A stretch of 64,000 nt of DNA from an uncultured Gammaproteobacteria bacterium. GTDB lineage: Bacteria > Patescibacteriota > Patescibacteriia > UBA9934. Made by a program: the position numbers and the translations under genes. Below the pieces are notes generated by a model. That model made no database searches and was not told the DNA's origin. It was given only the letters and a program-made list of their open reading frames with translations. The DNA is taken from the NCBI GenBank assembly GCA_964599455.1, contig CAZREA010000001.1, positions 353,829-417,828 on the forward strand. The letters run 5' to 3'. Within the stretch, counting starts at the first letter, position 1. Each line of letters begins with the position of its first letter. Of the stretch, positions 1 through 64,000 are shown piece after piece.

Positions 1-469
1 CGGCGCCAGAGTAGCCGTCACAGTTGTAGTCGCTCGGGTCGCTGCAGTCTTCCTCGAGGGCGCCGGGATTGTAGGCAGCGTCGCCGTCGTCGCAGTCACC
101 CGCGACGCCCGCGAAGCCATCGGGCTGGTCGCAGGCGATCTGGTTGTCAGGTCCGTCGACACCATAGCTGTCGGCGTCGAAGTCCGGGTACCAGATAGAG
201 GCGTCGATTGCGTCCTCGTCGACGATGTTGTCGCAGTCGTTGTCCTTGCCGTCGCACAGCTCGGACGCGCCGGGATGCCGAGAGGCGTCCTGGTCGTCAC
301 AATCCTCCTCGGCGACCACGCCGTCGCGGTCATCGTCGGCGCTTCGGATGGCGTCACACTGTTCCACCGTCAGGCCGTAGCAGAGATCCAGCCGCTCTGC
401 ATGTTCCTTGTCGGAGATATCGACACACGCCGCTGCCAGCAGCAGTCCGAACAGAATGAAAACCCTCAT
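1..469 (-). CDS. Secreted/lipoprotein with MopE-like putative metal-binding Cys/Asp-rich repeats (start codon at 467-469; C-terminus runs off the window)
   Basis: Minus-strand translation MRVFILFGLLLAAAC... shows a signal peptide with a lipobox-like Cys, followed by repeated DCDDxDAxxxPGAxExCDGxDNDCD motifs. Local GC is about 66% with strong GC3 bias. Not in the ORF track because it has no in-window stop. Confidence 0.6.
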   Translation of the reverse strand, partial: MRVFILFGLLLAAACVDISDKEHAERLDLCYGLTVEQCDAIRSADDDRDGVVAEEDCDDQDASRHPGASELCDGKDNDCDNIVDEDAIDASIWYPDFDADSYGVDGPDNQIACDQPDGFAGVAGDCDDGDAAYNPGALEEDCSDPSDYNCDGYSGA

Positions 470-733
470 TTTCGCGTCTCCGTGCGGATAGGAATCCGCC
501 TTATTCCCCAACGTTTTCCGGCGTGGGGAGCGTTATATTTACTGACGAAGGAAGAGATCCGGCTCTCTCTATGTATTCCGTCAAAATCAGAGAAAAAACT
601 ACTTTTTAGCGAGCTTCTCATGATCTTTTCGGAAAAAGAACGGAAGAAAAAAGTTCTTCGGTTGTTTTTCCGCTCCTCCTGTACGGTTTTTGTTCGTATA
701 CTCTTACCAAAAAAGCAAAGAAAAAGCAAGTAT

Positions 734-1378
734 TTACTTAAAAAAGACTCCTATTCCTATAACCCGAACTTGACTGATGATATTCACAATAACAATGGCG
801 AAAATACCTAAAAACCGCGTCATTTCATACATTGGGTAAACAGAAAGCCAATACACGATCGCCGCAGCAACAGGCGGAAGAATACACAACCCCCCCATCA
901 TGATCGTGACAATAATCAATGCAGGAATCGACATCTGCCTCTGTGGTGCAATGAATTCTTTGCCGATACCTCCAAAAAACGTAATCAGCCAAGCTATTGC
1001 TTGTGGCGTTACATACAACATCGCCCCTTCAACAAGCAATTGCGTAGGATCAGCACCGCCATAAAGTGCGTAACCTAAAAACAAATAGTTTGGAATGAGA
1101 AGAACAAGGAGCTGAAAGATCTTTGATGGCAGGCGAAGATAGATGAGATATTCCAAACACAACAAAAAGAACATGGCTACCGGATACATCCCCGCAAAAC
1201 GTAACAATAAATTGCCATTGCCCGCATATGCATCAAACATCGGCAAAATAATTACCATCACCACAACATGCGCAGCGATATTTTGCAAAATGAAAACTAT
1301 TTTTAATATCGTCGTTATTCGTGGATGTGCAGAAGATCCGCCAGACCGTCTCTGTTGATATGCCAACGCGCTGTCCAT
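734..1378 (-). CDS. Hypothetical polytopic membrane protein
   Basis: 214-aa ORF with multiple hydrophobic segments. No recognisable motif. Confidence 0.45.
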   Translation of the reverse strand: MDSALAYQQRRSGGSSAHPRITTILKIVFILQNIAAHVVVMVIILPMFDAYAGNGNLLLRFAGMYPVAMFFLLCLEYLIYLRLPSKIFQLLVLLIPNYLFLGYALYGGADPTQLLVEGAMLYVTPQAIAWLITFFGGIGKEFIAPQRQMSIPALIIVTIMMGGLCILPPVAAAIVYWLSVYPMYEMTRFLGIFAIVIVNIISQVRVIGIGVFFK

Positions 1379-1387
1379 AACAATATA

Positions 1388-2929
1388 TTATGCAGCCTTT
1401 GGCAACGATCGATCGTCGTCGTTGTTATCTTGATTCTGCTCGGTCGCATTCTCAACATTCACCTCTTCCTGATCTTCCACATTCGCCGCCGCCGAACGAC
1501 GCTCATAGCGTGCATCAGCAGAACCAACAGGGTTATAGCGAGATTCTTGATTCCCTATCGCCGCACGTCGGCGTTGCGCACCCGCTTCAGGATCAAGAAC
1601 AATCTGTCGCGCTAATTCCTTTGCTTCCGCGTAGCGCTCCTCAACAAATCGCTGCCGAACTGAACGCGTATCAACACCCGCTGTTCTACGCAACCAAGCA
1701 GAGGCCTTGTCGCGCCAATTCCCTTCTGCAGCTGGCCGCGGAGTGATTAAGGCTAAGTAGTCATCAAAAGAAGTCGTTTCCAAACCACTCACCAGACCTG
1801 CGCGGGCGAGGGTGTCTTTCACTGCTTCAAAATTCCGACGTTCGGTTTGATACTGTTTTTCAGAAGCATCAAAAAACTCCTGTTCCTGCTTCGCCATTTC
1901 CTCCTGTTCTTGAAGCTCTTGAGATGTTTCATCCTGAACATCCACTTCTTCTTGATCTTCTGAATTACTTGCTGCTGAACGGAGCTCATAACGCGCATCG
2001 CCAGCACCAGCAGTCGCAGCAGCAGGATTATAGCGATATTCTTGATTACTTATCGCCGAACGACGACGCGCCGCCGTTGCCTCGGGATCAAGTACGACTT
2101 TTTCGGCAAGCGACTTTGCATATGCATACTGCTCCTCAAGCTTCTGCCGCGGCGAACGCATGTCGGTCGCACCGGTCACTCGACCCAATAAAAATGATGC
2201 TTTCTGACGCCAGCTGCCCGCCGGTAGTTTGGGTTTCTCAGTTGAAGCATGTAAAAATTGATCAAACGTAATATTCTCAAAACCACTCTGTATACCTGCA
2301 CGAGCAAGCGTATCTTTAACCGCATCAAATGCTCGGCGTTCATCACCGAAAGAAAAAAAATCATCTTCAACTTGTTGCCGCTGAAGAGCAAGCTGTTCAA
2401 GTGTTGCCCGAAGAATGTTGGCACGATCAATGGTTTCACGCAAAAATGGCGTATCATCCTCATCAAGATTTTCAATTATTTCTTCTGCGCGTTCCAGAGA
2501 TTGTGTAAGAATCTTTTCTTTTCTTTGTTGATCGTTCCCATATCGCTCCTGTAAATCCTGTAAATAGTCATCAACTGCTTGCGTGACAAGGGGCGTGACA
2601 CGAGGCCTATCAATAACTTCAGTACGCAACGGAGCAGCATGTCCTCGACGCTGCGGATTCTTTCCCACACCATGATGGTCGGCCAGTTGCTGAAAAGCTT
2701 TTTCCATGGAAAGTTGAGCGAGATCAACCTGTCCTTGAGCATCAGCCCCCGCTTCAAGGATTTTTTTTAATTCCCGTCGTCGTTCCCCCAGAACGTTTGT
2801 CCTTGCTTGTTGCCGAGAAAATGATTTACGAGAACGCCTTGGCGTTTCACCTTCATCTTCAGGGCTCTTATTTTCCTGAGTACGCTCGGGAGAGACATCT
2901 TTACTTTGATCAACAATCTTCTGCATCAT
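1388..2929 (-). CDS. Hypothetical acidic/charged protein with two ~165-aa internal tandem repeats
   Basis: The ORF reaches 3142, but its N-terminus would read through two tRNA genes. The first plausible start is MMQKIVDQ at 2929. The protein shows duplicated blocks (F[ED]AVKDTLARAG...NWRDKAS...VLDPEA..ARRR.AI.NQE.RYNP...DARYE.RSAA.N.EDQEEV), mirrored by DNA-level similarity between ~1440-1620 and ~1920-2100. Confidence 0.55.
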   Translation of the reverse strand: MMQKIVDQSKDVSPERTQENKSPEDEGETPRRSRKSFSRQQARTNVLGERRRELKKILEAGADAQGQVDLAQLSMEKAFQQLADHHGVGKNPQRRGHAAPLRTEVIDRPRVTPLVTQAVDDYLQDLQERYGNDQQRKEKILTQSLERAEEIIENLDEDDTPFLRETIDRANILRATLEQLALQRQQVEDDFFSFGDERRAFDAVKDTLARAGIQSGFENITFDQFLHASTEKPKLPAGSWRQKASFLLGRVTGATDMRSPRQKLEEQYAYAKSLAEKVVLDPEATAARRRSAISNQEYRYNPAAATAGAGDARYELRSAASNSEDQEEVDVQDETSQELQEQEEMAKQEQEFFDASEKQYQTERRNFEAVKDTLARAGLVSGLETTSFDDYLALITPRPAAEGNWRDKASAWLRRTAGVDTRSVRQRFVEERYAEAKELARQIVLDPEAGAQRRRAAIGNQESRYNPVGSADARYERRSAAANVEDQEEVNVENATEQNQDNNDDDRSLPKAA

Positions 2930-3059
2930 TTCAGATCCCCGAGAAAATCGCTCAATCATATAAAAACAGTATAACCCAATACAAAAATCCCAGCATGTGC
3001 TGGAATTTTTAAAAGGACACATCCCACATAGCCCTGACGCTAGGAAGGGCGACGTGGGA

Positions 3060-3145
3060 TGGTGGGTTGAGAAGGATTCGAACCTTCGTAGGCGTAAGCC
3101 AGCAGATTTACAGTCTGCCCTCGTTGACCGCTTGAGTATCAACCC
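3060..3145 (-). tRNA. tRNA-Tyr (anticodon GUA), type II with long variable arm
   Basis: Reverse complement reads GGGTTGATACTCAAGCGGTCAACGAGGGCAGACTGTAAATCTGC...GGTTCGAATCCTTCTCAACCCACCA. It has a 7-bp acceptor stem, a CUGUAAA anticodon loop and an encoded CCA. Architecture closely parallels E. coli tRNA-Tyr. Confidence 0.85.
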
Positions 3146-3155
3146 AAATAATGAA

Positions 3156-3232
3156 TGGAGCCGATGGTCGGATTCGAACCGACGACCTGCTGTTTACAAA
3201 ACAGCTGCTCTAACCAACTGAGCTACATCGGC
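3156..3232 (-). tRNA. tRNA-Thr (anticodon UGU)
   Basis: Reverse complement reads GCCGATGTAGCTCAGTTGGTTAGAGCAGCTGTTTTGTAAACAGCAGGTCGTCGGTTCGAATCCGACCATCGGCTCCA. It folds as a canonical cloverleaf with a TTTGTAA anticodon loop. Confidence 0.85.
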
Positions 3233-3349
3233 AACCGTCGACTTTTTGCAGGCGAGATCGTAACACGATCAACGAGACTGGACAAGAGGATACGGGCATA
3301 CCCGTGTCGCACGTCCTCATCCACATTTTCTGCTATACTTCTTTTATCT

Positions 3350-4684
3350 ATGCAATCAAAAACACTTCTTACCGGCGTTGGCGCTATCGCACTAGCCGCA
3401 ATTTCATCGTTTGGAACCGTTTGGTACCTCGACTATCAATCAAAAGTACCAACAGATTCATCAAACAAACAAACGGCTCACTCAAACGATGCCGATATAT
3501 TAAATAAAGAAGATACCCCTTACGCCACCATGCTTGCTTTCCAAAGTAGTCAGGGTTTTATGGGAAACAAAAAAGCTGAAGAATACGCAACGGAAAATGG
3601 CTGGTATGCCTTTACAAAAAGTGAATATTACGAAACATTTTTAAAAAATCTTACAAAAGCACTTTCTGATAATGCAAAGCTCGTGAAAGAGAGTGGTGCT
3701 TCCATGAATCGTGATATTGTTGGTGCTTTTACTTGGAATGTAAGCGAGCCTATACAGGGAACCTATGACTGGACGATCCCTGATATGACCATGTTCGCCG
3801 CAGGTGAAGCCGAAGTCTACGAACTTGGCGTTATTCAACCCTTTGCATCCTGGGCAACAACCAATGAACTTAATCCAGAAAATTGCCAAGGTATCGATTT
3901 TATCTACCATGATTTCAAGGGCGGTCTCCCAAAAGGAACCTCTCTTGAAAATTATAAAATCTGGCTGCAGACTATCGTTGAACGGTACGACGGAGATGGT
4001 ATCGACGACATGGATGGCCTTAAAACAAAAGTATCTGCATGGGAAATCGGCAACGAAATTGAAGGAATGTGCCATGGGTCAACCCTCACTGCAGAAGAAT
4101 ATGCAGACTTCCTTGCGATATCTGCAGAAACCATCAAAAAAGCTGACCCCGATGCAATCGTCATGAATGGAGGGGCGTTGGAAATTGTTGGCGGAAATGG
4201 CCAAGAAATTCCTGAGACGATTACTTTTTGGAAAGCCTTTTTTGCCGCCGATGGCGCCGATGCGCTCGATGTCTTCAATCTTCATTACAATACCGAACGC
4301 TCGGGATCATTATCGTCGACCGATAACTGGAAAAATCTCATCTCGTTCTATCGCGATCTTCTTGATGATGCAGGTAGAGAAGATGTAAAAATCTGGGCAA
4401 CGGAATTTGGAACGTACAGCGGGACACCTAGCTCTCCAAATAACGGCGGTGCGACGATCCAAGTACCGACAGGTATGGAAAATGCTGGCTCAAAAACACA
4501 AAGCGAATCTTTTCAAACGTCGTGGTTTGAAAAATATATCGCTCTTGGCGAAGAATATAATGTAGAAAAATACTTCATCGATCTTATTGGTCCCGACAAC
4601 AGTACGATTGGTGGATCAGCGATATTTAGCGCACAAAGTAGAGAAGCACGCCCATTCCTGAAAGCCTTGCAAGCCATGGAGTAA
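3350..4684 (+). CDS. Glycoside hydrolase, clan GH-A (GH5-like) with N-terminal membrane anchor/signal
   Basis: The track ORF starts inside the tRNA, so the plausible start is MQSKTLLTGVGAIALAA at 3350. It contains SAWEIGNEIEG (acid/base region) and WATEFGTYSG (nucleophile region), typical of (beta/alpha)8 clan-A hydrolases. Confidence 0.55.
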   Translation: MQSKTLLTGVGAIALAAISSFGTVWYLDYQSKVPTDSSNKQTAHSNDADILNKEDTPYATMLAFQSSQGFMGNKKAEEYATENGWYAFTKSEYYETFLKNLTKALSDNAKLVKESGASMNRDIVGAFTWNVSEPIQGTYDWTIPDMTMFAAGEAEVYELGVIQPFASWATTNELNPENCQGIDFIYHDFKGGLPKGTSLENYKIWLQTIVERYDGDGIDDMDGLKTKVSAWEIGNEIEGMCHGSTLTAEEYADFLAISAETIKKADPDAIVMNGGALEIVGGNGQEIPETITFWKAFFAADGADALDVFNLHYNTERSGSLSSTDNWKNLISFYRDLLDDAGREDVKIWATEFGTYSGTPSSPNNGGATIQVPTGMENAGSKTQSESFQTSWFEKYIALGEEYNVEKYFIDLIGPDNSTIGGSAIFSAQSREARPFLKALQAME

Positions 4685-4692
4685 AAACAAAA

Positions 4693-4725
4693 ATCACCCT
4701 CGACAAGCGAAGGGTGATTTTTTTA
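4693..4725. terminator. Bidirectional rho-independent terminator between the convergent GH and helicase genes
   Basis: The hairpin ATCACCCT-N10-AGGGTGAT is followed by TTTTTTT and preceded by an A-tract. Confidence 0.55.
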
Positions 4726-4743
4726 ATCTCGTGCAATGTCTGT

Positions 4744-6039
4744 TTAAATAAACACGCGACGTGGCTTTGCCGAAGAACTGCCCGATGACGTCGATGCAGA
4801 TGCAGTAGGAGCAGTGGTTCGAACCGGGAATCGACGCGGTGCATGACCACGAGGAGCTAACGAACGTTGCTGTGGACGAGAAAAAGGTTTGCGAGGAGTG
4901 GCTGATTCTGTAAAAGATGATGAGCGAGATACCGTTGATTTTCCGGAAACGGGAATCTGTTTACCAATCAAGCGTTCGATGGTGCGAATAAGTTGTTTTT
5001 GATCAGGCGTGACAAACGAAACCGCTTTTCCCTCTTTGCCCGCACGACCGGTGCGGCCAATACGATGCACGTAATCCTCTGGATTATCGGGAAGATCGAA
5101 ATTCACCACTAACGAAAGATCGCGCACATCAACACCACGAGCAGCAATATCGGTTGCAACCAGAACGCGTGTTTTTCCTGACTTAAAGGATTCAAGCGAT
5201 GCCTTGCGTTGCTGCAAAGATAGATTGGCATGCAATTCTCCGGCAGTAAAATTATTTTCACGTAATGCTAACGCAATCTTACGCGCACCATGTTTGGTAC
5301 GAGAGAACACCAGCACGCTGCCCGGATGTTCACGCAAAATAGTTACAAGCATTGTATGTTTATCGAACTTCGGAACGAGAATGATTTCTTGGGCAATTTT
5401 ATCAACCGTTGTTCCTGCAGGCGCAACTTCAATGCGCACCGGTGCACGCATATGATTCTTCGCCAAATTCATGATGGCATCAGGCATGGTTGCCGAAAAC
5501 AACAGTGTTTGACGCTCCTTGGGAACACTCGACAAAATGGTGTTGAGCTGCGGAGCAAAACCCATATCAAACATACGATCTGCTTCGTCGAGAACCAGAA
5601 CGCCCGTATGCGCAAGCGAAACCGTCTTCTGTTGCAAGTGGTCAACCAAACGACCAGGAGTGGCAATAATCACGTGCGGTTTAGCGCGCAATTTTTGCTT
5701 TTGGGCAAACATCGACGCGCCACCAATAAGCACCGCAGTGCGCATACCCAGTCCCGCACCAATACCTCGAAGCTCTTCGTCGACCTGGAGGGCGAGTTCG
5801 CGGGTTGGCAACAAAATAAGACCTTGCTTTTTCAAGCGAGCTAATCGTTCAATGAGTGGCAGGCCGAAAGCAAAGGTTTTTCCGGTTCCAGTCTGGGCAA
5901 TACCCACGACATCGGTTCCTTGTAAAACCACAGGAATCGCCTGCACCTGGATAGGGGTTGGCGTAAGAATATTTCGTTCTGACAAAAGTGAAACCAATTT
6001 CTTGGCAAGGCCAAGATCGGCAAAAGTAGCTTCCTGCAT
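4744..6039 (-). CDS. DEAD-box ATP-dependent RNA helicase with Arg/Ser-rich C-terminal tail
   Basis: Motifs present are AQTGTGKT (Walker A), LVLDEADRMFDMGF (DEAD), SAT, VATDIAARGVDV and HRIGRTGRAG. Start chosen at MQEATFADLG (6039) rather than the upstream in-frame Met. Confidence 0.85.
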   Translation of the reverse strand: MQEATFADLGLAKKLVSLLSERNILTPTPIQVQAIPVVLQGTDVVGIAQTGTGKTFAFGLPLIERLARLKKQGLILLPTRELALQVDEELRGIGAGLGMRTAVLIGGASMFAQKQKLRAKPHVIIATPGRLVDHLQQKTVSLAHTGVLVLDEADRMFDMGFAPQLNTILSSVPKERQTLLFSATMPDAIMNLAKNHMRAPVRIEVAPAGTTVDKIAQEIILVPKFDKHTMLVTILREHPGSVLVFSRTKHGARKIALALRENNFTAGELHANLSLQQRKASLESFKSGKTRVLVATDIAARGVDVRDLSLVVNFDLPDNPEDYVHRIGRTGRAGKEGKAVSFVTPDQKQLIRTIERLIGKQIPVSGKSTVSRSSSFTESATPRKPFSRPQQRSLAPRGHAPRRFPVRTTAPTASASTSSGSSSAKPRRVFI

Positions 6040-6149
6040 AGAGAATACCGCGAATCTCTTCCATATCCACGGTAAACTCAAGGGGACCGATCGGGAAAAA
6101 ATGCGCTGAAGGTAAAAAATGAAAACCCTTTTATCTTAGCACAAATCTG

Positions 6150-6171
6150 AAATAATGTCAATTTTTATCCA
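6150..6171. repeat. Direct repeat copy 1 (AATAATGTCAATTTTTATCCAGA)
   Basis: Near-identical to 7577..7599. The two copies flank a 1.4-kb stretch containing two GC-rich hypothetical genes. Confidence 0.4.
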
Positions 6172-6228
6172 GACATTTAAACCAAAAAGGACCCGTACAC
6201 GCATGCATACAGGTCCCCACGCCCACGT

Positions 6229-6864
6229 TCAAACGCGGGTTGCGGCAAAACGCCGACGATCCCAATTGTCATCGAGCATACAGCAGGCTAAATGCGGCCG
6301 TCCTTCAGAACAGGTGAGACAGCAAATATACACATCCCCAGCCCCGTCCTGAAAGGCAGCTTCCCAGAAGCAAATCAGCGGAGCCTTGCCCTGATCATCT
6401 GGCCGTGTCCAAGCAGGCGGAATGAGGTCAGGACACTCCTGCAGAGCTGCAGCTATGTTCGGGTGCAGCGTCTTCGATCCCCCGCCCCGGAGCTGCCCAT
6501 GCAAATCGTGGCCATATACCTCTCCTGCTGCTTGCTCGACGGTAAGAAAGAGTTCAACTCTCGCTCCGTCGACATAGAGATCGTCCGCTCGACGTTCTAC
6601 CGTAACCCAACCCGATCCCTTATTCCATTTCGTATCCATGTCTCCCAACACCGGAAGCGGCGGGAAACCGGTCAAGTTTACCTGGATTGACGTTTCGGAA
6701 ATCCTCTCCAAAAGCCCAAAATTGCGGTAATAACGAATAAAAGCAAGAGCTTCCGTGGCATGCCAACGAAGCCAGGCAGCGTCCTCGTCGGAGGCGCCCG
6801 CGTCCAAGAGGGCCTGCAGAGCGAGGCCAAACTTGGGATGTTCAAGCTCGATAGAACGTTCCAT
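6229..6864 (-). CDS. Hypothetical protein (GC-rich block gene 1)
   Basis: Start chosen at MERSIELEH (6864) because a GGAGGAGGG Shine-Dalgarno lies 9 nt upstream. The track start at 6900 lacks an SD. Local GC is about 58-60%. Confidence 0.5.
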   Translation of the reverse strand: MERSIELEHPKFGLALQALLDAGASDEDAAWLRWHATEALAFIRYYRNFGLLERISETSIQVNLTGFPPLPVLGDMDTKWNKGSGWVTVERRADDLYVDGARVELFLTVEQAAGEVYGHDLHGQLRGGGSKTLHPNIAAALQECPDLIPPAWTRPDDQGKAPLICFWEAAFQDGAGDVYICCLTCSEGRPHLACCMLDDNWDRRRFAATRV

Positions 6865-7102
6865 TTGGAATAACCCTCCTCGTAAACCATTAGCGTCCAT
6901 GATCCGAGAATCTCAGATCATCACGAACGGTTTGTTGTTGAAAACGGCAGTTTAAAGCCATTTGCATAGCTACAAAATGCCGCATTCAACAAAATAAAGT
7001 AGCAAAAATAAGCCAAAGAGTCAACACACGGTGATTCTAAAAAAAACACCGCTCCCGGAGCACGACCACATCAAGGCGAATCGTATTCTGAGAGCGGTGA
7101 CG

Positions 7103-7483
7103 TCAGGACACCTGCCTGAGCGCGTGAGCGATGAAGTCATCGGGAGGACGGACGGCGTGGTCGCGCACATAGTGCAGGAATCCATCCGGCCACTGGTAGG
7201 TGCCGTCACAATGCTCGCCCGAGCCGTTGCTGCAGCCGCACAGGCGGCAGACCGAGGGACCGCGCGAAGGAGCCTGTACCTTGCCCACAGTCTCGATGTA
7301 CCGCAGCAGACGACGCTGGTCGTTGAGCAACAGGTTGCCCCACCAGACGGGATCGACGTGATCCTGAACTTCCGGGAAACCCACACAGGCCCGCTTGATG
7401 TCCTCGGCCATATCTCGTGCAATGGGGTCATCGGGGATGAACTGCTCCAGCCCCTTGAAACTCCAAAAACCAACCTGTGTCAT
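7103..7483 (-). CDS. Hypothetical Cys/His-rich protein (GC-rich block gene 2)
   Basis: Start at MTQVGFWSF (7483) with GGAG upstream. Contains CRLCGCSNGSGEHCDG...HYVRDH. The opposite-strand ORF 7031..7516 looks less protein-like. Confidence 0.45.
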   Translation of the reverse strand: MTQVGFWSFKGLEQFIPDDPIARDMAEDIKRACVGFPEVQDHVDPVWWGNLLLNDQRRLLRYIETVGKVQAPSRGPSVCRLCGCSNGSGEHCDGTYQWPDGFLHYVRDHAVRPPDDFIAHALRQVS

Positions 7484-7576
7484 TCCTGGCTCCGATGTGA
7501 AAAGGTGGAAGATTGAGCATCGCTTGCCTGAGCTCGCGACATAACACATTCCCATACTTTTATTAGTATGGCAACC

Positions 7577-7599
7577 ATAATGTCAATTTTTTATCCGGA
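7577..7599. repeat. Direct repeat copy 2 (ATAATGTCAATTTTTTATCCGGA)
   Basis: Matches 6150..6171 except for one extra T and one A/G change. Confidence 0.4.
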
Positions 7600-7667
7600 A
7601 ATGAAAGAGCGCGTCTCGTCAGGCAGAGGCCCGACAAGACGGGTGCTCTCTGCCCTACGAAACGCGC

Positions 7668-8219
7668 TTACGTAGGCCACCACTCGGGCCGAGGCGGCGA
7701 GTAGGTCTCGAAACCGCCAAGCTCCTGGACCGCCGCGCACCAGAGCCGGTCGTGCTCGGGCATAAGCTCAGCGATCGCTTCTTTGACCGCCACAATGTTC
7801 CCGATGGTGTAGATAACGTTGCCGTTCAGGGAGTGATACCATCCCACATGCTGACCAGACAAAGCAGCAACGGCCAGTACCCAGCCTTCCATATCGAGGG
7901 GAGCGATGGTATTGGTCACAAACAGGTCGCCATCACCACAGGCGAGACGATCCGCAACGGTCGGCGCCAAGCAAGCGATGTTCAGGTGGTCGTAGACGCT
8001 GTGGACGAGAATACCGAATGCTTCGGCAATAGTCACCACATCAACGCCAGGATTTATCGTGTTCACATAATGAGGCAATTGCTCAGCCAGCTCCACGCTC
8101 AACCTGTGAGCGCAGGCCCTGCGATACGCATCGTCTCCCAGGGCAAGCGAGTGGAGGTCGCTGCCCGCTTGCAGAGCAGCATTGAGGTGCTCTCGCAATG
8201 TCTTTCGCCATCCCTCCAT
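7668..8219 (-). CDS. Hypothetical protein (GC-rich block gene 3)
   Basis: 183-aa ORF with a canonical AAGGAG Shine-Dalgarno 5 nt upstream of the ATG at 8219. GC is about 60%. Confidence 0.55.
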   Translation of the reverse strand: MEGWRKTLREHLNAALQAGSDLHSLALGDDAYRRACAHRLSVELAEQLPHYVNTINPGVDVVTIAEAFGILVHSVYDHLNIACLAPTVADRLACGDGDLFVTNTIAPLDMEGWVLAVAALSGQHVGWYHSLNGNVIYTIGNIVAVKEAIAELMPEHDRLWCAAVQELGGFETYSPPRPEWWPT

Positions 8220-8513
8220 GACAACTCCTTACTAGTGAAGAACGAGTAGCTTTATTGCCGACTCGATCGCATGAATTTGCGACATGACATATTTTCACAC
8301 TTTTATGATGATGACAACTCTATGTACTAGATGGACACTCTACTTTTGAGAATTTAGCTGAATTTCTTAATATTGGATAGTATCATAGCCGGAATTTTAT
8401 TTGTGCGCACTATAGTGTACAGGGTCCAGTCCAGGCCGCTATCAAAACATACAGTGCATCTAGAAGTATGAGACCTCTCCCACAAAATTAGCAGAAACAA
8501 AATATTGCATCAA

Positions 8514-8557
8514 AATCTCAAAAAAACAAAAAACTCTGATACGGTAGAATATCAGAG
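8514..8557 (-). terminator. Rho-independent terminator downstream of the tRNA-Thr 3' fragment (native tRNA terminator)
   Basis: On the minus strand the hairpin CTCTGATA-N8-TATCAGAG is followed by a T-rich tract (complement of the A-run at 8514-8533), immediately 3' of the tRNA fragment. Confidence 0.45.
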
Positions 8558-8562
8558 CCTTT

Positions 8563-8609
8563 TGGAGCCACAGACCAGGATTGAACTGGTGACCTCATCC
8601 TTACCATGG
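8563..8609 (-). pseudogene. 3' fragment of tRNA-Thr(GGU), anticodon loop through CCA (element-junction remnant)
   Basis: Reverse complement reads CCATGGTAAGGATGAGGTCACCAGTTCAATCCTGGTCTGTGGCTCCA. This matches the 3' exon of the intact tRNA at 21736..21776 with two compensatory T-stem changes. It diverges at the 11-bp core CCTTACCATGG. Confidence 0.6.
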
Positions 8610-8823
8610 GGGAGGTCGAGTTCAGAAATCCCAATTATCGGCTAACTGTAGTAAAGAAACCGTGAAAATGAGAAGCTTTGACAATCCGTCTACTCGACCA
8701 CTTCCACAATTAGTTACGACGTAAATTATGCCCCGTGTTTACTCCTTAGTCAAGTACAGATTTCAAGTAGGTACGGCACAAGAGCTACCACACAGAGAGC
8801 CGGCGGACGCTTCCTTTTCATGT

Positions 8824-9414
8824 TTAATTTTTCTTTAGAATTCTCCCAAACCAATAGGAATTCTCATATTTCTTTTCGGTCCGAAAACCAAGTCCCTGCA
8901 ATGCCTGATAAAAATCCTCTCGTCCGAACATTTCCTGATAGGGATGGTCTAAAAAGAGCTTCAGTCCCTTGCCCGGAAGGGATGAAAAGGTTTCGCGCGA
9001 AAGATCTTCGAGAATAAATGAACCTCCGGGTTTGAGTACTCGATTAATTTCCCGCAACGCTTCCCGCCAGTTCGGAATATGATGAAGGATGCCGAAGTCG
9101 AAAACAGCATCAAATGAACCTTCAACAAACGGCAGGTGTGCAACATCAGCTACGGAGAAGGAAACGTTATCGTCATCCACCCGACGCTTCGCACGAGCAA
9201 TCATGTTTTCATCAAGGTCAATTGCATACAGCTTTGCTGGCTCGAAATAGCGCCTGATAAGTTCCGTCCCCCGCCCTTGCCCGCATCCGATTTCAAGCAC
9301 CGTTTTTCCTTTTGGAAGGTCGGACATGCTTTTAAGCTTTCTGGCCTCGAACCCCTGAATAAACCCTCGAATCGGGTTATTCATAAGCCAAAACTCAACC
9401 TTGTTCATCAACAT
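8824..9414 (-). CDS. Class I SAM-dependent methyltransferase
   Basis: Contains VLEIGCGQGRGTE (motif I) and LKPGGSFIL (post-I). Confidence 0.65.
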   Translation of the reverse strand: MLMNKVEFWLMNNPIRGFIQGFEARKLKSMSDLPKGKTVLEIGCGQGRGTELIRRYFEPAKLYAIDLDENMIARAKRRVDDDNVSFSVADVAHLPFVEGSFDAVFDFGILHHIPNWREALREINRVLKPGGSFILEDLSRETFSSLPGKGLKLFLDHPYQEMFGREDFYQALQGLGFRTEKKYENSYWFGRILKKN

Positions 9415-9423
9415 ACCTTCGAG

Positions 9424-9822
9424 TTACTTAAATGCAATTTCAAACCGGTACATTCCCATTCCACACGTTCCTTCAAGGGTTCCCTGCGCTTGGGCTGCGG
9501 TAAGCGCAATAGTTTCTGTACCGGTGGGCTTGAGCATCGCCTGATAGCCGAGAGACGGGATAATTAGGGACGAGGAACAGTCATATGTTCCATTGGTTGC
9601 GACACGAAGCTCTGTAGGCACGCCCGCCTTGGCTTCAACAAACGACGGCGTATAGCCGCCTTTAGCGGCGAGATCGATGACCTGCGTTCCATTCTCGGTA
9701 CTAACCGACCCGTTATCCGTGGCAACCGTCGATGAGCCGTCATTCCTTAAGGCAAAGAAGAGTACCAATAATCCTACGGCAGCACCACAGAAAATTAACG
9801 CTGTTTTTGAATCCTTTTGCAT
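9424..9822 (-). CDS. Small secreted/membrane-anchored cupredoxin-like putative copper-binding protein
   Basis: N-terminal TM helix, then a beta-rich domain with a CSSS...CGMGMY Cys/Met cluster. It is the last gene of the csoR-copA operon. The fold assignment is from memory. Confidence 0.4.
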   Translation of the reverse strand: MQKDSKTALIFCGAAVGLLVLFFALRNDGSSTVATDNGSVSTENGTQVIDLAAKGGYTPSFVEAKAGVPTELRVATNGTYDCSSSLIIPSLGYQAMLKPTGTETIALTAAQAQGTLEGTCGMGMYRFEIAFK

Positions 9823-9837
9823 AAAAGAAGTTAGCTT

Positions 9838-10839
9838 TTAGAGAATGTTGAGTACATGAAGCGAGTTCCACACATTGAAAAGTGCCAACGCTACGACCAC
9901 AATACCCGCCGCTTTGAAGAACACGCCCTTCCACGGCTTGTTGGAGATTTCCAATGCCCCGAATGAAAGGAGCGCTAGCACAGGGAAAGTTCCAAGCGCA
10001 AATGCGAGCATGGTAAGCCCACCCGTCACAAAACTCCCCGTAGTGAGCGTGTAAACCTGCATGGATTGCGTGAAGCCGCATGGGAGGAAGAATGTGCCGA
10101 TCCCCACGAGGAACGGAGCCAGAACGTGTGAGGAACCGCTAGCGCGTACGGTATGCCGTGCAAAGACGCTGGGGAGCTTCGGTTGCAGCCGTTTGAGCGC
10201 CGGGAAGGTATCAAGCAGGTTGAGGCCCAAGATGAGCATAACGATTCCCACAGCTATTCCGAGCACCGCACTCCCCACAAGGCCGAGCTCGAATAACTTT
10301 CCTGCGCTTCCAATTGCGCCGCCAAGTACGAAGAATCCGCCGAGACGACCAACATGGAACATTGCCTGCGAGCGCCAATGTGTTTGGTTTTTGGCGGCGT
10401 TTGCTGAGAGCGACAGGACAAGTCCACCCACGACCGCCAGACACGTTGAGACGGAAGCGATGAGGCCGATCAGAACAGCCGTGCCGTAGGAGACGTTACC
10501 GGACGTAATCAGGTTAACGAGGCCGAGCTGCTGTAGCAGGAGGAAGCCGATAATAGCCGTCAGAGCTGCGGGTATGGCAATAAGAAACTCCCGATGGTTT
10601 TTTCTTTCTTTGGCGCGCTCCAGCGCAAGGCGGTAGCCGTTCCCTGAAACAAGTGTTGTCAGCTTTTCGGCGAGAACGGCAGGATCGCCGTCCAAGTCGC
10701 CAGAAACCGTCACGGCGCACATGGTGAGATCCGCCTTCACTTCTGCCACGCCTGCGTTGCCCTTGAGGGTTTCTTCAAGATAGAAGACGCAGGACGCGCA
10801 ATGCATCCCTTCTACAAAGAATGTGTGTTTACTTTGCAT
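9838..10839 (-). CDS. HMA-domain fused to DsbD_2/CcdA-like thiol-disulfide membrane transporter
   Basis: N-terminal GMHCASC heavy-metal-associated motif, then a 6-8 TM region with STCLAVVGG and FLPCGFT cysteine motifs typical of CcdA/DsbD_2. Confidence 0.55.
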
Positions 10840-13087
10840 ACGAGATTTTCTTCATCTTCAAACGAAGCGAGTTGAGTACGACCGACACGCTCGACATCGC
10901 CATCGCAAACCCTGCAAACACCGGGGAGAGCAGCCAACCCGTGAACGGGTAGAAGACACCCGCAGCAAGCGGGATGCCGATGACGTTGTAGATGAAGGCC
11001 GAGAAAAGGTTTTGACGAACCGTACGCATTGTTGCCTTGGAAAGCTCGATTGCCTGCGAGATTTTACGAATATCGCCCTTAAGAAGCGTCACGTCGCTTG
11101 TCTCGATGGAGACATCAGAACCGGTTGCCATCGCCATGCCAACATCGGCTTGAGCGAGGGCCGGTGCATCGTTTACGCCATCGCCTGCCATCGCCACAAC
11201 CTCCCCCTTGGCTTGTAACTCTTTGATAAGCGCCAGTTTTTCTTGAGGTAGAACTCCCGCAACGTAACGATCAATACGGAGTTCATCCGCAACGGCCTTT
11301 GCCGTTCCTTCATGGTCTCCGGTTGCCATCACGACCTTGATTCCCATGCCATGCAGCTTCCGCACGGCTTCCTTGGCTTCGGGCTTGATCTTGTCGGCAA
11401 CCGCGACAACGGCGAGGACCTCTTTGTCGGTTGCGAGCGCGATCAACGTTGCATTCTTGGATGACGTCTTGCCCTTTGGGAGTGTGAGACCAAGTGACTG
11501 CAAAAGGGCCGGGCCGCCAACGTAATAGGTCGTTCCATCAATGACGCCACGGATACCGCTTCCCGCGATGTTCTCGAACTCAACAACCTTTTTCTTTTTG
11601 GCGTCCTTCGCATAGGCGACGATTGCGTCCGCAAGCGGGTGCTCGGACTTTTCTTCCAAGCTCGCCATAATGGAAAGCGCATCTCCTTCGGGCAGATCTC
11701 CTATTACGGTGAAGTTTGCGACTTCCGGCTTACCCTTGGTGAGCGTTCCGGTCTTATCGATAACAAGCGTCGTGATCTTGTGCATCTTTTCAAGCACCTC
11801 GGCATTTTTAATGAGAATACCTAGCGTTGCACCCCGTCCCACACCGACCATGATCGCCGTTGGTGTTGCGAGGCCGAGCGCACAAGGACACGCAATAACA
11901 AGGACAGTCACGAATGAGGAAATGGCGAGCGGCACATTGCCCAGAAAGAGCCAAACGATAAGGGCAATGAAGGCGACGACCAACACGGCGGGAACAAAGA
12001 CACCGGAAATCTTATCTGCAAGACGCTGAATGGGTGCCTTTGACCCTTGGGCGTCGGCAACAAGAGCGATAATGTGCGCGAGGAGGGTTTCCGAGCCGAT
12101 CCCGGTCGCCTGCATCGTGAACGATCCGCTCGTGTTCATCGTTCCGGCAGAAACCTTGTCACCCGCCTTCTTTTCGACGGGGACAGGTTCGCCGGTAAGC
12201 AGGGATTCGTCGATAAATGACGCACCTTCCGCTACAACCCCGTCCACGGGGATTTTCATGCCCGGTTTTACCAACACAACGTCGCCCTTCTGTACCTGAT
12301 CAATCGAGACCGTTTGTTCTCTGCCCTCCCTAAGAACGGTTGCGGTTTTTACCTGTAGTCCCATGAGCTTTTTAATCGCGTCTCCGGTTTTTTCTTTTGC
12401 TCGGGCTTCAAAGTATTTACCAAGAGTGATCAAACCGATTACGACAATGGTCACGTCGTAGTAGGTCGCCGTAACATCGAGATACGGAGCGAGGACTTCC
12501 TCAAAAGCGGTGAGTGCAAAACTGTATAAAAACGCCGCCACCGTTCCAAGGCCGACGAGCGTATCCATGTCCGCAACACCACGGCGTAGGAACATCCAAA
12601 GACCGCGCAGGTACTGCGTCCCAGTCACGAAGAGAACATATGTCGCCATGATGGGGAGCAAGTGGTGGACGAACTCATAGACCGTTTCCGTCATCGCAGG
12701 GATGACATTAAATTTTGCGAGGATCTCCCAAACCATCATGGCTGCGGCAATAACAACCATGGGCATCGCGACGATAACCTTTTTTCGCAGAGCTCGCGCT
12801 TCTCCGTCAGAAACCGCCGCATGATCGTGCCCCTGCGTCTGATGCGATTCCGGCATTGCGTGAGCAGCGGGGTGTTCCTTAGCGTGGAGCTTGTAACCCA
12901 ATGGCTCAATTGTGCCAGAGAGCTTCTCAACATCCGTTTGGGCGGGATCGAGGGTGATTCGGGCTTCTTCCGTCGCCAAGTTCACCGAAACGTCTTTGAC
13001 GCCCTCTTGCGCCCCAAGTTTTTTCTCAATGCGGGACACGCACGAGGCGCAATGCATGCCTGAAATATGGGCAGTTATTTTCTCCAT
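10829..13087 (-). CDS. copA: Copper-translocating P1B-type ATPase
   Basis: HMA GMHCASC at the N-terminus, TM CPC motif ([12 protein letters not shown]), DKTGTLT phosphorylation site, [10 protein letters not shown] hinge. Confidence 0.9.
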
Positions 13088-13089
13088 AT

Positions 13090-13356
13090 TTATTTGCGCT
13101 TGAGTTTATAGACCTTAAGGATTTCCTCGACCGCCTTACTCTCCTTGCCGTTCTTGATTTGGTTGATGGCACAATGGCCCAAATGGCCTTCAAGCAAAAT
13201 ATCTTCAATGTTCGATAACCCCTGCTTCGCAGCAGAGGTCTGGGTGATGACATCGATACAATAGGTATCTTTTCCAATCATTTCCTGAAGACCACGAATC
13301 TGACCTTCGATGATTTTGAGCCGACGAAGTAAGCCCTTTTTGTCGCCATGTTTCAT
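13090..13356 (-). CDS. csoR: CsoR/RcnR-family copper-sensing transcriptional repressor
   Basis: About 88 aa with the C-x(n)-H-x3-C signature (YCIDV...HLGHCAI). The first ATG is at 13356; the track start at 13362 is a TTG. Confidence 0.7.
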
Positions 13357-13363
13357 ACGCAAA

Positions 13364-13389
13364 CATGATACCCCCTAGGGGGTATCATG
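13364..13389. promoter_or_regulatory. Perfect 26-bp palindrome CATGATACCCCCTAGGGGGTATCATG, candidate CsoR operator
   Basis: It lies immediately upstream of csoR-copA. The TACCC-N-GGGTA core resembles CsoR boxes described for Gram-positive copZA operators, as recalled. Confidence 0.5.
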
Positions 13390-13421
13390 TTAAGAGGCAA
13401 AGTGGATAGCGATTGTTCGGT

Positions 13422-14327
13422 TCAAAAAATAGAGTTAATGGGATTCTTTTCGATACTTGCATGAACCTGCTTTTGGTTGACTTGGGTGTAAATCATGGTG
13501 GTCGTTATTTCTTTATGACCAAGCGCCCGTTGAACGGCGAGAATATCATTGCTCCCCACATATGTTTGCGTGGCGAACGTATGACGGAACTTATGGGGTT
13601 TAATCCGTATACCCGCTCGCTCCCCAATGAGCCGAGTAAGGTGTTTGAGGCCGTTTACCGTGAACCGAGTTCGACCATGATAGGAGACCCAGAGCCAAAC
13701 TGTTTCTACTTTCCGCTTGTCTCGTTCACGCAGGTATCGCTCAAGAAGTTCACGAAGCCGAAAACACATCGGCACAGAACGTGCGGAGCGGCTTTTAGAT
13801 GTTTCGGCTCGGACGCGGATGACGCAGTTTTCCCAATCGAGATCGGTGAGCTTGAGGTTCAGGAGCTCCCCCTTCCGAAGCCCGGCCATAGCCATGACAC
13901 CGAATAAAGCTACATTACGGATACGTTCAAAGTCGGTTTTGGCGCACATGTTAACGTGGTACATGATCGTCTCCATTTCCGTTTGCGAGTAATACTCTGG
14001 CAAGTTCTTCATGAGGGGTGGAACTGGAATGGTATCGAGCGGATTCATGGCCAGATGCCCACGATTAACACACCATTTGAAGAAGGGCGCGAGGTTTTTA
14101 CGGTACGAAATGATTGTCGCTGCCTTCCAGCCACGTTCGCGTTCTCCGCGAATAAGAAACTGCCGCAAAATACCTTCCGTCAACTCGTCAGTTGTTTTGA
14201 CAGGAAATAATTTCAATAGCAGGCGAAAGCTCTCATGGTAGCTTTGCATCGTCGCATCCGAACGACGCGCGAGGGTTCCGTCCTCGCACTCGCGGATGAA
14301 CTGGTTGTGCGCCTGCTGTACATTCAC
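13422..14327 (-). CDS. Tyrosine recombinase/integrase (XerC/D-like)
   Basis: C-terminal catalytic region HKFRHTFAT...LGH...Y with R..HxxR..Y spacing. Confidence 0.8.
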   Translation of the reverse strand: MNVQQAHNQFIRECEDGTLARRSDATMQSYHESFRLLLKLFPVKTTDELTEGILRQFLIRGERERGWKAATIISYRKNLAPFFKWCVNRGHLAMNPLDTIPVPPLMKNLPEYYSQTEMETIMYHVNMCAKTDFERIRNVALFGVMAMAGLRKGELLNLKLTDLDWENCVIRVRAETSKSRSARSVPMCFRLRELLERYLRERDKRKVETVWLWVSYHGRTRFTVNGLKHLTRLIGERAGIRIKPHKFRHTFATQTYVGSNDILAVQRALGHKEITTTMIYTQVNQKQVHASIEKNPINSIF

Positions 14328-14331
14328 AAAA

Positions 14332-14670
14332 TTATTTCATTTCCCACCCGCGCTTTGCGGCAAACTCTTGGCTAATGTCATAAACCATCTGCCAGAGACG
14401 GTCGTCACCCATAAGCTCCACGATGAGCTCCTCCATTTCCGCATCTCCAATTGCAACTCCGTAGTAATCCCGGAAATGAAACCAGAAAGATTCGATAAAG
14501 TCGTACGAAAAGAATTGCTTGCGATCTGGGTGCTCCAAATACATTTGGCGATCTCGCTTTTCGGCTTTATCCGCTCTTGCAAGCATCTCTTCAAATTCTG
14601 GCTTCTCCATATGCTCAAGGGATGCCTGTACCTCCGCCTCCGTCGCCGACTGAATGTTCTCTTGGTTCAT
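14332..14670 (-). CDS. Hypothetical protein (between two recombinase genes)
   Basis: 112-aa acidic ORF, spaced 4 to 14 nt from its neighbours. Confidence 0.4.
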   Translation of the reverse strand: MNQENIQSATEAEVQASLEHMEKPEFEEMLARADKAEKRDRQMYLEHPDRKQFFSYDFIESFWFHFRDYYGVAIGDAEMEELIVELMGDDRLWQMVYDISQEFAAKRGWEMK

Positions 14671-14684
14671 ATCATTTGGGGTTA

Positions 14685-15845
14685 TTAGTTATTTGCTGAC
14701 ATTGCTTTCACGATTTGTGCGATGCGGGCTAAATCTTCCTCGCCAAGAACCGGCTTGGCCTGTAGTGATTCGGGGTCAATGCCGCTTAGCAATTCAATCT
14801 GTCGCTCCTCATCGATCTTGCCGTACCCGTACGAACCGAATGTCGTTGAAACGTGTTCGTGGCCGAGGTTTTGGCTGATTGCCTTTTTCTGCTCCTCGGT
14901 AAGCGGGATTTTCATGAACTCTTTGACGACAAGGTGACGGAATGTGTGAGGATGAAAGTACGGCACTCCGGCGGCCTTGAATCGCTTCTCAAAGATCTTT
15001 CGCGCTGAACTGCTCTTCTCCCAAAATTCTTGGTTAACCTCCCCCGAACTGTAGTAACTGACGTTTTCTTCACCTTGCTCGATTTTTGTTGCCGGGAAGA
15101 TGGGGTCGGTTGCCGCGTACCCTTTCTCGTTCACGAGATAGTCGTACCAACTGAGAAAGTATTCTTTTGGTTTGTCGTATTTGAGCGGGAAGAGGGCTGT
15201 GGTGATGCGTTTGGCGTACTTCGTTTTCACACCCAATGACGGGTCTTGATCGACAACGAGGTCGTCACGATCAAATGCACCGATGGGAAGACTGACGATT
15301 GCCGATATGCGAGCGCCTGTCAGGAGCGAGAAGGAGATCAGTGCCCTGTCTCGACGGTCAACCTCGGTTATTGGCTCGATGAACTCTATGACTGTCTGAA
15401 CCTGCTCAATCGTTGGAATTTTGCGCCGCCCGGACTGACGTGCTTGTCGGCTCTCCTTCTTTCCGAGATTCAGGAAGTCGATGTCGGTTATCTTGATGCT
15501 TTGCTTGTAGGCATCCTGCTCGGCAAGCCACCGGAAGAACGCCTTGAGCTTGCGTAGCGTGTGGTACTGGTATGACACGCTCAGCTTCTCATCCCCTGCG
15601 CCATCACGATCGGCGAGCCAACTTTTGAACTGCATGGCGTTCGCTTTGTTGAACGACCGGAAATCTTCATCGTGCGTAAATTCCTGCCAACGAAGGAGCG
15701 CCTTCTCGTAGGTCTCAATGCTGTTTTCGGCATACCCACCCGAGGCACGTTGATAATCGAAGAAGCGACGCTTCATGATCTCGTTTTGGTAACGAATTTC
15801 CTCGTGGGATTTGCCTTTGATTTTGTCTTCGATGAATTCACTCAT
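14685..15845 (-). CDS. Phage-type tyrosine integrase with N-terminal SAM-like/core-binding domain
   Basis: HPHTFRHLVVKE...LGHEHVSTTFGSYGY. 386 aa. Confidence 0.8.
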   Translation of the reverse strand: MSEFIEDKIKGKSHEEIRYQNEIMKRRFFDYQRASGGYAENSIETYEKALLRWQEFTHDEDFRSFNKANAMQFKSWLADRDGAGDEKLSVSYQYHTLRKLKAFFRWLAEQDAYKQSIKITDIDFLNLGKKESRQARQSGRRKIPTIEQVQTVIEFIEPITEVDRRDRALISFSLLTGARISAIVSLPIGAFDRDDLVVDQDPSLGVKTKYAKRITTALFPLKYDKPKEYFLSWYDYLVNEKGYAATDPIFPATKIEQGEENVSYYSSGEVNQEFWEKSSSARKIFEKRFKAAGVPYFHPHTFRHLVVKEFMKIPLTEEQKKAISQNLGHEHVSTTFGSYGYGKIDEERQIELLSGIDPESLQAKPVLGEEDLARIAQIVKAMSANN

Positions 15846-16291
15846 ATAGTCGTGTTGGGTGGTGATCGATTAATCCCTTTGGGAGATGTACGAAGGAATC
15901 GGCGCATGATCGTGTTGCAACGTCCGCAATGAGCGACATATTGCAATTGATCTTGGTTGTCTTTGCCGACTTTTTTGCCGGTCTTTTCTGTTCGTACTTC
16001 TCTGAGATCAACCCGTATCGCTTCGTGACACTTGAGGCAGTACAGCTCATCCGACTTCAGCTTCACTTCATGGCTCTTTCGCCGCTCACGCAGGAAGGCG
16101 ATCACCGTCTCGCCGTAAAAGAGCAATGGATTTGTATCTGACCTAATGGGCTGTAGACCTTCTTCAATCCATCGATAAACCGTCCCTCGGGTCGCCCCTA
16201 ATCGATCGGCGATTTCCTGTGGCGTATACGTTCGACGCTCCCTGATAATTCGGAGGTTATAGTTGCGCATAGTGGTAGAAGTTAGTTCCAC
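15842..16291 (-). CDS. Excisionase-like HTH DNA-binding protein with C-terminal zinc-ribbon
   Basis: HTH YTPQEIADRLGATRGTVYRWIEEG plus CLKCH...CGRC. The gene overlaps the integrase start by 4 nt. Confidence 0.5.
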   Translation of the reverse strand: MELTSTTMRNYNLRIIRERRTYTPQEIADRLGATRGTVYRWIEEGLQPIRSDTNPLLFYGETVIAFLRERRKSHEVKLKSDELYCLKCHEAIRVDLREVRTEKTGKKVGKDNQDQLQYVAHCGRCNTIMRRFLRTSPKGINRSPPNTTI

Positions 16292-16626
16292 CAGCTCTGC
16301 CCTAGCGCTCCCCGGATTCGACCTTTGACATCCCGAACCGTTGCCCAGAATCGTATCGGCTCCACGATGATCTCTCCCGAGAACAATTGACCCTGTATTT
16401 CCTCAAGCTCTTTAGAGGACACAAAAACTGCCACGGCACGGCGTGGGTTGATAGGATCAGATTCAAATGCCTTGATGGGGATCTCGCGGTAGGCGAGAAC
16501 ACAGATCAAAATAAACTCCGAGGTCTTGAATAGCTTCTCTTTGGATTTCATACAGTCATCTTTTTCATATTGCTTACCACCCCATTTCATCAAAAACGGA
16601 TCACTTAAAATAAGCAGAAACCCCAC
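16282..16626 (-). CDS. Hypothetical protein
   Basis: 114-aa ORF overlapping the next gene by 10 nt. No motif recognised. Confidence 0.35.
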   Translation of the reverse strand: MGFLLILSDPFLMKWGGKQYEKDDCMKSKEKLFKTSEFILICVLAYREIPIKAFESDPINPRRAVAVFVSSKELEEIQGQLFSGEIIVEPIRFWATVRDVKGRIRGALGQSWWN

Positions 16627-16697
16627 CTGCGGAATAACAAAAAAGAGCCGAATGTCCGGGCTCTTAAAAAGTTATCCCCGCTTTAAGTAGAGTTAAG

Positions 16698-17501
16698 TTA
16701 AGCAGTTTTATTTCGACGGGTTTGAAATGCTTTTTGAGTTAAGACTTCCACCGATACCTTGAAGACGACGAAATCGTAGTCCCTCCCAAGAATCTGGGTG
16801 AGCTCATGTTTTCCTTTCGTATAAAGAGGGCACCGACCGTTGGTATTGAAGTAATCCAAAGCTCCTCGAATATCTTGATGACGGAAGCGTTCGCCTTCAG
16901 CGATACGGATCAAGAGATCCCAATACTTTCCATATTTTACCGAAAATGCCCCTGCATAGTTGCCGTTCACAACCACAACTACCTCTCCCTTGCTCCGATC
17001 GGGCAAAAGACCAAGTTGTTGGATCGTTGAATTACAAATATCTTCGTCCTCGTTTTTTGTAGGTTCTCCATCATTTACGCGCCCATCGTTAAGATGTTCC
17101 GCAACCATGAGCGCGATATCCTCCTTGTCTTGCCACCCCATCCGTCGATTGGAAACAATGTACGGAAGGGTTTCTTGTTCTTCTAGGATGTTGGCATACA
17201 GGCCCCCGAATTGCGTGGGTTCGAGAACGGGCAACTGGGGAATTTTTAACACCGCAGTCGCTTGCTCGCTTACTCTCTGAAGTATTTTGTAAGAATCGAT
17301 GATTCCTGAAAAGTTTATCGCTTCAGATATTTGCGTTGCAGTTTTTTGAGCAACGGTCATCGCGCGAGCAATCTGATCAAACTGGCTTTTATGGGCATCG
17401 ACAAAATCCTGAATCACTTTCTGAGATTCAAGGTATGGCTGCATCATTTTTTTCATCTGGCTCTCAACGGCCGGGAGAGCATCTGAATCTAATTCGCTCA
17501 T
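16698..17501 (-). CDS. Hypothetical protein (element cargo)
   Basis: 267-aa ORF with no recognisable domain. Confidence 0.45.
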   Translation of the reverse strand: MSELDSDALPAVESQMKKMMQPYLESQKVIQDFVDAHKSQFDQIARAMTVAQKTATQISEAINFSGIIDSYKILQRVSEQATAVLKIPQLPVLEPTQFGGLYANILEEQETLPYIVSNRRMGWQDKEDIALMVAEHLNDGRVNDGEPTKNEDEDICNSTIQQLGLLPDRSKGEVVVVVNGNYAGAFSVKYGKYWDLLIRIAEGERFRHQDIRGALDYFNTNGRCPLYTKGKHELTQILGRDYDFVVFKVSVEVLTQKAFQTRRNKTA

Positions 17502-17639
17502 ATCGTCATCTTATCTGGGACAAAATTACCAGAAAAAACTGCACTTTTCAATTTGAAGCATGGATAAGCTTGGAGTTGCTTACCCTCAAAAAGTAAGGTA
17601 TTATCTCGGCACAACACCTAAACCCGACCAGTATGGTTG

Positions 17640-17803
17640 GGCATGGTTAAACACCTACACGACTGAGACGGTCTTCCGACTGGCACTTATTCGTGTAGGG
17701 CCCTATTCCGCAAGGATAGGGGGTTGTTGCCGAAAGGCGCAGCCGTCAGCTCGGGGGACCTTTTGAGTTTCCCGAAATCTAATTAACCCCTACACGAATA
17801 CCT
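17640..17803 (+). promoter_or_regulatory. Candidate structured 5' leader/cis-regulatory RNA with mutually exclusive pairings
   Basis: CCTACACGA (17654-17662) and CCCCTACACGA (17787-17797) can each pair with TCGTGTAGG (17691-17699). Between them are hairpins CCCTAT-UCCGCAAGG-ATAGGG and GCC-GAAA-GGC (GNRA). The second CCTACACGA ends 7 nt before the ATG at 17804. Confidence 0.3.
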
Positions 17804-18382
17804 ATGTCGCACGATACGACAGGGACCAAGAACTGGTTCGCCAGACACAAGATACTTAGCGCACTCGGAGGCCTCGTTCTCTTTTTCATAATTATTGGAG
17901 CGGTTTCAGGTGGCTCATCTGATACAAGCTCCTCAAGTGGCTCCTCTGGCTCCAATACCGGCCAACAGAACGCGCCTGCGGCTTACACGCTGAACGATCA
18001 AGTGACCGTGGGCGATGTAAAGTGGGTCGTGACCTCTGCTACGTCCAAAGCTTCGCTTGCGGGAGCGTTTGGCGGAACGGAAACCACCCAAGGAAAATTT
18101 GTGGTGATCAATGTGACTGTTGAAAATCTCGGGAAAGACATGAAAACCATGTCGAACCTAAAATTGGTCGATAGCCAAGGCCGGGAGTTTACGAGCTCTT
18201 CAAAGAGCTACAAGAACCTTGGAGCGGATCAGCTCTATATCCTACAAAACTTGAATCCCAATCTACCGTACACCTTCGCTGATGTGTACGAAGTGCCCGC
18301 CGACGCGGAGGGCTTCTCGGTAGTGGTCGGGGATCTGACCTTCTTCGGAAATAACGAAGCTAACATTGGCCTCGGTTTCTAA
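17804..18382 (+). CDS. Membrane-anchored DUF4352-like (Ig-like) domain protein
   Basis: N-terminal TM helix, Ser/Gly linker, then VGDVKWVV...GKFVVINVTVENLGKD...LKLVDSQGREF pattern resembling DUF4352. Confidence 0.45.
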   Translation: MSHDTTGTKNWFARHKILSALGGLVLFFIIIGAVSGGSSDTSSSSGSSGSNTGQQNAPAAYTLNDQVTVGDVKWVVTSATSKASLAGAFGGTETTQGKFVVINVTVENLGKDMKTMSNLKLVDSQGREFTSSSKSYKNLGADQLYILQNLNPNLPYTFADVYEVPADAEGFSVVVGDLTFFGNNEANIGLGF

Positions 18383-18400
18383 ACCGAAGTGCTCATATAG

Positions 18401-18428
18401 AAAACCTCCCAAAAAGGGAGGTTTTCTT
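18401..18428 (+). terminator. Rho-independent terminator
   Basis: AACCTCCC-AAAAA-GGGAGGTT followed by TTCTTG. Confidence 0.55.
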
Positions 18429-18460
18429 GCTGTACGAATGGCCCTCTGATTGGTAAGCTC

Positions 18461-20788
18461 ATGTCAATTATGATGACAAATGCCTCTCTGAAATACAGGC
18501 CCGTCAGGATCGGTATGCTCGTTAACGAGGGCTCGATTGACGAACTTATTGCCGCCGCAAGTTGGAACAGTATTTTGTGGGGCGGTCTTTACAACCCAGT
18601 CATTCCCTGTGGAGCTAATCAGGAATTAACGCAGAGTTTGATGGAGCTATTTTCTGTTGACGTTCTCTATGCTGTAGGGAAATCAAAAGTGATCACGAAG
18701 GTAATGAACGACCACCCTTTTTTGAGAGAGCAGAGGCATATAGAGGGTCTATTTCATGAAGAAACAGCTCCACGCACAAGAGAGCGTGTTTTAGCTCCTA
18801 CATACCTCAGTTTAAAAGACATCGCTGACTACTTCTGGTACGAAGAGATGCGGCATAAGGATTCCTCCTACAAGAGCGACTTCATCCATCATACATGGGA
18901 ACAGAATGACGATCTGAATGGGTTGATGTCGATGATGTACGGGCGCATACCAAGTGCAGGTTCAGTACCCTTCAAATACTCATTCGACAATATCTTTTTA
19001 AACGGCTTACGAGCTGATTCTTCGACGGTCAAGATTGGCGACCCAATACCTGAACAAGACAAATTTTCGATCATTCAAGCCACGCAAGCACTCCTTCGAG
19101 AACACGGGGATGGTTTCTATCGAAATGGAGGGGGTGTTTATATTGGCTCCCATACCAGTTTTAACGACCTCCTGACTTTTTGGAACTTGCGAGCTTCAGG
19201 TATTGACGTTGCATTCTTTTCGACTGACGCCACAGATAGGACGTTAGGTGCCGCAAAAACACAACTCGATCGTGTTCGTAAAAGGTCGGAGGATACAGAA
19301 ATGCCCTTTGCGGCGTACCCCACCGTCTACCATCAGATTGACGATAAGGATTCAATTGATGCTCATATAAAGCTTCTGTTTTCCGAGGAGGAGAAAAGGG
19401 TGATTCATCACGTCTCGGATCATTCTTGGAACGGTCATAACATTCGGCCCGCGACTTGTAGCTTTTCTTGGGAACAAACAAGTGGAAGTGCAAGCTTGAC
19501 GAATGAGCAGCCAAGCGTGCGTTTTCAGTTACCTCCTATGGACTTCTTACGAGGTCGCGAGGATCTTGATAGCTCAACACTTGCGGTTGATGTTGATGTC
19601 TATTTTGAAGGTGATTACGAGAAACATACCCTCAAGCCCCCATATCTTCGGGGCCTAGATGAATTTTATAGAAGGGGCATACATTTTTCGCCCTTTGGTC
19701 TGCGGGTGCATGGAGGGGGTATTTCATTGCTCGTTGAGACAAACGATCATGATATCCGCCTAAACCCACTTTCAAAAATTGAAACTGTCCACAAAATTTT
19801 TGATCTTGTGGGGCTGCGATCGAAACCAAGCCAGCCGGGTATTGTTGCGCAAAAAATCATTGATCATTTCGGTGGCCTTGAAAAGTTAAGACCCCTTAAG
19901 TTTGATGGGGTGAGAAAATTACTCGAATCCTTAGAGCCGGAAGATACAGTCACGAGGGGACGGGCGACACAAACAATCCATGAATCTAATTTGACGAGAC
20001 ACAGGTTCCTTTCTTCTGCATCAGAGGGAATCAATGCCTCAGAAGTTTTTAACGGGTTGCTCAAGCAACAAGTGTTTAGGCCGGGCTTAGAGCTTACCTG
20101 CGCGAGCTGTACGCTCACCAGCTGGTTTTCACTCGCCGAGTTGGATGACGAGTGGATTTGCAGATATTGCGCCGCAAAGGAACTTACAAGCATTCAATTA
20201 GGGAACCGGGGTGACTGGAAGTTTAGGAAGAATGGTCTCTTTGCGAGGCAAAACAAGCAGGATGGCGCAATCCCCGTCATCTTGACGTTGTTGACCCTGA
20301 ATAGGAGATTCCACGACGGGAAGTTGCTCTGGCTGACGAACACTAAACTCGACGGTGATGGGGTGGACTGCGAAAGCGATTTTGTTGCTATCGTTAAAGA
20401 TAGTAGATCGAGCAAACTAGAAATTTGTATCGGGGAGTGTAAGAGTGGAGGCGGTGAAATCAATCAAGAGGATTGCGACAAGCTAACCGCCGTCGCAGAC
20501 ACGATCAAGAAAAACGATCAGCTTGATTGTTGCATTCTCTTTGCAAAGACGGCTGAAGATTTTACGGATACTGAAAAATCCTTGTTTAAGAGTTTGATTG
20601 AAAAAGGTTACCGAATTGTTCTATTCACCAATAGGGAGCTGGAGCCCTACGAACCTTACTGGACTGACGGAAGTGGAGAAAATCTCCCACAGAAATACGC
20701 CCACTCGCTGGAGGACTTCTCGGCCAATTCACGAGCCCGGTACTTATCCGATCCTGAAGCTAGCCCACAAAATTCAACGGGTGCTTAG
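18461..20788 (+). CDS. Large uncharacterised protein with internal CxxC...CxxC zinc-ribbon and C-terminal PD-(D/E)xK-like nuclease motif
   Basis: 775 aa. CASCTLTSWFSLAELDDEWICRYCAA (zinc ribbon). C-terminal DGVDCESDFVAIVKD...LEICIGECKSGGGE gives a D...ExK pattern. No NTPase motif seen. The 3' end overlaps the convergent integrase gene by 29 nt. Confidence 0.55.
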   Translation: MSIMMTNASLKYRPVRIGMLVNEGSIDELIAAASWNSILWGGLYNPVIPCGANQELTQSLMELFSVDVLYAVGKSKVITKVMNDHPFLREQRHIEGLFHEETAPRTRERVLAPTYLSLKDIADYFWYEEMRHKDSSYKSDFIHHTWEQNDDLNGLMSMMYGRIPSAGSVPFKYSFDNIFLNGLRADSSTVKIGDPIPEQDKFSIIQATQALLREHGDGFYRNGGGVYIGSHTSFNDLLTFWNLRASGIDVAFFSTDATDRTLGAAKTQLDRVRKRSEDTEMPFAAYPTVYHQIDDKDSIDAHIKLLFSEEEKRVIHHVSDHSWNGHNIRPATCSFSWEQTSGSASLTNEQPSVRFQLPPMDFLRGREDLDSSTLAVDVDVYFEGDYEKHTLKPPYLRGLDEFYRRGIHFSPFGLRVHGGGISLLVETNDHDIRLNPLSKIETVHKIFDLVGLRSKPSQPGIVAQKIIDHFGGLEKLRPLKFDGVRKLLESLEPEDTVTRGRATQTIHESNLTRHRFLSSASEGINASEVFNGLLKQQVFRPGLELTCASCTLTSWFSLAELDDEWICRYCAAKELTSIQLGNRGDWKFRKNGLFARQNKQDGAIPVILTLLTLNRRFHDGKLLWLTNTKLDGDGVDCESDFVAIVKDSRSSKLEICIGECKSGGGEINQEDCDKLTAVADTIKKNDQLDCCILFAKTAEDFTDTEKSLFKSLIEKGYRIVLFTNRELEPYEPYWTDGSGENLPQKYAHSLEDFSANSRARYLSDPEASPQNSTGA

Positions 20789-21713
20789 TCATCTGGCCAC
20801 GCAAATGCTCAACGGAGGCCGACAGGTAGATTGTGGTGGTTTTAATGTCGTTATGCCCCAGCATCTTGGAGAGGGAGTAGATATCACAGCCGCCTTCGAT
20901 CATTAGCGTGGCGAAGGTATGTCGGAGCATGTGGATGTAGAAATCTGTCCCAGAGGCCTCAATAATGCGTTCAACGAGACGTTTAAGGCCGGAGTCGGTG
21001 AATCTCCCATCCCGATTCAAAGAAACGAAAAAGTACATGGTCACTTTGTGAAGCCGCTCTCTTTCGGAGAGGTACTTTTGAAGTATGGCAATGAGCTGAA
21101 ACGGCATAGGGACCACGCGATCTTTATTGCCCTTGCCTTGCCGAATACAGATCACCATATTCGTCAGATCCACGTCGGTCATCTTCAGCGTGAGCAATTC
21201 GGTCTTACGAAGGCCACAGTACAGAAACATGGCAAACATGGCGTGGTTGCGGTAGCGAAGAAAAGCATTCGGATACGGCAGACATGCAGCGGTTTCGATA
21301 AGCGTCAGCGCCTCCTGTTTGGTAAGGCGCTTCGGGAGGTTTTTGTCTTGTCGCGGTTTCTCGATTTGTTCAAAGGGATTGTCGATGACAAAGTTTCGCT
21401 CCTTCGCCCACTTGAAGAAGACGTTTAGTCGCTTGTGGTGGGTAATGAAGGTGCTTGGCGTCCACTTTTTTGTTGACCTCCCCCAATAGAAGAATTTTTG
21501 AGCTACCAAAAAAGACACCTCATCAATGCGCTCTACTTCAGGACATGCCTGCAAGAACGTTCTGAGTGTCTCTCGATAACTCTTTACCGTCGTAGGACGG
21601 TAATTCCTGATTGTTTCCTGATACTGACAAAAACTCTCATGGAGCTCTGCGATCTTCATATTCATCTCATTTAGAGCGGAATATGGATCGAGTATCCACT
21701 TCAGGTGGTTCAA
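20760..21713 (-). CDS. Tyrosine integrase adjacent to tRNA-Thr attachment site
   Basis: HMLRHTFATLMIEGG...LGHNDIKTTTIYL. Confidence 0.8.
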   Translation of the reverse strand: MNHLKWILDPYSALNEMNMKIAELHESFCQYQETIRNYRPTTVKSYRETLRTFLQACPEVERIDEVSFLVAQKFFYWGRSTKKWTPSTFITHHKRLNVFFKWAKERNFVIDNPFEQIEKPRQDKNLPKRLTKQEALTLIETAACLPYPNAFLRYRNHAMFAMFLYCGLRKTELLTLKMTDVDLTNMVICIRQGKGNKDRVVPMPFQLIAILQKYLSERERLHKVTMYFFVSLNRDGRFTDSGLKRLVERIIEASGTDFYIHMLRHTFATLMIEGGCDIYSLSKMLGHNDIKTTTIYLSASVEHLRGQMTKHPLNFVG

Positions 21714-21735
21714 TACGAGATTAAGCCATCTGAAG

Positions 21736-22014
21736 TGGAGCCACAGACCGGGATTGAACCGGTGACCTCATCCTTCGTTTACACCTCTGCTTTCTAGGGC
21801 ATATCAGAGGGCTAGACTGTATCTTGAGCTTTCTCTTGCGAGGGAAGCTCCCCTTGTCAGTCGTTCGGGCGTACGCTTTCGCGTTGACGCCACGGTCTTG
21901 ACCTTGCCGGGTCTTTAACCGTAATTCGGGATTCAATCCTGCATTTCTGCGAGGAGGGGCAGGAGACATTACGTCCCACCATGGATGCGCTCTACCAACT
22001 GAGCTACTGCGGCA
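21736..22014 (-). tRNA. tRNA-Thr (anticodon GGU) interrupted by a 202-nt putative group I intron after anticodon position 36
   Basis: Exons (reverse complement) GCCGCAGTAGCTCAGTTGGTAGAGCGCATCCATGGT | AAGGATGAGGTCACCGGTTCAATCCCGGTCTGTGGCTCCA join into a canonical 76-nt cloverleaf with anticodon loop AUGGUAA. The spliced sequence equals the contiguous sequence seen in the fragments at 8563..8609 and 22130..22169. Confidence 0.6.
21777..21978 (-). ncRNA. Putative group I intron in tRNA-Thr anticodon loop
   Basis: The 5' exon ends in U and the intron ends in G. There are R-like (GAACGACUGACAAGG) and S-like (CAAGAUACAGUCUAGCC) elements with a 5-bp P7 (GACUG/CAGUC). A P8-like hairpin (GAGCUU...AAGCUC) and a P9-like hairpin (CCUCUG...CAGAGG) are also present. 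No ORF inside. Confidence 0.45.
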
Positions 22015-22129
22015 TGAATTGTTTGGCTCCGACGGCCACTTCCACGGGGGATGTGGTCGTCTGATTTTTGTTTTCTTGATTTCTTCTTTTACATTAGCGT
22101 GAAACCGCGTTTCTAGGGTAGACCGCCTC

Positions 22130-22169
22130 CTTACCATGGATGCGCTCTACCAACTGAGCTACTGCGGCG
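22130..22169 (-). pseudogene. 5' fragment of tRNA-Thr(GGU), positions 1 to ~41, ending at the 11-bp core (element right junction)
   Basis: Identical over 36 nt to the 5' exon of the intact gene. Sequence upstream of the core is unrelated to tRNA. Confidence 0.55.
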
Positions 22170-22177
22170 AATAAAGC

Positions 22178-23128
22178 GTGCAAATAGTAACAAACGCTCC
22201 TACGAGCGTCAACGAATCTTTTATGACAGGGAAAAAATCTTGGCTACTTGGACTCATCGTTCCGTTGATTTCACTGGCTTTTCTTTTGGGGATAGTCTAC
22301 GGAAATATCTCTCCATTAACACCAGAAGAAGCAGAAAAAGATGAACGTCCCGCCTACAGCAGCGGCTGGTATCCTGCTTCGTTCTATGCAGGCGCTTATC
22401 AAAAAGCAAAAGGTGAAAAGGTGCCCGAAGCGACATCTGGCCTTGTGGCACATCACCTCTTGGTTGCCAACAAGATTGCCGAAGTCTTTGAAAATCTTGC
22501 AAGCGATGAAGTAAAAACCGTCGTCCTTGTCGGCCCCAACCACTTCAAACGCGGCGTATCGCTTGCACAGGTATCAAAAAGAGAATGGAACACACCTTTC
22601 GGAGATGTCGTCGCTGATGATGAGGCAATTGATCGACTTCTCTCTGCCCTCCCCTTTTTACATCATGAAGAAACAGCCTATAAAAGCGAGCACGGTATCT
22701 ACGGCTTAATGCCCTTCATCGCAACTTCCTTCCCCAATGCCAAAGTAGTACCGATCATCTTACAAGAAGATTTATCCGCCGAACGTGCCTGGGAAATAGG
22801 ACAAACGATCGCGCAAACCCTTCCGGACGCAGTATTATTTGCCAGCGTTGATATGACGCATAATCGTGATGCTGAGTTTACCGCATACAATGATGCGCGC
22901 GTCCTCGATCTTTTACACGATGCCGGCATGTGCGACGGGACGCTCTGCATAACAGATCTTGTTATCGATTCAAATACCTCACTGCGTGTGCTCTTTGGTT
23001 TTAACGCCGAACGCGGTACAACACAATGGCAAATGACTCATCACGGCAGTTCTTTGGAAATGGGAGCGACCAAAAATTGGCTTGAAAATACCAGTCACAT
23101 TCTCGGCTATTTCTTGCCAGCGAAGTAA
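22178..23128 (+). CDS. MEMO1-family (AmmeMemoRadiSam system protein B-like) protein
   Basis: HHLLVANKIAE...VVLVGPNHF...ASVDMTHN pattern recalls the Memo-like fold. Alternative start MTGKK at 22223. Confidence 0.4.
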   Translation: MQIVTNAPTSVNESFMTGKKSWLLGLIVPLISLAFLLGIVYGNISPLTPEEAEKDERPAYSSGWYPASFYAGAYQKAKGEKVPEATSGLVAHHLLVANKIAEVFENLASDEVKTVVLVGPNHFKRGVSLAQVSKREWNTPFGDVVADDEAIDRLLSALPFLHHEETAYKSEHGIYGLMPFIATSFPNAKVVPIILQEDLSAERAWEIGQTIAQTLPDAVLFASVDMTHNRDAEFTAYNDARVLDLLHDAGMCDGTLCITDLVIDSNTSLRVLFGFNAERGTTQWQMTHHGSSLEMGATKNWLENTSHILGYFLPAK

Positions 23129-23165
23129 GGTATCATTTCTTCATCTTTCTCTTTTCTTTCTATAT

Positions 23166-25004
23166 ATGAATGACTCTCTATCCGGTCCACAAGGATTACG
23201 CGAGAAACCAAAACTCATTTTTATTCTTCTTGGCGTTACCGTCGTGCTTGCATTGCTGACCATTGCTTTTACTTTTGGCATGCACCTTTCTTCGTTCGTG
23301 CAGCAAGAAGCTTCCACCGAAAAACCCGTAACGCAGAACGATACCCTCAACACAGAAACCGATACTCCATCACCAGATGAAATTGATGATGAGGATGTCC
23401 CCACGCCAACCAATGGCGACGGATTATCCGTTACCTGGTATGCAGTCGACAAACAAGAGGAACGCGACTTTAACTTCTATTTGCGAGAACGTTGGGAAGA
23501 ACAGCAGGGAACCATAAACGATTTTCGTCCCACTAATCGGTACACGGCAAAAATCATTGGGGAAATTCCCGGCGGAGAAACATACGAAGGAAGATATCTC
23601 GTTCAAGCAAATGTTTCTACCGATGCCGAAATTGGTGGCGAAATGGGAACAACGTTTTACCTTCTCGAGGAACAAAAATCCGATCGAGGAGCAATCGTTC
23701 TCAATCGCTATACGGTGCATGAACCATTCTTTAGTCCTTTGGCATATAGTCAAACGGAATTTCTAGAAGCATACGCAAGCGATCAACTTATCGTAAGTGA
23801 CACAAAGGTCAGCGGCATGGATGCCCCACCCGTTCTTTCTGTAGGAGAGGAAAAATTTATTTTCATGGGAATAGGTGGGATTGTTGCCGATAAAACCATG
23901 GTAATGAACGCGTATCCCCCTACAGTATTTGCAAACGAAAATGTAGCTTCTTCTTACGCGTACGCGCTGAGTATCTACACAAGACAAGAAAACAGCGTAC
24001 TCGATGGCAGCCCGAACGATCTTTTCACTATTCTTCCCAATGGTCGAACCGTCTGGTACGCCATAGATCTTCCTGTTTGGGATGAAACCGGAGAAAACAT
24101 CCAGACTCCATCTCTTGTCTGGAATGATAAAGATGAAGTTGCGGAATATATGCGTGGCGCGATTGGCGGATGCGGCTTTGCCTATTCCACGAACGTTGTT
24201 ACCGAAAAACCCTCATTAGCCACCGCCGGCTACGTCAAAGATAAGCCCAGTGAGCTCGTATACATTCCTGCCGATTATGGCGACACCTTGTTGACCAATG
24301 ACTACAACAACTGGTCATCACTACAAAAAGCCCAAGCCGAGAACGTAGACACGAGCATTACCGCCTTCAGTAAGGGTAAGCCGATCTTCTACATGAAGGA
24401 TGGACTTGATCGTTGGGTAAAATTTACCCGCAGTGACGTTATTCCTCCGGGAGAATGCGGCAAACCCGTCATCTATCTCTATCCCGAAACAACAACAGAT
24501 TTAACGGTTACTCTTGCACCTCAAGGCGGCTTTACTAAAACCGAACCTGCATACGGAAATGGTTGGCATGTCACCGCCCATCCAGACGGCAGCCTTATCA
24601 ATCATGCCGACCAGCAAACGTATCCATATCTTTTCTGGGAAGGTCGTGGTGGGCTCTACAGCGAACCACGCAATTTCTGGGTGGTAAAGCGCGACGAAGT
24701 ACACACCTTTTTAACCACCACCCTAGCAAAACTTGGCCTCAACGAAAAAGAAACGGCAGACTTCATGGAATTCTGGGAACCACGTATGCAAGCCGCTCCG
24801 TATTACAAAATCGGCTTCCATGGCACGAGCGCCATGAACCAGATCGCCCCGCTGTCCATCTCACAAAAACCGCACATGCTCCTGCGTATTCTTATGGATT
24901 ACAGTGAATTGCAGTCCCCAATTGCCGCCAATCCCCCGCAATTGCCCGCAACGCCTGTTCGCAAAGGTTTCTCGGTCATTGAATGGGGCGGCGTGATTCG
25001 ATAA
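23166..25004 (+). CDS. Large hypothetical membrane-anchored extracellular protein
   Basis: Start at MNDSLSGPQ, then a TM helix (LIFILLGVTVVLALLTIAF). Long Thr/Asp-rich region, no motif. Confidence 0.5.
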   Translation: MNDSLSGPQGLREKPKLIFILLGVTVVLALLTIAFTFGMHLSSFVQQEASTEKPVTQNDTLNTETDTPSPDEIDDEDVPTPTNGDGLSVTWYAVDKQEERDFNFYLRERWEEQQGTINDFRPTNRYTAKIIGEIPGGETYEGRYLVQANVSTDAEIGGEMGTTFYLLEEQKSDRGAIVLNRYTVHEPFFSPLAYSQTEFLEAYASDQLIVSDTKVSGMDAPPVLSVGEEKFIFMGIGGIVADKTMVMNAYPPTVFANENVASSYAYALSIYTRQENSVLDGSPNDLFTILPNGRTVWYAIDLPVWDETGENIQTPSLVWNDKDEVAEYMRGAIGGCGFAYSTNVVTEKPSLATAGYVKDKPSELVYIPADYGDTLLTNDYNNWSSLQKAQAENVDTSITAFSKGKPIFYMKDGLDRWVKFTRSDVIPPGECGKPVIYLYPETTTDLTVTLAPQGGFTKTEPAYGNGWHVTAHPDGSLINHADQQTYPYLFWEGRGGLYSEPRNFWVVKRDEVHTFLTTTLAKLGLNEKETADFMEFWEPRMQAAPYYKIGFHGTSAMNQIAPLSISQKPHMLLRILMDYSELQSPIAANPPQLPATPVRKGFSVIEWGGVIR

Positions 25005-25064
25005 CCCTCCCATTGACCTTTTCCGCCATTTCTATTATTATTTTGCGGACTTTCTTCCCCCCCT

Positions 25065-25220
25065 ATGTCCCAAGATAATGCCATCAAATTGGAATGCGAG
25101 ACCTGCAAATCGCTTGGTTATCGCTCCCACAAAAATAAGAAGACCATCAAGGCTCGCTTAAACGTCAAAAAACACTGCAAATCCTGCGGTAAGCACCAGA
25201 TGTTTAAAGAGACGAAGTAA
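25065..25220 (+). CDS. rpmG: 50S ribosomal protein L33
   Basis: MSQDNAIKLECETCKSLGYRSHKNKKTIKARLNVKKHCKSCGKHQMFKETK has a zinc-ribbon CxxC...CxxC and the KNKK/KETK hallmarks. It is under 60 aa, so absent from the ORF track. Confidence 0.8.
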   Translation: MSQDNAIKLECETCKSLGYRSHKNKKTIKARLNVKKHCKSCGKHQMFKETK

Positions 25221-25231
25221 TGGTGAATGGA

Positions 25232-25367
25232 TAGACCCTGAGCGCATGCGAAGGGCCTAGAAAAATTCCTTAGCCAAATACGAGAATGAAAAATCCTGAA
25301 AGAATTCTTTCAGGATTTTTGATATCCATCTTATGAATCTGCTAGGCCCTTCCTAACGTCAGGGTCT
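25232..25367. repeat. MITE/REP-like palindromic element with imperfect terminal inverted repeats and a central perfect hairpin
   Basis: Left end TAGACCCTGAGCGCATGCGAAGGGCCTAG pairs with right end CTAGGCCCTTCCTAACGTCAGGGTCTA. Centre AAAATCCTGAAAGAATTCTTTCAGGATTTT (25290-25319) is a bidirectional terminator-like hairpin. A related copy is at 26950..27030. Confidence 0.5.
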
Positions 25368-26160
25368 ATTCTTCCTCCTTCGTACTCTCCCCCAACCTTT
25401 CCTCAAATGCAGCGATCTTCTTATTCTCGGGATTTACTTCTTTTAATTTTTCCAAACCTTTCTTCGCTTCATCAATTTGGTCGACCGCAAGTGCACTTTC
25501 AATAACCGCATCAAGATACTTTGGACTATTGGGCAAGCGCTCAAGTGCAGCAGCATAGGACTTATGTGCCGCATACAAATCTTGTCGAGCCTCATGAATT
25601 TGCGCGAGTAAAAAATGACCTTCAGCTTCTTTTGGCTGCAGCTTGATGAGGTAAGAAACGGTTTCTTTTGCTTCTTCGTATTGTTTCTTTTCTAAATAGA
25701 CACGTCCTAAAAGCTCGTATGCCGGAGCATGTTTTGGAGAGGCACTGATTATCTCCACTAAACGCTCTTCGGCGGCATCATATTGCCCTTCTCGCACCAA
25801 ACGCTGGGCTTCGGCTAACATTGCATGCAATTCTTCAGCGGAAACATGCCCAGTAGCTTCATGACGCTTCTTGGCATACGAGCGCTCCAAAGAAATGAGT
25901 CTTCCTGCAAAGCGACGAAACCCTACCTGCACCATATGCCAGGGAACGAGCAGAGCCTTTTTAATAAAACCAAGATATCTCGCTAAAACGCGATAAAAAC
26001 GCTCTTCCATTAAGCGATCACGAAGTTTACGTTGACGATGGTGTTGAGCGGTTTCGGGATCAATAACCCGAACTTGGGGTATTTTGCGCAATATAAGAAT
26101 AGCTAACGTGAGTATCCCAACTCCACCCAATACTGCCCCTGCAATCATCAAACCATTCAT
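25366..26160 (-). CDS. TPR-repeat protein with N-terminal transmembrane anchor
   Basis: TM helix at the N-terminus, then several 34-aa TPR-like repeats (AYELLGRVYLEKKQYEEAKE..). Confidence 0.6.
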   Translation of the reverse strand: MNGLMIAGAVLGGVGILTLAILILRKIPQVRVIDPETAQHHRQRKLRDRLMEERFYRVLARYLGFIKKALLVPWHMVQVGFRRFAGRLISLERSYAKKRHEATGHVSAEELHAMLAEAQRLVREGQYDAAEERLVEIISASPKHAPAYELLGRVYLEKKQYEEAKETVSYLIKLQPKEAEGHFLLAQIHEARQDLYAAHKSYAAALERLPNSPKYLDAVIESALAVDQIDEAKKGLEKLKEVNPENKKIAAFEERLGESTKEEE

Positions 26161-26162
26161 AG

Positions 26163-26936
26163 TTATTCCTGGAAGGTTAGCACATCAGTAGCGGCTCGTA
26201 CAATGTCTTGAAAAGCATGAATATGCAAACTTGCCGAGCCAACCAACACACCATCAATTTCCGGTTCACGCAAAAACATGTAGGCATTTTGCTCATCAAC
26301 CGAACCACCATACAAAACCTGCACCTTTTCTTTTGTACTGGAGAAGAGATCTTCTGCCTCTTCTTTTATCGCTTGCACCATCAGCAAAACATCAGCAATG
26401 GGTGGAGTCTGTTTTGTACCAATAGCCCACAAGGGTTCATAGGCGAACATGGGCACAAAACCTTTCGGCACTTCGGCAGCCGCACATATTCTACGCATAG
26501 TGCGTCGGACTGCTTCAACTGCTGTTCCGGCCTCATACTCCCCACGCGTTTCTCCAACACAAAGAACAGGCTTGATATGACTTCCCGCAATCGCTTGCAA
26601 TTTCTTACGCAATAATTCTTCAGATTCGCCAAATATTATTCTTCGTTCGGAATGGCCAAGTAAAACCGTGGCGCATCCGATATCCTCAAGATGCCCAACG
26701 CCAACAGCGCCGGTATACGCACCATACCGATCAGGTCCCACATCTTGGGCGCCCAACGTCAGACGAGTTCTTGCTAATACTTTATGCACTTCATACAACG
26801 CAGTAAACGCAGGACAAAGAATAATGTTCGGGATCACATCTTTTCCCTGCACGGTCATAACCGCAGCCTTTGCTAAAGCTACCGACTCGCGGATGCCTAA
26901 ATGCATTTTCCAATTGGCAATGATGGTTTTTTGCAT
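26163..26936 (-). CDS. tpiA: Triose-phosphate isomerase
   Basis: NWKMH, AYEPLWAIGT, GGS motifs. Confidence 0.9.
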   Translation of the reverse strand: MQKTIIANWKMHLGIRESVALAKAAVMTVQGKDVIPNIILCPAFTALYEVHKVLARTRLTLGAQDVGPDRYGAYTGAVGVGHLEDIGCATVLLGHSERRIIFGESEELLRKKLQAIAGSHIKPVLCVGETRGEYEAGTAVEAVRRTMRRICAAAEVPKGFVPMFAYEPLWAIGTKQTPPIADVLLMVQAIKEEAEDLFSSTKEKVQVLYGGSVDEQNAYMFLREPEIDGVLVGSASLHIHAFQDIVRAATDVLTFQE

Positions 26937-26949
26937 AGGAAGGGGAAAG

Positions 26950-27030
26950 ACTCTGAGCGAATGCGAAGGGCCTAGAAAAATTCCTTCGTGACGTAGGAGT
27001 TTTCTAGGTCCCTCCTAACGTCGGGATCTG
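26950..27030. repeat. Second, shorter copy of the palindromic repeat element
   Basis: GACTCTGAGCGAATGCGAAGGGCCTAGAAAAATTCCTT...TTTTCTAGGTCCCTCCTAACGTCGGGATC shares both arms with 25232..25367. Confidence 0.5.
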
Positions 27031-27059
27031 CACATATCTTGTCTCAAATCACCTTCTAT

Positions 27060-28334
27060 CTACACCTTCGGAATCAACTTTTTCAATTCTTCATCACTGG
27101 CAAACGGTCCAATCGCGGCAAGCGACATCTGATCAAAACGTAAATACGTTTGAGCTACACGCAAAACATCTTGTTGTGTTACTTCATCAAACTTCCGTAA
27201 ACGCTCATCAGGATTCTCGACAGCTCCTAAAAAGAGAAGCTGCCGTGCATAAAACTCAGCACGATCGGAAGAATCTTCAAGCGTTAACGAAAGTCCACCG
27301 CGAATATTATCTTTCGCCATCGACAACTCATCAGCGGTAACTCCATGCTCAACAGCCTTGCGAATTTCATCGGTAATTACCTGCATCGCTTCAGCTAAAC
27401 GCGTCGCATCAAGACCGGCACGAACAGTAAACATCCCAACATCTTGATAGGCATCCGTTCCTGCACGCACCGAGTAACACAATCCACGTCGTTCACGCAC
27501 TTCCACAAACAATCGTGAGCTCATCGTCCCTCCCAAAATCGAAGCCAATAATTTTAAGGCTGGCTCATCATCATGACCACGGCCAACCGTCGGGAATCCT
27601 AATGCCAACTGAATCTGCTCCACATCTTTTTGCTGACGACGGATGCGTCCCACCTGCGCCTCATTGCCAATACGCACATCAGCAGGAATTTCCTGACTCG
27701 TTGGCGGAACGGTTCCAAACGTTGCTTCAAGTTGATCAGAAATAGTACTCGGCAAATTTCCCGCAGCAACAATAATCATGTTTTCGGCACAATAAAACGC
27801 ATCACGATATTTCAAGACATCATCGCGCTTCATGGCAAGCATGGACTGCGCCGTTCCAGCAATATTCTTTCCTAACACATGTCCATCAAACATCGCCTCT
27901 TCCAGCAAGTCCTCAATATGCATGATGGGATTTTCTTCGTACATTTTTATTTCTTCGATAATCACCTTCTTTTCCCGCTCCATTTCTTCAGCATCAAATT
28001 TTGAATTGAACAGCATGTCGTGCAACAAATCAATCGCTACTGGCAACTTATCAGCCGCAATCTTTACCCAATACCCCGTCAAATCTTTACCGGTGTAAGC
28101 ATTATATTGCGCACCATAGCGATCAAGCTCACGTGAAATATCAACCGTCTGCGGACGCTTTTCGGTTCCTTTAAACATGAGATGCTCGATAAAATGCGAT
28201 CCACCCCAAACCGTATCATCTTCATTGCGCGATCCGACCTTGAATAATACAAGAATCGCCGCTGCTTCGGTTCCAGAAAAAGGTGCAAGAATAACACGAG
28301 TACCATTTTTGAGATTGGAGAGGGTGTAGGACAT
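27060..28334 (-). CDS. M16-family zinc peptidase (pitrilysin-like)
   Basis: HFIEHLMFKGT inverted zinc-binding HxxEH motif. Confidence 0.8.
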   Translation of the reverse strand: MSYTLSNLKNGTRVILAPFSGTEAAAILVLFKVGSRNEDDTVWGGSHFIEHLMFKGTEKRPQTVDISRELDRYGAQYNAYTGKDLTGYWVKIAADKLPVAIDLLHDMLFNSKFDAEEMEREKKVIIEEIKMYEENPIMHIEDLLEEAMFDGHVLGKNIAGTAQSMLAMKRDDVLKYRDAFYCAENMIIVAAGNLPSTISDQLEATFGTVPPTSQEIPADVRIGNEAQVGRIRRQQKDVEQIQLALGFPTVGRGHDDEPALKLLASILGGTMSSRLFVEVRERRGLCYSVRAGTDAYQDVGMFTVRAGLDATRLAEAMQVITDEIRKAVEHGVTADELSMAKDNIRGGLSLTLEDSSDRAEFYARQLLFLGAVENPDERLRKFDEVTQQDVLRVAQTYLRFDQMSLAAIGPFASDEELKKLIPKV

Positions 28335-28447
28335 AAAAACAGATGAAACGGATCAAAAACGGATGTGACAGATGTATGATGAGTTCCTTCGTGTCATCTT
28401 AAGGAGTCGTACCCTTGAGAGACGACGATGGATCGGTATTTTTCTTC

Positions 28448-29839
28448 TTACTTCAGCCTCTGCGCAAGATATGCCTCCAATTCTGCAATCGGTATACGTT
28501 CTTGCTGCATGCTATCGCGTTCGCGGACGGTGACCGTATCTTTTAATGCCGCATCGCCTTCTCCAAGCGTATCAAAATCAACGGTTACACAGAAGGGCGT
28601 ACCAATTTCATCCTGTCGACGATAGCGCTTACCAATGGACTGCGTTTCGTCGTAATCGACCATGAATGAGGAACGCAGTTGTGTAGTAATCTTTTCCGCC
28701 GCAGCTTGCAGATGTTCTTTCTTGGAAAGCGGGAGAACAGCAACCTTGAATGGCGCCAATGTTCTTGGCAATCGCAAAACAACCCGCGTCTCCCCTTCTA
28801 CTTCTTCTTCGTGATACGCATCCGTCATCACCGCCAGCAGCATGCGTCCAGGGCCGACTGATGATTCAATAATGTGAGGAATGTATTTTTCATTCGTGAT
28901 CGGATCGGTGTAAGTGAAGTCGTGGCCAGAAGCATTTCCATGCTGCGTCAAATCATAATTACCACGCGCATGCACACCTTCAAGTTCTTTGAATCCAAAC
29001 GGGAAATGATATTCGATATCGTAGGCTTCTTTGGCATAGAAGACGAGATTTTCATGCTTGTGCCATTGGAGATTTTCTTCCTTGATCCCCAAATCAAGAT
29101 AGAATTGCCAGCGTGCTTGACGGAGTTTTTCGTATTCTTCCATTTCCTTGTCAGGACTAAGGAAATATTGCATTTCCATCTGCTCCAATTCTCGCGTGCG
29201 GAAAATAAATTGGCGAGCGGTAATCTCATTGCGAAATGCCTTACCAATTTGCGCGATACCAAATGGCAATTTTTTGCGCATCGATGTCATCACGTTATCA
29301 AAATTCACATAAATGCCCTGACACGTTTCACCACGAAGATAAACCGGCTCCTTACTCATGTCATCAGTAAAATTTCCTAGATTCGACTTTACCAGCTGAT
29401 TAAACTTTTTAACTGGCGTAAAATCGTTCTTGCCGCATTTGGTACATTTGATTTTGTCCACGTTTGCAAAAAAGAGATCGTCAATATCAGCTTCGCTCAT
29501 TTTTTCATCAGCGACCACGCCGATATCTTCAAGAAGGTGATCAACGCGATGGCGTGTGTGACAACTTTTACATTCGGTCAATGGGTCGGCAAAACCCGCA
29601 ACGTGTCCGCTGGCTTCCCAGATGCGAGGACTCATGAAAATCGCCGAATCCAATCCAACGATATCCGATCGCATTTGCACCATGGCCTTCCACCAGGCTT
29701 TTTTAAGATTATTCAACAACTCAACACCCAAAGGACCGTAGTCATACACTGCCGCAAAACCTCCGTAAATTTCTGAGCTTGGATACACGAATCCGCGGCT
29801 CTTACAAAGCGTAACTAATTTATCCATGTTTACTGGCAT
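28448..29839 (-). CDS. glyQS: Glycine--tRNA ligase, alpha2 (eukaryote/archaeal-like) type
   Basis: N-terminal LCKSRGFVYPSSEIYGG, class II motifs and insertion domain. Start taken at MPVNMDK. Confidence 0.85.
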   Translation of the reverse strand: MPVNMDKLVTLCKSRGFVYPSSEIYGGFAAVYDYGPLGVELLNNLKKAWWKAMVQMRSDIVGLDSAIFMSPRIWEASGHVAGFADPLTECKSCHTRHRVDHLLEDIGVVADEKMSEADIDDLFFANVDKIKCTKCGKNDFTPVKKFNQLVKSNLGNFTDDMSKEPVYLRGETCQGIYVNFDNVMTSMRKKLPFGIAQIGKAFRNEITARQFIFRTRELEQMEMQYFLSPDKEMEEYEKLRQARWQFYLDLGIKEENLQWHKHENLVFYAKEAYDIEYHFPFGFKELEGVHARGNYDLTQHGNASGHDFTYTDPITNEKYIPHIIESSVGPGRMLLAVMTDAYHEEEVEGETRVVLRLPRTLAPFKVAVLPLSKKEHLQAAAEKITTQLRSSFMVDYDETQSIGKRYRRQDEIGTPFCVTVDFDTLGEGDAALKDTVTVRERDSMQQERIPIAELEAYLAQRLK

Positions 29840-29921
29840 ACCCATATAGATTACCTGAACATGATAAAAATGAAAACGGGCAAACGTGCCCGTTTTCACA
29901 AAGGTTTGGCGTGCAAAACCC

Positions 29922-30467
29922 CTACACCTTCATGATTTCTTCTTCTTTCTTTTCACCAATGGCATCGATTTTGGCAACGTATTCCTTCGTCATTTTATCG
30001 AGATCATCCTGATTTTTACGAATGACATCTTCGCCGACGCCCGTCATTTTACTTATTTCCTTGCGAGCATCTTCACGAATACGACGAATGGCAACGCGCG
30101 CATCTTCTAATTTATCATTCATGATTTTGACGAGTTTCTTACGATTCTCCTCGGTCATCATGGGCATCACCAATCGAATCGTCTTCCCGTCCACTACTGG
30201 ATTCACACCAATATCCGAAATTTGCAACGCCGATTCAATCGCCTTAATCACCGAAGTATCCCAAGGTTCAATAGTGAGCGTGCGAGAGTCTGGCGTCGAC
30301 ATGGAAGCCAAGGCTTTGATCGGTTGCATCGTGCCATAGGCTTCGACTTGCACGTGATCAACGAGCGCCGGTGTAGCCCGACCGGTTCGCAATGTCGCGA
30401 GCTCAGATGACAAATGCTCAATAGAAGCTTCGAACAACTTCTTAATATCGGAAAGATTGGTGGACAT
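29922..30467 (-). CDS. frr: Ribosome recycling factor
   Basis: 181 aa, conserved RRF sequence throughout. Confidence 0.9.
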   Translation of the reverse strand: MSTNLSDIKKLFEASIEHLSSELATLRTGRATPALVDHVQVEAYGTMQPIKALASMSTPDSRTLTIEPWDTSVIKAIESALQISDIGVNPVVDGKTIRLVMPMMTEENRKKLVKIMNDKLEDARVAIRRIREDARKEISKMTGVGEDVIRKNQDDLDKMTKEYVAKIDAIGEKKEEEIMKV

Positions 30468-30512
30468 AGTGCAGGCAGTGTACGAATGAGTTCACCGTTC
30501 GTCAATCAATCA

Positions 30513-31580
30513 TTAATCCTCAATCGCCCGCACACCAAGCCAAACACCATCATTTTCCATAATATGCAAAACCGATGCTGAACGTGTACTTGGCAATTCA
30601 TACGTTGACCACGCGAGTCCTCCGTCATCCGAACGATACACTGCTGTGTCGGTACCGTACATCATGATGTTTGCATCGGTAGGATCGATAGCGATCGTAC
30701 GAATAACCACATCACCACGGGCGGTGAGCAGCGTAAGACCAGTCCAGGTTAAACCTTTGTCGGTAGATTGGACAAGACCGTATTTAGAACTTGCAATCAT
30801 CGTTGAACCGTCAGCAGTTTGCGCAAGGCCATACACGCGATCGGAGTCTTTCAAATCGTCCATGGAGTCTTCAAGTGATACCCAGGTGATACCCATGTCT
30901 TCCGAGCGATGAATACCGGTTCGTGCTCCACCCATGATCACATAACGACTGTCACCTGCATTTACTTCGATGGTGACAACCGCATCCTTGGCGCGATAGA
31001 CCGTTGTCCAACTTCCGCCCGCATCAGATGACTTTAATACTTCTCCAGCTGTGGTACCGAGATACAGAACATTGGGATTGTACCAATCAAGTGCGAGAGC
31101 GGTCAGCGCTTCATTGGTTCGGCCTTCGACATACGTTTCCGTATCAAATGCCCGACCACAGGTTGTTGTTTTCATGAGACGGTCGGCTTTGAGAACGTAA
31201 TACGTACATATATCCTTGTTGCTTACCGCGATATCGAGCACTGCGCCCTTACGCACTTCAGCTTCCTCGGGCCGCATCCATGAAGCACCATCATCAACCG
31301 AATACAAAAGTCCCGAACCCTGCGTACCGATATACAAGGCCGAGCTATCCTGTGGATCGACTGCAAACGACAACACATCAGCGCCGCCAATCGACGCCAT
31401 TTCAGTTGCGGTTGGCAAGACATTCTTTGCCGTCCAGGTCTGGCCACTGTCCGCAGAAAGCCAGACACCGCCCGTCGTTGCCTTTGCCGATGAGCCTCCA
31501 AAACAACCCGCACCGGTTAACAGAAGTGCCATGGCCGCGAAAGCGGCAAAAAAGCGAGAAATACGCATAGATGAATACAT
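30513..31580 (-). CDS. BNR/Ycf48-like beta-propeller lipoprotein
   Basis: Lipobox LLLTGAGC and repeated S-x-D-x-G-x-(T/S)-W motifs. Confidence 0.5.
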   Translation of the reverse strand: MYSSMRISRFFAAFAAMALLLTGAGCFGGSSAKATTGGVWLSADSGQTWTAKNVLPTATEMASIGGADVLSFAVDPQDSSALYIGTQGSGLLYSVDDGASWMRPEEAEVRKGAVLDIAVSNKDICTYYVLKADRLMKTTTCGRAFDTETYVEGRTNEALTALALDWYNPNVLYLGTTAGEVLKSSDAGGSWTTVYRAKDAVVTIEVNAGDSRYVIMGGARTGIHRSEDMGITWVSLEDSMDDLKDSDRVYGLAQTADGSTMIASSKYGLVQSTDKGLTWTGLTLLTARGDVVIRTIAIDPTDANIMMYGTDTAVYRSDDGGLAWSTYELPSTRSASVLHIMENDGVWLGVRAIED

Positions 31581-32329
31581 TATACCGAACTTATTCGGGT
31601 AAGCAGAATTGCAGGGTTATTATTCGCCTCAAGGCCCTCTTTTACAGTCAAAATCTCCTCCATTAATCGAGTCGCCTGCACACCCTGTGTATGAGCGGCA
31701 GCAAGCAATGCGTCCAACCATTCTGCAAGAAGAGGAATATCTTCTTTGGTGCTTTTTAAAAGACGCGTGATAAAGGCGAAGCGTCCGGCACGATCAGCTT
31801 GTAAAAAATGCAAGGGATCAAGTGAAGTATCTCCAGTCCATATTATCTCTCCAAATGGTGGAAAAGCGATATGAGCCATACGCGACCTCAGTGTTGGCAA
31901 CAATCGGTCAGGATACGGGGTAATGAACATCGCAAAAAGCTCACCAGCTGGATCTTCTAACGTTTTTAACATGGCATTTTGTGCCGCGTCCGACAAAAGA
32001 TGAGCTACTTCGACCAATAATACTTTTGTTTGACCAAATGAAGTCAGGGAAACGCGATCAAGCACATCACGAATATCTTCAACAGAAATTAATCGCTGCC
32101 TTCCCGTTCCCGTCACCTCGTCAGACGGAGTCACAAGCATGACATCGGGATGACGAAGAACTTGATCAGGAGATATATCTAAACGCTGCGCGGTAAGCAG
32201 ATGCATAAGCTGTCGCAATGCATTGTCGGGAACGCCTGATAATAACCAAACCGTGTGCGACGGTGATTGCATCGCTAACCGAGAAAGATGATCAATGCGT
32301 GTTTGCCAAGATGGAGGAAAGGACGTCAT
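31580..32329 (-). CDS. holB: DNA polymerase III delta-prime subunit-like clamp-loader protein
   Basis: NAMLKTLEDP and LRSRM (SRC-like) motifs. The Walker A is degenerate. Confidence 0.55.
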   Translation of the reverse strand: MTSFPPSWQTRIDHLSRLAMQSPSHTVWLLSGVPDNALRQLMHLLTAQRLDISPDQVLRHPDVMLVTPSDEVTGTGRQRLISVEDIRDVLDRVSLTSFGQTKVLLVEVAHLLSDAAQNAMLKTLEDPAGELFAMFITPYPDRLLPTLRSRMAHIAFPPFGEIIWTGDTSLDPLHFLQADRAGRFAFITRLLKSTKEDIPLLAEWLDALLAAAHTQGVQATRLMEEILTVKEGLEANNNPAILLTRISSV

Positions 32330-33114
32330 AGGACTGGATGTGCTACCTGCATACGTTGGGCTTCATGTTTGGCCAGCGTAAAAACAACGCGACAAAGCTG
32401 CGCAACTTCAGAAGAAAAAATGATAAGTGATTGTACGGGCGCAGTGTAGGAAACAAAAGCAACGACATCATCAGACACAAACATTTCACCAGGAAGAGAT
32501 CCTATTTCTTGTGGGATACAGGTAAGAGAAAAACGATCTGAAGGCAAACACAATGAAGCCTGTAAACGGCTCAAACTATGCACGGCTTCAATATGTTTTC
32601 CTTGCGAAAGAAGCTCTTCGAAATAGTTTTGTAAAAGCGGCAAAGGCGAAGCAAGAAAAGCATCATATCCGCACAGATGCAGGACATGCTTACCCTCAAG
32701 CGCGCGGAAAATATCACGAACCCTTGCTACACCCTCTTCACCTTGCGCATGCACCACCCGTAAACGATTATCAGATGAAGATGTTGTGCTTGCAAAAAGT
32801 TCGAGCGAGGCAATGTGTTGTTGAGCTAATTCTGCACGATAACGCGCCTCTTCGGCTGACGCCTGCAGTGATTGTGCAATGCATCGCGGCGACTCCGCGA
32901 TATAACGCTTTTGTTCTTGTACGGTTTCTTCGCGAATAAAACCAAGATGAACAAGTTCTTGCAACGCATCATAACAACTCGATCGCGGTAACGATAACGC
33001 ATCAGCTAATTCGCCTACCTTCACCGATGATCGCTCCAAAACACAAAGATACATCTCCGCCTGACGCGCCGAGAAACCAATGCGGATAAGGGTATCTTGA
33101 AGATCCTTGCGCAT
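32326..33114 (-). CDS. TrmB-like winged-helix transcriptional regulator
   Basis: Start at MRKDLQDTLIRIG (33114). HTH ARQAEMYLCVLERSSVKVGELADALSLPRSSCYDALQELVHLGFI. 4-nt overlap with holB. Confidence 0.5.
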   Translation of the reverse strand: MRKDLQDTLIRIGFSARQAEMYLCVLERSSVKVGELADALSLPRSSCYDALQELVHLGFIREETVQEQKRYIAESPRCIAQSLQASAEEARYRAELAQQHIASLELFASTTSSSDNRLRVVHAQGEEGVARVRDIFRALEGKHVLHLCGYDAFLASPLPLLQNYFEELLSQGKHIEAVHSLSRLQASLCLPSDRFSLTCIPQEIGSLPGEMFVSDDVVAFVSYTAPVQSLIIFSSEVAQLCRVVFTLAKHEAQRMQVAHPVL

Positions 33115-33115
33115 G

Positions 33116-34120
33116 CTACGTATTAAACAAACTCCTCTTATACGCCTCCAAATTTTCCAAAGCCAACCCCGTTCCGCGAGCAACACACAACTGTGGCTCG
33201 TCGGCAACGTAGGCGGGAACACCCGTTGCATCAGCAAACAAACGATCGATATTGCGCAACTGACTCGATCCACCCGACAACACAATACCCTTGTCCATGA
33301 CATCGGCTGACAATTCTGGCGGCGTTTGTGATAACACGATTTTCAGTGCCACAATCAAATCTTCCAATAACGGTTGCAGTGCTTCGGTCACATCATCGCT
33401 CGTCACTTCAATGATTTTTGGCAAACCCGTAATCATATCTCTTCCCTTAACTTCAGTGCGCAGTTTGTCGGGAAGATAAAGTGCTGAGCCACATTTCATT
33501 TTAATTTCTTCGGCCGTACGTTCACCAATAGCCACGTTATAGGTACGGCGCACAAAATCCATAATCGCCTGATCAAACTTCACCCCACCAATACGCACCG
33601 ACGTCGAAGCCACGATGCCACCAAGAGACAGCACTGCCATCTCCGACGTTCCCCCACCAATCTCTACAATCATGTGACCGTTGGGGCTACCGATAGGAAT
33701 GTTGGCTCCAATCGCCGCCACCACCGGCTGTTTAATGACATAGGCGACACGTGCACCAGCCATGAGTGCAGCGTCAACAACGGCACGGCGTTCGGTTGAG
33801 GTAATGCCGCCAGGAACCGCAATCATAACCTCGGGCTTAAACAAGCGAATACCGCCCAGTGCCTTGTTCATGAAATAGCGCAACATTGCTTCGGTCGTTC
33901 GATAGTCCGCAATCACGCCATCACGAAGCGGTCGGCGGGCAATAATGGTTTCCGGTGTGCGGCCAAGCATGTCTTTTGCTTCTTTTCCAACCGCCAAAAC
34001 TGATTTATCCCCCTTGGAAACCGCAACCACCGAGGGTTCATTAATAATAATGCCTCGCTTGGGAACATAGACCAAAACCGTGGTCGTTCCTAAATCAATC
34101 CCAATTTTTTTACCAAACAT
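33116..34120 (-). CDS. mreB: Rod-shape determining actin homologue MreB
   Basis: KIGIDLGTTT and DIGGGTSE actin-fold phosphate motifs. Confidence 0.85.
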   Translation of the reverse strand: MFGKKIGIDLGTTTVLVYVPKRGIIINEPSVVAVSKGDKSVLAVGKEAKDMLGRTPETIIARRPLRDGVIADYRTTEAMLRYFMNKALGGIRLFKPEVMIAVPGGITSTERRAVVDAALMAGARVAYVIKQPVVAAIGANIPIGSPNGHMIVEIGGGTSEMAVLSLGGIVASTSVRIGGVKFDQAIMDFVRRTYNVAIGERTAEEIKMKCGSALYLPDKLRTEVKGRDMITGLPKIIEVTSDDVTEALQPLLEDLIVALKIVLSQTPPELSADVMDKGIVLSGGSSQLRNIDRLFADATGVPAYVADEPQLCVARGTGLALENLEAYKRSLFNT

Positions 34121-34128
34121 ACAAAAAG

Positions 34129-36120
34129 CTACAGCTCGATCCTGAAGACTTTATCGGTAGAAAGCGTCGTATCGACGGTATAGTTCGTATCACCGAAGTA
34201 TTCTTCCTCTTCTGCAGGCTCGGCAGCTGTGAGGTTGGTACCAAAATGCAAGTCCAGGGTCAAAAGGTTATCCCCTGCTCCAATCTGTTTCAGCGCCGAA
34301 AGCGTATATACGCCGCGTTCAATAGCATGCACCACCGACGCCGGAAGATCATACGTAAAGGTGAGTGTACGCTCCTTTCCTGGCTCGATGGCAATAAACG
34401 TGCCAAAACTCGTCATGCCAAACGCATCTTCGGTCACCACCGGCCCCGGAAGTCCGGCAGGATTTTTTGTCAGGTCATTCAAAAGCGAGCCATCAACGCC
34501 AACGAGTTTGGATCCGAGCGGAACATAGACTCGCGTATAGGAACGGTATCGCGTTGTTTTCCAATCAAAGGAACCCTGATGAACGTAACGAATCACAAGC
34601 GTGGCACGATAGGTATCACTCTGTGGCTGAAGCGTGTAGGTAACAAAACGTTGCACGACCGGGTCAGTTTTGAGTGCAGCTAAATTCGCATCCACCACCA
34701 TGATCGCATCATCGGCCGCAGCGGGATTTGGCGTTCCCGCCCAACCTGCATCAACGAGATGTGCTTGCGTGTCTTCGTTAAAGCTTGCAAAAACAACATC
34801 TTTTTGTGCCAAACTTTGTTCAAAGAGCGAGAAAAAGGAGAGCCATTTCGCTGGAGGCAACTCAAGCAAACGCGAGACCATTTCTTCGGTCAATACTTTC
34901 AATACTTTCTTACGCTCTTCGTACGCCACTCCCGCATCAACAAAACCTTGCTCAACTTGATACTGCAACAGATCATACAAATTCTCGGCCGTATAGGTAG
35001 AGCCTTCGACCATGATCGGTCCAATAAATCGCAACACATCCTGGATAAAAACGGGCGTAATTCCCACCACGTCATGAATTTCAGGAATAGACTGCTTGCC
35101 AACTGCTAATTCCTGTCGCAACAATTGTCGTGCATCACGCGCGGTCTCGTAAAAACTCGGTGACCAGGCGGCATCACGAAAATACCAATCCGGTACACCA
35201 AGCTGTTCGGTAAGCGGATAAGGCGGCGGCAAAATATAGTTCGAATCATCCATCACATATTTGTCGGCAGTGTAACTATCTTCGGTCTGCACCGAGACAA
35301 TGTCACCATCACGAACAAGCACTAAACTATACGCACCAATAAACCCTCCGCCCGGGCGCAATTCTGCATTATTCAAAAACAACACTAAGAATTGCCGATC
35401 AGCAGACAGTCCCGCAAACTCCGAAGCGATCGCGGAAAACGGCGTGAGAATATCCAATGTCGTCACGAGCTTTGGTAATGCCGCCTGCATCTGTAAAACT
35501 CCCGCACGCACTTCAGCTAAAGGAATCTGCGCAGGATCAAGTCGTGCCGCATCTTGGGCAGCAAGAGCGAGTGCAATACGCATCGCACGCATGTCATTTT
35601 CTGCTTTGGCGAACGCCTGCAACGCAGCTTCTTTTTCGCTGTCAGAAAAATCAGAGAATGGCCGTGGGTCATCAAGAAAAGAAGGCTCAGCAACGTCATG
35701 GGCACGATCAACAGCCGCCAAAACATCTTGCGCGATCTCTAACGCGCTCTGCCCCACATCTAGCACTTCAACACCCACATGCAGCGTATCTTGCAATTGT
35801 CCATACCCTTCACCAATAACCGGTGCTGAACCTAAAAAAGGAAACCCCGAGGACAGTTGCTCCAAACGCTGGGCATGCTCTTTTGCTTGTGCGAAGGCGG
35901 CCGAAGCATCTGCGACCCGATATTCTTCCAGTGCCGTCTGTCCTGCAGTCAACGCTTGCTTAAACGCAATCACTTGCGAGGCTGCATACGCTCCAACCAC
36001 ACCAACGCTCAAAAAAATCACAATCAGCACGATTACTACCGTGTGATACCAACGAAAACGCCGTCGATTTTTTTTCGACGGAGGATGCGGATGAGATGGG
36101 GATAGATGATGTGATTCCAT
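34129..36120 (-). CDS. DUF4012 domain-containing membrane-anchored protein
   Basis: N-terminal TM helix and the hallmark FLVLFLNNAELRPGGGFIGAYSL motif. Confidence 0.65.
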   Translation of the reverse strand: MESHHLSPSHPHPPSKKNRRRFRWYHTVVIVLIVIFLSVGVVGAYAASQVIAFKQALTAGQTALEEYRVADASAAFAQAKEHAQRLEQLSSGFPFLGSAPVIGEGYGQLQDTLHVGVEVLDVGQSALEIAQDVLAAVDRAHDVAEPSFLDDPRPFSDFSDSEKEAALQAFAKAENDMRAMRIALALAAQDAARLDPAQIPLAEVRAGVLQMQAALPKLVTTLDILTPFSAIASEFAGLSADRQFLVLFLNNAELRPGGGFIGAYSLVLVRDGDIVSVQTEDSYTADKYVMDDSNYILPPPYPLTEQLGVPDWYFRDAAWSPSFYETARDARQLLRQELAVGKQSIPEIHDVVGITPVFIQDVLRFIGPIMVEGSTYTAENLYDLLQYQVEQGFVDAGVAYEERKKVLKVLTEEMVSRLLELPPAKWLSFFSLFEQSLAQKDVVFASFNEDTQAHLVDAGWAGTPNPAAADDAIMVVDANLAALKTDPVVQRFVTYTLQPQSDTYRATLVIRYVHQGSFDWKTTRYRSYTRVYVPLGSKLVGVDGSLLNDLTKNPAGLPGPVVTEDAFGMTSFGTFIAIEPGKERTLTFTYDLPASVVHAIERGVYTLSALKQIGAGDNLLTLDLHFGTNLTAAEPAEEEEYFGDTNYTVDTTLSTDKVFRIEL

Positions 36121-36157
36121 GGAAATAAGAGAACATCATCAGTGTATCACGCAGCCT

Positions 36158-36676
36158 TCATTCCTGAACACGCAAAAGCTCATGCACCTCTTGCACAAGA
36201 GGCGTAGCCTCAAAATCATAGATGCAATCCGAAAATTGAACGATCTCTCCTGTGTTCAAGCGGAAACGGATCTCACGATCAACACCATCCACTGCGCTGC
36301 TACAAAATTCCCTCTCCTTCTTAACGAACGTTTCTAAAACCACAGTTTCATTCAGATCATCACGCAACGACATCACTTCACTCCGAGAAATCTTTTTTAT
36401 CAATTTCCAACGCCTCACATTTGTCACTTGATAAATGTAACCATCGTCATACAGCGCCACAAACGCAACCGGATCAGCATACCCCGTATACCATCCGCCG
36501 GAATACACGATCTGCACTAATGGATCATTCGTAAAATGCCGATCCACCCGATGAAAACCAATGTCATACGCCCAAATAATTCCTATGATAAAAAGCAGAA
36601 CGAGGACCACTTTTTTGTAGACGCGGAAAAATGCAGGGGACATAGAATTTTCTACGGTACTCTTGAACGCAATCAA
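36158..36676 (-). CDS. Hypothetical membrane-anchored protein
   Basis: 172 aa with one TM helix. Confidence 0.4.
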   Translation of the reverse strand: MIAFKSTVENSMSPAFFRVYKKVVLVLLFIIGIIWAYDIGFHRVDRHFTNDPLVQIVYSGGWYTGYADPVAFVALYDDGYIYQVTNVRRWKLIKKISRSEVMSLRDDLNETVVLETFVKKEREFCSSAVDGVDREIRFRLNTGEIVQFSDCIYDFEATPLVQEVHELLRVQE

Positions 36677-36708
36677 GAGCGTGACGCCGTATCCTTCTTG
36701 CGAAAAAT

Positions 36709-38223
36709 TTAGATGGTAGGTGTCTTCGTTCGCGATGAAGCGAGTTTCTCTGTCACATTAAATCCAAGATATTTCCCAAGCATCATGCGTGTCTGTGCAT
36801 CAAGTGCCGGAAAAGCACCAAAAAGTAAGAAGGTGATCGGCAACAAAAACCATTGCACCAGCATCATCAACCACTGATGACGAGGTGTGTTGGATGGACG
36901 AGGCGGCAACAAGAAGAAGCTGATCGCACCCGTGATAAACACACCAAACGTAGCACCACGCATCATCCACTCCAGTGTATATGGAGAATTCACAATAAAC
37001 ACGCTCTGCGCTGCCGTGGCGCTAGCCGTCCAAAACGGCAAATAACCGAGCACGAAAATCATAAGTGGCGCGGTCGCCCAGGTGAACATCCCTTCCACAT
37101 GATTAAAGAGATAACGAAACTTCATACGCCAATGAATCTCCGGATGCTCTTGAAATTTCGCAATCATGTACGGAAAGTGTTCAACTCCCCATGCCCAGCG
37201 TCGCTGCTGTTTATAAAGCGCCGCCAAACTTCCTCTATAGGTTCCAGACGCCACCGTATCCATCGACACCGGCAAAAACACCGGTGTTACTCGATAGTCG
37301 CCGCTATAGCGAAGAAATCCTTGCATAAAAATACGCGAATCTTCACTGACTAAATCCGGCTCCCAAAAGCCGACATCGACCAACATGCGCCAGGGCATTG
37401 AGTGAGAAGAGAACGTCCACAATCGCTCATGACGCACTAATTCTCCAAGTAACCAAAACGTTGTTCCAAATGCGGCAATACGAACCGGTGCGGTTGCCGA
37501 CCAAATGTTGTTCGAAAAAACCGTAACCGGTTGAAAAGACGTACGTGTAGGATTGGGGACCGTTAAAAATAATTGCGTCAGTTTGGCAAAGTATTGAGGG
37601 TGCGCAATGGTGTCGACATCAAAAGCCGAAACAATGATGTCGTTATAAGGGATTTGCTCTGCATCAATGAGCTTTTGTAATTCCGTAGCCATGTGGCGCA
37701 GATTTGATCCTTTTCCAATAATTTCTCCGGGAATATTCGGAGGATGAACAGTAAAAACCAGATGCGCAAACAGATGCTGATAGCGTTCACGAATAACTTC
37801 CACACATGAAGCAAAATGCTCTGCTTCGCGTCCTTCGCCACCCAGTACCACGATCATGCGATCTTTGCGATATGCCGTTTGTAAAAGCGATTCAAAAGCA
37901 GCAATGAGAATAGGAAGCTCCTCTTTTACCGTGGGTAGCATGACGACGTGATAAATACGATCAGCGCCAGCCACGCCCTGCACCTTTTGCCACCAATCAA
38001 CGTTGATTGTTTGGCGATATTGCCAATATGCGGCAATGACATGAATCACGAAATAAAAGACGCGCAACATCCAATATAAGTCAAAAATGATGATAAAAAT
38101 AATCGCTGCGGTCGGTGCAAAAAGCGAAAGAACAATACAACCAAAAATAACACTCCATGACAATGCTCCGGGAATAATTTCCCAAAAACGATATTTTCCG
38201 TATTGACCAAAGACTGCAGGCAT
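36709..38223 (-). CDS. Family 2 glycosyltransferase, processive polysaccharide synthase-like integral membrane protein
   Basis: Multiple TM helices flank a GT-A domain with DxD and the QQRRWAWG (QxxRW) motif. Confidence 0.7.
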   Translation of the reverse strand: MPAVFGQYGKYRFWEIIPGALSWSVIFGCIVLSLFAPTAAIIFIIIFDLYWMLRVFYFVIHVIAAYWQYRQTINVDWWQKVQGVAGADRIYHVVMLPTVKEELPILIAAFESLLQTAYRKDRMIVVLGGEGREAEHFASCVEVIRERYQHLFAHLVFTVHPPNIPGEIIGKGSNLRHMATELQKLIDAEQIPYNDIIVSAFDVDTIAHPQYFAKLTQLFLTVPNPTRTSFQPVTVFSNNIWSATAPVRIAAFGTTFWLLGELVRHERLWTFSSHSMPWRMLVDVGFWEPDLVSEDSRIFMQGFLRYSGDYRVTPVFLPVSMDTVASGTYRGSLAALYKQQRRWAWGVEHFPYMIAKFQEHPEIHWRMKFRYLFNHVEGMFTWATAPLMIFVLGYLPFWTASATAAQSVFIVNSPYTLEWMMRGATFGVFITGAISFFLLPPRPSNTPRHQWLMMLVQWFLLPITFLLFGAFPALDAQTRMMLGKYLGFNVTEKLASSRTKTPTI

Positions 38224-38229
38224 AGAAAT

Positions 38230-38643
38230 TTAGATGCTACGGCGCAAGGAATCTTTCGTTGATGTCGTGATACGTGCCTCGTGGAGATAGAGGGGGAGAA
38301 CCGTTTGGTTATGCGCGAGAGTTCCGCGCCGAAGAACATCGTCAGTATCTTGTTCGTTTGGATCCTTTTGCACTTCGTAGAAAGGAATTTGGAGACTCAT
38401 CGCAAGTGTATTAAGCAAACTCAGCGTGCCACGCAATGCCGTTGCTGAACCTGGTCCACGAACGGTTATTATCGCCAAGATTTCCTGAATACTCGCATGA
38501 CGAGCTGCGAGAAATCGTTCAATAAGCGCAAGTTCCTTCCCTACTTCACGATCGTAGACGAACGGCACATCCACAAAATTTGTTTCGTTCACCTCCCCCA
38601 CCACTAACTTCCGAATATCCTGCCCATTCACATACAACATCAT
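38230..38643 (-). CDS. Short TsaB(YeaZ)-like protein
   Basis: RGPGSATALRGTLS resembles the TsaB GPGSFTGLRIG loop. Only 137 aa, so N-terminal domain only. Confidence 0.45.
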   Translation of the reverse strand: MMLYVNGQDIRKLVVGEVNETNFVDVPFVYDREVGKELALIERFLAARHASIQEILAIITVRGPGSATALRGTLSLLNTLAMSLQIPFYEVQKDPNEQDTDDVLRRGTLAHNQTVLPLYLHEARITTSTKDSLRRSI

Positions 38644-39338
38644 ACGGACAGCAGATCGAAAAGAATCACGCGCTTGCCCTGAAAAATGCTTGCCAAAAAA
38701 CGATCGCCGACATTCTTGCGATAGGTAAATTCTTCAGGTGTAAACACCGTATAGCTAATCTCACGACCAATATCATGTTCGAATTCCATAATCATCGTGC
38801 GCAAATCATCTTTTTCCCAACGACCAACTAACAACAAATCAGTAGGGATGTGTGGAGCCTCCACAAATCTTCCCGTCAACACTACCAATGCGGTTTGACC
38901 TTTTTTCTGTAGCGACGCCACAAATGTTTGATGCAACAATAGGCCGATCTTATTCATGACTGCTCGCAATTCTTCAAATAACGGGAATTCGGTATTAGCA
39001 CGATAAAACTTTTTGTTCTCAGCCCGAGATTCTTCTTCACCTTCCGGCTGTCCTGACACGCCTCCCGGACCGCCTTTTTCATCCTCACTCAAAATACCCA
39101 CATCAAGCAAGTTCTTCAGTTCACGACGAACGGCATGCAACTGCGCATCAACACGACGAGCGACCTCGCGCACATAGAACGACTGGTCGGCATGCAACAA
39201 GAATAAACCAAGCAAACGCGCACGCGTTCGTGAACCAAAAAGCTGTTCGATCTGAAAAACATCGTCCGCTTCCTGTGTGTCTTCAAGGGGCACAATGTCT
39301 TTTTCTTGGCTGATATCAGAAGTATTTTCTTCTTCCAT
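38640..39338 (-). CDS. Hypothetical winged-helix-like protein
   Basis: Start at MEEENTSD. The acidic N-terminus is followed by an arginine-rich helix-turn-helix-like segment. Confidence 0.4.
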   Translation of the reverse strand: MEEENTSDISQEKDIVPLEDTQEADDVFQIEQLFGSRTRARLLGLFLLHADQSFYVREVARRVDAQLHAVRRELKNLLDVGILSEDEKGGPGGVSGQPEGEEESRAENKKFYRANTEFPLFEELRAVMNKIGLLLHQTFVASLQKKGQTALVVLTGRFVEAPHIPTDLLLVGRWEKDDLRTMIMEFEHDIGREISYTVFTPEEFTYRKNVGDRFLASIFQGKRVILFDLLSV

Positions 39339-39406
39339 AGGAACGAACACGATTTTTAATCCTCTATTGAGTATACTGTATCCAAGAAGACCCCTTACCC
39401 GCAACC

Positions 39407-41554
39407 ATGGACACCCGTCATCCCTCCATCAAAAGTGCCGAACTCACCGTGCGCCGACCGCGCAGTGAAAGCGAAGCACGCAGCTATCACCTCCCCATCG
39501 GCAAACATCATGCCGTGGTGTTGGGAATTTTTGGGATTGAATCACAGGATGAAACCGTGCGAGAACAATTCTTTCAGAAGTTTGGAAGTGAATTAGAACA
39601 CATGGGTAGTGCGCTCAATGAAAAACAGAATCCTGCACGTGTACTCGAAAAAACACTTGCTCGCCTCAATGAAGGATTGGGTAATTTAGGAGGTAGCTTG
39701 AGTTTGCGCCCAGAAAAATGCCACGCAGTCGTTGCCCTGCTCATCCGTGGTCAATTATTTTTGGCGGGCTTCGGGAATTTACTTGCCTTATTCCTCCATA
39801 AAACCGCTGACCGTCGCTTTAGCATTTACGAACTTCATACCCAATTTTCTGAACAACCTCCAACCTGGGAGAAATTATTCAGTTCTGTCTTGGATGGCGA
39901 TCTGCATGAAGGTGACATTTTCTATGTCGCTACACATATCCCCCAACACGTCCTTTCACTTTCCGAATTGCAAGACATGCTCGTCACCCTTCCTCCACAA
40001 GGCGCACTCGAACGTCTGGAGGGATTTATTCCGCCTGCCATTCCTTTTGCCGGTGTCACGGCCCATATTCTTGCAAAAGATACCTTCCGTTCAGCTCCAC
40101 GCATGAATCCCATGGGTTCGCTCGAGCTTCTGAATAAAACACAGGATCGTACCGCTGAACTTTTAGGTGAGCAACGAAGCGCGCCGGTTACTACCGTCAT
40201 TCCTGAACGGGAAAAATTACAATGGCTTGGTCGCCAAGAAGCAAGCGCGGCCTTCATGAAGGCATTTACCTTTGTTTGGCACGGACTCCAACAAGGAGGA
40301 GTGGTCGTATTTGAATATCTCAAAAAAGGTGGAGGTGCGGCTTATCAAGCTTGGTCGCAGCGAAAAAAGCGGGGAGCACGACATAGTAGCGAATATCAAA
40401 GCACACCCGAAAAAGCCTCGTTTGTGATGCGTGCAAAAAAAGCCAGCGCCTCACCGCTTGGTGTACTGCTCCTTGTAGGTGCCTTAGCTATCGCGGGAAT
40501 TGGTTCGTTCTTTATCTTCGGCACCAATACAGAAGAAGAAACACGCCAAGTAACTTTCACAACGACGGTGCAAATTATTGAAGAAAAAATCTCCTCGATT
40601 GAAGCAAGCCTTATCTATCGTAATACCATTCAAGCAAAGCAAGACCTCACCGCTGCGCTCACCGCCTGGGAAACCCTCACACCAAAAACTGATAACGAAC
40701 GTCGCCAAGCAGAAAACCTCCGAACATCCCTCGCGACCCTTCAGCAAAAATCACTAGGCATTACTCCGGTAACGCCCACAGTTATTGCAACCATGCCATC
40801 AGGAGAGGCTTTAAATACGGCGACCGCTATTGGCACGCAGTTGTTTGGAACCTCAACAACACTTGGTGTATATCGTCTAAATAGTTTAGAAAAAACATGG
40901 ACAAAAGAAACTTTCACGAACGGCGTAGTCGGTACGCCGCGTATCGCGGCTGCTGAAAATGCTACTTCCGCACTCTTTATCGATGCCACTCAACGACTTG
41001 GTCGATTATCAACCACTAATTCTACGCTCAATCCTCTCGCAAGCGGCGTCGATGGCTTAGCCAGCGCCGAAGATCTCACAGCCTACAACGACACACTCTA
41101 TATTCTTACCGCCAAAGGACAGCAAGTTGTCAAAATGCGTCCGCAAGCCGACGGCTACGAAGCGGGTACCCTCTGGATCACCTCGCTCCAAAGCGATCTC
41201 ACCAAAGCACGCGCACTGGCCATCGACGGCACCGTTTATATTCTTACCGACTCAACCATAAAATCATTCTTCTCTGGTCGCGAACAAACCTGGCAAGCGC
41301 CAACATTCGATCCGCCACTGAGTAACCCGATCGATCTCTTCACCAATACCGATACGCCGTATCTCTATATCCTCGATCCCGGCAGTACGCGGGTAATCGT
41401 TATCAAAAAAGCAGATGGAGGCATCGTCGCACAATATGTGAGCGACATGTTTGCCACCGCCATCGCCTTCAGCGTCGACGAAACCGCCAATCTCATGACC
41501 GTCGTTACTACTACGCAAGCACTGCAATTTACGCCGACACATTTAGTGGAATGA
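39407..41554 (+). CDS. Large hypothetical protein with central TM helix and C-terminal repeat-rich extracytoplasmic domain
   Basis: 715 aa with a TM segment (LLLVGALAIAGIGSFFIF) at ~aa 350. No catalytic motif recognised. Confidence 0.5.
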   Translation: MDTRHPSIKSAELTVRRPRSESEARSYHLPIGKHHAVVLGIFGIESQDETVREQFFQKFGSELEHMGSALNEKQNPARVLEKTLARLNEGLGNLGGSLSLRPEKCHAVVALLIRGQLFLAGFGNLLALFLHKTADRRFSIYELHTQFSEQPPTWEKLFSSVLDGDLHEGDIFYVATHIPQHVLSLSELQDMLVTLPPQGALERLEGFIPPAIPFAGVTAHILAKDTFRSAPRMNPMGSLELLNKTQDRTAELLGEQRSAPVTTVIPEREKLQWLGRQEASAAFMKAFTFVWHGLQQGGVVVFEYLKKGGGAAYQAWSQRKKRGARHSSEYQSTPEKASFVMRAKKASASPLGVLLLVGALAIAGIGSFFIFGTNTEEETRQVTFTTTVQIIEEKISSIEASLIYRNTIQAKQDLTAALTAWETLTPKTDNERRQAENLRTSLATLQQKSLGITPVTPTVIATMPSGEALNTATAIGTQLFGTSTTLGVYRLNSLEKTWTKETFTNGVVGTPRIAAAENATSALFIDATQRLGRLSTTNSTLNPLASGVDGLASAEDLTAYNDTLYILTAKGQQVVKMRPQADGYEAGTLWITSLQSDLTKARALAIDGTVYILTDSTIKSFFSGREQTWQAPTFDPPLSNPIDLFTNTDTPYLYILDPGSTRVIVIKKADGGIVAQYVSDMFATAIAFSVDETANLMTVVTTTQALQFTPTHLVE

Positions 41555-41568
41555 TGACCAAAACAAAA

Positions 41569-41597
41569 AGCTCTGGAGAAATTCCAGAGCTTTTTTT
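41569..41597. terminator. Bidirectional rho-independent terminator
   Basis: AGCTCTGG-AGAAATT-CCAGAGCT followed by TTTTTTT, between convergent genes. Confidence 0.55.
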
Positions 41598-41636
41598 GAT
41601 CCGTCACATCCGTTCAAGATCCGTTTTATCCGTCAC

Positions 41637-42044
41637 TTATTTCAAGGTAACCTTTCCACCAGCAGCTTCGATTTTTGCTTTCATGTCTTCAGCTTCAGCT
41701 TTGGCAGCATTTTCCTTCACGGCTTTCGGAGCAGCATCAACAATGTCCTTTGCTTCCTTCAAACCAAGACCGGTGATTTCACGAACAACTTTGATCACAT
41801 TGATCTTGTTGTCACCAGCGGCCGTAAGCTCAACGGTAAACGAAGACTTTTCTTCAGCAGCAGCGGCACCTGCGCCAGCAGCCGGAGCAGCCATCATCAT
41901 GGCAGGAGCAGCGGCAGAAACGCCAAATTTATCTTCAAGAACCTTTACAAGTTCAGCGAGGTCCAAAACAGACATCTTTTCAATTTCGCTGACGAGGGAC
42001 TGGAACTTTGCCGGTACCTCGACGTTTTTCATTTCATCGGACAT
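41637..42044 (-). CDS. rplL: 50S ribosomal protein L7/L12
   Basis: Ala-rich hinge and conserved C-terminal domain [16 protein letters not shown]. Confidence 0.9.
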
Positions 42045-42076
42045 AGGGAAAAATTAAATAGATAAGTAATAGGGTT

Positions 42077-42144
42077 GGCCAGTTGTGCCAGAGGGCTAGC
42101 CTTCAGAAAAATGATCTGATCGCCGGCCCTCTGGCCTACTGGCC
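42077..42144. repeat. Nested inverted repeat in the rplJ-rplL intergenic region
   Basis: Arm GGCCAGT/ACTGGCC encloses arm GCCAGAGGGC/GCCCTCTGGC with a ~28-nt loop. Confidence 0.4.
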
Positions 42145-42148
42145 TTCT

Positions 42149-42673
42149 TTACGCTTTCTTCTCTTGCACAGCCTTCAAGACCGTGACGAGACCGCGTAAG
42201 TTACCAGCCAGCACATTGACGAACCCTGAGACAGGGGCGTTAAGCGTGCCAACCAATTGACCAAGGAGTTGTTCTTTGGAAGGAAGATCGGCAAGACGCT
42301 TCACTTCGCTTTCGCTGACCATCTTGTTCTCGAGCACACCAGCCAAAAGCTTGATGGTCTCTTTTTCTTTTGCTAACTCTTTTAAGAGTTTTGCTGCAGC
42401 GACTTCATCGCCATACGAAACGGCAACAAGTATTGAACCATCAACCGTATCGCGAACAAGACCTTCAATCCCCGCTTCTTTGGCAGCGATAGCAAGAAGT
42501 GTCTTTTTAGCCACGAAGACGTCAACGTTCTTTTCGGCAGCTTTGGCGCGGAGCTTATCGGCATCTTCCATGGTGTAACCGGAAGCCTGCGAAAAGGCCG
42601 CACCTTTCATACGCTTCAAACGATCCGTGATTTTTGCCACGATATCTTTTTTCTGCGCGCGTGTTTTTGCCAT
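42149..42673 (-). CDS. rplJ: 50S ribosomal protein L10
   Basis: Start at MAKTRAQKKDIV (42673). L10 family sequence, directly upstream of rplL. Confidence 0.8.
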   Translation of the reverse strand: MAKTRAQKKDIVAKITDRLKRMKGAAFSQASGYTMEDADKLRAKAAEKNVDVFVAKKTLLAIAAKEAGIEGLVRDTVDGSILVAVSYGDEVAAAKLLKELAKEKETIKLLAGVLENKMVSESEVKRLADLPSKEQLLGQLVGTLNAPVSGFVNVLAGNLRGLVTVLKAVQEKKA

Positions 42674-43098
42674 AATGATTATCTTTTGCGAAAAAGCTGT
42701 CGCAAGCAGCATATTTATCCCTCGTAGCTCGACTACGGAACAGTATCGAGCGAAGAGGGACCGACCTTTAAAAAAAGAAACCGACCACACGAAATGGGTC
42801 GCAATTCTTGAAATTCTCTCTAAAATCTAGAGAAAAGTTCGGAATTCTCGGCGAGACTTACGTGCGGATATACGCACCACTCGGCGTCTGCGAATTTCGA
42901 TGGTGCCCATAGGGTAATAGAAAGAAGCCTTTTCGTCAAATTGTGTATAACTATCTTTGACGGCATCTTTTTGGGCGTGATGAAATAGCAATGCAGATAG
43001 GTGGCAACTCCCCTCCCCATTCAAAAAAGCTTTTGGATTTGGGAGTTTTTTATTTAGGGATCACGAGTGTATACTTATTATTAATAACGACATCGTCT

Positions 43099-43419
43099 AT
43101 GACAAAACAGGACAAGAAAGAAATGGCGGAAATAATCAGAGAACATTTTGCAGAATTTGGAACGATATTCACTCAAAAACTTCTCGAACAAAAAGAAGAG
43201 ATTAAACGTGAGTTCCGTCACGATTTTCGTGTTGTGCTTGAACAAACCAGACAAGATCTTAAACGAGATATTCGCGAAGAAATGCACGCCGTTGTCGAAG
43301 CATCACGTCAAAAAATCGTGCTTGATCTTGCTGACTTCTTAACCACAAATACCACTCCCCGCATTTGCGATCTTGAAGACGATATGAAACGGGTCAAAAA
43401 TCACATTGGTATTATCTGA
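43099..43419 (+). CDS. Hypothetical coiled-coil protein
   Basis: Start at MTKQDKKEM. Charged helical sequence. Confidence 0.35.
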   Translation: MTKQDKKEMAEIIREHFAEFGTIFTQKLLEQKEEIKREFRHDFRVVLEQTRQDLKRDIREEMHAVVEASRQKIVLDLADFLTTNTTPRICDLEDDMKRVKNHIGII

Positions 43420-43607
43420 AACATATCCGCCACCTCAATGAACCTTTTACAAAAGCTTCACTCAGGTAGCCCGAGAAATCATAGTGTTGATCACTCGTAC
43501 GATCTTTTTATCAACCTCGGGCTATAAAAAGTGAAAAAGCAAACACCCGGCCATCCCGTCTCTCGCGCAGGACTGCGCAAGAACTACTAGGATAACCGGG
43601 CAACGAT

Positions 43608-43826
43608 TCAGCCTCCCCGCTGCGCGACCGACCAAGCGACATAGGCGATGACCGCGAATAGAAACATCTTACCAAAGAAAACGTCGCGCTCAAGGGCAAG
43701 AAGCCGTTCCTTCAGCTCCTCTTCGGTCTCAGGAGCACGAGTGGTGAAAAGTCGAAAGAGAGAGTGCAAAGACCCCACTCCCATGAGGATTGCAAGCACA
43801 TGACCAAGATTCATGTTCACCTCCAC
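43608..43826 (-). CDS. Small hypothetical membrane protein
   Basis: 72 aa with two hydrophobic helices. Confidence 0.3.
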   Translation of the reverse strand: MEVNMNLGHVLAILMGVGSLHSLFRLFTTRAPETEEELKERLLALERDVFFGKMFLFAVIAYVAWSVAQRGG

Positions 43827-43852
43827 CCTCGTGGGTTTGTTCGAGGGGTTAT

Positions 43853-44539
43853 TTACTGTAAAAGAGTTCCCTCAATCTCGCAAGTTTGTAAAAATTTCTG
43901 TAAGCGATGAATATGCGTTCCATTGATAATGGGAACGCGGAGTTTATTTTTCTGACAAAATCGCGAAGCGATAGGATCAAACGGTGCTGACATACCCGGA
44001 CTCCAGACATCGCCAATCATTGCGCGATACTGTTTCCAACTCATTTCATCCACAGGTTGTGCGTTGGAATCAATGCGCGGATCGGCAGTAAAAACTTTAT
44101 CAATATTGGAAAGATTCACGACCGTATCAACACCAAGTCGTTTTGCAATTCGACAAGCAACATAATCCGTACTCCAACCCGGTTTCCATCCTGCAACTAC
44201 AAGTACACTTCCCTTCCAGGCATCCAATTTTGGAGTGACGAGCGGATTCTTAATCACATTAGGGTGCGCGACATCACGAAAGATAGTACGTAAGAGATGT
44301 CCATTGAGTCGCGTTGCATGAATACCCAGCCAATCCAAATCATCAGCAACAAGTTCAGTCACTGCACGCGCTGCATCAATATAATGACGTGCCGTTTTGC
44401 CACCACCCGAAACAAGCACAAACTTTTCGCCTTTTTGGATGAAAGGAAGAAGAGTTGAACGGAGATTTTGCAAAAAATCTTTATCCGGTCGGTCGTTGGG
44501 AACGATGAGAGAACCGCCAATAGAGAGAATGTGGAGCAT
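43853..44539 (-). CDS. pyrH: Uridylate kinase-like amino-acid-kinase family protein
   Basis: ILSIGGSLI (N-terminal glycine loop) and VSGGGKTAR. Confidence 0.6.
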   Translation of the reverse strand: MLHILSIGGSLIVPNDRPDKDFLQNLRSTLLPFIQKGEKFVLVSGGGKTARHYIDAARAVTELVADDLDWLGIHATRLNGHLLRTIFRDVAHPNVIKNPLVTPKLDAWKGSVLVVAGWKPGWSTDYVACRIAKRLGVDTVVNLSNIDKVFTADPRIDSNAQPVDEMSWKQYRAMIGDVWSPGMSAPFDPIASRFCQKNKLRVPIINGTHIHRLQKFLQTCEIEGTLLQ

Positions 44540-44555
44540 AGAAAAAAGCTGTCGA

Positions 44556-44915
44556 TTACTCGACAGCTCGTTCATCTGCTTCTTGTAAAAACCAATTCGT
44601 TAACGTACTCACTGCCCACAAGAATAAGGCAACCATGAGTGCGGGCCAAAAGCCAGCCACCACAACACCCTTCACAAATGAACTCATGAACCAAATAAGC
44701 AGTGCATTGATCACAAAAGTAAAGAGTCCCAGTGTCACAATCGAAACCGGTAATGTTAGTAAAATCAGAACCGGACGGATGATGGCATTCAACAATCCAA
44801 GTACCAACGCTGCAATCAGAGCTGCGTAAAATGATTCAACTACGAATCCGGAAACAATATGCGTCGCCGCAATGAGTGCGATTGCATTAATGAGCCAACG
44901 AAGAAGTATTTTCAT
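44556..44915 (-). CDS. DUF360/YvlD-like 4-TM membrane protein
   Basis: 119 aa with four TM helices. Confidence 0.5.
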   Translation of the reverse strand: MKILLRWLINAIALIAATHIVSGFVVESFYAALIAALVLGLLNAIIRPVLILLTLPVSIVTLGLFTFVINALLIWFMSSFVKGVVVAGFWPALMVALFLWAVSTLTNWFLQEADERAVE

Positions 44916-44921
44916 AGCGTT

Positions 44922-45173
44922 TTAAAAAAGAGCAGTTTCTTCTTGTGTTTGAGCAGGAATATCTTCATCAGATTGTTCGTATTTTTTCTTCAGTTCAATA
45001 ACTTTGTTCTCGGTTTCTGACAATCGTTTTTTGCAAATTGCCGCCAAAGCCAAACCGCGTTCAAATCTTTTCAATCCTTCATCAAGATCATTTTCTCCCT
45101 GTTCAAACCATGAAATAATCTCCTCAAGTTCCGCAAACATGTCAGCAAAAGCCGTTCCTTTTTTTCCAGCCAT
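44922..45173 (-). CDS. xseB: Exodeoxyribonuclease VII small subunit
   Basis: FEQGENDLDEGLKRFERGLAL helical hairpin. Confidence 0.75.
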   Translation of the reverse strand: MAGKKGTAFADMFAELEEIISWFEQGENDLDEGLKRFERGLALAAICKKRLSETENKVIELKKKYEQSDEDIPAQTQEETALF

Positions 45174-45185
45174 ACGTTTTCGATA

Positions 45186-46397
45186 TTATAACAATTTCTT
45201 CTGCAAAGGAATACTCCTGTCTCCCACCACTTCCGCCTCAATATGTCCTTTCGCAAATTGCACCGAAAGATAATCGCCAAGATTAGCCTTCTTGGCGTCA
45301 GCAATCACGTGCCCATCAGCCGAACGCACAATGGCATAGCCGCGCGCCAAAACGCGCTGTGGATCGAGATTTTGCAATGTCCGTTCGTAGGTTTTTAGGG
45401 TGAGTGACGAACGCTCCAAAAGTCGACTCATATGCTCTTGCAAACTTTCGCGATAGGCCGCCACACTGGCCGACAACATCGTGAACGTATGATCAACAAC
45501 CACCATTGCTCGCTCAACACGCGCACGAAACACACCAATTTCTCGCAATAACCGCCCATCCATCCGCATCACCATCGATGACACATCACGAAGCATATCA
45601 TCACGATGCGGTACCAAACGCTCAGCGGCATTCGACGGGGTTGACGCCCGGACATCAGCAACAAAATCACACAGGGTTTCATCTCGTTCGTGGCCAACAC
45701 CAACAATGACGGGAATTGCCGAAGAAAAAACGGCGCGCGCGACTCGTTCATCATTAAACGCATGCAGTTCTTCAAAACTTCCTCCACCTCGCGACAACAC
45801 AATCACTTCAGGACGTTCATCAACGGGCAATGCATGCAATGTTTTAAAAGCACCGATAATATCCTCAACTGCATGCTGACCCTGCACGTGCACATCAACA
45901 TGCAAAATGTCGATGCCGCCCATGCGATTATGCAAAATACGCAAAAAATCTCCATACGCCGCCGCTTCTCTTGAAGTGATGAGTGCGATGCGCTGTGGCA
46001 GCATGGGCAATGCACGTTTACGTCCTGCATCAAATAATCCTTCGTTCGCTAATTTTTCTTTCAATGCAAGATAGGCTTTCGCGAGCGCTCCTTCACCCAC
46101 AGGCTCAGCTGTTTCGACGTTAAAAGACAGTTTGCCAAAACGTGCAAACACGGAAGGATAACCGGTCAGGCGCACCCGCATACCATCTTCGAGCGGTGGC
46201 AAACCTTTATAGATCGTTGAAAAACACGGCAAACGCGCATCCGCTTGTTCGTCTTTAAGCGAAAAATGAATCCATTTTTGTTGTGCGACTTTGTATTCAG
46301 TCACCTCTCCTTCAACCACAAACGCACCCGTGGGAATCATGGCCAGTGTGTCGTTGACGAGCGTGACGAATTGTTGGACAGAAAGAATGGGGGGCAT
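45186..46397 (-). CDS. xseA: Exodeoxyribonuclease VII large subunit
   Basis: OB-fold N-terminus and conserved catalytic region. Confidence 0.85.
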   Translation of the reverse strand: MPPILSVQQFVTLVNDTLAMIPTGAFVVEGEVTEYKVAQQKWIHFSLKDEQADARLPCFSTIYKGLPPLEDGMRVRLTGYPSVFARFGKLSFNVETAEPVGEGALAKAYLALKEKLANEGLFDAGRKRALPMLPQRIALITSREAAAYGDFLRILHNRMGGIDILHVDVHVQGQHAVEDIIGAFKTLHALPVDERPEVIVLSRGGGSFEELHAFNDERVARAVFSSAIPVIVGVGHERDETLCDFVADVRASTPSNAAERLVPHRDDMLRDVSSMVMRMDGRLLREIGVFRARVERAMVVVDHTFTMLSASVAAYRESLQEHMSRLLERSSLTLKTYERTLQNLDPQRVLARGYAIVRSADGHVIADAKKANLGDYLSVQFAKGHIEAEVVGDRSIPLQKKLL

Positions 46398-46404
46398 AGA
46401 TCTG

Positions 46405-47373
46405 TCACTCTGCCTCCATCACCATCACTCTCTTCCCTCCATCCGGACTATCCCCATCCCAATCCCCAATAGCATTCATGAGCACATCAATATCGTATTG
46501 ATAATTATTTCCTTGGCGCGTGCCCGGATCGTTGGTGATAAAGGTTGTTTCCGTGTACCCACGCAAAACCAGCATATGATAGAGCGGTCCTTCGCCAGTA
46601 AAGAAAGGATTTCCTAAACGCCGACCATAGGCAGGAACAATAATTGGATCACCACCGGCAAGAATTTCTTTTAAATCCTCAACGCTTGGATTTTCCACAA
46701 TACGTACCGTTGAACCGTCATATGTTTTGGCAAAGGTAACGAATTGCTCAGCGGAGATGCTATATCCATAACCCATCTCGTCCTGTACACGCACCATGTC
46801 GTATAGCACCTTATCGGTTGTGGTCGGGTCCATTTTTCCTTCAGGATGACCAGAGTAATACCGATACGTCATGTAAAAAGAGGCTTCCTCGCACGTATCT
46901 TCATGAATGACGTCCCAATCACCAAACGGAGCTTGCGAGGTAAACGGAACCGCAAGATTAAAAGAAGTGGGAATCTCAGCAGACACTTCTGCGTCATCAG
47001 TATTTGATGGCGGCGTGGATGGTGGAGCGTCAGTTGTTGTATCGAGAGAGGGTTCGAGTTGCGTTGGAGTATCGGACGTATCCGATGTGTTACTGGTTAC
47101 AGGCGAGTTCGGATCTTCTGTATCTTCTTCTTTAGGCTCAAGACCTATGCGATTGGGATTTTGAATCGGATTTTCCGCATCAAATTCTTCATAACGCAAA
47201 GAAGGCACATCGGCCGTAGGAACATCGGGTCCCTTTGCCCAATCCCAAAGACGCAAACCACCAGCCGTCAACACGATCACGCCCAAGGCAATGAAAGGCG
47301 TCCAAGGGAAATCTGGTGATGCCCTTTTTTTTGGAAGAAATTTTCCTATCATAGAGATTGTTTTTCTGCCCAA
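46405..47373 (-). CDS. Membrane-anchored C39-like cysteine peptidase domain protein
   Basis: TM helix, Thr/Ser/Asp-rich linker, then a FTSQAPFGDWD...EDTCEEAS Cys region and a YHMLVLRGY His region. Confidence 0.4.
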   Translation of the reverse strand: MGRKTISMIGKFLPKKRASPDFPWTPFIALGVIVLTAGGLRLWDWAKGPDVPTADVPSLRYEEFDAENPIQNPNRIGLEPKEEDTEDPNSPVTSNTSDTSDTPTQLEPSLDTTTDAPPSTPPSNTDDAEVSAEIPTSFNLAVPFTSQAPFGDWDVIHEDTCEEASFYMTYRYYSGHPEGKMDPTTTDKVLYDMVRVQDEMGYGYSISAEQFVTFAKTYDGSTVRIVENPSVEDLKEILAGGDPIIVPAYGRRLGNPFFTGEGPLYHMLVLRGYTETTFITNDPGTRQGNNYQYDIDVLMNAIGDWDGDSPDGGKRVMVMEAE

Positions 47374-48743
47374 CGTAACAAATGAAGCGTCGCTCGAACA
47401 TCATCTTCATTATAATCGATGACGTCCTGGAGCGCTTTTTCATCGTGCTTGGTAAGCCACTCTTCATACCATAACACAGAATTCAAACCCGAGGCATCAT
47501 CATGTCGCCAACGAAAACCCAAGTGCTGCGCAATATCTTTTAATGAATAAAAAGAGAGAGGGAAAATAACAGCTTCACGCACTCTTTCCAACAAATCAAC
47601 ACCTTGCTCACTAAGTTGCGTAAGGATTTGCACATCCGTTGCGTATTTCTCGCCAAGGTGACGAAACGTATCCTGTTCCGACGAGCCGTAATGATATAAC
47701 GGGTAGCCGATATAATCTTTAATGAAGGCGACGAATGTTTTCCAAGCTTGCTCTTCTTCAGACGGATCTTTCGCCAGAAAAGCGTGATAAACAGCCTTAT
47801 CGCCTTCAACAACCAACACTCCAAACAAATAATCAACGTTACGCAACGGATCACTTTCAATATCCACAACCAGACATTGATGCGACTCGGGTACATCAAT
47901 CGTTCGCAACACCGTAATGCGATCATGCACTAATGCTTGCGCCTGCAAATGTAAAAAATTCAAACGTTCACGAGTAATTCCATGCACACGTGCAACCACA
48001 AGATCGAGATGCGTTTTGGCAAATTCGGTAACTGTCGCAAATCCTGCTTCAACCAACTCTTTCGCTTCACTACGCCAAATGCGATTTAAACGAGAAATAT
48101 CGTCACACTGCACCGCATCAGCTTTGCACGCATGAAACCACGGCGATTGTTTGCAGTCTGACGTAAGAAAATGCGGCTCATCTTCGCCATCAAGAATGCG
48201 TTCGATAGCATCGAGCGTCAGTCGATATTCTCCTTCGGTTTCGGCAACAAGATAGGCATTAATGCCTCCGTTGGGATGCATCACATATCCCTGCACCGGC
48301 TTAACCTTTTGCACCTTTTCCAAAATATCCGCATAAAAACAGCCCTGCATTTTGTATTCCGGTTTTACAGCACGTGAACGCTTAATATCACACGCGACAT
48401 AGTAGTAATCACCAAACCCCGACTTCCCTTGTACCTTTTCCAAAAAATCTGGCTGTGCCACAAAATGATCGAGAATGAGTGTGGCGCCGTAAATGGTTTG
48501 TGCACCCGAACGCATAAATTCGAGCGTTTGGAACGCCGCAGCATCGATATCATCTTTGTGCACTTCAACAACACCCTTACCACGTTTTTCCAAAAGCTCG
48601 CGCTGCACCTGGCGCAACAAGCCATCTTCTTGCAATCGAACACGGAGCGCATGTTCGGCATGTTCGCCCTTGGCATCGTGCGCCACCCAGGACGGGCATT
48701 TGAGGTAGCGATAAAACGTGTGTTTGGTAATTTGATGAGACAT
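47349..48743 (-). CDS. TM0106-family RecB-like nuclease fused to RNase H-like (YprB-type) domain
   Basis: N-terminal PD-(D/E)xK region (YYYVACDIK) and C-terminal LVVDIESDPLRNVDYLFGVLVV exonuclease-like motif. Confidence 0.5.
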   Translation of the reverse strand: MSHQITKHTFYRYLKCPSWVAHDAKGEHAEHALRVRLQEDGLLRQVQRELLEKRGKGVVEVHKDDIDAAAFQTLEFMRSGAQTIYGATLILDHFVAQPDFLEKVQGKSGFGDYYYVACDIKRSRAVKPEYKMQGCFYADILEKVQKVKPVQGYVMHPNGGINAYLVAETEGEYRLTLDAIERILDGEDEPHFLTSDCKQSPWFHACKADAVQCDDISRLNRIWRSEAKELVEAGFATVTEFAKTHLDLVVARVHGITRERLNFLHLQAQALVHDRITVLRTIDVPESHQCLVVDIESDPLRNVDYLFGVLVVEGDKAVYHAFLAKDPSEEEQAWKTFVAFIKDYIGYPLYHYGSSEQDTFRHLGEKYATDVQILTQLSEQGVDLLERVREAVIFPLSFYSLKDIAQHLGFRWRHDDASGLNSVLWYEEWLTKHDEKALQDVIDYNEDDVRATLHLLRWAEKQSL

Positions 48744-48818
48744 AGCTACAGGGTACCTCCCTTTTTATAAAAAGAAAACGCACTATCTGCGTTTTCTTTT
48801 TTGATATTTCTTTAAAAT

Positions 48819-49436
48819 CTACTTCACATCCTCAACCACAACCTTCGTCATTACGCTTCCTTTTGGCAATTCGTCAACAACATCCATCCCTTCAATGACT
48901 TCGCCAAAGATCGAATATAATTTCGGAAGAGCCATGTCATCAAGCATGATGAAAAACTGACTACCATTGGTGTCGGGTCCGCGATTGGCCATAGCGACGA
49001 TACCGCGCGTGTAGGTTCGCTCATCTTCCAATTCATCGGCAAAGGTATAACCCGGTCCACCGGTTCCCGTACCATTCGGGTCCCCTCCCTGCAACACAAA
49101 TCCCTCTTCGCGACGATGAAATGTCAGACTGTCGTAGTAACCATTGCTGATAAGGTAAACAAAGTTAGAAACGGTCATCGGTGCAGTATCAGGGAAAAGA
49201 CGAATGACAATATCACCTTTGGCAGTGGTAATGCGCACCTGCTTGTTTTGTATCTGGTCATCGGGCAAGGTACCAGGAAAAATCCACTTCATAGACGAGC
49301 GTTTTTCAAGATCGAGAGAGACAGATGATGCCGAATCAGAGGCCGAGCTGTCAATTGAAGACGGTTCAGCTATAGGAGAACAACCCGCGCCTAAAAGCAA
49401 AAGAAGGCCTCCGAGTAAACCGATAGCCTTCTGCAT
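48819..49436 (-). CDS. Cyclophilin-type peptidyl-prolyl cis-trans isomerase, lipoprotein
   Basis: Lipobox LLLLGAGC, then FHRREEGFVLQGGDP...GYTFADE cyclophilin signature. Confidence 0.8.
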   Translation of the reverse strand: MQKAIGLLGGLLLLLGAGCSPIAEPSSIDSSASDSASSVSLDLEKRSSMKWIFPGTLPDDQIQNKQVRITTAKGDIVIRLFPDTAPMTVSNFVYLISNGYYDSLTFHRREEGFVLQGGDPNGTGTGGPGYTFADELEDERTYTRGIVAMANRGPDTNGSQFFIMLDDMALPKLYSIFGEVIEGMDVVDELPKGSVMTKVVVEDVK

Positions 49437-49441
49437 AGGAT

Positions 49442-49732
49442 TTATTCAAGATGTTGATAAGCGGAAACTTGTGCTTCCAGGGCCGAGACCTTGGCACTTT
49501 GAACTTTGGTAGCGTACACCGAGGTAAATAATACCGCCGACAACGAGAAAACGAGCACGAGCAGCAATGCGGCAACCTCCATACTGCCAGCAGGAAGATG
49601 CTCACAATTTTTGCAAGTGGTTTGGTGACGAGCGGCAGGCGTAATATTGTATACCGCAGCGACAGAGGCCTTGCGTGGTGCGCGCGTGCGACGAACGGCA
49701 CGTGGTGGCAATGGAGGAAGTGGTGATGACAT
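49442..49732 (-). CDS. Small hypothetical protein with basic N-terminus, CxxC...H motif and one TM helix
   Basis: 96-aa ORF. Confidence 0.3.
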   Translation of the reverse strand: MSSPLPPLPPRAVRRTRAPRKASVAAVYNITPAARHQTTCKNCEHLPAGSMEVAALLLVLVFSLSAVLFTSVYATKVQSAKVSALEAQVSAYQHLE

Positions 49733-49741
49733 AAAAAGATA

Positions 49742-50503
49742 TTAAAACGATGATGATAGTGTAGCACGATTTTCAATCAGCTGAAGCGGACTATCCGCAG
49801 CACAACCTGCGTCATCATTTTCCCACTGGGCAATAAAATGAAACGTCGTTGGCGTCATCACATCATTCACCAAAACCGCTGCTGTGCGATCAACTTCTGA
49901 CCACGTCACCTCCCTTCCATTTCCCGGCACGCCCCCACAGCCACCGGCCATAAACGCATCATTGAGCACGATCGGCGCACCGCCTTCTGATGTCGCCGAT
50001 AGTGCAACGCGATAAGCCACCGCTTTCACCGGAGCTTTGGCAAGAAGTTCATCGAGCGCATCAAGAAAAAGCGGTGCATCGACGCGATAGGGTGAACCGA
50101 GCGCAAAGATTCCTAGCTGATCCGTGGTAATAATCAGACTCTCTTGCACGCGCTGCACATCACTCGCGGGCAACGGCGCCCAATATCCCCAGCGTTCATC
50201 CCATCGATACACCATCGCTTGTTCAACAGCCTGACTCCAGGAGATTGTCACCGGTACGTCAAAAATTTCATCATCAGGCAAAAGGTGATACGCCTGGCCA
50301 ATCAAAGGCGAAGCAATCGTGGGAGACGTAGGTGAAGCGATAGAAAAAATCTGAGCCTGGCGAGCCAAACCTTCGATGCGTACAACACCATCAGTGCTCG
50401 CAATACTTTCGAGCTCAGGATCATCAATAAAAAACAGATGCGCTGAGAAAAAAACAACCACCAGCACCACCGTCATTTGTAATATTTTTTCTAAAGAGAT
50501 CAT
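49742..50503 (-). CDS. Hypothetical secreted protein
   Basis: Start at MISLEKILQMTVVLVVVFF with an N-terminal hydrophobic anchor. Confidence 0.4.
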   Translation of the reverse strand: MISLEKILQMTVVLVVVFFSAHLFFIDDPELESIASTDGVVRIEGLARQAQIFSIASPTSPTIASPLIGQAYHLLPDDEIFDVPVTISWSQAVEQAMVYRWDERWGYWAPLPASDVQRVQESLIITTDQLGIFALGSPYRVDAPLFLDALDELLAKAPVKAVAYRVALSATSEGGAPIVLNDAFMAGGCGGVPGNGREVTWSEVDRTAAVLVNDVMTPTTFHFIAQWENDDAGCAADSPLQLIENRATLSSSF

Positions 50504-50520
50504 GACACCAGTATAGCGCA

Positions 50521-50958
50521 TCACGTCGATCGAAACTCTTCCCGTAATTCCATCCAAATTTTTCCCATCACATTTTGTCCCGATCCGTCCGCACCACTTC
50601 CCCAAAAAAAATCGTCGGGATGATTTTTCACGATCTCGATCTCTCCAGTAGACAAAAGCATCTCCCTGACGTCTGCATGTTGCAAGGCCTTGGCACGCAT
50701 AATCTCTTTCATTACCGCAACTTTTTGTTCCTCCCAGTTAGACTTCTTTCCTTCTTTGGTTTGACCGAACTCGCGAGATAAAAACGCGCTCGGGGCACGT
50801 TTCACTTTTTCACGAATGTTGAGATCAAAATATTTCGCGGCTTGATATGCGTGCTCGGAAGTCATCCACGTTTCGCCATCATATTCGATCGCATGCGCAG
50901 AAAAATTCGATAACAAATAATATTTCCCTTCGTAAAAATTGATGACCTCTTGTTGCAT
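50521..50958 (-). CDS. NADAR (YbiA-like) domain protein
   Basis: FSNFSAH...EHAYQAAKYF...LLSTGE...FWGSGADGSGQNVMGKIWMELR. Confidence 0.6.
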   Translation of the reverse strand: MQQEVINFYEGKYYLLSNFSAHAIEYDGETWMTSEHAYQAAKYFDLNIREKVKRAPSAFLSREFGQTKEGKKSNWEEQKVAVMKEIMRAKALQHADVREMLLSTGEIEIVKNHPDDFFWGSGADGSGQNVMGKIWMELREEFRST

Positions 50959-50967
50959 AAAGATCTT

Positions 50968-51993
50968 TTATTCCTCCCACGGCACATCCTTTCTGCCAAA
51001 CATACCGTAATGCACACAGTGTTCGTAGATCGGACGACGCAAATTAAATCGCTCCACAATGGCCTCGGGACGAAAATCAAATCGCTGTTTTACAATGGAC
51101 GTCAGATCTTCTCCGTCATTACTCATCGCTTGCAGCACCACTGGCTCGGCCACACCAACGGTGTAAACCGCTTGTACCAATACATGCTGGGCCAAACCTT
51201 CTTTCACCAGCTGCCGCGCCACAAAACGCGCCATATAGGTTCCGGATCGAGCGGGTTTTAGTGGGTCTTTCCCCACTAACGCAACGCCACCATGCGGAAT
51301 CAATCCTCCATACAAATCAGATAACACTTTCCTTCCCGAAACGCCCGCATTCAACAAAAATCCACCCGTTGTAAACGATCCCACGGGATTAATAAAAATT
51401 TGCGCCTGTTCAATAGTGCCCAATATCGGCTTAATGGCATGTTCAAGCAAAAGCGACTGCACATGCGGCATGTCCATTTGTGGATCATGCGCCGCAATGA
51501 CCGTCACTTGCACAATCCGATCACCGTCCATAACCAGCTGCACTTTGCCGTCGGGGCGCAACCAGGAAAAGCGTTGATCTTGCATGCGCAGCATATCAAT
51601 CTGCCGAGCAAGTGCATTCGCAAACACCACACTTGGTGGCAACAATTCACGCGTTTGATTGGTTGCGTAGCCATACACAATCGCCGTACCTTGCGCACCG
51701 CTTTGTTTTGATCGACCAGGCTCAGGTTTTGGCTTTTCTCCATTTACAAAAAACTCGGGCATGTCGGTATACCCAAGATCAGCATATGATCGACGCACAA
51801 TATCAATCACAGCAAAATCAGCTGCAGACTCGATCATGCCGCCGATCATGACCATGCCATTAGTCCCCAGCGCCTGCACATCTAATTTCGCAAATGGGTC
51901 ACGACGAATATATTCATCAACAATACTTTCAACCAGACGATCGCAAATTTTATCGGGATGACCAGCAAGAGGTGCCTCAACAGCTTTGAACAT
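50968..51993 (-). CDS. metK: Divergent S-adenosylmethionine synthetase
   Basis: Start at MFKAVEAPLAGHPDKICD. Matches GHPDK, GYATNQT, WLRPDGK, FINPVGSF, DLYGG and a C-terminal FGR..VPWEE. The usual glycine-rich P-loop reads HGGVALVGKDPLK. Confidence 0.7.
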   Translation of the reverse strand: MFKAVEAPLAGHPDKICDRLVESIVDEYIRRDPFAKLDVQALGTNGMVMIGGMIESAADFAVIDIVRRSYADLGYTDMPEFFVNGEKPKPEPGRSKQSGAQGTAIVYGYATNQTRELLPPSVVFANALARQIDMLRMQDQRFSWLRPDGKVQLVMDGDRIVQVTVIAAHDPQMDMPHVQSLLLEHAIKPILGTIEQAQIFINPVGSFTTGGFLLNAGVSGRKVLSDLYGGLIPHGGVALVGKDPLKPARSGTYMARFVARQLVKEGLAQHVLVQAVYTVGVAEPVVLQAMSNDGEDLTSIVKQRFDFRPEAIVERFNLRRPIYEHCVHYGMFGRKDVPWEE

Positions 51994-52161
51994 ATAGGGG
52001 AATTGTAGGAGGCAGAGTGGCAGAGTGGCAAATAGAAGCACAACGGTTAAAGCGGTTAAAACGTTTAACCGGTTAACCATTTTAAACGTTTTAACCGATA
52101 ATTCTTACCTACTTGTTTGATATTTTTCATTTATCCACACCTTTTCTTTGTTCGTATTCTG

Positions 52162-52177
52162 TTCGGGTATACTAGAA
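52162..52177. promoter_or_regulatory. Candidate LexA operator (imperfect palindrome TTCGGGTATACTAGAA) upstream of lexA
   Basis: 16-bp near-palindrome centred on GTATAC, ~50 nt upstream of the lexA ATG. The consensus for this lineage is unknown. Confidence 0.25.
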
Positions 52178-52228
52178 GAAATTTAACATCCGTAATATCC
52201 GTCGCGATCCGTCTTAATCCCCTACCCT

Positions 52229-52849
52229 ATGTCCACCCTTCCTCCCCTCACCAAACAACAACGTCGCGTGCTCGATGCCGTTGAACACTTTGTTCGCGAA
52301 CACGGTTATACACCGTCGTATCGAGAAATTGCTGTGCATCTTGGCCTTTCTTCTCCTGCAACCGTTCATCAACACATTCAAGCACTGTGCGAAAAAGGTG
52401 TTATTAACACTGGCGAGCATGGAATCGCGCGTTCTATCGAGGTCGTCGAAACCGAACAACTCGTTCCACTTGCAATCATGCTCCCTCTTTCCGGAATCAT
52501 TACTGCGGGCGAACCAATCGAAGCGATTGAAGAACGAGAAGCAATTGGTGTACCGGCGGATTTTGTCGTTGATGCGGTGAATTCCTATGTTTTAAAAGTA
52601 AAAGGATGCTCGATGATTGAAGATGGGATTTTCGACGGTGATTATGTAATCGTTGAACGTCATCCCTCGCCCAAAAATGGTGATATCGTCGTTGCACTAC
52701 TCGATAACGCCTACGCCACCCTCAAACGTTTTTATCGCGAGCAAGGCCGTATTCGCCTCCAACCCGCCAACAGCACCATGGAACCAATCTTTGTGTACGG
52801 AGATATTAATATTCAAGGCATTGTGCGAGCGGTGCTGAGAAAATTTTAA
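52229..52849 (+). CDS. lexA: LexA repressor
   Basis: N-terminal wHTH, Ala-Gly cleavage region, S24 peptidase KGCSM...K catalytic dyad. Confidence 0.85.
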   Translation: MSTLPPLTKQQRRVLDAVEHFVREHGYTPSYREIAVHLGLSSPATVHQHIQALCEKGVINTGEHGIARSIEVVETEQLVPLAIMLPLSGIITAGEPIEAIEEREAIGVPADFVVDAVNSYVLKVKGCSMIEDGIFDGDYVIVERHPSPKNGDIVVALLDNAYATLKRFYREQGRIRLQPANSTMEPIFVYGDINIQGIVRAVLRKF

Positions 52850-52968
52850 TAAAAATACTATCCTTCAATATTAATACGCAAAGAGAGTGGTATCAGGAAT
52901 GAATATAATTAATCGTGTGGATAATTCATCGTATCCTGAAATATCTTTCCAGGATATAATTTAAACAT

Positions 52969-53901
52969 ATGCAAGCTCTCATGATTCGGGACAAGGCGTG
53001 GGAGAAGACTGACCGAATACCTCACTGGGTGCGCGGACGAGAAATTGGCTTAGATCAATATAATACTTTGCCACAGGTTGCCGAGCATTGTTGGAATTCG
53101 TTTCAAAAAACCTTGGAAAAGGATGGGGCTAATTTAAGCAATTATAAAATAGTTGAGCCGAGTGCAGGAACGGGATCGTTTTATAATCTTCTTCCAAAGA
53201 GATCTCGCATTGGCATAGATGTAGAAAAGTATAAAGATGAATACATCCAGCAAGATTTTTTAACATGGGAACCAAATAATACTGATCAACGACCATGTGT
53301 AGCGATAGGGAATCCCCCATTCGGCTACAGGGGCTGGCTAGCGTTGGCTTTTATGAATCGCGCCTCAGAGTTTTGTGATTATGTTGGTTTTATTCTCCCG
53401 ATGTCATTTCAAAGTGATGGTAAAGGAAGTCCAAAAAACCGAGTCAAGGGAATGAGATTAATACATTCAGAACATCTGTCTGGAGATATGTTCATGTTGC
53501 CAAACGGAGAAATGGTTCAAGTTAACACACTATGGCAAATATGGAAAAAAGGCGAAGCTGAACCTCTGCCTGATTTAAGTGAAGCTGACGAATATATTGA
53601 CCTTTTTACTGTTGATTATCGTAAAGAAAGATTATGCGGGATGGAAAAAGTAGAAAATTGTAATACTTTCCTTCAAAGAACATATTTTAATGAACCGCCC
53701 GAAATAGTTGATGACTTTTCTAAAGTAAAGTATGTATGTGGTTACGGTATTTTAATAAAGAAAGAAGTAAAAACGATTCTGAATCTTTTAAAGAAGGTGA
53801 ATTGGAACAAATATAGCAACCTAGCTACGCATAATTGTCGCCACATTTCCATGTACCACATTAAGTTAGCTTTAATAGAAAGCCTGCATGTCAAATCTTG
53901 A
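52969..53901 (+). CDS. N6-adenine DNA methyltransferase (gamma-class order: motif I then NPPF)
   Basis: EPSAGTGSF (FxGxG-like) then GNPPFG. The gene sits in a ~38% GC patch. Confidence 0.65.
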   Translation: MQALMIRDKAWEKTDRIPHWVRGREIGLDQYNTLPQVAEHCWNSFQKTLEKDGANLSNYKIVEPSAGTGSFYNLLPKRSRIGIDVEKYKDEYIQQDFLTWEPNNTDQRPCVAIGNPPFGYRGWLALAFMNRASEFCDYVGFILPMSFQSDGKGSPKNRVKGMRLIHSEHLSGDMFMLPNGEMVQVNTLWQIWKKGEAEPLPDLSEADEYIDLFTVDYRKERLCGMEKVENCNTFLQRTYFNEPPEIVDDFSKVKYVCGYGILIKKEVKTILNLLKKVNWNKYSNLATHNCRHISMYHIKLALIESLHVKS

Positions 53902-54418
53902 TTATAAAAGCCTATTCGTAAAGGCATTAGAGAAAAACGTAGACAATCCAAAATGGAAAGAAGGTGATTTTGTTGGCATTAAAACAGTTTCAAATACAAA
54001 GGTAGGCACTATTGGACAGGACTTTATTGAGGGTCTTTGTAACGCTCTTTCTGTACCATGTAATTTTCCGTTAAGAACGGACAATACCAGAATGACACAG
54101 AGTCCTTGGGACATTGAAATTTTTAGTGTTAAATTTGAGCTTAAAACCGCCACGGAAGATGTTGGTGGATGTTTTCAGTTTAATCACATTCGATATCATA
54201 GACCTTATGACGCCGTATTGTGCTTAGGGGTAACTCCAAATGCACTATATTTTGGAGTGTGGTCTAAGGCAGATGTCGTAACAGGGAAGGCTGGCAATCT
54301 TGTATCTATGGAGAAAGGCGGAAATGCATCTTATAAAATGACAAAAAGGCCACGAGATCTTTCTCCTATTATTGAATTTGAACAAAAAATCAAAGATTTT
54401 ACCGCTCGATTTAAATAG
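53888..54418 (+). CDS. Candidate Type II restriction endonuclease partner (PD-(D/E)xK-like)
   Basis: Overlaps the MTase gene by 14 nt with the same low GC. SPWDIEIFSVKFELK gives PD...ExK spacing. Confidence 0.35.
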   Translation: MSNLDYKSLFVKALEKNVDNPKWKEGDFVGIKTVSNTKVGTIGQDFIEGLCNALSVPCNFPLRTDNTRMTQSPWDIEIFSVKFELKTATEDVGGCFQFNHIRYHRPYDAVLCLGVTPNALYFGVWSKADVVTGKAGNLVSMEKGGNASYKMTKRPRDLSPIIEFEQKIKDFTARFK

Positions 54419-54469
54419 CTGTTTGTTCGTAAAGGTTACACAAGATTTTACGTGAACGAAGTGCACACG

Positions 54470-55741
54470 TTAAGAAAGCGCATTAAGTTCCTCCTCAATT
54501 TCCAAAAGACGATTGTACTTCGCAAGTCGTTCTGATCGAGATAACGATCCGGTCTTGATGTACTGCGCGTTCACCGCAACAGCGAGATCAGCAATGGTCG
54601 TGTCCGGCGTCTCTCCCGAGCGATGCGAAATCACGATGTCGTACTTATGCTTTTGCGCAAGTGTGATCGTATCAATAGTTTCACTAAGTGTACCGATTTG
54701 ATTCACTTTGACGAGCACTGCATTAGCGACGCCAAGTTCGATCCCTTTTTTCACACGTTCAACATTCGTAACGAAAAGATCATCACCAATAAGGAGAAGA
54801 TCTTTTCCGAGACGTTTGGTAAGTGTTTTCCAATTATCCCAATCATCTTCTGCAAGTCCGTCCTCGATCGAAAGCATGGGATATTTTTCCAGCCACTCTT
54901 CGTACAAATCAATCATCTGTGATGAAGTGAGCTTGCGGCGATCGGTGTGGATGATGTACTTCTCGGTGCGCTCATCATAAAACTCGCTGGCAGCAACATC
55001 GATACCGAACGAAATTTCTTTGCCAAGTTTATACTTTGCTCGTTTAACTGCTTTCACCAAATACTCAAGTGCCGTTTCGGTTTTGCCCACATCTGGCGCA
55101 TACCCACCTTCATCACCCACATCTGTATCAAGACCATCCTCTCGCAATACATCACCCAACGCATGAAAAATTTCGCTTCCTGCTTGCAGCTTCTTTACAA
55201 ACGATTTAATACCGTGTGGCACGATAATAAATTCCTGCATGTCCAAATTCGTATCCGCATGCCGACCACCATTAAACACATTCATGAGTGGCGTAGGTAA
55301 CGAAAAACCACGGTATGACAAACTGTAGATATCACGCAAATACACATAGAGCGGCATCTGTGCTCGCTTCGCTCCTGCATGTGCGCACGCAAGCGAAACA
55401 CCAAGAATTGCATTAGCCCCGAGTTTTCGTTTATTTTCCGTACCATCAAGCACCCGCATCATGTCATCAACGCCCCGCAAATCCACAACATCTTTCCCTC
55501 GCAAAGCCGGCGCGATGATGTCGTTCACATTACGAACCGCCTTGAGCACTCCCAATCCCCGATAGCGTTTCTTATCGCCATCACGCAGTTCAAGTGCTTC
55601 ATGCGTACCGGTCGATGCACCCGATGGCACCGAGGCACTCCCGCGCATGCCATTTTTTAAAACGACCGTCACATGCACCGTAGGATTGCCACGCGAATCA
55701 AGGATTTCATGGGCATGAACAAGGTCAATACGATCGAGCAT
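54470..55741 (-). CDS. eno: Enolase
   Basis: [11 protein letters not shown]-terminus and conserved catalytic residues. Start taken at [10 protein letters not shown]. Confidence 0.9.
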
Positions 55742-55835
55742 ATAGGTATAGCATAGCAAATAAAAAAGTAGGCTAGGTGGACAAGCTGAGCTAGGTAAAT
55801 TACCTAGCTCAACCAGCCCGCCTAGCCCAACTTCA

Positions 55836-56624
55836 TTATCTCAACGAATAACTAATATAGACCTGCATCTGTACTTCGCTTTGACCAGGAGAAATGCTTG
55901 GCATCGCGCCTTGAGCTGAATCAACAGACAACGCACGCTCGTAATACGGATACATATCGCTACCCTTGTTTTCAGAATAGCTCACCACGTCACCGAGCGT
56001 AGCACCCATTGCTTTGGCGATTTCTTCAGCTTGCTGACGAGCTTTCGCGATAGCCTCGGCACGCGCATCAGCTTCGGCGCCACTATCGTCATCAGCTTCA
56101 AAGCGCAAACCACCGATATTTGTTGCACCCACGTCCCCGGCCTTTTCCAAAACCTTCCCCACTAAATCACTATTGCGAATTTTTACCGTTACGGTTTGGC
56201 TCGCTTCATATCCCACGATTGTAGGAGGCGCCTGGTCGTAATCGTATTGGGGATAAATGTTGTATGAAGAGGTTTTCAAATCCTCGGCGGCAATACCCAA
56301 CTCCTTCATAGCAGCCATGATGGCATTCACCTTCACAGTATTATCATCTTGCGCCGTTGATGAATTGGCGGCGCTATTGGTAACTCCAAGATCAACGGTC
56401 GCAACATCGTTTGCGCTTGTTCCCGTACCCAACGCGCTCACCGTAATTGATGGCGGCATCTGATCGGCATAACCAGTGCGTCTTGCCTTGGCAATTCCTT
56501 GCCACGCCATAGCCGCAATCCACACAATAGCAACAAGTAAAAGAAGTGAAACCAGTACCGTAAACAAACGATTATCTTCCCAGCTTGGCCAGAAAGAAGA
56601 TGAAGATGATGAAGACATATACAA
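55836..56624 (-). CDS. SIMPL/DUF541-like membrane-anchored protein
   Basis: Ser-rich N-terminus, TM helix, then Ala/Asp-rich domain resembling BP26/YggE-like proteins. Confidence 0.35.
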
Positions 56625-56644
56625 AGAGTATAGCAGACGATACC

Positions 56645-57637
56645 TTACGCTTTTCTTAATCCGGTGGAATCGCGATGTTCTTCAGCTTTCACGAATGCAT
56701 CAGGCATCTCTCGCGTTTGCTTTTGTAGTTCATATAAAAATTCTTTGCGTAATTCTTTCTGATTTTCTCTATATGCTTCAATGTAACGATCGTACAGTTT
56801 CGATTCCTTCAACGCCTCTCGCAGTTCATCAGCCGTAAGACCCATAAAATCAAGTACGGTTCCCTTATCAATATCGGTCAAAACATCATCTCCCGCTTCA
56901 TTCACAAAGCCATATGCTAAAATCATCGTCTGCATTTGCCAATCAAGCCACTGATCTTCGGTGAGAGGGATTTCTCCGAGTTTACTCGCCTCAACGGCAT
57001 CATCAATCTTTTCCCATACTTTGCCCGGAAATCGAGCATACAGACCACACGGATACGGGACATCACGCTCTTCTATAATCGTTGTTTGAAATTGTGGATC
57101 AAGAAAATAGTCTTTGTATCCCCGTTCTAGCGCATCTTCTTCTGCACGCGACACCGCACGATTGTGCGTCAGTTGCTGCGCATGACAAGCCTCGTGAAGG
57201 GTATATTCAAGGGTCCACTGAGCAGAAAAATCTGAGACATCGGGAAAAGCGATAAAAGGATCTCCTTCACTCGGCCCGCGCTGGCAACGGGGATCTTCAT
57301 GAAAGCCTCCCGCATCAGTATCTCTTTCGCTAGGTTCATACGTAAAGATATTTCCCTTCGCAACATATTCCACTAATGTATCGACACCTTGGATTAAAGA
57401 CTGCTCCGCTGCCGCAAGTCCTGTTTCTTGCCCCTCTCCAAATTGTAATTCTGGCTTTACACGCTTTGCGAGCTCAATCATAAAACGTTCCGAGTTCACC
57501 AAACGCTCAGTCACCTTTTCAATATGCGCCTGTTGCTCGGGACTTATTTTATATACGTTTGTTGCGCATCCACCTAACATGACCGTACCCGCCAAAACAA
57601 GAGAACGAATGCCATCCATATGCCGGAAGTTTATCAT
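56645..57637 (-). CDS. Putative lipoprotein metallopeptidase (HExxH)
   Basis: Lipobox VMLGGC and LHEACHAQQ HExxH motif. Confidence 0.35.
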   Translation of the reverse strand: MINFRHMDGIRSLVLAGTVMLGGCATNVYKISPEQQAHIEKVTERLVNSERFMIELAKRVKPELQFGEGQETGLAAAEQSLIQGVDTLVEYVAKGNIFTYEPSERDTDAGGFHEDPRCQRGPSEGDPFIAFPDVSDFSAQWTLEYTLHEACHAQQLTHNRAVSRAEEDALERGYKDYFLDPQFQTTIIEERDVPYPCGLYARFPGKVWEKIDDAVEASKLGEIPLTEDQWLDWQMQTMILAYGFVNEAGDDVLTDIDKGTVLDFMGLTADELREALKESKLYDRYIEAYRENQKELRKEFLYELQKQTREMPDAFVKAEEHRDSTGLRKA

Positions 57638-57659
57638 AAGATTTCCTGACCTCGCTTGT

Positions 57660-57677
57660 CCCCCTCGGCCATAGCCC
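57660..57677. repeat. GC-rich 18-nt repeat CCCCCTCGGCCATAGCCC, copy 1 (intergenic)
   Basis: Identical 18-mer at 62389..62406. Followed by GC-rich stem-forming sequence. Confidence 0.4.
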
Positions 57678-57752
57678 GTTATCCCCTGGCCTACGGGCGA
57701 GGCTTTGTGCCCCTTGTCCCCCTTTGCTATACTCCGTTTATGTCACCAGCTT

Positions 57753-59381
57753 ATGGACGATCACGATCATATTGACTTTCTTCGGCCAAAATCCGAAATC
57801 ATTGCCCCTGCCACCCCCGTTCAACCCCCGCCCAAAAAACCACGTGTAGCACCGTGGATGAAATTGGCATTTTTTGCAGGAGCGATTGTCATCACCGGCG
57901 GTTTTTTGTTTTCTTACGGTATTGCCCGCACAACCCCCAGCGACATTGATGACGCGCATACGCTTTTTGGATCGTTACGTCGCCTTATCACCTCCAACGA
58001 CCGACAAACCGACGCTGCAGCCGACGATCGCATTAATGTCCTACTCCTGGGCATTGGGGGCGCCGGACACGACGGCGCGCAACTTACTGACACCATGATT
58101 TTTGGGAGCTTTAAACCCTCAACCAGTGAACTCGGCATGATTTCTATTCCTCGCGATCTTGTCGTGACTATTCCCGGACGCGGATACAGCAAAATCAATG
58201 CCGTCAATGCCTATGCTGAGCAGAAAAAAAACGGTAGTGGTCTTGAGGCAACCACCGAAACCGTCAACGGCATGCTTGGTCAAACGATTGATTATACGAT
58301 CAAAGTAGATTTTAACGGGTTTGAAAAAATCATTGATGCCATTGGCGGTGTTGATGTGTATGTCGATACCTCCTTTACTGATTACGAATATCCCGTAAAC
58401 GGTATGGAAGATGCGTCGTGTTCTTCCGCATCAGTAGCAAACAGTGATGAGCGTACACGAGATGAAAACTCCATATCTTCATCTTCCGAAGTCTCCTCAA
58501 ACACCGATACAGGAAGCGAGGAAGGGTCCCCTTACGGCTGCCGCTACGAAGTGCTTTCCTTCACTCAAGGCTCAACGCACATGACTGGTGCCACGGCACT
58601 CAAATACGCTCGCTCACGACATGGCAATAATGGCGAAGGTTCAGATTTTGCCCGCGCCGCCCGTCAACAAAAAATTCTTTTAGCTGTTAAAGAAAAAACT
58701 CTTTCTCTTGGCGTGCTCTTAAATCCCGGAAAGCTCCAACAAATTGTTTCGGTTATCCAAAAACATATCAGCACCGACATGACCGCTTGGGACATGCTGC
58801 AGCTTGCAAAATACATCGATGACATTTCGTTGGAAAAACTGGCCATGCATGTCATCGATGGCAGCGGTGGCTTGGCATATAGCAGTTTTATTGATGGTCT
58901 TGGCTACGTGGTGTTGCCAAAAAAAGACGATTGGAGTGATTTTCAATCCCTAGCCCAACATATCTTTACTCCCGATGAGCAAGGCGTCACCACTCCCACC
59001 ATTGCGACGACGGTCGTACCCACCATTGCGGTCGAAATTCAAAATGGTACAAGCCAGGCCGGGCTCGCCGCCCAAACCGCACAGCTTCTTGCAAGCTCAG
59101 GCTATGACGTCATTACCATTGGCAATGCGATCGACCGAACCGTAACACAAACCACCATTTACGACTTTACTGATGGTCAAAAAGATAGCGAATTAGCCAT
59201 GTTAAAGGACTATTTGAACGCGAAAGTGATTATGACGGCTGCCGGAGCAGTACGCGCAGAAGATATTTCTCCGGACACGATTACCGAAACGGAAACACTT
59301 ACTTTACTTAAAACGGGTGAAGACATTGATTTTTTGATCATTTTAGGAGAGAATTTCGGGAAACTCGTGTTCAACCGCTAA
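57753..59381 (+). CDS. LytR-CpsA-Psr (LCP) family cell-wall glycopolymer transferase
   Basis: TM anchor then NVLLLGIGGAGHDGAQLTDTMIFGSF...ISIPRD core. Start taken at MDDHDH. Confidence 0.7.
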   Translation: MDDHDHIDFLRPKSEIIAPATPVQPPPKKPRVAPWMKLAFFAGAIVITGGFLFSYGIARTTPSDIDDAHTLFGSLRRLITSNDRQTDAAADDRINVLLLGIGGAGHDGAQLTDTMIFGSFKPSTSELGMISIPRDLVVTIPGRGYSKINAVNAYAEQKKNGSGLEATTETVNGMLGQTIDYTIKVDFNGFEKIIDAIGGVDVYVDTSFTDYEYPVNGMEDASCSSASVANSDERTRDENSISSSSEVSSNTDTGSEEGSPYGCRYEVLSFTQGSTHMTGATALKYARSRHGNNGEGSDFARAARQQKILLAVKEKTLSLGVLLNPGKLQQIVSVIQKHISTDMTAWDMLQLAKYIDDISLEKLAMHVIDGSGGLAYSSFIDGLGYVVLPKKDDWSDFQSLAQHIFTPDEQGVTTPTIATTVVPTIAVEIQNGTSQAGLAAQTAQLLASSGYDVITIGNAIDRTVTQTTIYDFTDGQKDSELAMLKDYLNAKVIMTAAGAVRAEDISPDTITETETLTLLKTGEDIDFLIILGENFGKLVFNR

Positions 59382-59384
59382 TCT

Positions 59385-60758
59385 ATGTTCCATCAACCGC
59401 CACGTGTGGCACTCGTTGGTCGTGCCAACGTTGGCAAGTCCTCGCTGTTTAATCGTATGATTGAAGAGCAAAAATCGTTAGTTTCAGAAGTCCCTGGCAC
59501 AACCCGTGATCGCCATGAAGCCGATTGCATTTGGCGTGGTATGGTGATTCGTTTAATCGATACTGGGGGACTCGATGTCAACCGCGCTGATGAGATTGAG
59601 AAAAATGTTATCGAGCAATCCTACCTAGCAATGAAAGCTGCAGACGCCATCTTTTTCTTGGTTGACCTTACCACTCCGCCCACAACTGAAGATCTCACCA
59701 TTGCTCGCGAACTGCAAAAAGCCAAAAAGCCGGTTATCGTTTTAGGAAATAAAGCCGATACAAAAACCATCCGCAACGCCATTCACGATCAAGCATGGCA
59801 CGCCTGGCCGCTCGCAAAACCTCTGCCGCTAAGCGCTAAACAGGGGACCGGCGTCGGCGATGCGCTTGATGCCATCACCGAAGCACTGACAGCCAAGGGA
59901 ACGCCGCCCGTGGAAATCTCAAAAATAGCACCGATGCGCGTAGCCGTATTTGGCGAACCAAACGTTGGCAAGTCAACATTACTCAATGCACTTCTTGGCG
60001 AACAGCGCTTTATTACCGCCAACGCCCCCCACACCACTCGCCAACCAAACGACGTACTGTTTACCTACGAAGACAAACTCTATCAATTCATCGACACTGC
60101 CGGTGTACGCAAGCATGCGAGCATGATGCGTTCAGGCACACGACTCGAAAAAATCGGTGTTGATCAAACACTCGAAACCTTGGGACGTGCCGACGTCGCG
60201 CTTTTTATTCTCGACATTACGCGCGGCATTACCGCACAAGATCGTCATCTTGCTGGTGTGCTGTCACAAAAAGGTATTTCAACCATCATCATCGCCAACA
60301 AATGGGATCTTATTCCCAACAAAACCACCAACAGCATCAACGATCACGAAAAGATCATCAAAGGCTTTTTGCCGCAATTAAAATTTGCTCCCACACTGTT
60401 CACTTCCGCGCTTACCGGCAAACGAGCAAAAGATGTCTTCGACCTCGTGCAAAAAGTATTTCAAACGCGCTTCACCCAACTCAGCGACGAAGAGGCGCAT
60501 AGCTTTATTTCGCGCGCCATTGCTCGTCATAAGCCAAGTCGCGGCAAAGGCGTGAAGCATCCGCATATCATCAAATTTTATCAGGAACGAGTAAATCCTC
60601 CCACCTTTGCGTTGCGCGTCAACCTTTCTCGTAAGGACTCGCTTGCCGATTCCTATCTGCGTTTCCTAGAAAATCTTTTGCGTGATTATTACGACTTCAC
60701 CGGCACGCCTATTCGCCTTCGCGTGGTTACCGCTCGCAAGTCGCATACCACGTATTAA
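59385..60758 (+). CDS. der: Ribosome-associated GTPase Der/EngA
   Basis: Two GTPase domains (GRANVGKSSLFN, GEPNVGKSTLLN) plus a KH-like C-terminus. Confidence 0.9.
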   Translation: MFHQPPRVALVGRANVGKSSLFNRMIEEQKSLVSEVPGTTRDRHEADCIWRGMVIRLIDTGGLDVNRADEIEKNVIEQSYLAMKAADAIFFLVDLTTPPTTEDLTIARELQKAKKPVIVLGNKADTKTIRNAIHDQAWHAWPLAKPLPLSAKQGTGVGDALDAITEALTAKGTPPVEISKIAPMRVAVFGEPNVGKSTLLNALLGEQRFITANAPHTTRQPNDVLFTYEDKLYQFIDTAGVRKHASMMRSGTRLEKIGVDQTLETLGRADVALFILDITRGITAQDRHLAGVLSQKGISTIIIANKWDLIPNKTTNSINDHEKIIKGFLPQLKFAPTLFTSALTGKRAKDVFDLVQKVFQTRFTQLSDEEAHSFISRAIARHKPSRGKGVKHPHIIKFYQERVNPPTFALRVNLSRKDSLADSYLRFLENLLRDYYDFTGTPIRLRVVTARKSHTTY

Positions 60759-60846
60759 AGATTTGCTGCACGAGTGATGAACAAAAAGACTACTTCGGTA
60801 GTTTTTTTGTTTGGAGACCCGTATACTGCGAATATTCAAAAAGCAT

Positions 60847-61440
60847 ATGCATCTCATCATTGCCCTTGGTAATCCAGGATCACAATACACACATACCCGC
60901 CACAACGCAGGTTTTCTTGCTATTGATATACTCGCCAAACGTTTAGGAATTGTTTGGAAAGAAAAACCAGATCTCAAATCCGAAATCGCGACCTATACCG
61001 ATGAAAAAACCTCGTGTATTTTTGCAAAATCTACAACATTCATGAACCTCAGCGGTGAAGCAGCAACGAAGCTCATCAAACGCTATCAGGTCGAAGCACA
61101 CCATCTCCTGGTTATCGTTGATGACATTGATCTTCCTCTGGGGACGATTCGTGTTCGTCACGAAGGTAGCGCTGGTGGACACAATGGATTAAAATCCTTG
61201 ATTGCCCATTTGGGAACGCAGCAATTTTCTCGCATCCGCATTGGTGTTGGTGCTCCGCCACCACGTATTCCGCTCGAAGCCTGGGTGCTACAAAAATTCA
61301 CCAAAGATGACATGGTAATACTTGAACCCACACTTATCCGCGCCGCCGATCTTGCCCAGCACTTTTTGCATGGTACAGTGAAAGAGCAGACAGTGGTTGT
61401 GCCCGCCTCTCTTCCCCCAAACCATGGCCACACCCTTTGA
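60847..61440 (+). CDS. pth: Peptidyl-tRNA hydrolase
   Basis: LIIALGNPG...HNG motifs. Confidence 0.85.
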   Translation: MHLIIALGNPGSQYTHTRHNAGFLAIDILAKRLGIVWKEKPDLKSEIATYTDEKTSCIFAKSTTFMNLSGEAATKLIKRYQVEAHHLLVIVDDIDLPLGTIRVRHEGSAGGHNGLKSLIAHLGTQQFSRIRIGVGAPPPRIPLEAWVLQKFTKDDMVILEPTLIRAADLAQHFLHGTVKEQTVVVPASLPPNHGHTL

Positions 61441-62668
61441 TATTGCGCTTGCCTATTGCCCAGCTTTTACCCCCATCATTGGCAATCGCATGCGCGAAAT
61501 CTTCACCTCAGCTGAAGATTTTTTCCGCGCGTCGGCTAATACACTTCACGAGCAAAAATTTCGAAAAGAGTTTATTGAAAGATTTCTTCTTTGGCGTCAG
61601 ACCATTCGTCCCAATGCACTCTTAGACGTATTACGCGCACGAAACATACAATGCGTGAGTTTTTACGATCCCGAGTATCCGCCCCTCTTGCGCCATATTC
61701 ACGATCCACCTCACATACTCTTCGTGCAAGGAAGAATGCACGCAAAACCTGCCTGCGCTGTTGTTGGTTCACGCAAAGCAACGCCATATGGCATACAAGT
61801 AACAAAAGAAATTGTGGATAACCTGTGTAAACAAGGTGTCATGATGGTGAGTGGGCTGGCGCCAGGAATTGATACAACCGCACATGAAGCGGCAATACGA
61901 GCAGGAGCACCAACGATCGCGGTTTTAGCTGGCGGACATCAGGCCGGTATCTCACAAACCCAACAGCTGCTCATGCAGGCCATCCTCAAAAATAACGGCA
62001 CACTCATCTCCGAACATCCACCACACATTGCACCAAATCGCTTTCATTTTCCTCGGCGAAATCGCCTCATCGCCGGCATCGCCAAGGCAACACTTGTTGT
62101 TGAAGCGGCACAAAAAAGTGGATCACTCATCACTGCCTATTGTGCCGTTCATGAAAATCGCGACGTGTATGTCATTCCTGGTCCTATCACCTCAAAAACG
62201 TCCGAAGGAACAAACCTACTCATCCGACAAGGCGCTCGCCCCTGCCTCACGGCTGATGATATTCTCGATTCGTTTCCGGACTTAAAGGAGAAGAAGAAAC
62301 TGACGGTAAATTCAACCTTACAGAATGCCGAAAATTCCGCATCTTTATCCATCGCTTCGTTCCGCAAAGAAGGGTCGGGCATGCCCAACCCCCTCGGCCA
62401 TAGCCCTATGGGCGAGCCGGGCGAGGCCTATACCGCAATCACATCCACATCTTCTCCTACCCCCCTGACCCCGCTTCCTCCACTATCTCCCTCCCTCACC
62501 ACCCTCCTTTCCCACCTCTCCTCTACACCCATCCACTCCGACGACTTATGCGACAAGATTCCGCTAACATCAGATAAGATTCTTGGTGGTCTCAGTACCC
62601 TCGAACTCATGGGTTATGTGCAGATGATCGGAGGCATGTATTATGTACCCACCAGGCCCCCGGTTTGA
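61424..62668 (+). CDS. dprA: DNA processing protein DprA with low-complexity Pro/Ser/Thr-rich linker
   Basis: Rossmann-like GLAPGIDTTAHEAAIRAGAPTIAVLAGG. The linker is encoded partly by the GC-rich repeat at 62389..62406. Confidence 0.8.
   Translation: MATPFDIALAYCPAFTPIIGNRMREIFTSAEDFFRASANTLHEQKFRKEFIERFLLWRQTIRPNALLDVLRARNIQCVSFYDPEYPPLLRHIHDPPHILFVQGRMHAKPACAVVGSRKATPYGIQVTKEIVDNLCKQGVMMVSGLAPGIDTTAHEAAIRAGAPTIAVLAGGHQAGISQTQQLLMQAILKNNGTLISEHPPHIAPNRFHFPRRNRLIAGIAKATLVVEAAQKSGSLITAYCAVHENRDVYVIPGPITSKTSEGTNLLIRQGARPCLTADDILDSFPDLKEKKKLTVNSTLQNAENSASLSIASFRKEGSGMPNPLGHSPMGEPGEAYTAITSTSSPTPLTPLPPLSPSLTTLLSHLSSTPIHSDDLCDKIPLTSDKILGGLSTLELMGYVQMIGGMYYVPTRPPV
62389..62406. repeat. GC-rich 18-nt repeat copy 2 (inside dprA coding sequence)
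   Basis: Identical to 57660..57677. Embedded in a palindromic GGCCATAGCCCTATGGGC context. Confidence 0.4.
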
Positions 62669-62704
62669 CGAAGAGCGAATTTCTTGGCTTGATATCCTTC
62701 TTTT

Positions 62705-64000
62705 ATGGCAAAACTTCTCATTGTTGAGTCACCGACAAAGGCCAAAACAATTAGCAAATTCCTTGGCAAAGACTACGAAGTCTTGTCGTCTTTTGGCCAT
62801 ATTCGTGATTTGCCGAAAAAGAAAATCGGCGTTGATGTTACTCATGGTTTCGAGCCAACCTACGAAGTTCCGGCTGATAAAAAACCGCGCGTCAAAGCCC
62901 TGCAAGATGCCGCCAAAAAAGCTGATGACATTTATCTTGCAACTGACGAAGACCGCGAAGGAGAGGCGATTGCTTGGCACATTGCGCATGTCTTAAAAGT
63001 AAAACCATCTCAAGCAAAACGCATTACCTTCCACGAAATCACTCGTCCGGCCATTGAAGCAGCCCTCACTCACGCCCGGACTATCGACGAAGCACTCGTA
63101 AACGCGCAGCAAACGCGCCGCATTCTCGACCGACTGGTGGGTTACGAGCTCTCGCCACTGTTGTGGAAAAAGATTCGTCGAGGTCTTTCGGCAGGACGCG
63201 TGCAATCGGTGGCGGTACGTATGATTGTCGAGCGCGAACGTGAACGACAAGCTTTTAAACCCCAGGACTACTGGACCATCGAAGCGGACTTCATCAAAGA
63301 CAAACAACCTTTCACCGGCAAACTCTTCGCAATTGAAAACAAAACCATCGACAAACTCGACGTTAACAGTCAAGAGATGGCTGATACCATTGCAGCCGCC
63401 ATCACGGGTCAAGATTTTGTCGTGCAAACCAGCGAACAAAAAGAAGTTAGCAAAAAGCCCCCAACACCACTTACCACTTCAACCCTGCAACAAGAAGCCT
63501 ACAATCGCCTGGGCATGAGTGCAAAACAGACCATGACTCTTGCGCAAAAGCTGTATGAAACAGGACGTATCACCTATATGCGTACCGATTCACTGAACCT
63601 GAGTGATGAATTTTTGACTGCTGCACAAACCTATATCAAACAAACATGGGGTGAGCAGTACGCTGCAGGTTCGGTACGCTATAAAACCAAAAAGAAAGGC
63701 GCGCAAGAAGCTCACGAAGCTATTCGACCTACAAATGCCAGTGCCTCTCCCGAAAGTCTCAAAGGTGCCGACATCGATAACGGCATGCGCAAATTGTACG
63801 AGATGATTTGGCGTCGAACACTTGCTTCCCAAATGCCCGCCGCCAAAATTCGCCGCACTGCCGTTGATCTTGATTGTAAAAACTACACCTTCCGTGCCAC
63901 CGGTGCCACGGTCGTCTTTCCTGGGTACATGAAAGTATGGAAAGCGACCGATGACAAAATACTTCCCACGCTTGTAGTTGGAGACAATGTCGGCAAACCC
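62705..64000 (+). CDS. topA: DNA topoisomerase I (3'-partial)
   Basis: Toprim MAKLLIVESPTKAKTISKFLG...EGEAIAWHI. The gene runs off the window end. Confidence 0.85.
   Translation, partial: MAKLLIVESPTKAKTISKFLGKDYEVLSSFGHIRDLPKKKIGVDVTHGFEPTYEVPADKKPRVKALQDAAKKADDIYLATDEDREGEAIAWHIAHVLKVKPSQAKRITFHEITRPAIEAALTHARTIDEALVNAQQTRRILDRLVGYELSPLLWKKIRRGLSAGRVQSVAVRMIVERERERQAFKPQDYWTIEADFIKDKQPFTGKLFAIENKTIDKLDVNSQEMADTIAAAITGQDFVVQTSEQKEVSKKPPTPLTTSTLQQEAYNRLGMSAKQTMTLAQKLYETGRITYMRTDSLNLSDEFLTAAQTYIKQTWGEQYAAGSVRYKTKKKGAQEAHEAIRPTNASASPESLKGADIDNGMRKLYEMIWRRTLASQMPAAKIRRTAVDLDCKNYTFRATGATVVFPGYMKVWKATDDKILPTLVVGDNVGKP

Follow-up and report, generated by a model that had tools for sequence, protein, structure and literature searches.

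Which function is encoded by the large open reading frame at positions 18461-20788 (forward strand) of the window, i.e. of the whole stretch of 64,000 nucleotides analysed here, and does the small gene upstream of it (17804-18382, same strand) belong to the same functional unit? The preliminary description had read the two genes as a possible new module for defence or for the maintenance of a mobile element. Both open reading frames are present at these coordinates in the list of open reading frames, and the larger one, which encodes a multi-domain protein with a zinc ribbon and a PD-(D/E)xK domain, comprises 775 codons if counted from its first ATG. This numbering is used for all residues given below.

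The large gene is a real gene and the founding example of a large, widespread, unannotated family with a stable architecture. A word search yielded 51 homologues of the 775-aa protein, and an exhaustive profile search with its family yielded 4,343 clusters (50% identity, E ≤ 1e-3), 1,192 of them at E ≤ 1e-30 and nearly all of full length. The presence of the family was confirmed at 231 loci in 185,579 species genomes, which corresponds to approximately 0.1% of the species genomes, patchily distributed over more than 15 phyla, and every locus found holds one copy only. The members are uniformly named 'hypothetical protein', and we found no description of the family in the literature. The domain architecture is fixed, as in a test for domain swapping a profile of the N-terminal 535 residues retrieved solely proteins of the same architecture; the sole exception is a C-terminal fusion to a Ser_hydrolase domain in one member (P0021). 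Members of distant branches do not carry any Pfam domain. With regard to the translational start, the ATG at 18461 is not kept in a relative with 87% identity whereas the ATGATG at 18470 is, and it is therefore likely that the coding sequence extends from 18470 to 20788 and encodes 772 amino acids. The public annotation begins even later, at M19 (757 aa), and thereby loses the invariant residues Y12 and P14.

The AlphaFold2 model of the 775-aa protein (pLDDT 86.6, pTM 0.80) and an alignment of 33 sequences with 25-87% identity allowed its dissection into five parts, all encoded on the forward strand. Residues 1-320 (18461-19420) form an acidic module of three Rossmann/toprim-like alpha/beta sub-domains with the invariant motifs Y12-x-P14, W40-G-G-x2-N45-P46, D67, D117, D150, D236 and W241-N-L-R-A245. 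It is followed by a likewise acidic, beta-rich domain (residues 330-435, 19448-19765), in which T390, P394, E401, Y403 and R415 are invariant or nearly so, and by a helical domain (residues 439-535, 19775-20065) with the invariant residues S457, G460, R477, K480 and G483-V-R485. The latter is the sole consistently basic domain of the protein (charge +4.7 ± 2.2, as compared to -3 to -4 for the N-terminal domains), and we propose that it might bind DNA. For the module of residues 1-320 a regulatory or sensory role is proposed by analogy and on the basis of its charge. The preliminary description had been unable to assign the N-terminal part to a family, and indeed none was matched by the N-terminal 535 residues or so.

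The C-terminal third of the protein is more telling. The zinc ribbon (residues 539-595, 20075-20245) contains the cysteine pairs C547-x2-C550 and C567-x2-C570, and all four cysteines are present in every one of the 33 sequences; scans of the individual members gave weak matches to zinc-ribbon families of Pfam in several of them, at the level of noise. In the domain of residues 600-765 (20258-20755), the same full invariance applies to E638, D640, E659 and K661 of the motif DFVAIV...IGECK (the codon of D640 lies at 20378 and that of K661 at 20441) as well as to K696 and E705, and E726-x-E728 and Y733 are further invariant residues. The ribbon and the D-x(n)-E-x-K arrangement that had been noticed at first sight are thus real features of the family, and the zinc-ribbon motifs are retained together with E-x-D and G-E-x-K even in a branch from Amycolatopsis with 21% identity. 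The C-terminal domain also possesses the core alpha-beta-beta-beta-alpha-beta fold of the PD-(D/E)xK superfamily, whose D...(D/E)-x-K signature is represented by D640, E659 and K661, with E638 in addition. The restriction-endonuclease fold with an invariant E-x-D...E-x-K site, already suspected in the preliminary description, is therefore well supported by the matches of the modelled fold and the invariant catalytic residues. Consequently, we predict the large protein to be a metal-dependent DNA endonuclease, where catalysis, DNA as the substrate and the dependence on a metal ion are deduced from fold and motif.

Searches in databases gave little beyond this. The 775-aa protein did not match any entry of Pfam, NCBIfam, PADLOC or PHROGs, profile searches against the sequences of the PDB returned a spurious fimbrial match alone, and neither an NTPase nor a methylase domain was detected, in agreement with the first reading of the sequence. 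The search for known defence systems that had been suggested along with that reading was negative, since none of the families in PADLOC-DB v2.0.0, which includes Shedu, Hachiman and candidate systems but dates from 2023 and does not cover later systems, matched the protein at E ≤ 0.1.

The smaller gene encodes a membrane-anchored protein of 192 aa, which was correctly recognized as DUF4352-like from the beginning: it matches PF11611 with 47.2 bits (cut-off 25.9 bits, E 3.3e-12, profile positions 1-117 of 122) and has a hydrophobic N-terminal segment. Among prophage proteins it falls into a separate family (phrog_806, E 2e-24), and it did not match any PADLOC family at E ≤ 0.1. It is tempting to regard both genes as a two-gene module, for example with a surface sensor that signals to a cytoplasmic nuclease, since they lie on the same strand and only 78 nt apart in the window as well as in four contigs of the relative with 87% identity (L006-L008 and L012). 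However, these four contigs carry the same element and are not independent observations, and DUF4352 is absent beside all other homologues. Moreover, a conserved terminator-like hairpin with a stem of 12 bp and a T-rich tail separates the genes (18399-18427, forward strand; -19.6 kcal/mol, z -5.8). None of 200 shuffled sequences folds as well, and the hairpin is kept in the relative. A scan for promoter and terminator consensus sequences, the counts of which equalled those in shuffled sequences, missed this hairpin, probably because its T-run lies partly within the stem. The proposed pairing is consequently not conserved across independent homologues; the two-gene module is largely refuted and in our view very improbable. 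The DUF4352 gene is cargo in its own right and does not accompany the nuclease gene as a conserved partner. Further upstream on the same strand, we identified a LOOT RNA (Rfam RF03000, 17615-17744; 52.3 bits with a gathering score of 46.4, E 8.7e-8). Its sequence is almost unchanged in the relative, against an average of 81% identity for the surrounding block. A pattern search found it only in this element and at none of the other 87 loci. The literature gave no information on its function, and the main text of Weinberg 2017 does not discuss the motif.

The genomic surroundings of the nuclease gene point to mobile DNA. In the window it is cargo of an element of approximately 13.2 kb that is integrated at a tRNA-Thr(GGU) gene and bounded by direct repeats of the att type, which comprise 40 nt and are 95% identical (no match is expected by chance). 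The right copy (21736-21775) is the 3' end of the tRNA gene, and the left copy (8563-8602), at the far end of the element, is a 3' piece of tRNA-Thr that lacks the intron and has been displaced. Rfam did not call the insert in the tRNA-Thr gene as a group I intron. Adjoining the tRNA is a gene for a tyrosine integrase (20760-21713, reverse strand; Phage_integrase, E 1.8e-34), which is convergent with the nuclease gene and overlaps its 3' end by 29 nt. On the other side, a recombination module (13422-16291, reverse strand) was identified by Pfam and NCBIfam matches, with two integrases (13422-14327 and 14685-15845) and a zinc-ribbon HTH/excisionase-like protein (15842-16291). The nuclease gene thus lies between genes for tyrosine recombinases, as expected from the initial description of an integrative element. 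A block of 8.7 kb (13424-22168) is common to the window and the relative with 81% nucleotide identity.

In the family as a whole, an all-vs-all clustering of five genes on either side in approximately 83 loci did not reveal any conserved neighbour of the nuclease gene, the largest common cluster being present at six loci. About eight of ten inspected contexts show hallmarks of mobile genetic elements or defence, a proportion given without a matched control set. Some copies reside on serine-recombinase elements, one in an island with a type I restriction-modification (R-M) system, GmrSD_N and PDDEXK_1, one near a ParE/RHH toxin-antitoxin pair and one in a plasmid island of Bradyrhizobium with an Abi protein, a pair of ATPase and S8 peptidase, and PrlF/YhaV. 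Three contigs of tailed phages harbour the gene, with the lysis module on one side of it and the tail module on the other. The family was not found in 50,697 phage genomes of GenBank, and on plasmids it is very rare, with 2 cases in 72,556. Recombinases and excisionase-like HTH genes often adjoin the nuclease gene. Among the first 148 neighbours scanned within two genes of it, R-M and other defence families ranked highest, the commonest being SLFN_AlbA_2, ResIII and DNA methylases, and a second batch of 80 neighbours was far poorer in defence genes, both without a formal control. Some copies are found among ordinary or core genes, and one Nitrosomonas strain has a fragmented copy. Overall, the nuclease gene is solitary and appears to be accessory cargo of varied mobile DNA and of defence islands. 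As its carriers are unrelated and none of the genes for mobility is conserved beside it, it appears to be interchangeable cargo and not part of a core mobility function.

Since the gene seems to travel with mobile DNA of various kinds as an accessory and to reside in defence islands, we consider it most likely that it encodes a stand-alone, self-regulated PD-(D/E)xK DNA endonuclease, which on its own provides immunity to phages or to competing mobile elements, and we give this explanation about an even chance of being correct; the defence role is inferred from genomic context. In such a protein, the basic helical domain and the zinc ribbon would hold the DNA, while the acidic N-terminal module of 435 residues, composed of the three Rossmann/toprim-like sub-domains and the beta domain, would keep the nuclease off until a cue is sensed. 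Candidates for this cue are a protein of the invader, a small molecule and a feature of the DNA. The control of self versus non-self would have to be built into the single polypeptide, because neither a methyltransferase nor an immunity protein nor an enzyme making a signal accompanies the gene. More tentatively, the whole family of more than 4,000 clusters, which ranges from Patescibacteria to Actinobacteria and includes members in tailed prophages, might consist of single-protein immune nucleases with the protein of the window as the first to be recognized, in which a hitherto unseen acidic infection sensor of approximately 435 residues unlocks a zinc-ribbon-tethered nuclease without the need for a methyltransferase, an NTPase or a second messenger.

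Several known systems resemble the protein in part and suggest other roles. Modification-dependent, type IV-like restriction, in which a non-catalytic domain would read modified or unusual phage DNA and a tethered FokI/Mrr-like domain would cut it, is unlikely. END nucleases and MspJI read modified DNA in this manner and then cleave by a tethered domain. The former, orphan nucleases of a type IIS-like kind to which a sensor is fused, can restrict hypermodified phages and are a precedent for a solitary nuclease that lacks a methyltransferase partner; the nuclease domain resembles those of FokI, MspJI, AspBHI and LlaBIII, and several copies of the gene reside in R-M islands. However, searches by sequence and by fold did not detect a reader of the SRA, EVE/YTH, Mrr_N, SBD or EndoIII-like kind, DNA readers would not be expected to be acidic as the large N-terminal and beta domains are, and only the helical domain of approximately 100 residues and the zinc ribbon are candidates for DNA contacts. 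In END nucleases the sensor that determines specificity is the C-terminal domain, and their inactive EndoIII (HhH-GPD) domain is missing here. The non-catalytic domains are also unrelated to those of FokI-type (IIS) enzymes, as the FokI recognition domains are absent; a match to Pfam Mrr_cat, an SRA domain and a winged-helix Mrr_N reader, as known from type IV nucleases of the Mrr_cat/AF1548/MspJI type, are lacking, too. In contrast to type II/IIS R-M systems, there is no cognate methyltransferase adjacent to the gene, and the methylases beside a few copies belong to other, complete R-M systems. Shedu (SduA, DUF4263), HamA and Upx are further single-gene PD-(D/E)xK defence proteins, but the protein of the window has no DUF4263 or PADLOC match, no helicase partner and a different domain composition.

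It is rather unlikely that the nuclease serves the carrier elements instead of the host, either by addiction or exclusion between elements or by processing DNA for their maintenance. Recombinases and excisionase-like HTH genes are frequent neighbours, and prophages and a plasmid carry the gene; however, the carriers range from tyrosine- and serine-recombinase elements over tailed phages and a plasmid to plain R-M islands, no gene for mobility is conserved in its neighbourhood, there is a single copy per locus found, and the exclusion of rivals overlaps with a role in defence. An orphan effector whose nuclease is switched on when its Rossmann-like N-terminal domains bind a cyclic oligonucleotide, the product of an enzyme encoded elsewhere in the genome, appears improbable. 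The type III CRISPR nucleases Card1, Can1, Can2 and Cdn1, which act as models for this idea, are among the best structural matches (183-225 residues aligned), and there are faint Pfam matches to CARF_Card1 (1 of 33 members, E 0.05) and Card1_endonuc (2 of 33, E 0.21). Yet a CARF domain was not found by sequence or fold, the association with CRISPR or a cyclase is absent, with neither Cas10 nor a cyclase among the commonest neighbour families, and the protein is twice as large, as it additionally contains a beta domain, a helical domain and a zinc ribbon. A housekeeping nuclease of DNA repair or recombination is highly improbable as well: the matches by fold include NucS, Holliday-junction resolvases and FAN1, and some copies lie amid core genes, but a family that is this rare, scattered over the phyla, devoid of a conserved context, located on mobile elements and pseudogenised in one strain does not fit such a role. 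Homology to a housekeeping enzyme or a conserved non-mobile context, either of which would have spoken against the preliminary description, was not found, and the D, E and K residues proved to be invariant. The likeness to the CWB2 repeats of Clostridioides difficile (Cwp8, Cwp6, SlpA) exists at the level of the fold alone, with low Z-scores and 10-11% identity; the proteins with CWB2 repeats act outside the cell, where they bind polysaccharides, whereas the protein described here is predicted to be a cytoplasmic nuclease.

The analysis corrects the tempting pairing of the nuclease with DUF4352, and it allows the annotation of several thousand 'hypothetical proteins' as zinc-ribbon PD-(D/E)xK nucleases. 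To our knowledge, few defence systems besides R-M are known from bacteria of the candidate phyla radiation. If the defence reading is true, a large and phylogenetically broad single-gene system would be added to the immune repertoire of bacteria, including those of this radiation. Cultured hosts are at hand with Bradyrhizobium, Dyella, Roseateles, Sphingomonas, Xanthobacter and Nitrosomonas, and since no relative of the putative sensor module is found among solved structures, the identification of its trigger could uncover a new mode of recognizing infection.

Both open reading frames of the preliminary description are present, namely the DUF4352 gene (17804-18382) and the nuclease gene (18461-20788, plus strand; 775 codons from the first ATG). 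Judged from sequence conservation, the latter is a real gene. A word-indexed search returned 51 homologues with 87% down to 21% identity, nearly all of them 750-800 aa long, and an exhaustive profile search yielded 4,343 representative clusters at a cutoff of E ≤ 1e-3, of which 1,192 remain at E ≤ 1e-30. Almost all of these clusters match end to end. All named members are annotated as "hypothetical protein". Since the ATG at 18461 is absent from the closest homologue (87% identity) whereas the ATGATG at 18470 is kept, the coding sequence is probably 18470-20788 (772 aa); residue numbers below refer to the 775-aa version. The public annotation starts at M19 (757 aa) and thereby loses the invariant residues Y12 and P14. 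At its 3' end the gene overlaps the 3' end of a convergent integrase gene by 29 nt (20760-20788).

The protein matches no Pfam, NCBIfam, PADLOC or PHROG model and no sequence in the PDB. In an alignment of 33 sequences (25-87% identity to the query), the zinc-ribbon cysteines C547, C550, C567 and C570 as well as D640, E659 and K661 are invariant, so that the ribbon and the D/E/K residues proposed beforehand are both borne out; E638, K696, E705, E726, E728 and Y733 are likewise invariant. An AlphaFold2 model built from the family alignment (mean pLDDT 86.6, pTM 0.80) comprises, with boundaries drawn from its secondary structure, three Rossmann/toprim-like alpha/beta sub-domains (residues 1-320), a beta-rich domain (330-435), a helical domain (439-535), the zinc ribbon (539-595) and an alpha-beta-beta-beta-alpha-beta domain (600-765). 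Mean pairwise identity is 31-41% and similar across all six regions scored, for which the N-terminal part was split into residues 1-215 and 222-320. Many restriction enzymes, HamA, Upx and Holliday-junction resolvases are found among the further fold matches below the best ones, and Foldseek agrees, with MspJI, AF1548 and N.BspD6I at a probability of at least 0.96. Because of these fold matches, and because D640 and E659-x-K661 map to the second and third core strands of the model, the earlier assignment to the PD-(D/E)xK fold was correct, and the protein is very probably a nuclease of this type. The analysis thus establishes the PD-(D/E)xK fold and a fixed multi-domain architecture, in which active site and zinc ribbon are both invariant. 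The sole architectural variant seen in the family is a 945-aa member (P0021; L009 8001-10838) with an additional C-terminal Ser_hydrolase domain (alpha/beta hydrolase, PF06821).

Residues 1-535 were also modelled separately (pLDDT 86.6, pTM 0.82) and fold-searched alone. The lower-ranked matches include single lobes of periplasmic binding proteins, the RecR Toprim domain and PTS IIA; the beta domain matches the head of reovirus sigma1. A profile of this N-terminal module finds only proteins sharing the whole architecture, and even the most distant branch, from Amycolatopsis (21% identity), keeps the motifs in an alignment of 637 columns with a probability of 99.9%; the module was therefore never seen swapped to another effector. 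Across the family, the helical domain is the sole consistently basic part (charge +4.7 ± 2.2). The zinc ribbon has a mild positive charge (+1.7), the first alpha/beta sub-domain is approximately neutral (+0.3), and negative charge prevails in the second and third sub-domains and in the beta domain (-3.4 to -4.4). From this charge pattern we infer that the DNA is held by the helical domain together with the ribbon, whereas the N-terminal module would have a regulatory or sensory role and not bind DNA.

The DUF4352 gene encodes a 192-aa protein with an N-terminal hydrophobic anchor, which matches PF11611 (47.2 bits, cutoff 25.9; E 3.3e-12) and also the full-length prophage family phrog_806 (E 2e-24). 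It had been proposed to form a two-gene module with the nuclease, and the two genes do lie next to each other. This adjacency is limited to the window and the contigs carrying the same element. All-versus-all clustering of the ±5 open reading frames at about 83 loci, together with inspection of nine other contexts, revealed no neighbour family common to more than six loci, the largest neighbour cluster being a serine recombinase. Moreover, the two genes are separated by a hairpin of 12 bp followed by a T-rich stretch (-19.6 kcal/mol, z -5.8), which is also kept in the 87% relative and is consistent with an intrinsic terminator. The two-gene module is therefore rejected, and the nuclease gene is solitary.

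The nuclease gene is cargo of an integrative element, as had been surmised. The block 13424-22168 recurs in four contigs of the 87% relative with a nucleotide identity of 81%, and at its right end lies a tRNA-Thr(GGU) (22013 to 21740, minus strand), 27 nt away from the start codon of a tyrosine recombinase (20760-21713, minus strand). A 40-nt copy of the tRNA 3' end at 8563-8602 is 95% identical, with 0 such copies expected by chance, which gives att-type direct repeats 13.2 kb apart. Two further tyrosine recombinases (13422-14327 and 14685-15845, both minus strand) form a tandem pair on the other side, followed by an excisionase-like HTH protein with a CxxC...CxxC motif of its own (15842-16291); this arrangement is kept in the relative's contigs. 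Between the recombination module and a LOOT RNA lie a DUF5659 protein (16282-16626) and a 267-aa protein (16698-17501), both on the minus strand, the latter without a family match and conserved in the same element only. The LOOT RNA (Rfam RF03000; 17615-17744, plus strand; 52.3 bits against a gathering threshold of 46.4, E 8.7e-8) lies upstream of the DUF4352 gene, in the intergenic region between divergent genes. Its sequence is almost the same in the relative, compared with 81% on average for the surrounding block, the differences inside the motif being confined to one hairpin loop, and it is absent from the other 87 loci.

The element also carries a small-molecule methyltransferase (8824-9414) and a copper-resistance cluster (9838-13391) with an HMA-DsbD protein (9838-10839), a CopA-type P-type ATPase (10829-13087) and, identified by eye, a putative CsoR-like small open reading frame (about 13090-13350). 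The latter adjoins a perfect palindrome of 30 nt (13362-13391, AACATGATACCCCCTAGGGGGTATCATGTT), apparently its operator. The relative lacks the copper-resistance segment and has NUDIX genes instead. There, a tRNA-Tyr homologue (L006 11559-11648, the counterpart of 3056-3145 in the window) directly follows the element block, whereas in the window the tRNA-Tyr (3060-3145) is 19 kb away and a Memo-like gene and a 640-aa gene follow the block, which indicates a rearrangement or a further insertion at the site.

The tRNA-Thr, missed by both ARAGORN and Rfam, is interrupted by about 200 nt directly after the anticodon, and every tRNA arm forms around the insert. The exon ends in U, which forms a U-G wobble pair within a P1-like helix, and the last base of the insert is G. 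Conservation of the insert in the relative is 95%, and two pair changes are compensatory. By these sequence features it looks like a group I intron; the Rfam intron model gives no match. Extra tRNA-Thr fragments are found at 22103-22168 and 8563-8609. One includes a 36-nt copy of the 5' half that is exact, stops precisely at the insertion site and is followed by a degenerate intron-less remainder (22133-22168 and downstream, minus strand); the other, an intron-less 3' half, is the distal att repeat. Together these fragments suggest successive integration events, in which the element possibly supplies the intron-bearing 3' part.

The distribution of the family is patchy and broad, with 231 confirmed loci among 185,579 species genomes, in Patescibacteria, alpha-, beta- and gamma-Proteobacteria, Acidobacteriota, Planctomycetota, Bacteroidota, Verrucomicrobiota, Thermodesulfobacteriota, Omnitrophota and others. 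Among its cultured hosts are Bradyrhizobium, Xanthobacter, Sphingomonas, Roseateles, Dyella and Nitrosomonas, one Nitrosomonas strain having a fragmented copy. Contexts comprise serine-recombinase and Prim-Pol elements, an island of type I R-M, GmrSD_N and PDDEXK_1, a nearby ParE/RHH pair, and a Bradyrhizobium plasmid island with an Abi-family protein, an ATPase and S8 peptidase pair, DUF2971 and, directly upstream, PrlF/YhaV. Three IMG/VR contigs (L093-L095) represent genuine tailed phages, with genes for portal, capsid, terminase, tape measure and endolysin, and have the full-length gene between the lysis and tail/baseplate modules. The gene order resembles that of P2, in that portal and terminase diverge from scaffold, capsid and small terminase, and in L094 a 210-aa open reading frame lies directly upstream on the opposite strand, as in moron-type insertions. 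No member occurs in 50,697 GenBank phage records, and two of 72,556 plasmids carry one. Overall, the solitary gene appears to be mobile or defence-island cargo.

Among the first 148 ±2 neighbours, the commonest Pfam families by raw count were SLFN_AlbA_2 and ResIII (4 each), N6_N4_Mtase and HATPase_c_4 (3 each), and Eco57I, Methylase_S and N6_Mtase (2 each); an EcoRI R-M pair, Type ISP, a KAP NTPase and an ABC-3C domain were also present, and PADLOC identified type II and III methyltransferases, type III REases, PglX and mad2. Since a second batch of 80 neighbours was much poorer in defence genes and the census had no matched control, the association with defence genes is only suggestive.

A function in anti-phage or anti-MGE immunity is, in our estimate, an evenly balanced possibility. 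The protein is proposed to be a self-contained DNA endonuclease whose N-terminal module, by analogy, may hold the nuclease inactive until a cue is sensed. Because the gene travels without a methyltransferase, immunity gene, NTPase or cyclase, discrimination between self and non-self would have to be intrinsic to the single protein. Less probably, its carriage on integrative elements and phages would fit functions that are selfish for the element. The nuclease fold itself would suit a housekeeping repair enzyme, a very unlikely reading against which the patchy occurrence and unshared neighbours speak. As an orphan cyclic-nucleotide effector the protein would carry a sensor of the CARF type, which was tested since the alignments with Card1, Can2 and Cdn1 are long. 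None of CARF, SAVED, TIR, SIR2 or SRA/EVE is among the 60 fold matches listed for residues 1-535, and the Pfam matches to CARF_Card1 (one of 33 members, E 0.05) and Card1_endonuc (two of 33, E 0.21) are not significant. A type IV-like dependence on modification, likewise less probable, is favoured by the match to MspJI and opposed by the finding that the protein does not belong with the recognised type IV readers.

In its logic, the proposed endonuclease may be likened to FokI, whose cleavage domain is sequestered by the recognition part, to Shedu with its N-terminal gating, to Card1/Can2, whose Rossmann-like sensor controls the nuclease, and to the END nucleases, orphan type IIS-like nucleases with a fused sensor and no methyltransferase. 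It thus resembles single-protein defence enzymes of the sensor-plus-nuclease kind in its working, yet it is a member of none: it has no CARF domain and no CRISPR link, no methyltransferase as in type II/IIS R-M systems, and falls outside Shedu and all PADLOC models. Nuclease-based candidate defence systems are common. What we describe here is, within the PD-(D/E)xK superfamily, a new and large family whose putative sensor or regulatory module has no structural match; the family is notable for its size, breadth, fixed architecture, confident model and testability.

Follow-up and report, generated by a model that had tools for sequence, protein, structure and literature searches.

The 64,000-nt stretch of DNA that we analyzed (the window) carries a tRNA-Thr(GGU) gene in which an insert of 202 nt separates tRNA position 36 from position 37. 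This insert is very probably a group I intron of the Thr(GGU) 36/37 lineage of Patescibacteria, carried by an integrated island that split the host's own copy of the gene (features are collected in Table 1). ARAGORN run with -i called tRNA-Thr(ggt) at c[21736,22013] with i(37,202), that is, an intron at 37 of 202 nt, while default ARAGORN settings did not call the split gene at 22013..21736 and the Rfam tRNA model missed it. Since standard tools miss the intron-split tRNA, tRNA-based completeness estimates for CPR genomes are deflated. When the exons were joined, ARAGORN called tRNA-Thr(ggt) with a clean cloverleaf, as the initial annotation had proposed from the letters of the sequence. That annotation was likewise right in reading an intron-interrupted tRNA-Thr(GGU), which is backed by the -i call and by covariation in homologues, in placing the insertion after anticodon position 36, where 108 loci resolve (at 36/37), and in noting that the last base of the 5' exon is U and that of the insert is G. 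Its intron length of 202 nt held, but its coordinates (21777..21978) were shifted by one base from the actual 21776..21977; similarly, one end of its gene span, 21736-22014, was correct, and the gene start is at 22013. The sole listed ORF across the intron (21721..22137, 138 aa) also covers the tRNA exons, continues past them and is probably spurious. A tRNA-Thr(UGU) gene lies elsewhere in the window, at 3156..3232.

Table 1. Features of the split tRNA gene, its intron and the surrounding island, in window coordinates.
Feature	Coordinates	Strand	Basis
Intron-split tRNA-Thr(GGU) gene, encoded CCA	21736..22013	-	ARAGORN -i; island-borne
5' exon GCCGCAGTAGCTCAGTTGGTAGAGCGCATCCATGGT, tRNA positions 1-36, ends ..CCAUGGU	22013..21978	-	sequence
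3' exon AAGGATGAGGTCACCGGTTCAATCCCGGTCTGTGGCTCCA, tRNA positions 37-76, starts AAGGAUG	21775..21736	-	sequence
Group I-type intron, 202 nt, Patescibacteria tRNA-Thr 36/37 family	21776..21977	-	family model R1, covariation, RNAalifold
P1: exon GGU + intron 1-4 with intron 14-20 (UCCUGCC)	21958..21980	-	covariation
P2 hairpin, AGAAAU loop	21937..21955	-	alignment A3, RNAalifold
P3 5' strand (21930..21928), J3/4 GAA, P4-P5-P6 domain with P6a GAAA hairpin	21868..21930	-	alignments
Catalytic core: P7 5' strand, J7/3, P3 3' strand, P8, J8/7, P7 3' strand	21814..21864	-	alignments
P9 hairpin (21810..21805 with 21789..21784), tail UGUAAAC, terminal G (omega G, 21776)	21776..21810	-	alignments
Tyrosine integrase ORF, directly downstream of island tRNA	20760..21713	-	Pfam Phage_integrase 1.8e-34
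Island spacer, 107 nt, attL to island tRNA gene	22014..22120	-	similar-length spacer in related loci
attL: host 5' half (22168..22133), overlap ATGGTAA (22137..22131), arm GGAGGCGGTC (22130..22121)	22121..22168	-	repeat D5
attR: arm GACCTCCCCC (8617..8608), overlap ATGGTAA (8607..8601), host 3' half (8602..8563)	8563..8617	-	repeat D3
Integrated island, about 13.5 kb, between attR and attL	8608..22130		att repeats, Pfam, Rfam
Sigma-70-like promoter match TTGACG-17-TACTAT, upstream of host tRNA remnant	22184..22212	-	consensus scan

The R/S signature GACTRACAAGG..AAGATAYAGTC matched at least 120 genome contigs, which came almost without exception from Patescibacteria MAGs. Of some 115 loci for which ARAGORN called an intron, 108 could be resolved as a tRNA-Thr(GGU) interrupted at 36/37, with U-1, G as the last intron base and AA at the beginning of the 3' exon. 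The intron family is thus present in at least 108 species-level genomes, and its occurrence on at least 120 contigs, with a structure that passes shuffle and slide controls, is far beyond chance. A covariance model of the family (R1) matched the window once, at 186.3 bits and E 4e-60, the third-best score of all R1 matches. R1 also gave full-length matches to a phage intron inside a protein-coding gene (93 bits), to three tRNA-Tyr introns of the same MAGs (25.7-28.4 bits, E 2e-6 to 2.5e-7) and to the RF00028-positive tRNA intron of locus L083 (20 bits, E 1.6e-4), all E-values being rough since calibration was shortened. In a crude NJ tree of the introns, the island-borne copies did not group.

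The initial annotation had suggested an RF00028 cmsearch, with no covariance-model match counting as refutation. RF00028 gave no match to the intron at its gathering score over the whole window or at E<=10 on 216-901 nt, but it does detect other tRNA introns in these MAGs (54.6-60.6 bits, L083 being the one at 54.6); because RF00028 is blind to this family, the suggested test would have wrongly rejected the intron. The same blindness is on record. Nakagawa et al. 2026 (PMC13011429) reported three Thr examples from complete genomes as Patescibacteria tRNA-Thr(GGU) 36/37 "divergent group I introns," a term that their paper attributes to Castelle et al. 2018, and found that RF00028 misses them, while gpI_bact_tRNA.cm, the model of tFind (Williams 2020, bioRxiv 10.1101/2020.01.27.920355), finds them. 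The window intron is a further member of this already published family; therefore, a tRNA-Thr(GGU) host, which the initial annotation had thought unusual, is not so. The published introns share with ours the tRNA, the site, the phylum, a similar length and even the ARAGORN miscall, Arg(GCG) 34/35 instead of Thr(GGU) 36/37 (PMC13011429 Table 1); the gene in the window differs in being island cargo beside a disrupted host copy. Integrases or islands are mentioned 0 times in PMC13011429. New for the family are a secondary structure backed by covariation, its presence in more than 100 species-level genomes and its occurrence in a phage gene.

We examined the fold in a structure-blind MAFFT alignment of 110 sequences (A1) and in a second alignment of 44 sequences (A3); intron nucleotide i corresponds to window coordinate 21978-i. 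In A1, 88.4% of the cells assigned to helices were paired, versus 31-50% in slid-partner controls, with 825 double-sided changes versus 123-392 and a covariation score of 0.373 versus at most 0.173; 0/500 shuffles attained the observed values. In A3, 92.5% of cells pair. RNAalifold independently returned P1, P2, P4, P5, P6, P7, P8 and P9 together with the exon anticodon stem, which covaries across the intron. P1 has three exon pairs, GGU/GCC, which do not vary in any of the 110 sequences: G(-3)-C20, G(-2)-C19 and, at the 5' splice site, the wobble U(-1).G18. Its four intron-side pairs covary, one of them as GU 50, AU 37, GC 10 and UA 10 and another as G-C 61 and A-U 38. P2 is paired in 84% of cells on A3 with changes on both sides in all 6 pairs; the window copy forms it only with two mismatches or with a C bulged out. 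P4 shows no variation, the pairs of P5 and P6 covary in A1 and A3, J3/4 is GAA and J4/5 is A-rich. P6a is missing from locus L003.

The core has the P3/P7 pseudoknot that the initial annotation had named as a test. P3 (48-50/125-127) is 3 bp long and 100% paired across homologues, with C-G changed to U-A in 4 sequences. P7 contains the 5-bp GACUG/CAGUC helix proposed from the sequence (21862..21858 with 21819..21815) and extends to 6 bp, its 5' strand running A114, bulged C115, GACUG and its 3' strand CAGUCU; G116-C163 next to bulged C115 corresponds to the predicted guanosine-binding pair. Between the strands of P7 lie J7/3 (ACAA), the P3 3' strand GGG (21853..21851) and P8 with a GCAA loop. 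All of P7 (A114-U164, C115 and G116-C163 included), J8/7 AAGAUA and the pre-P7 CGAAC are invariant, as are CGAACGACUGACAAGG and AAGAUACAGUCUA throughout the 110 sequences, the invariance of P7 and J8/7 being partly circular since the pattern used to select homologues contains both. The P8- and P9-like hairpins of the initial annotation are present and covary in homologues, P8 in 6/6 pairs (A1, A3) and P9, 92-93% paired, in 5-6 pairs. At the 108 loci that resolve, the last G of the intron is followed by the AA that opens the 3' exon, a count that is partly by construction, the boundary having been selected to fit GGU before the intron, a G at its end and AA after it. P10, judged by eye, has 1-4 bp at most (A+1-U17, or a shifted AGGA/UCCU in the window copy). 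We rejected an alternative P3 (C19-U23 with A124-G128), since G18-C20 are the invariant partners in P1 and 48-50/125-127 covaries, and an alternative 3-bp P1 via G11-C13 for the same reason. Single-sequence MFE folding (z = -2.5) missed P1 and P3 and is not informative for a pseudoknotted ribozyme.

A group I identity is supported by the covariation in 110 homologues, the RNAalifold consensus and the R1 match to an RF00028-positive intron. The insert could instead be another structured element that resembles group I, such as a protein-dependent intron, a new ribozyme or a non-intronic insertion, and the weak P10, the short P3 and the failure of RF00028 and of all 4227 Rfam families to match at E<=10 (901 nt, 216 nt) would fit such an element. 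The one exception among the Rfam families was a sub-threshold BjrC68 match over P4-P6 (18.7 bits versus a cut-off of 39), which is probably chance and to which a literature check added nothing. However, P1 with its U.G, the P3/P7 pseudoknot, P4-P6, the bulged P7 with its G-C pair, J8/7 AAGAUA and the terminal G all occur in canonical order with covariation support; the family model also matches an RF00028-positive intron; and the published phylogeny groups the Thr introns with IA-type tRNA introns (PMC13011429). We therefore consider another kind of element very improbable. An archaeal BHB-type intron was also dropped, the junction being fixed at 36/37 and the neighbors (L33, GlyRS and CCA-encoding tRNAs) being bacterial. 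BHB-type archaeal introns usually lie at 37/38.

We infer from this fold that the group I intron is catalytic and splices. In the pre-tRNA, exon GGU and intron nucleotides 1-4 would pair with the internal guide UCCUGCC, and free guanosine bound at G116-C163 of P7 would attack after U36. The terminal G202 would next occupy the guanosine site and the exons would be ligated, held probably by pairing in the anticodon stem and not by a genuine P10, to give a normal tRNA-Thr(GGU).

Azoarcus tRNA-Ile(CAU) is a classical group I intron host. Other classical tRNA introns, of the IC3 type, occupy tRNA-Leu(UAA) at 34/35 and tRNA-fMet at 33/34 in cyanobacteria, and tRNA-Arg(CCU) at 36/37 (PMC13011429). 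Like the window intron, they sit in the anticodon loop after a U, measure about 200-250 nt, are of the self-splicing type (predicted for ours) and usually lack a homing endonuclease gene, for which 202 nt is too short; the exon pairing in the anticodon stem that covaries across our intron may be compared with the title of a paper that PMC13011429 cites (Zaug et al. 1993). Unlike ours, the IC3 introns belong to another lineage, are detected by RF00028 and are classed IC, whereas the Thr family falls with IA in the published tree. The IA-type introns of Patescibacteria tRNA-Asn and tRNA-Asp (35/36) and tRNA-Tyr are alike in phylum, size and type of location but differ in insertion site and sequence. 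The splicing tests of Nakagawa et al. covered only the Asn and Asp 35/36 introns, both of which self-splice in vitro (PMC13011429), whereas for the Thr family splicing is a prediction.

The initial annotation had also noticed remnants of an intron-less copy beside the split gene, and these exist: a second 5' half (22168..22133) is 36/36 identical to the 5' exon (22013..21978), and the two 5' halves are 155 nt apart. The annotation's idea that intron-plus and intron-minus alleles had met at one locus was right as to the outcome but not the mechanism; the remnant is the attL of an integrase island, and the host 3' half that goes with it is found at 8602..8563, a distance of 13.5 kb. The two host halves have the same orientation, and joining 22168..22133 to 8602..8563 gave a clean tRNA-Thr(ggt) in ARAGORN. 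At attL and attR alone, ARAGORN called no tRNA, and the Rfam tRNA model reached 16.9 bits at attL, under its 29-bit cut-off. A 12-nt core, CCATGGTAAGGA, is found at just two places in the window (22128-22139 and 8598-8609; expected 0.15). The position of the junction coincides with the 7-nt anticodon loop, on either side of which stand imperfect inverted arms. A hairpin and then a T-run directly follow the host 3' half at attR. The 3' exon of the island copy (21736..21775) and the host 3' half (8563..8602) agree at 38/40 positions (95%) and differ by a compensatory change in the T-stem.

Full identity of 5' halves only 155 nt apart might also reflect a tandem duplication on the spot, or an exchange between an intron-plus and an intron-minus allele by homing or recombination, and partial exon duplications of other kinds stand beside such introns at L024 and L118. 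We regard this origin as scarcely probable: it does not account for a host 3' half that lies 13.5 kb off in the same orientation with the same 12-nt core, for a tRNA recovered by joining the host halves, for a junction exactly in the anticodon loop between imperfect inverted arms or for an integrase that abuts the island tRNA. Moreover, the layout is repeated in at least 15 loci with other host flanks and other arm sequences, L054 and L139 hold unrecombined attP-like sites and the intron has no room for a homing endonuclease gene.

The insert might be a descendant of a group I intron that no longer splices, and the island copy a tRNA pseudogene, with Thr(GGU) function supplied from elsewhere or by the tRNA-Thr(UGU) of the window; the splicing of the Thr family is a prediction, P2 of the window copy has its bulge or mismatches and the view covers 64 kb of the genome, beyond which another tRNA-Thr(GGU) is possible. 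Against this, no column that is invariant among the 110 homologues has changed in the window copy, its R1 score ranks near the top of the family, both exons are intact with a T-stem difference from the host copy that is compensatory, and, with the host copy destroyed, the island copy should be under selection. A pseudogene is accordingly very unlikely, and we favor a working, intron-bearing replacement gene.

The arrangement of attL, spacer, tRNA and integrase recurs in at least 14 other loci, with the intron in L001, L003, L025, L041, L046, L070, L078, L105, L127, L128, L134, L136 and L142 and without it in L005 and L144. The integrase next to the island tRNA has 1835 homologues, the closest named ones from Uhrbacteria and Parcubacteria, and its relatives lie 17-50 nt downstream of tRNA-Thr(GGU) at many loci. 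Homologues of 297-302 aa suggest that its real start is M17 or M19 (21665 or 21659). The candidate enzyme for making the junction is one of the three integrases of the island. For the 13.5-kb island we found neither an empty attB (GCGCATCCATGGTAAGGATGAGGTCACCAG) nor an excised attP circle (junction GACCTCCCCCATGGTAAGGAGGCGGTC); relatives without the island were sought via the GlyRS neighbors, and the two loci recovered (L207, L208) diverge after the TPR gene and carry no tRNA. Looking up the exact L33 protein gave no contig. The attP/attL arm pattern had no match in IMG/VR.

A classification of tRNA-targeting elements by Williams, published in Nucleic Acids Research in 2002, reportedly includes crossover in the anticodon loop. 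The island resembles classical tRNA-targeting islands and prophages in that its integrase gene adjoins a tRNA and direct repeats stand at both ends, and it resembles classical anticodon-loop crossovers in that the 7-nt overlap is the anticodon loop and imperfect inverted arms mimic the anticodon stem. In classical elements, attP brings the 3' part of the tRNA and the junction rebuilds the gene. The window island differs, having a dead junction and a separate complete, usually intron-bearing, tRNA 107 nt away. A literature search combining group I intron, integrase, attP and tRNA gene yielded nothing beyond a mycobacteriophage paper on another matter, and an island that breaks its target and carries its own replacement tRNA gene is apparently undescribed in the papers searched. 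We consider this genomic context, a recurrent island that breaks its tRNA target and brings a full, usually intron-split replacement, the more useful part of our results.

The island very probably recombined with the intron-less host tRNA-Thr(GGU) inside the anticodon loop ATGGTAA, so that attL now contains the 5' half of the host gene and attR its 3' half. The junction does not rebuild the tRNA; a complete replacement gene comes with the island, 107 nt downstream of attL and beside the integrase. The outcome resembles that of homing by intron-encoded endonucleases, in that an intron-less allele is broken and the cell is left relying on an intron-plus copy. Here, however, an integrase encoded outside the intron makes the break, and the intron-less allele is cut in two instead of being converted. 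The promoter match at 22184..22212 may drive read-through into the island tRNA; the consensus scan as a whole gave a match count not above shuffles. By splitting the loop into ATGGT and AA, the intron could keep the replacement gene from acting as attB for the island's own integrase, a self-immunity suggested by 14 intron-bearing copies versus 2 independent intron-less copies. If the intron does shield the island tRNA in this way, this would be a specific function on which selection could act in a bacterial group I intron.

A more tentative extension, which we think possible but on the whole doubtful, is "homing by proxy," in which intron and island would work as a unit: the integrase, targeting the intact loop ATGGTAA, would destroy the intron-less tRNA-Thr(GGU) and install an immune intron-bearing copy, and recombination between the identical 36-nt 5' halves, 155 nt apart, would delete attL and so fix the intron-plus gene at the native locus. 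Were this true, it could explain how an intron without an endonuclease reached tRNA-Thr(GGU) in many Patescibacteria and occasionally in other phyla, and islands that seed intron-plus alleles would offer a testable route of spread without a homing endonuclease.

In addition to three tyrosine recombinases, Pfam identified a P-type heavy-metal ATPase, a DsbD_2/HMA protein, a methyltransferase and a DUF4352 protein among the island's cargo, which also holds a 775-aa unknown protein and a LOOT RNA (Rfam); PADLOC gave no matches on five island proteins. Relatives of the host GlyRS carry the names Paceibacterota, Parcubacteria, Portnoybacteria and Gracilibacteria, which makes the host patescibacterial. 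This genome or a close one is present in the DNA runs SRR16481182 and SRR16481186/7. The intron family is occasionally seen outside Patescibacteria, as in Niastella populi (L054).

Run with its intron option, ARAGORN identified tRNA-Thr(ggt) at c[21736,22013], placing an intron of 202 nt at position 37; once joined, the exons form a standard cloverleaf, as the initial annotation had described. The split gene drew no call from ARAGORN without that option, from the Rfam tRNA model, or from Rfam Intron_gpI (RF00028). The observation was confirmed: the gene, its insert, and every listed element (a U before the insert, a G at its end, GACUG/CAGUC, and P8 and P9 hairpins) are present, and only the proposed intron coordinates and gene 5' end were each one base off.

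Features of the split tRNA-Thr(GGU) gene, its intron helices, and the surrounding island. Helices are in intron numbering, where the window coordinate equals 21978 minus the intron number.
Feature	Position	Strand	Details
5' exon	22013..21978	minus	GCCGCAGTAGCTCAGTTGGTAGAGCGCATCCATGGT
Insert	21977..21776	minus	202 nt, GGGACG to GTAAACG
3' exon	21775..21736	minus	AAGGATGAGGTCACCGGTTCAATCCCGGTCTGTGGCTCCA
P1	exon -3..-1 + intron 1-4 with 14-20		U(-1).G18
P2	24-29 with 36-41		loop AGAAAU
P3	48-50 with 125-127
P4	56-61 with 81-86
P5	65-68 with 75-78
P6	87-91 with 106-110		plus GAAA-capped P6a
P7	116-120 with 159-164		with A114, bulged C115
P8	128-133 with 147-152		GCAA-capped extension
P9	168-173 with 189-194
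Omega G	G202
Integrase gene	20760..21713	minus	tyrosine recombinase directly downstream of split tRNA; Pfam Phage_integrase 1.8e-34
Tyrosine recombinase gene	13422-14327	minus
Tyrosine recombinase gene	14685-15845	minus
LOOT RNA	17615-17744	plus	Rfam RF03000, 52.3 bits (gathering score 46.4)
Second copy of 5' half	22168..22133		36/36 identical; continues AAGGA, then diverges
Copy of 3' half	8602..8563		13.5 kb away; 38/40 identical

A group I fold, drawn manually for the window sequence, was scored on A1, in which MAFFT had aligned 110 distinct homologues with no structural information. Standard pairs filled 88.4% of pair cells in A1 versus 31 to 50% when the 3' partners were slid by one to three columns; cells changed on both sides numbered 825 versus 123 to 392 in these slid controls, the covariation score was 0.373 versus ≤0.173 in controls, and 0 of 500 shuffles matched any observed measure. 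In P1, GGU/GCC with its U.G wobble was invariant and the intron-side pairs covaried; covariation was heavy in P5, P6, P8, and P9. P4 and P7 were invariant, with the invariance in P7, J7/3, and J8/7 being partly circular because the search pattern for homologues lies there. The P3-P7 structure, which the initial annotation had put forward as a check, was present among the 110 homologues: the P3 pseudoknot was 100% paired beside the invariant P7, and four sequences had U-A in place of C-G. P3 is a short helix and P10 a marginal one at best. P2 was out of register in A1; on A3, an alignment of 44 sequences, it was 84% paired with both-sided changes in six of six pairs; the whole structure was 92.5% paired in A3. 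Independently of the hand drawing, RNAalifold on A3 recovered P1, P2, P4, P5, P6, P7, P8, and P9, and in its consensus the exon anticodon stem, which covaries too, pairs across the intron.

Helix order, architecture, joiner sequences, and splice-site nucleotides are those of group I. RF00028, the curated model proposed for checking the insert, gave no match even at E ≤ 10 on 216 nt. It does match other split tRNAs of the same metagenome-assembled genomes (MAGs) as the relatives described below (L047, L083, and L098; 54.6–60.6 bits), and the miss is therefore specific to the Thr(GGU) 36/37 family. We built a covariance model, R1, from A3 (209 positions, 46 pairs), which found the intron at 186 bits as its sole match in the window. 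Its other full-length matches, with E-values that are rough throughout, were to the L083 intron that RF00028 detects (E 1.6e-4), to three introns in tRNA-Tyr (E 2.5e-7 to 2e-6) and one in tRNA-Ser (E 1.6e-3), and to an intron on a phage contig (L210:5918-6127, IMG/VR UViG_3300015613_000310; 93 bits, E 1e-30). The phage intron interrupts a protein-coding gene, follows a 5' exon that likewise ends in GGT, and scores just 13.9 bits with RF00028. Even with such rough E-values, the matches tie the tRNA-Thr(GGU) intron family to accepted group I introns. Despite the failure of the curated model, the earlier group I reading is backed by structure and homology, which support identifying the insert as a group I intron. 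A sub-threshold match to BjrC68 (RF02353; 21859-21930, minus strand; 18.7 bits against a gathering score of 39, E 0.01–0.04) spans exactly the intron's P4-P6 domain and may be due to chance or to a P4-P6 shape common to BjrC68.

The integrase has close homologues in marine metagenomes, and the contigs that encode them (L001-L004) also carry a tRNA-Thr(GGU) split by a 200- to 201-nt insert, with compensatory changes in several helices relative to the window insert. We searched for further relatives with an R/S-type signature (GACTRACAAGG N15-45 AAGATAYAGTC), taking one genome per species. The signature matched at least 120 contigs; among the matches listed, nearly all were Patescibacteria/CPR MAGs, and ARAGORN -i placed a split tRNA over almost every one. 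We corrected an ARAGORN boundary ambiguity by which Thr(GGU) 36/37 is miscalled Arg(GCG) 34/35, His(GUG), or Pro(GGG); after correction, 108 loci among the matches listed were tRNA-Thr(GGU) with the insert (158–266 nt, median 193) between 36 and 37, a U at -1, a G at the insert 3' end, and a 3' exon beginning AA. The genome from which the window comes is patescibacterial: its GlyRS matches a protein on a 481-kb NCBI contig with 100% identity, and the relatives that carry a name belong to Paceibacterota, Parcubacteria, Portnoybacteria, and Gracilibacteria. A second or third intron-split tRNA, named Tyr, Asp, Ser, Met, or Leu by ARAGORN, occurs in many of the same MAGs as the Thr(GGU) introns (L013, L022, L047, L050, L063, L075, L083, L098, L116, L122, and L123); only three of these additional introns reached the RF00028 gathering score.

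Nakagawa et al. 2026 described introns at 36/37 of tRNA-Thr(GGU) from three complete genomes of Patescibacteria (PMC13011429), the same host tRNA and site as here; the view that a Thr(GGU) host is unusual is therefore out of date, and the window intron belongs to this published family. Named "divergent group I introns", a term taken from Castelle et al. 2018 (PMC13011429), the Thr introns are undetectable by RF00028 and detectable by tFind's gpI_bact_tRNA.cm (PMC13011429; Williams 2020, bioRxiv 10.1101/2020.01.27.920355), and in the published tree they sit on a long branch together with the phylum's IA-type tRNA introns (PMC13011429). The splicing assays of Nakagawa et al. covered Asn and Asp 35/36 introns only (PMC13011429), and we infer catalysis for the whole Thr(GGU) 36/37 family.

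The initial annotation had also reported remnants of an intron-less copy of the gene. A perfect copy of the 5' half does exist, but it is explained as the outcome of site-specific integration by an island bearing the intron-containing gene. Joining 22168..22133 to 8602..8563 yields a clean tRNA-Thr(GGU), and neither junction on its own yields a tRNA. The two differences in the 3' half are a compensatory pair in the T stem; CCATGGT precedes this half and a hairpin and T-run follow it. The window contains exactly two copies of the 12-mer CCATGGTAAGGA, one at each remnant site and both in the same orientation, against a chance expectation of 0.15 matches with one mismatch allowed. The interval is an integrated island. 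Its three tyrosine recombinases include the integrase beside the split tRNA, and it also encodes a P-type heavy-metal ATPase, a DsbD_2/HMA protein, a methyltransferase, a DUF4352 protein, and a 775-aa unknown protein, along with a LOOT RNA that sits between a 267-aa unknown ORF and the DUF4352 gene. With three recombinase genes versus just two att core copies in the window, the island may be composite.

The reconstructed attB is GAGCGCATCC-ATGGTAA-GGATGAGGTC and the reconstructed attP is GACCTCCCCC-ATGGTAA-GGAGGCGGTC. Their overlap is the 7-nt anticodon loop with imperfect inverted arms on both sides, which places them in the classical class of tRNA integration sites that use the anticodon loop. 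In classical tRNA integration the junction regenerates the tRNA, whereas here it does not, and the host gene is destroyed. The island has its own complete tRNA-Thr(GGU) gene, which lies 107 nt downstream of attL (the left junction) and is followed after 22 nt by the integrase ORF; it is this gene that carries the intron. The island-plus-intron arrangement is the part worth following up. A full-text literature search did not find it, and neither PMC13011429 nor Williams 2020 describes it: integrase is mentioned in neither, and "island" appears once only, in passing, in Williams 2020 (bioRxiv 10.1101/2020.01.27.920355).

The order of host 5' half, ATGGTAA, island arm, ~105–135-nt spacer, intron-split tRNA-Thr(GGU), 17–50 nt, and integrase recurred with differing host flanks and arm sequences in L001 and L003, in the genome collection (L025, L041, L046, L070, L078, and L105), and in metagenomes (L127, L128, L134, L136, and L142). 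L054:5196-5450 (Niastella populi NZ_LWBP01000002.1) and L139:329-603 have the module of intron-split tRNA-Thr(GGU) and integrase behind an attP-like site that has not recombined, in which a perfect 7-nt inverted repeat surrounds ATGGTAA; the L054 host is a Bacteroidota isolate, which suggests transfer of the module outside Patescibacteria. The same layout also occurs with an island tRNA lacking the intron (L005 and L144/L145). About 100 of the 108 listed genome loci had neither integrase nor remnant, and therefore most Thr(GGU) introns are in ordinary chromosomal genes. Window positions 25366-28334 and L005:1-2223 share a syntenic host flank, Peptidase_M16–TIM–TPR, on which the window TIM assignment (26163..26936) is based; both island variants may target the same tRNA-Thr(GGU) locus in related hosts.

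We propose that the pre-tRNA may be read through from the promoter-like site of the host tRNA at 22212..22184, as suggested by a spacer without any other promoter match, in a scan whose match count was no higher than chance. Self-splicing of the pre-tRNA would follow the standard two-step pathway initiated by guanosine, and the product would supply the cell's tRNA-Thr(GGU). The intron could further give the island tRNA self-immunity: an intron-less island copy with a host-type anticodon arm would be a perfect attB beside attP, and the intron splits the overlap between ATGGT and AA and puts the right arm 202 bp off. Consistent with this, of 14 intron-bearing island copies, 12 have the same anticodon stem as the host remnant and two depart from it at a single base, and two of five stem positions differ in both independent intron-less island copies, a small sample. 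This endonuclease-less intron could spread if the two identical 5' halves recombined with each other, a step that would remove attL and keep an intron-plus gene at the native locus; a crude intron tree did not resolve spread by this route.

Exon duplications of other kinds lie beside Thr(GGU) introns at two loci. At L118:7350-8000, a second copy of the whole 40-nt 3' exon, 100% identical, is found 544 nt downstream, with a small ORF enclosed and no ATGGT core; at L024:1320-1480, the intron 3' end and the 3' exon are partially duplicated in tandem. In the window, a 56-nt intergenic direct repeat (25229-25284 and 26944-26999; 84% identical) flanks the TPR and TIM genes, adjacent to the L33 gene, and could be a shared regulatory or terminator element.
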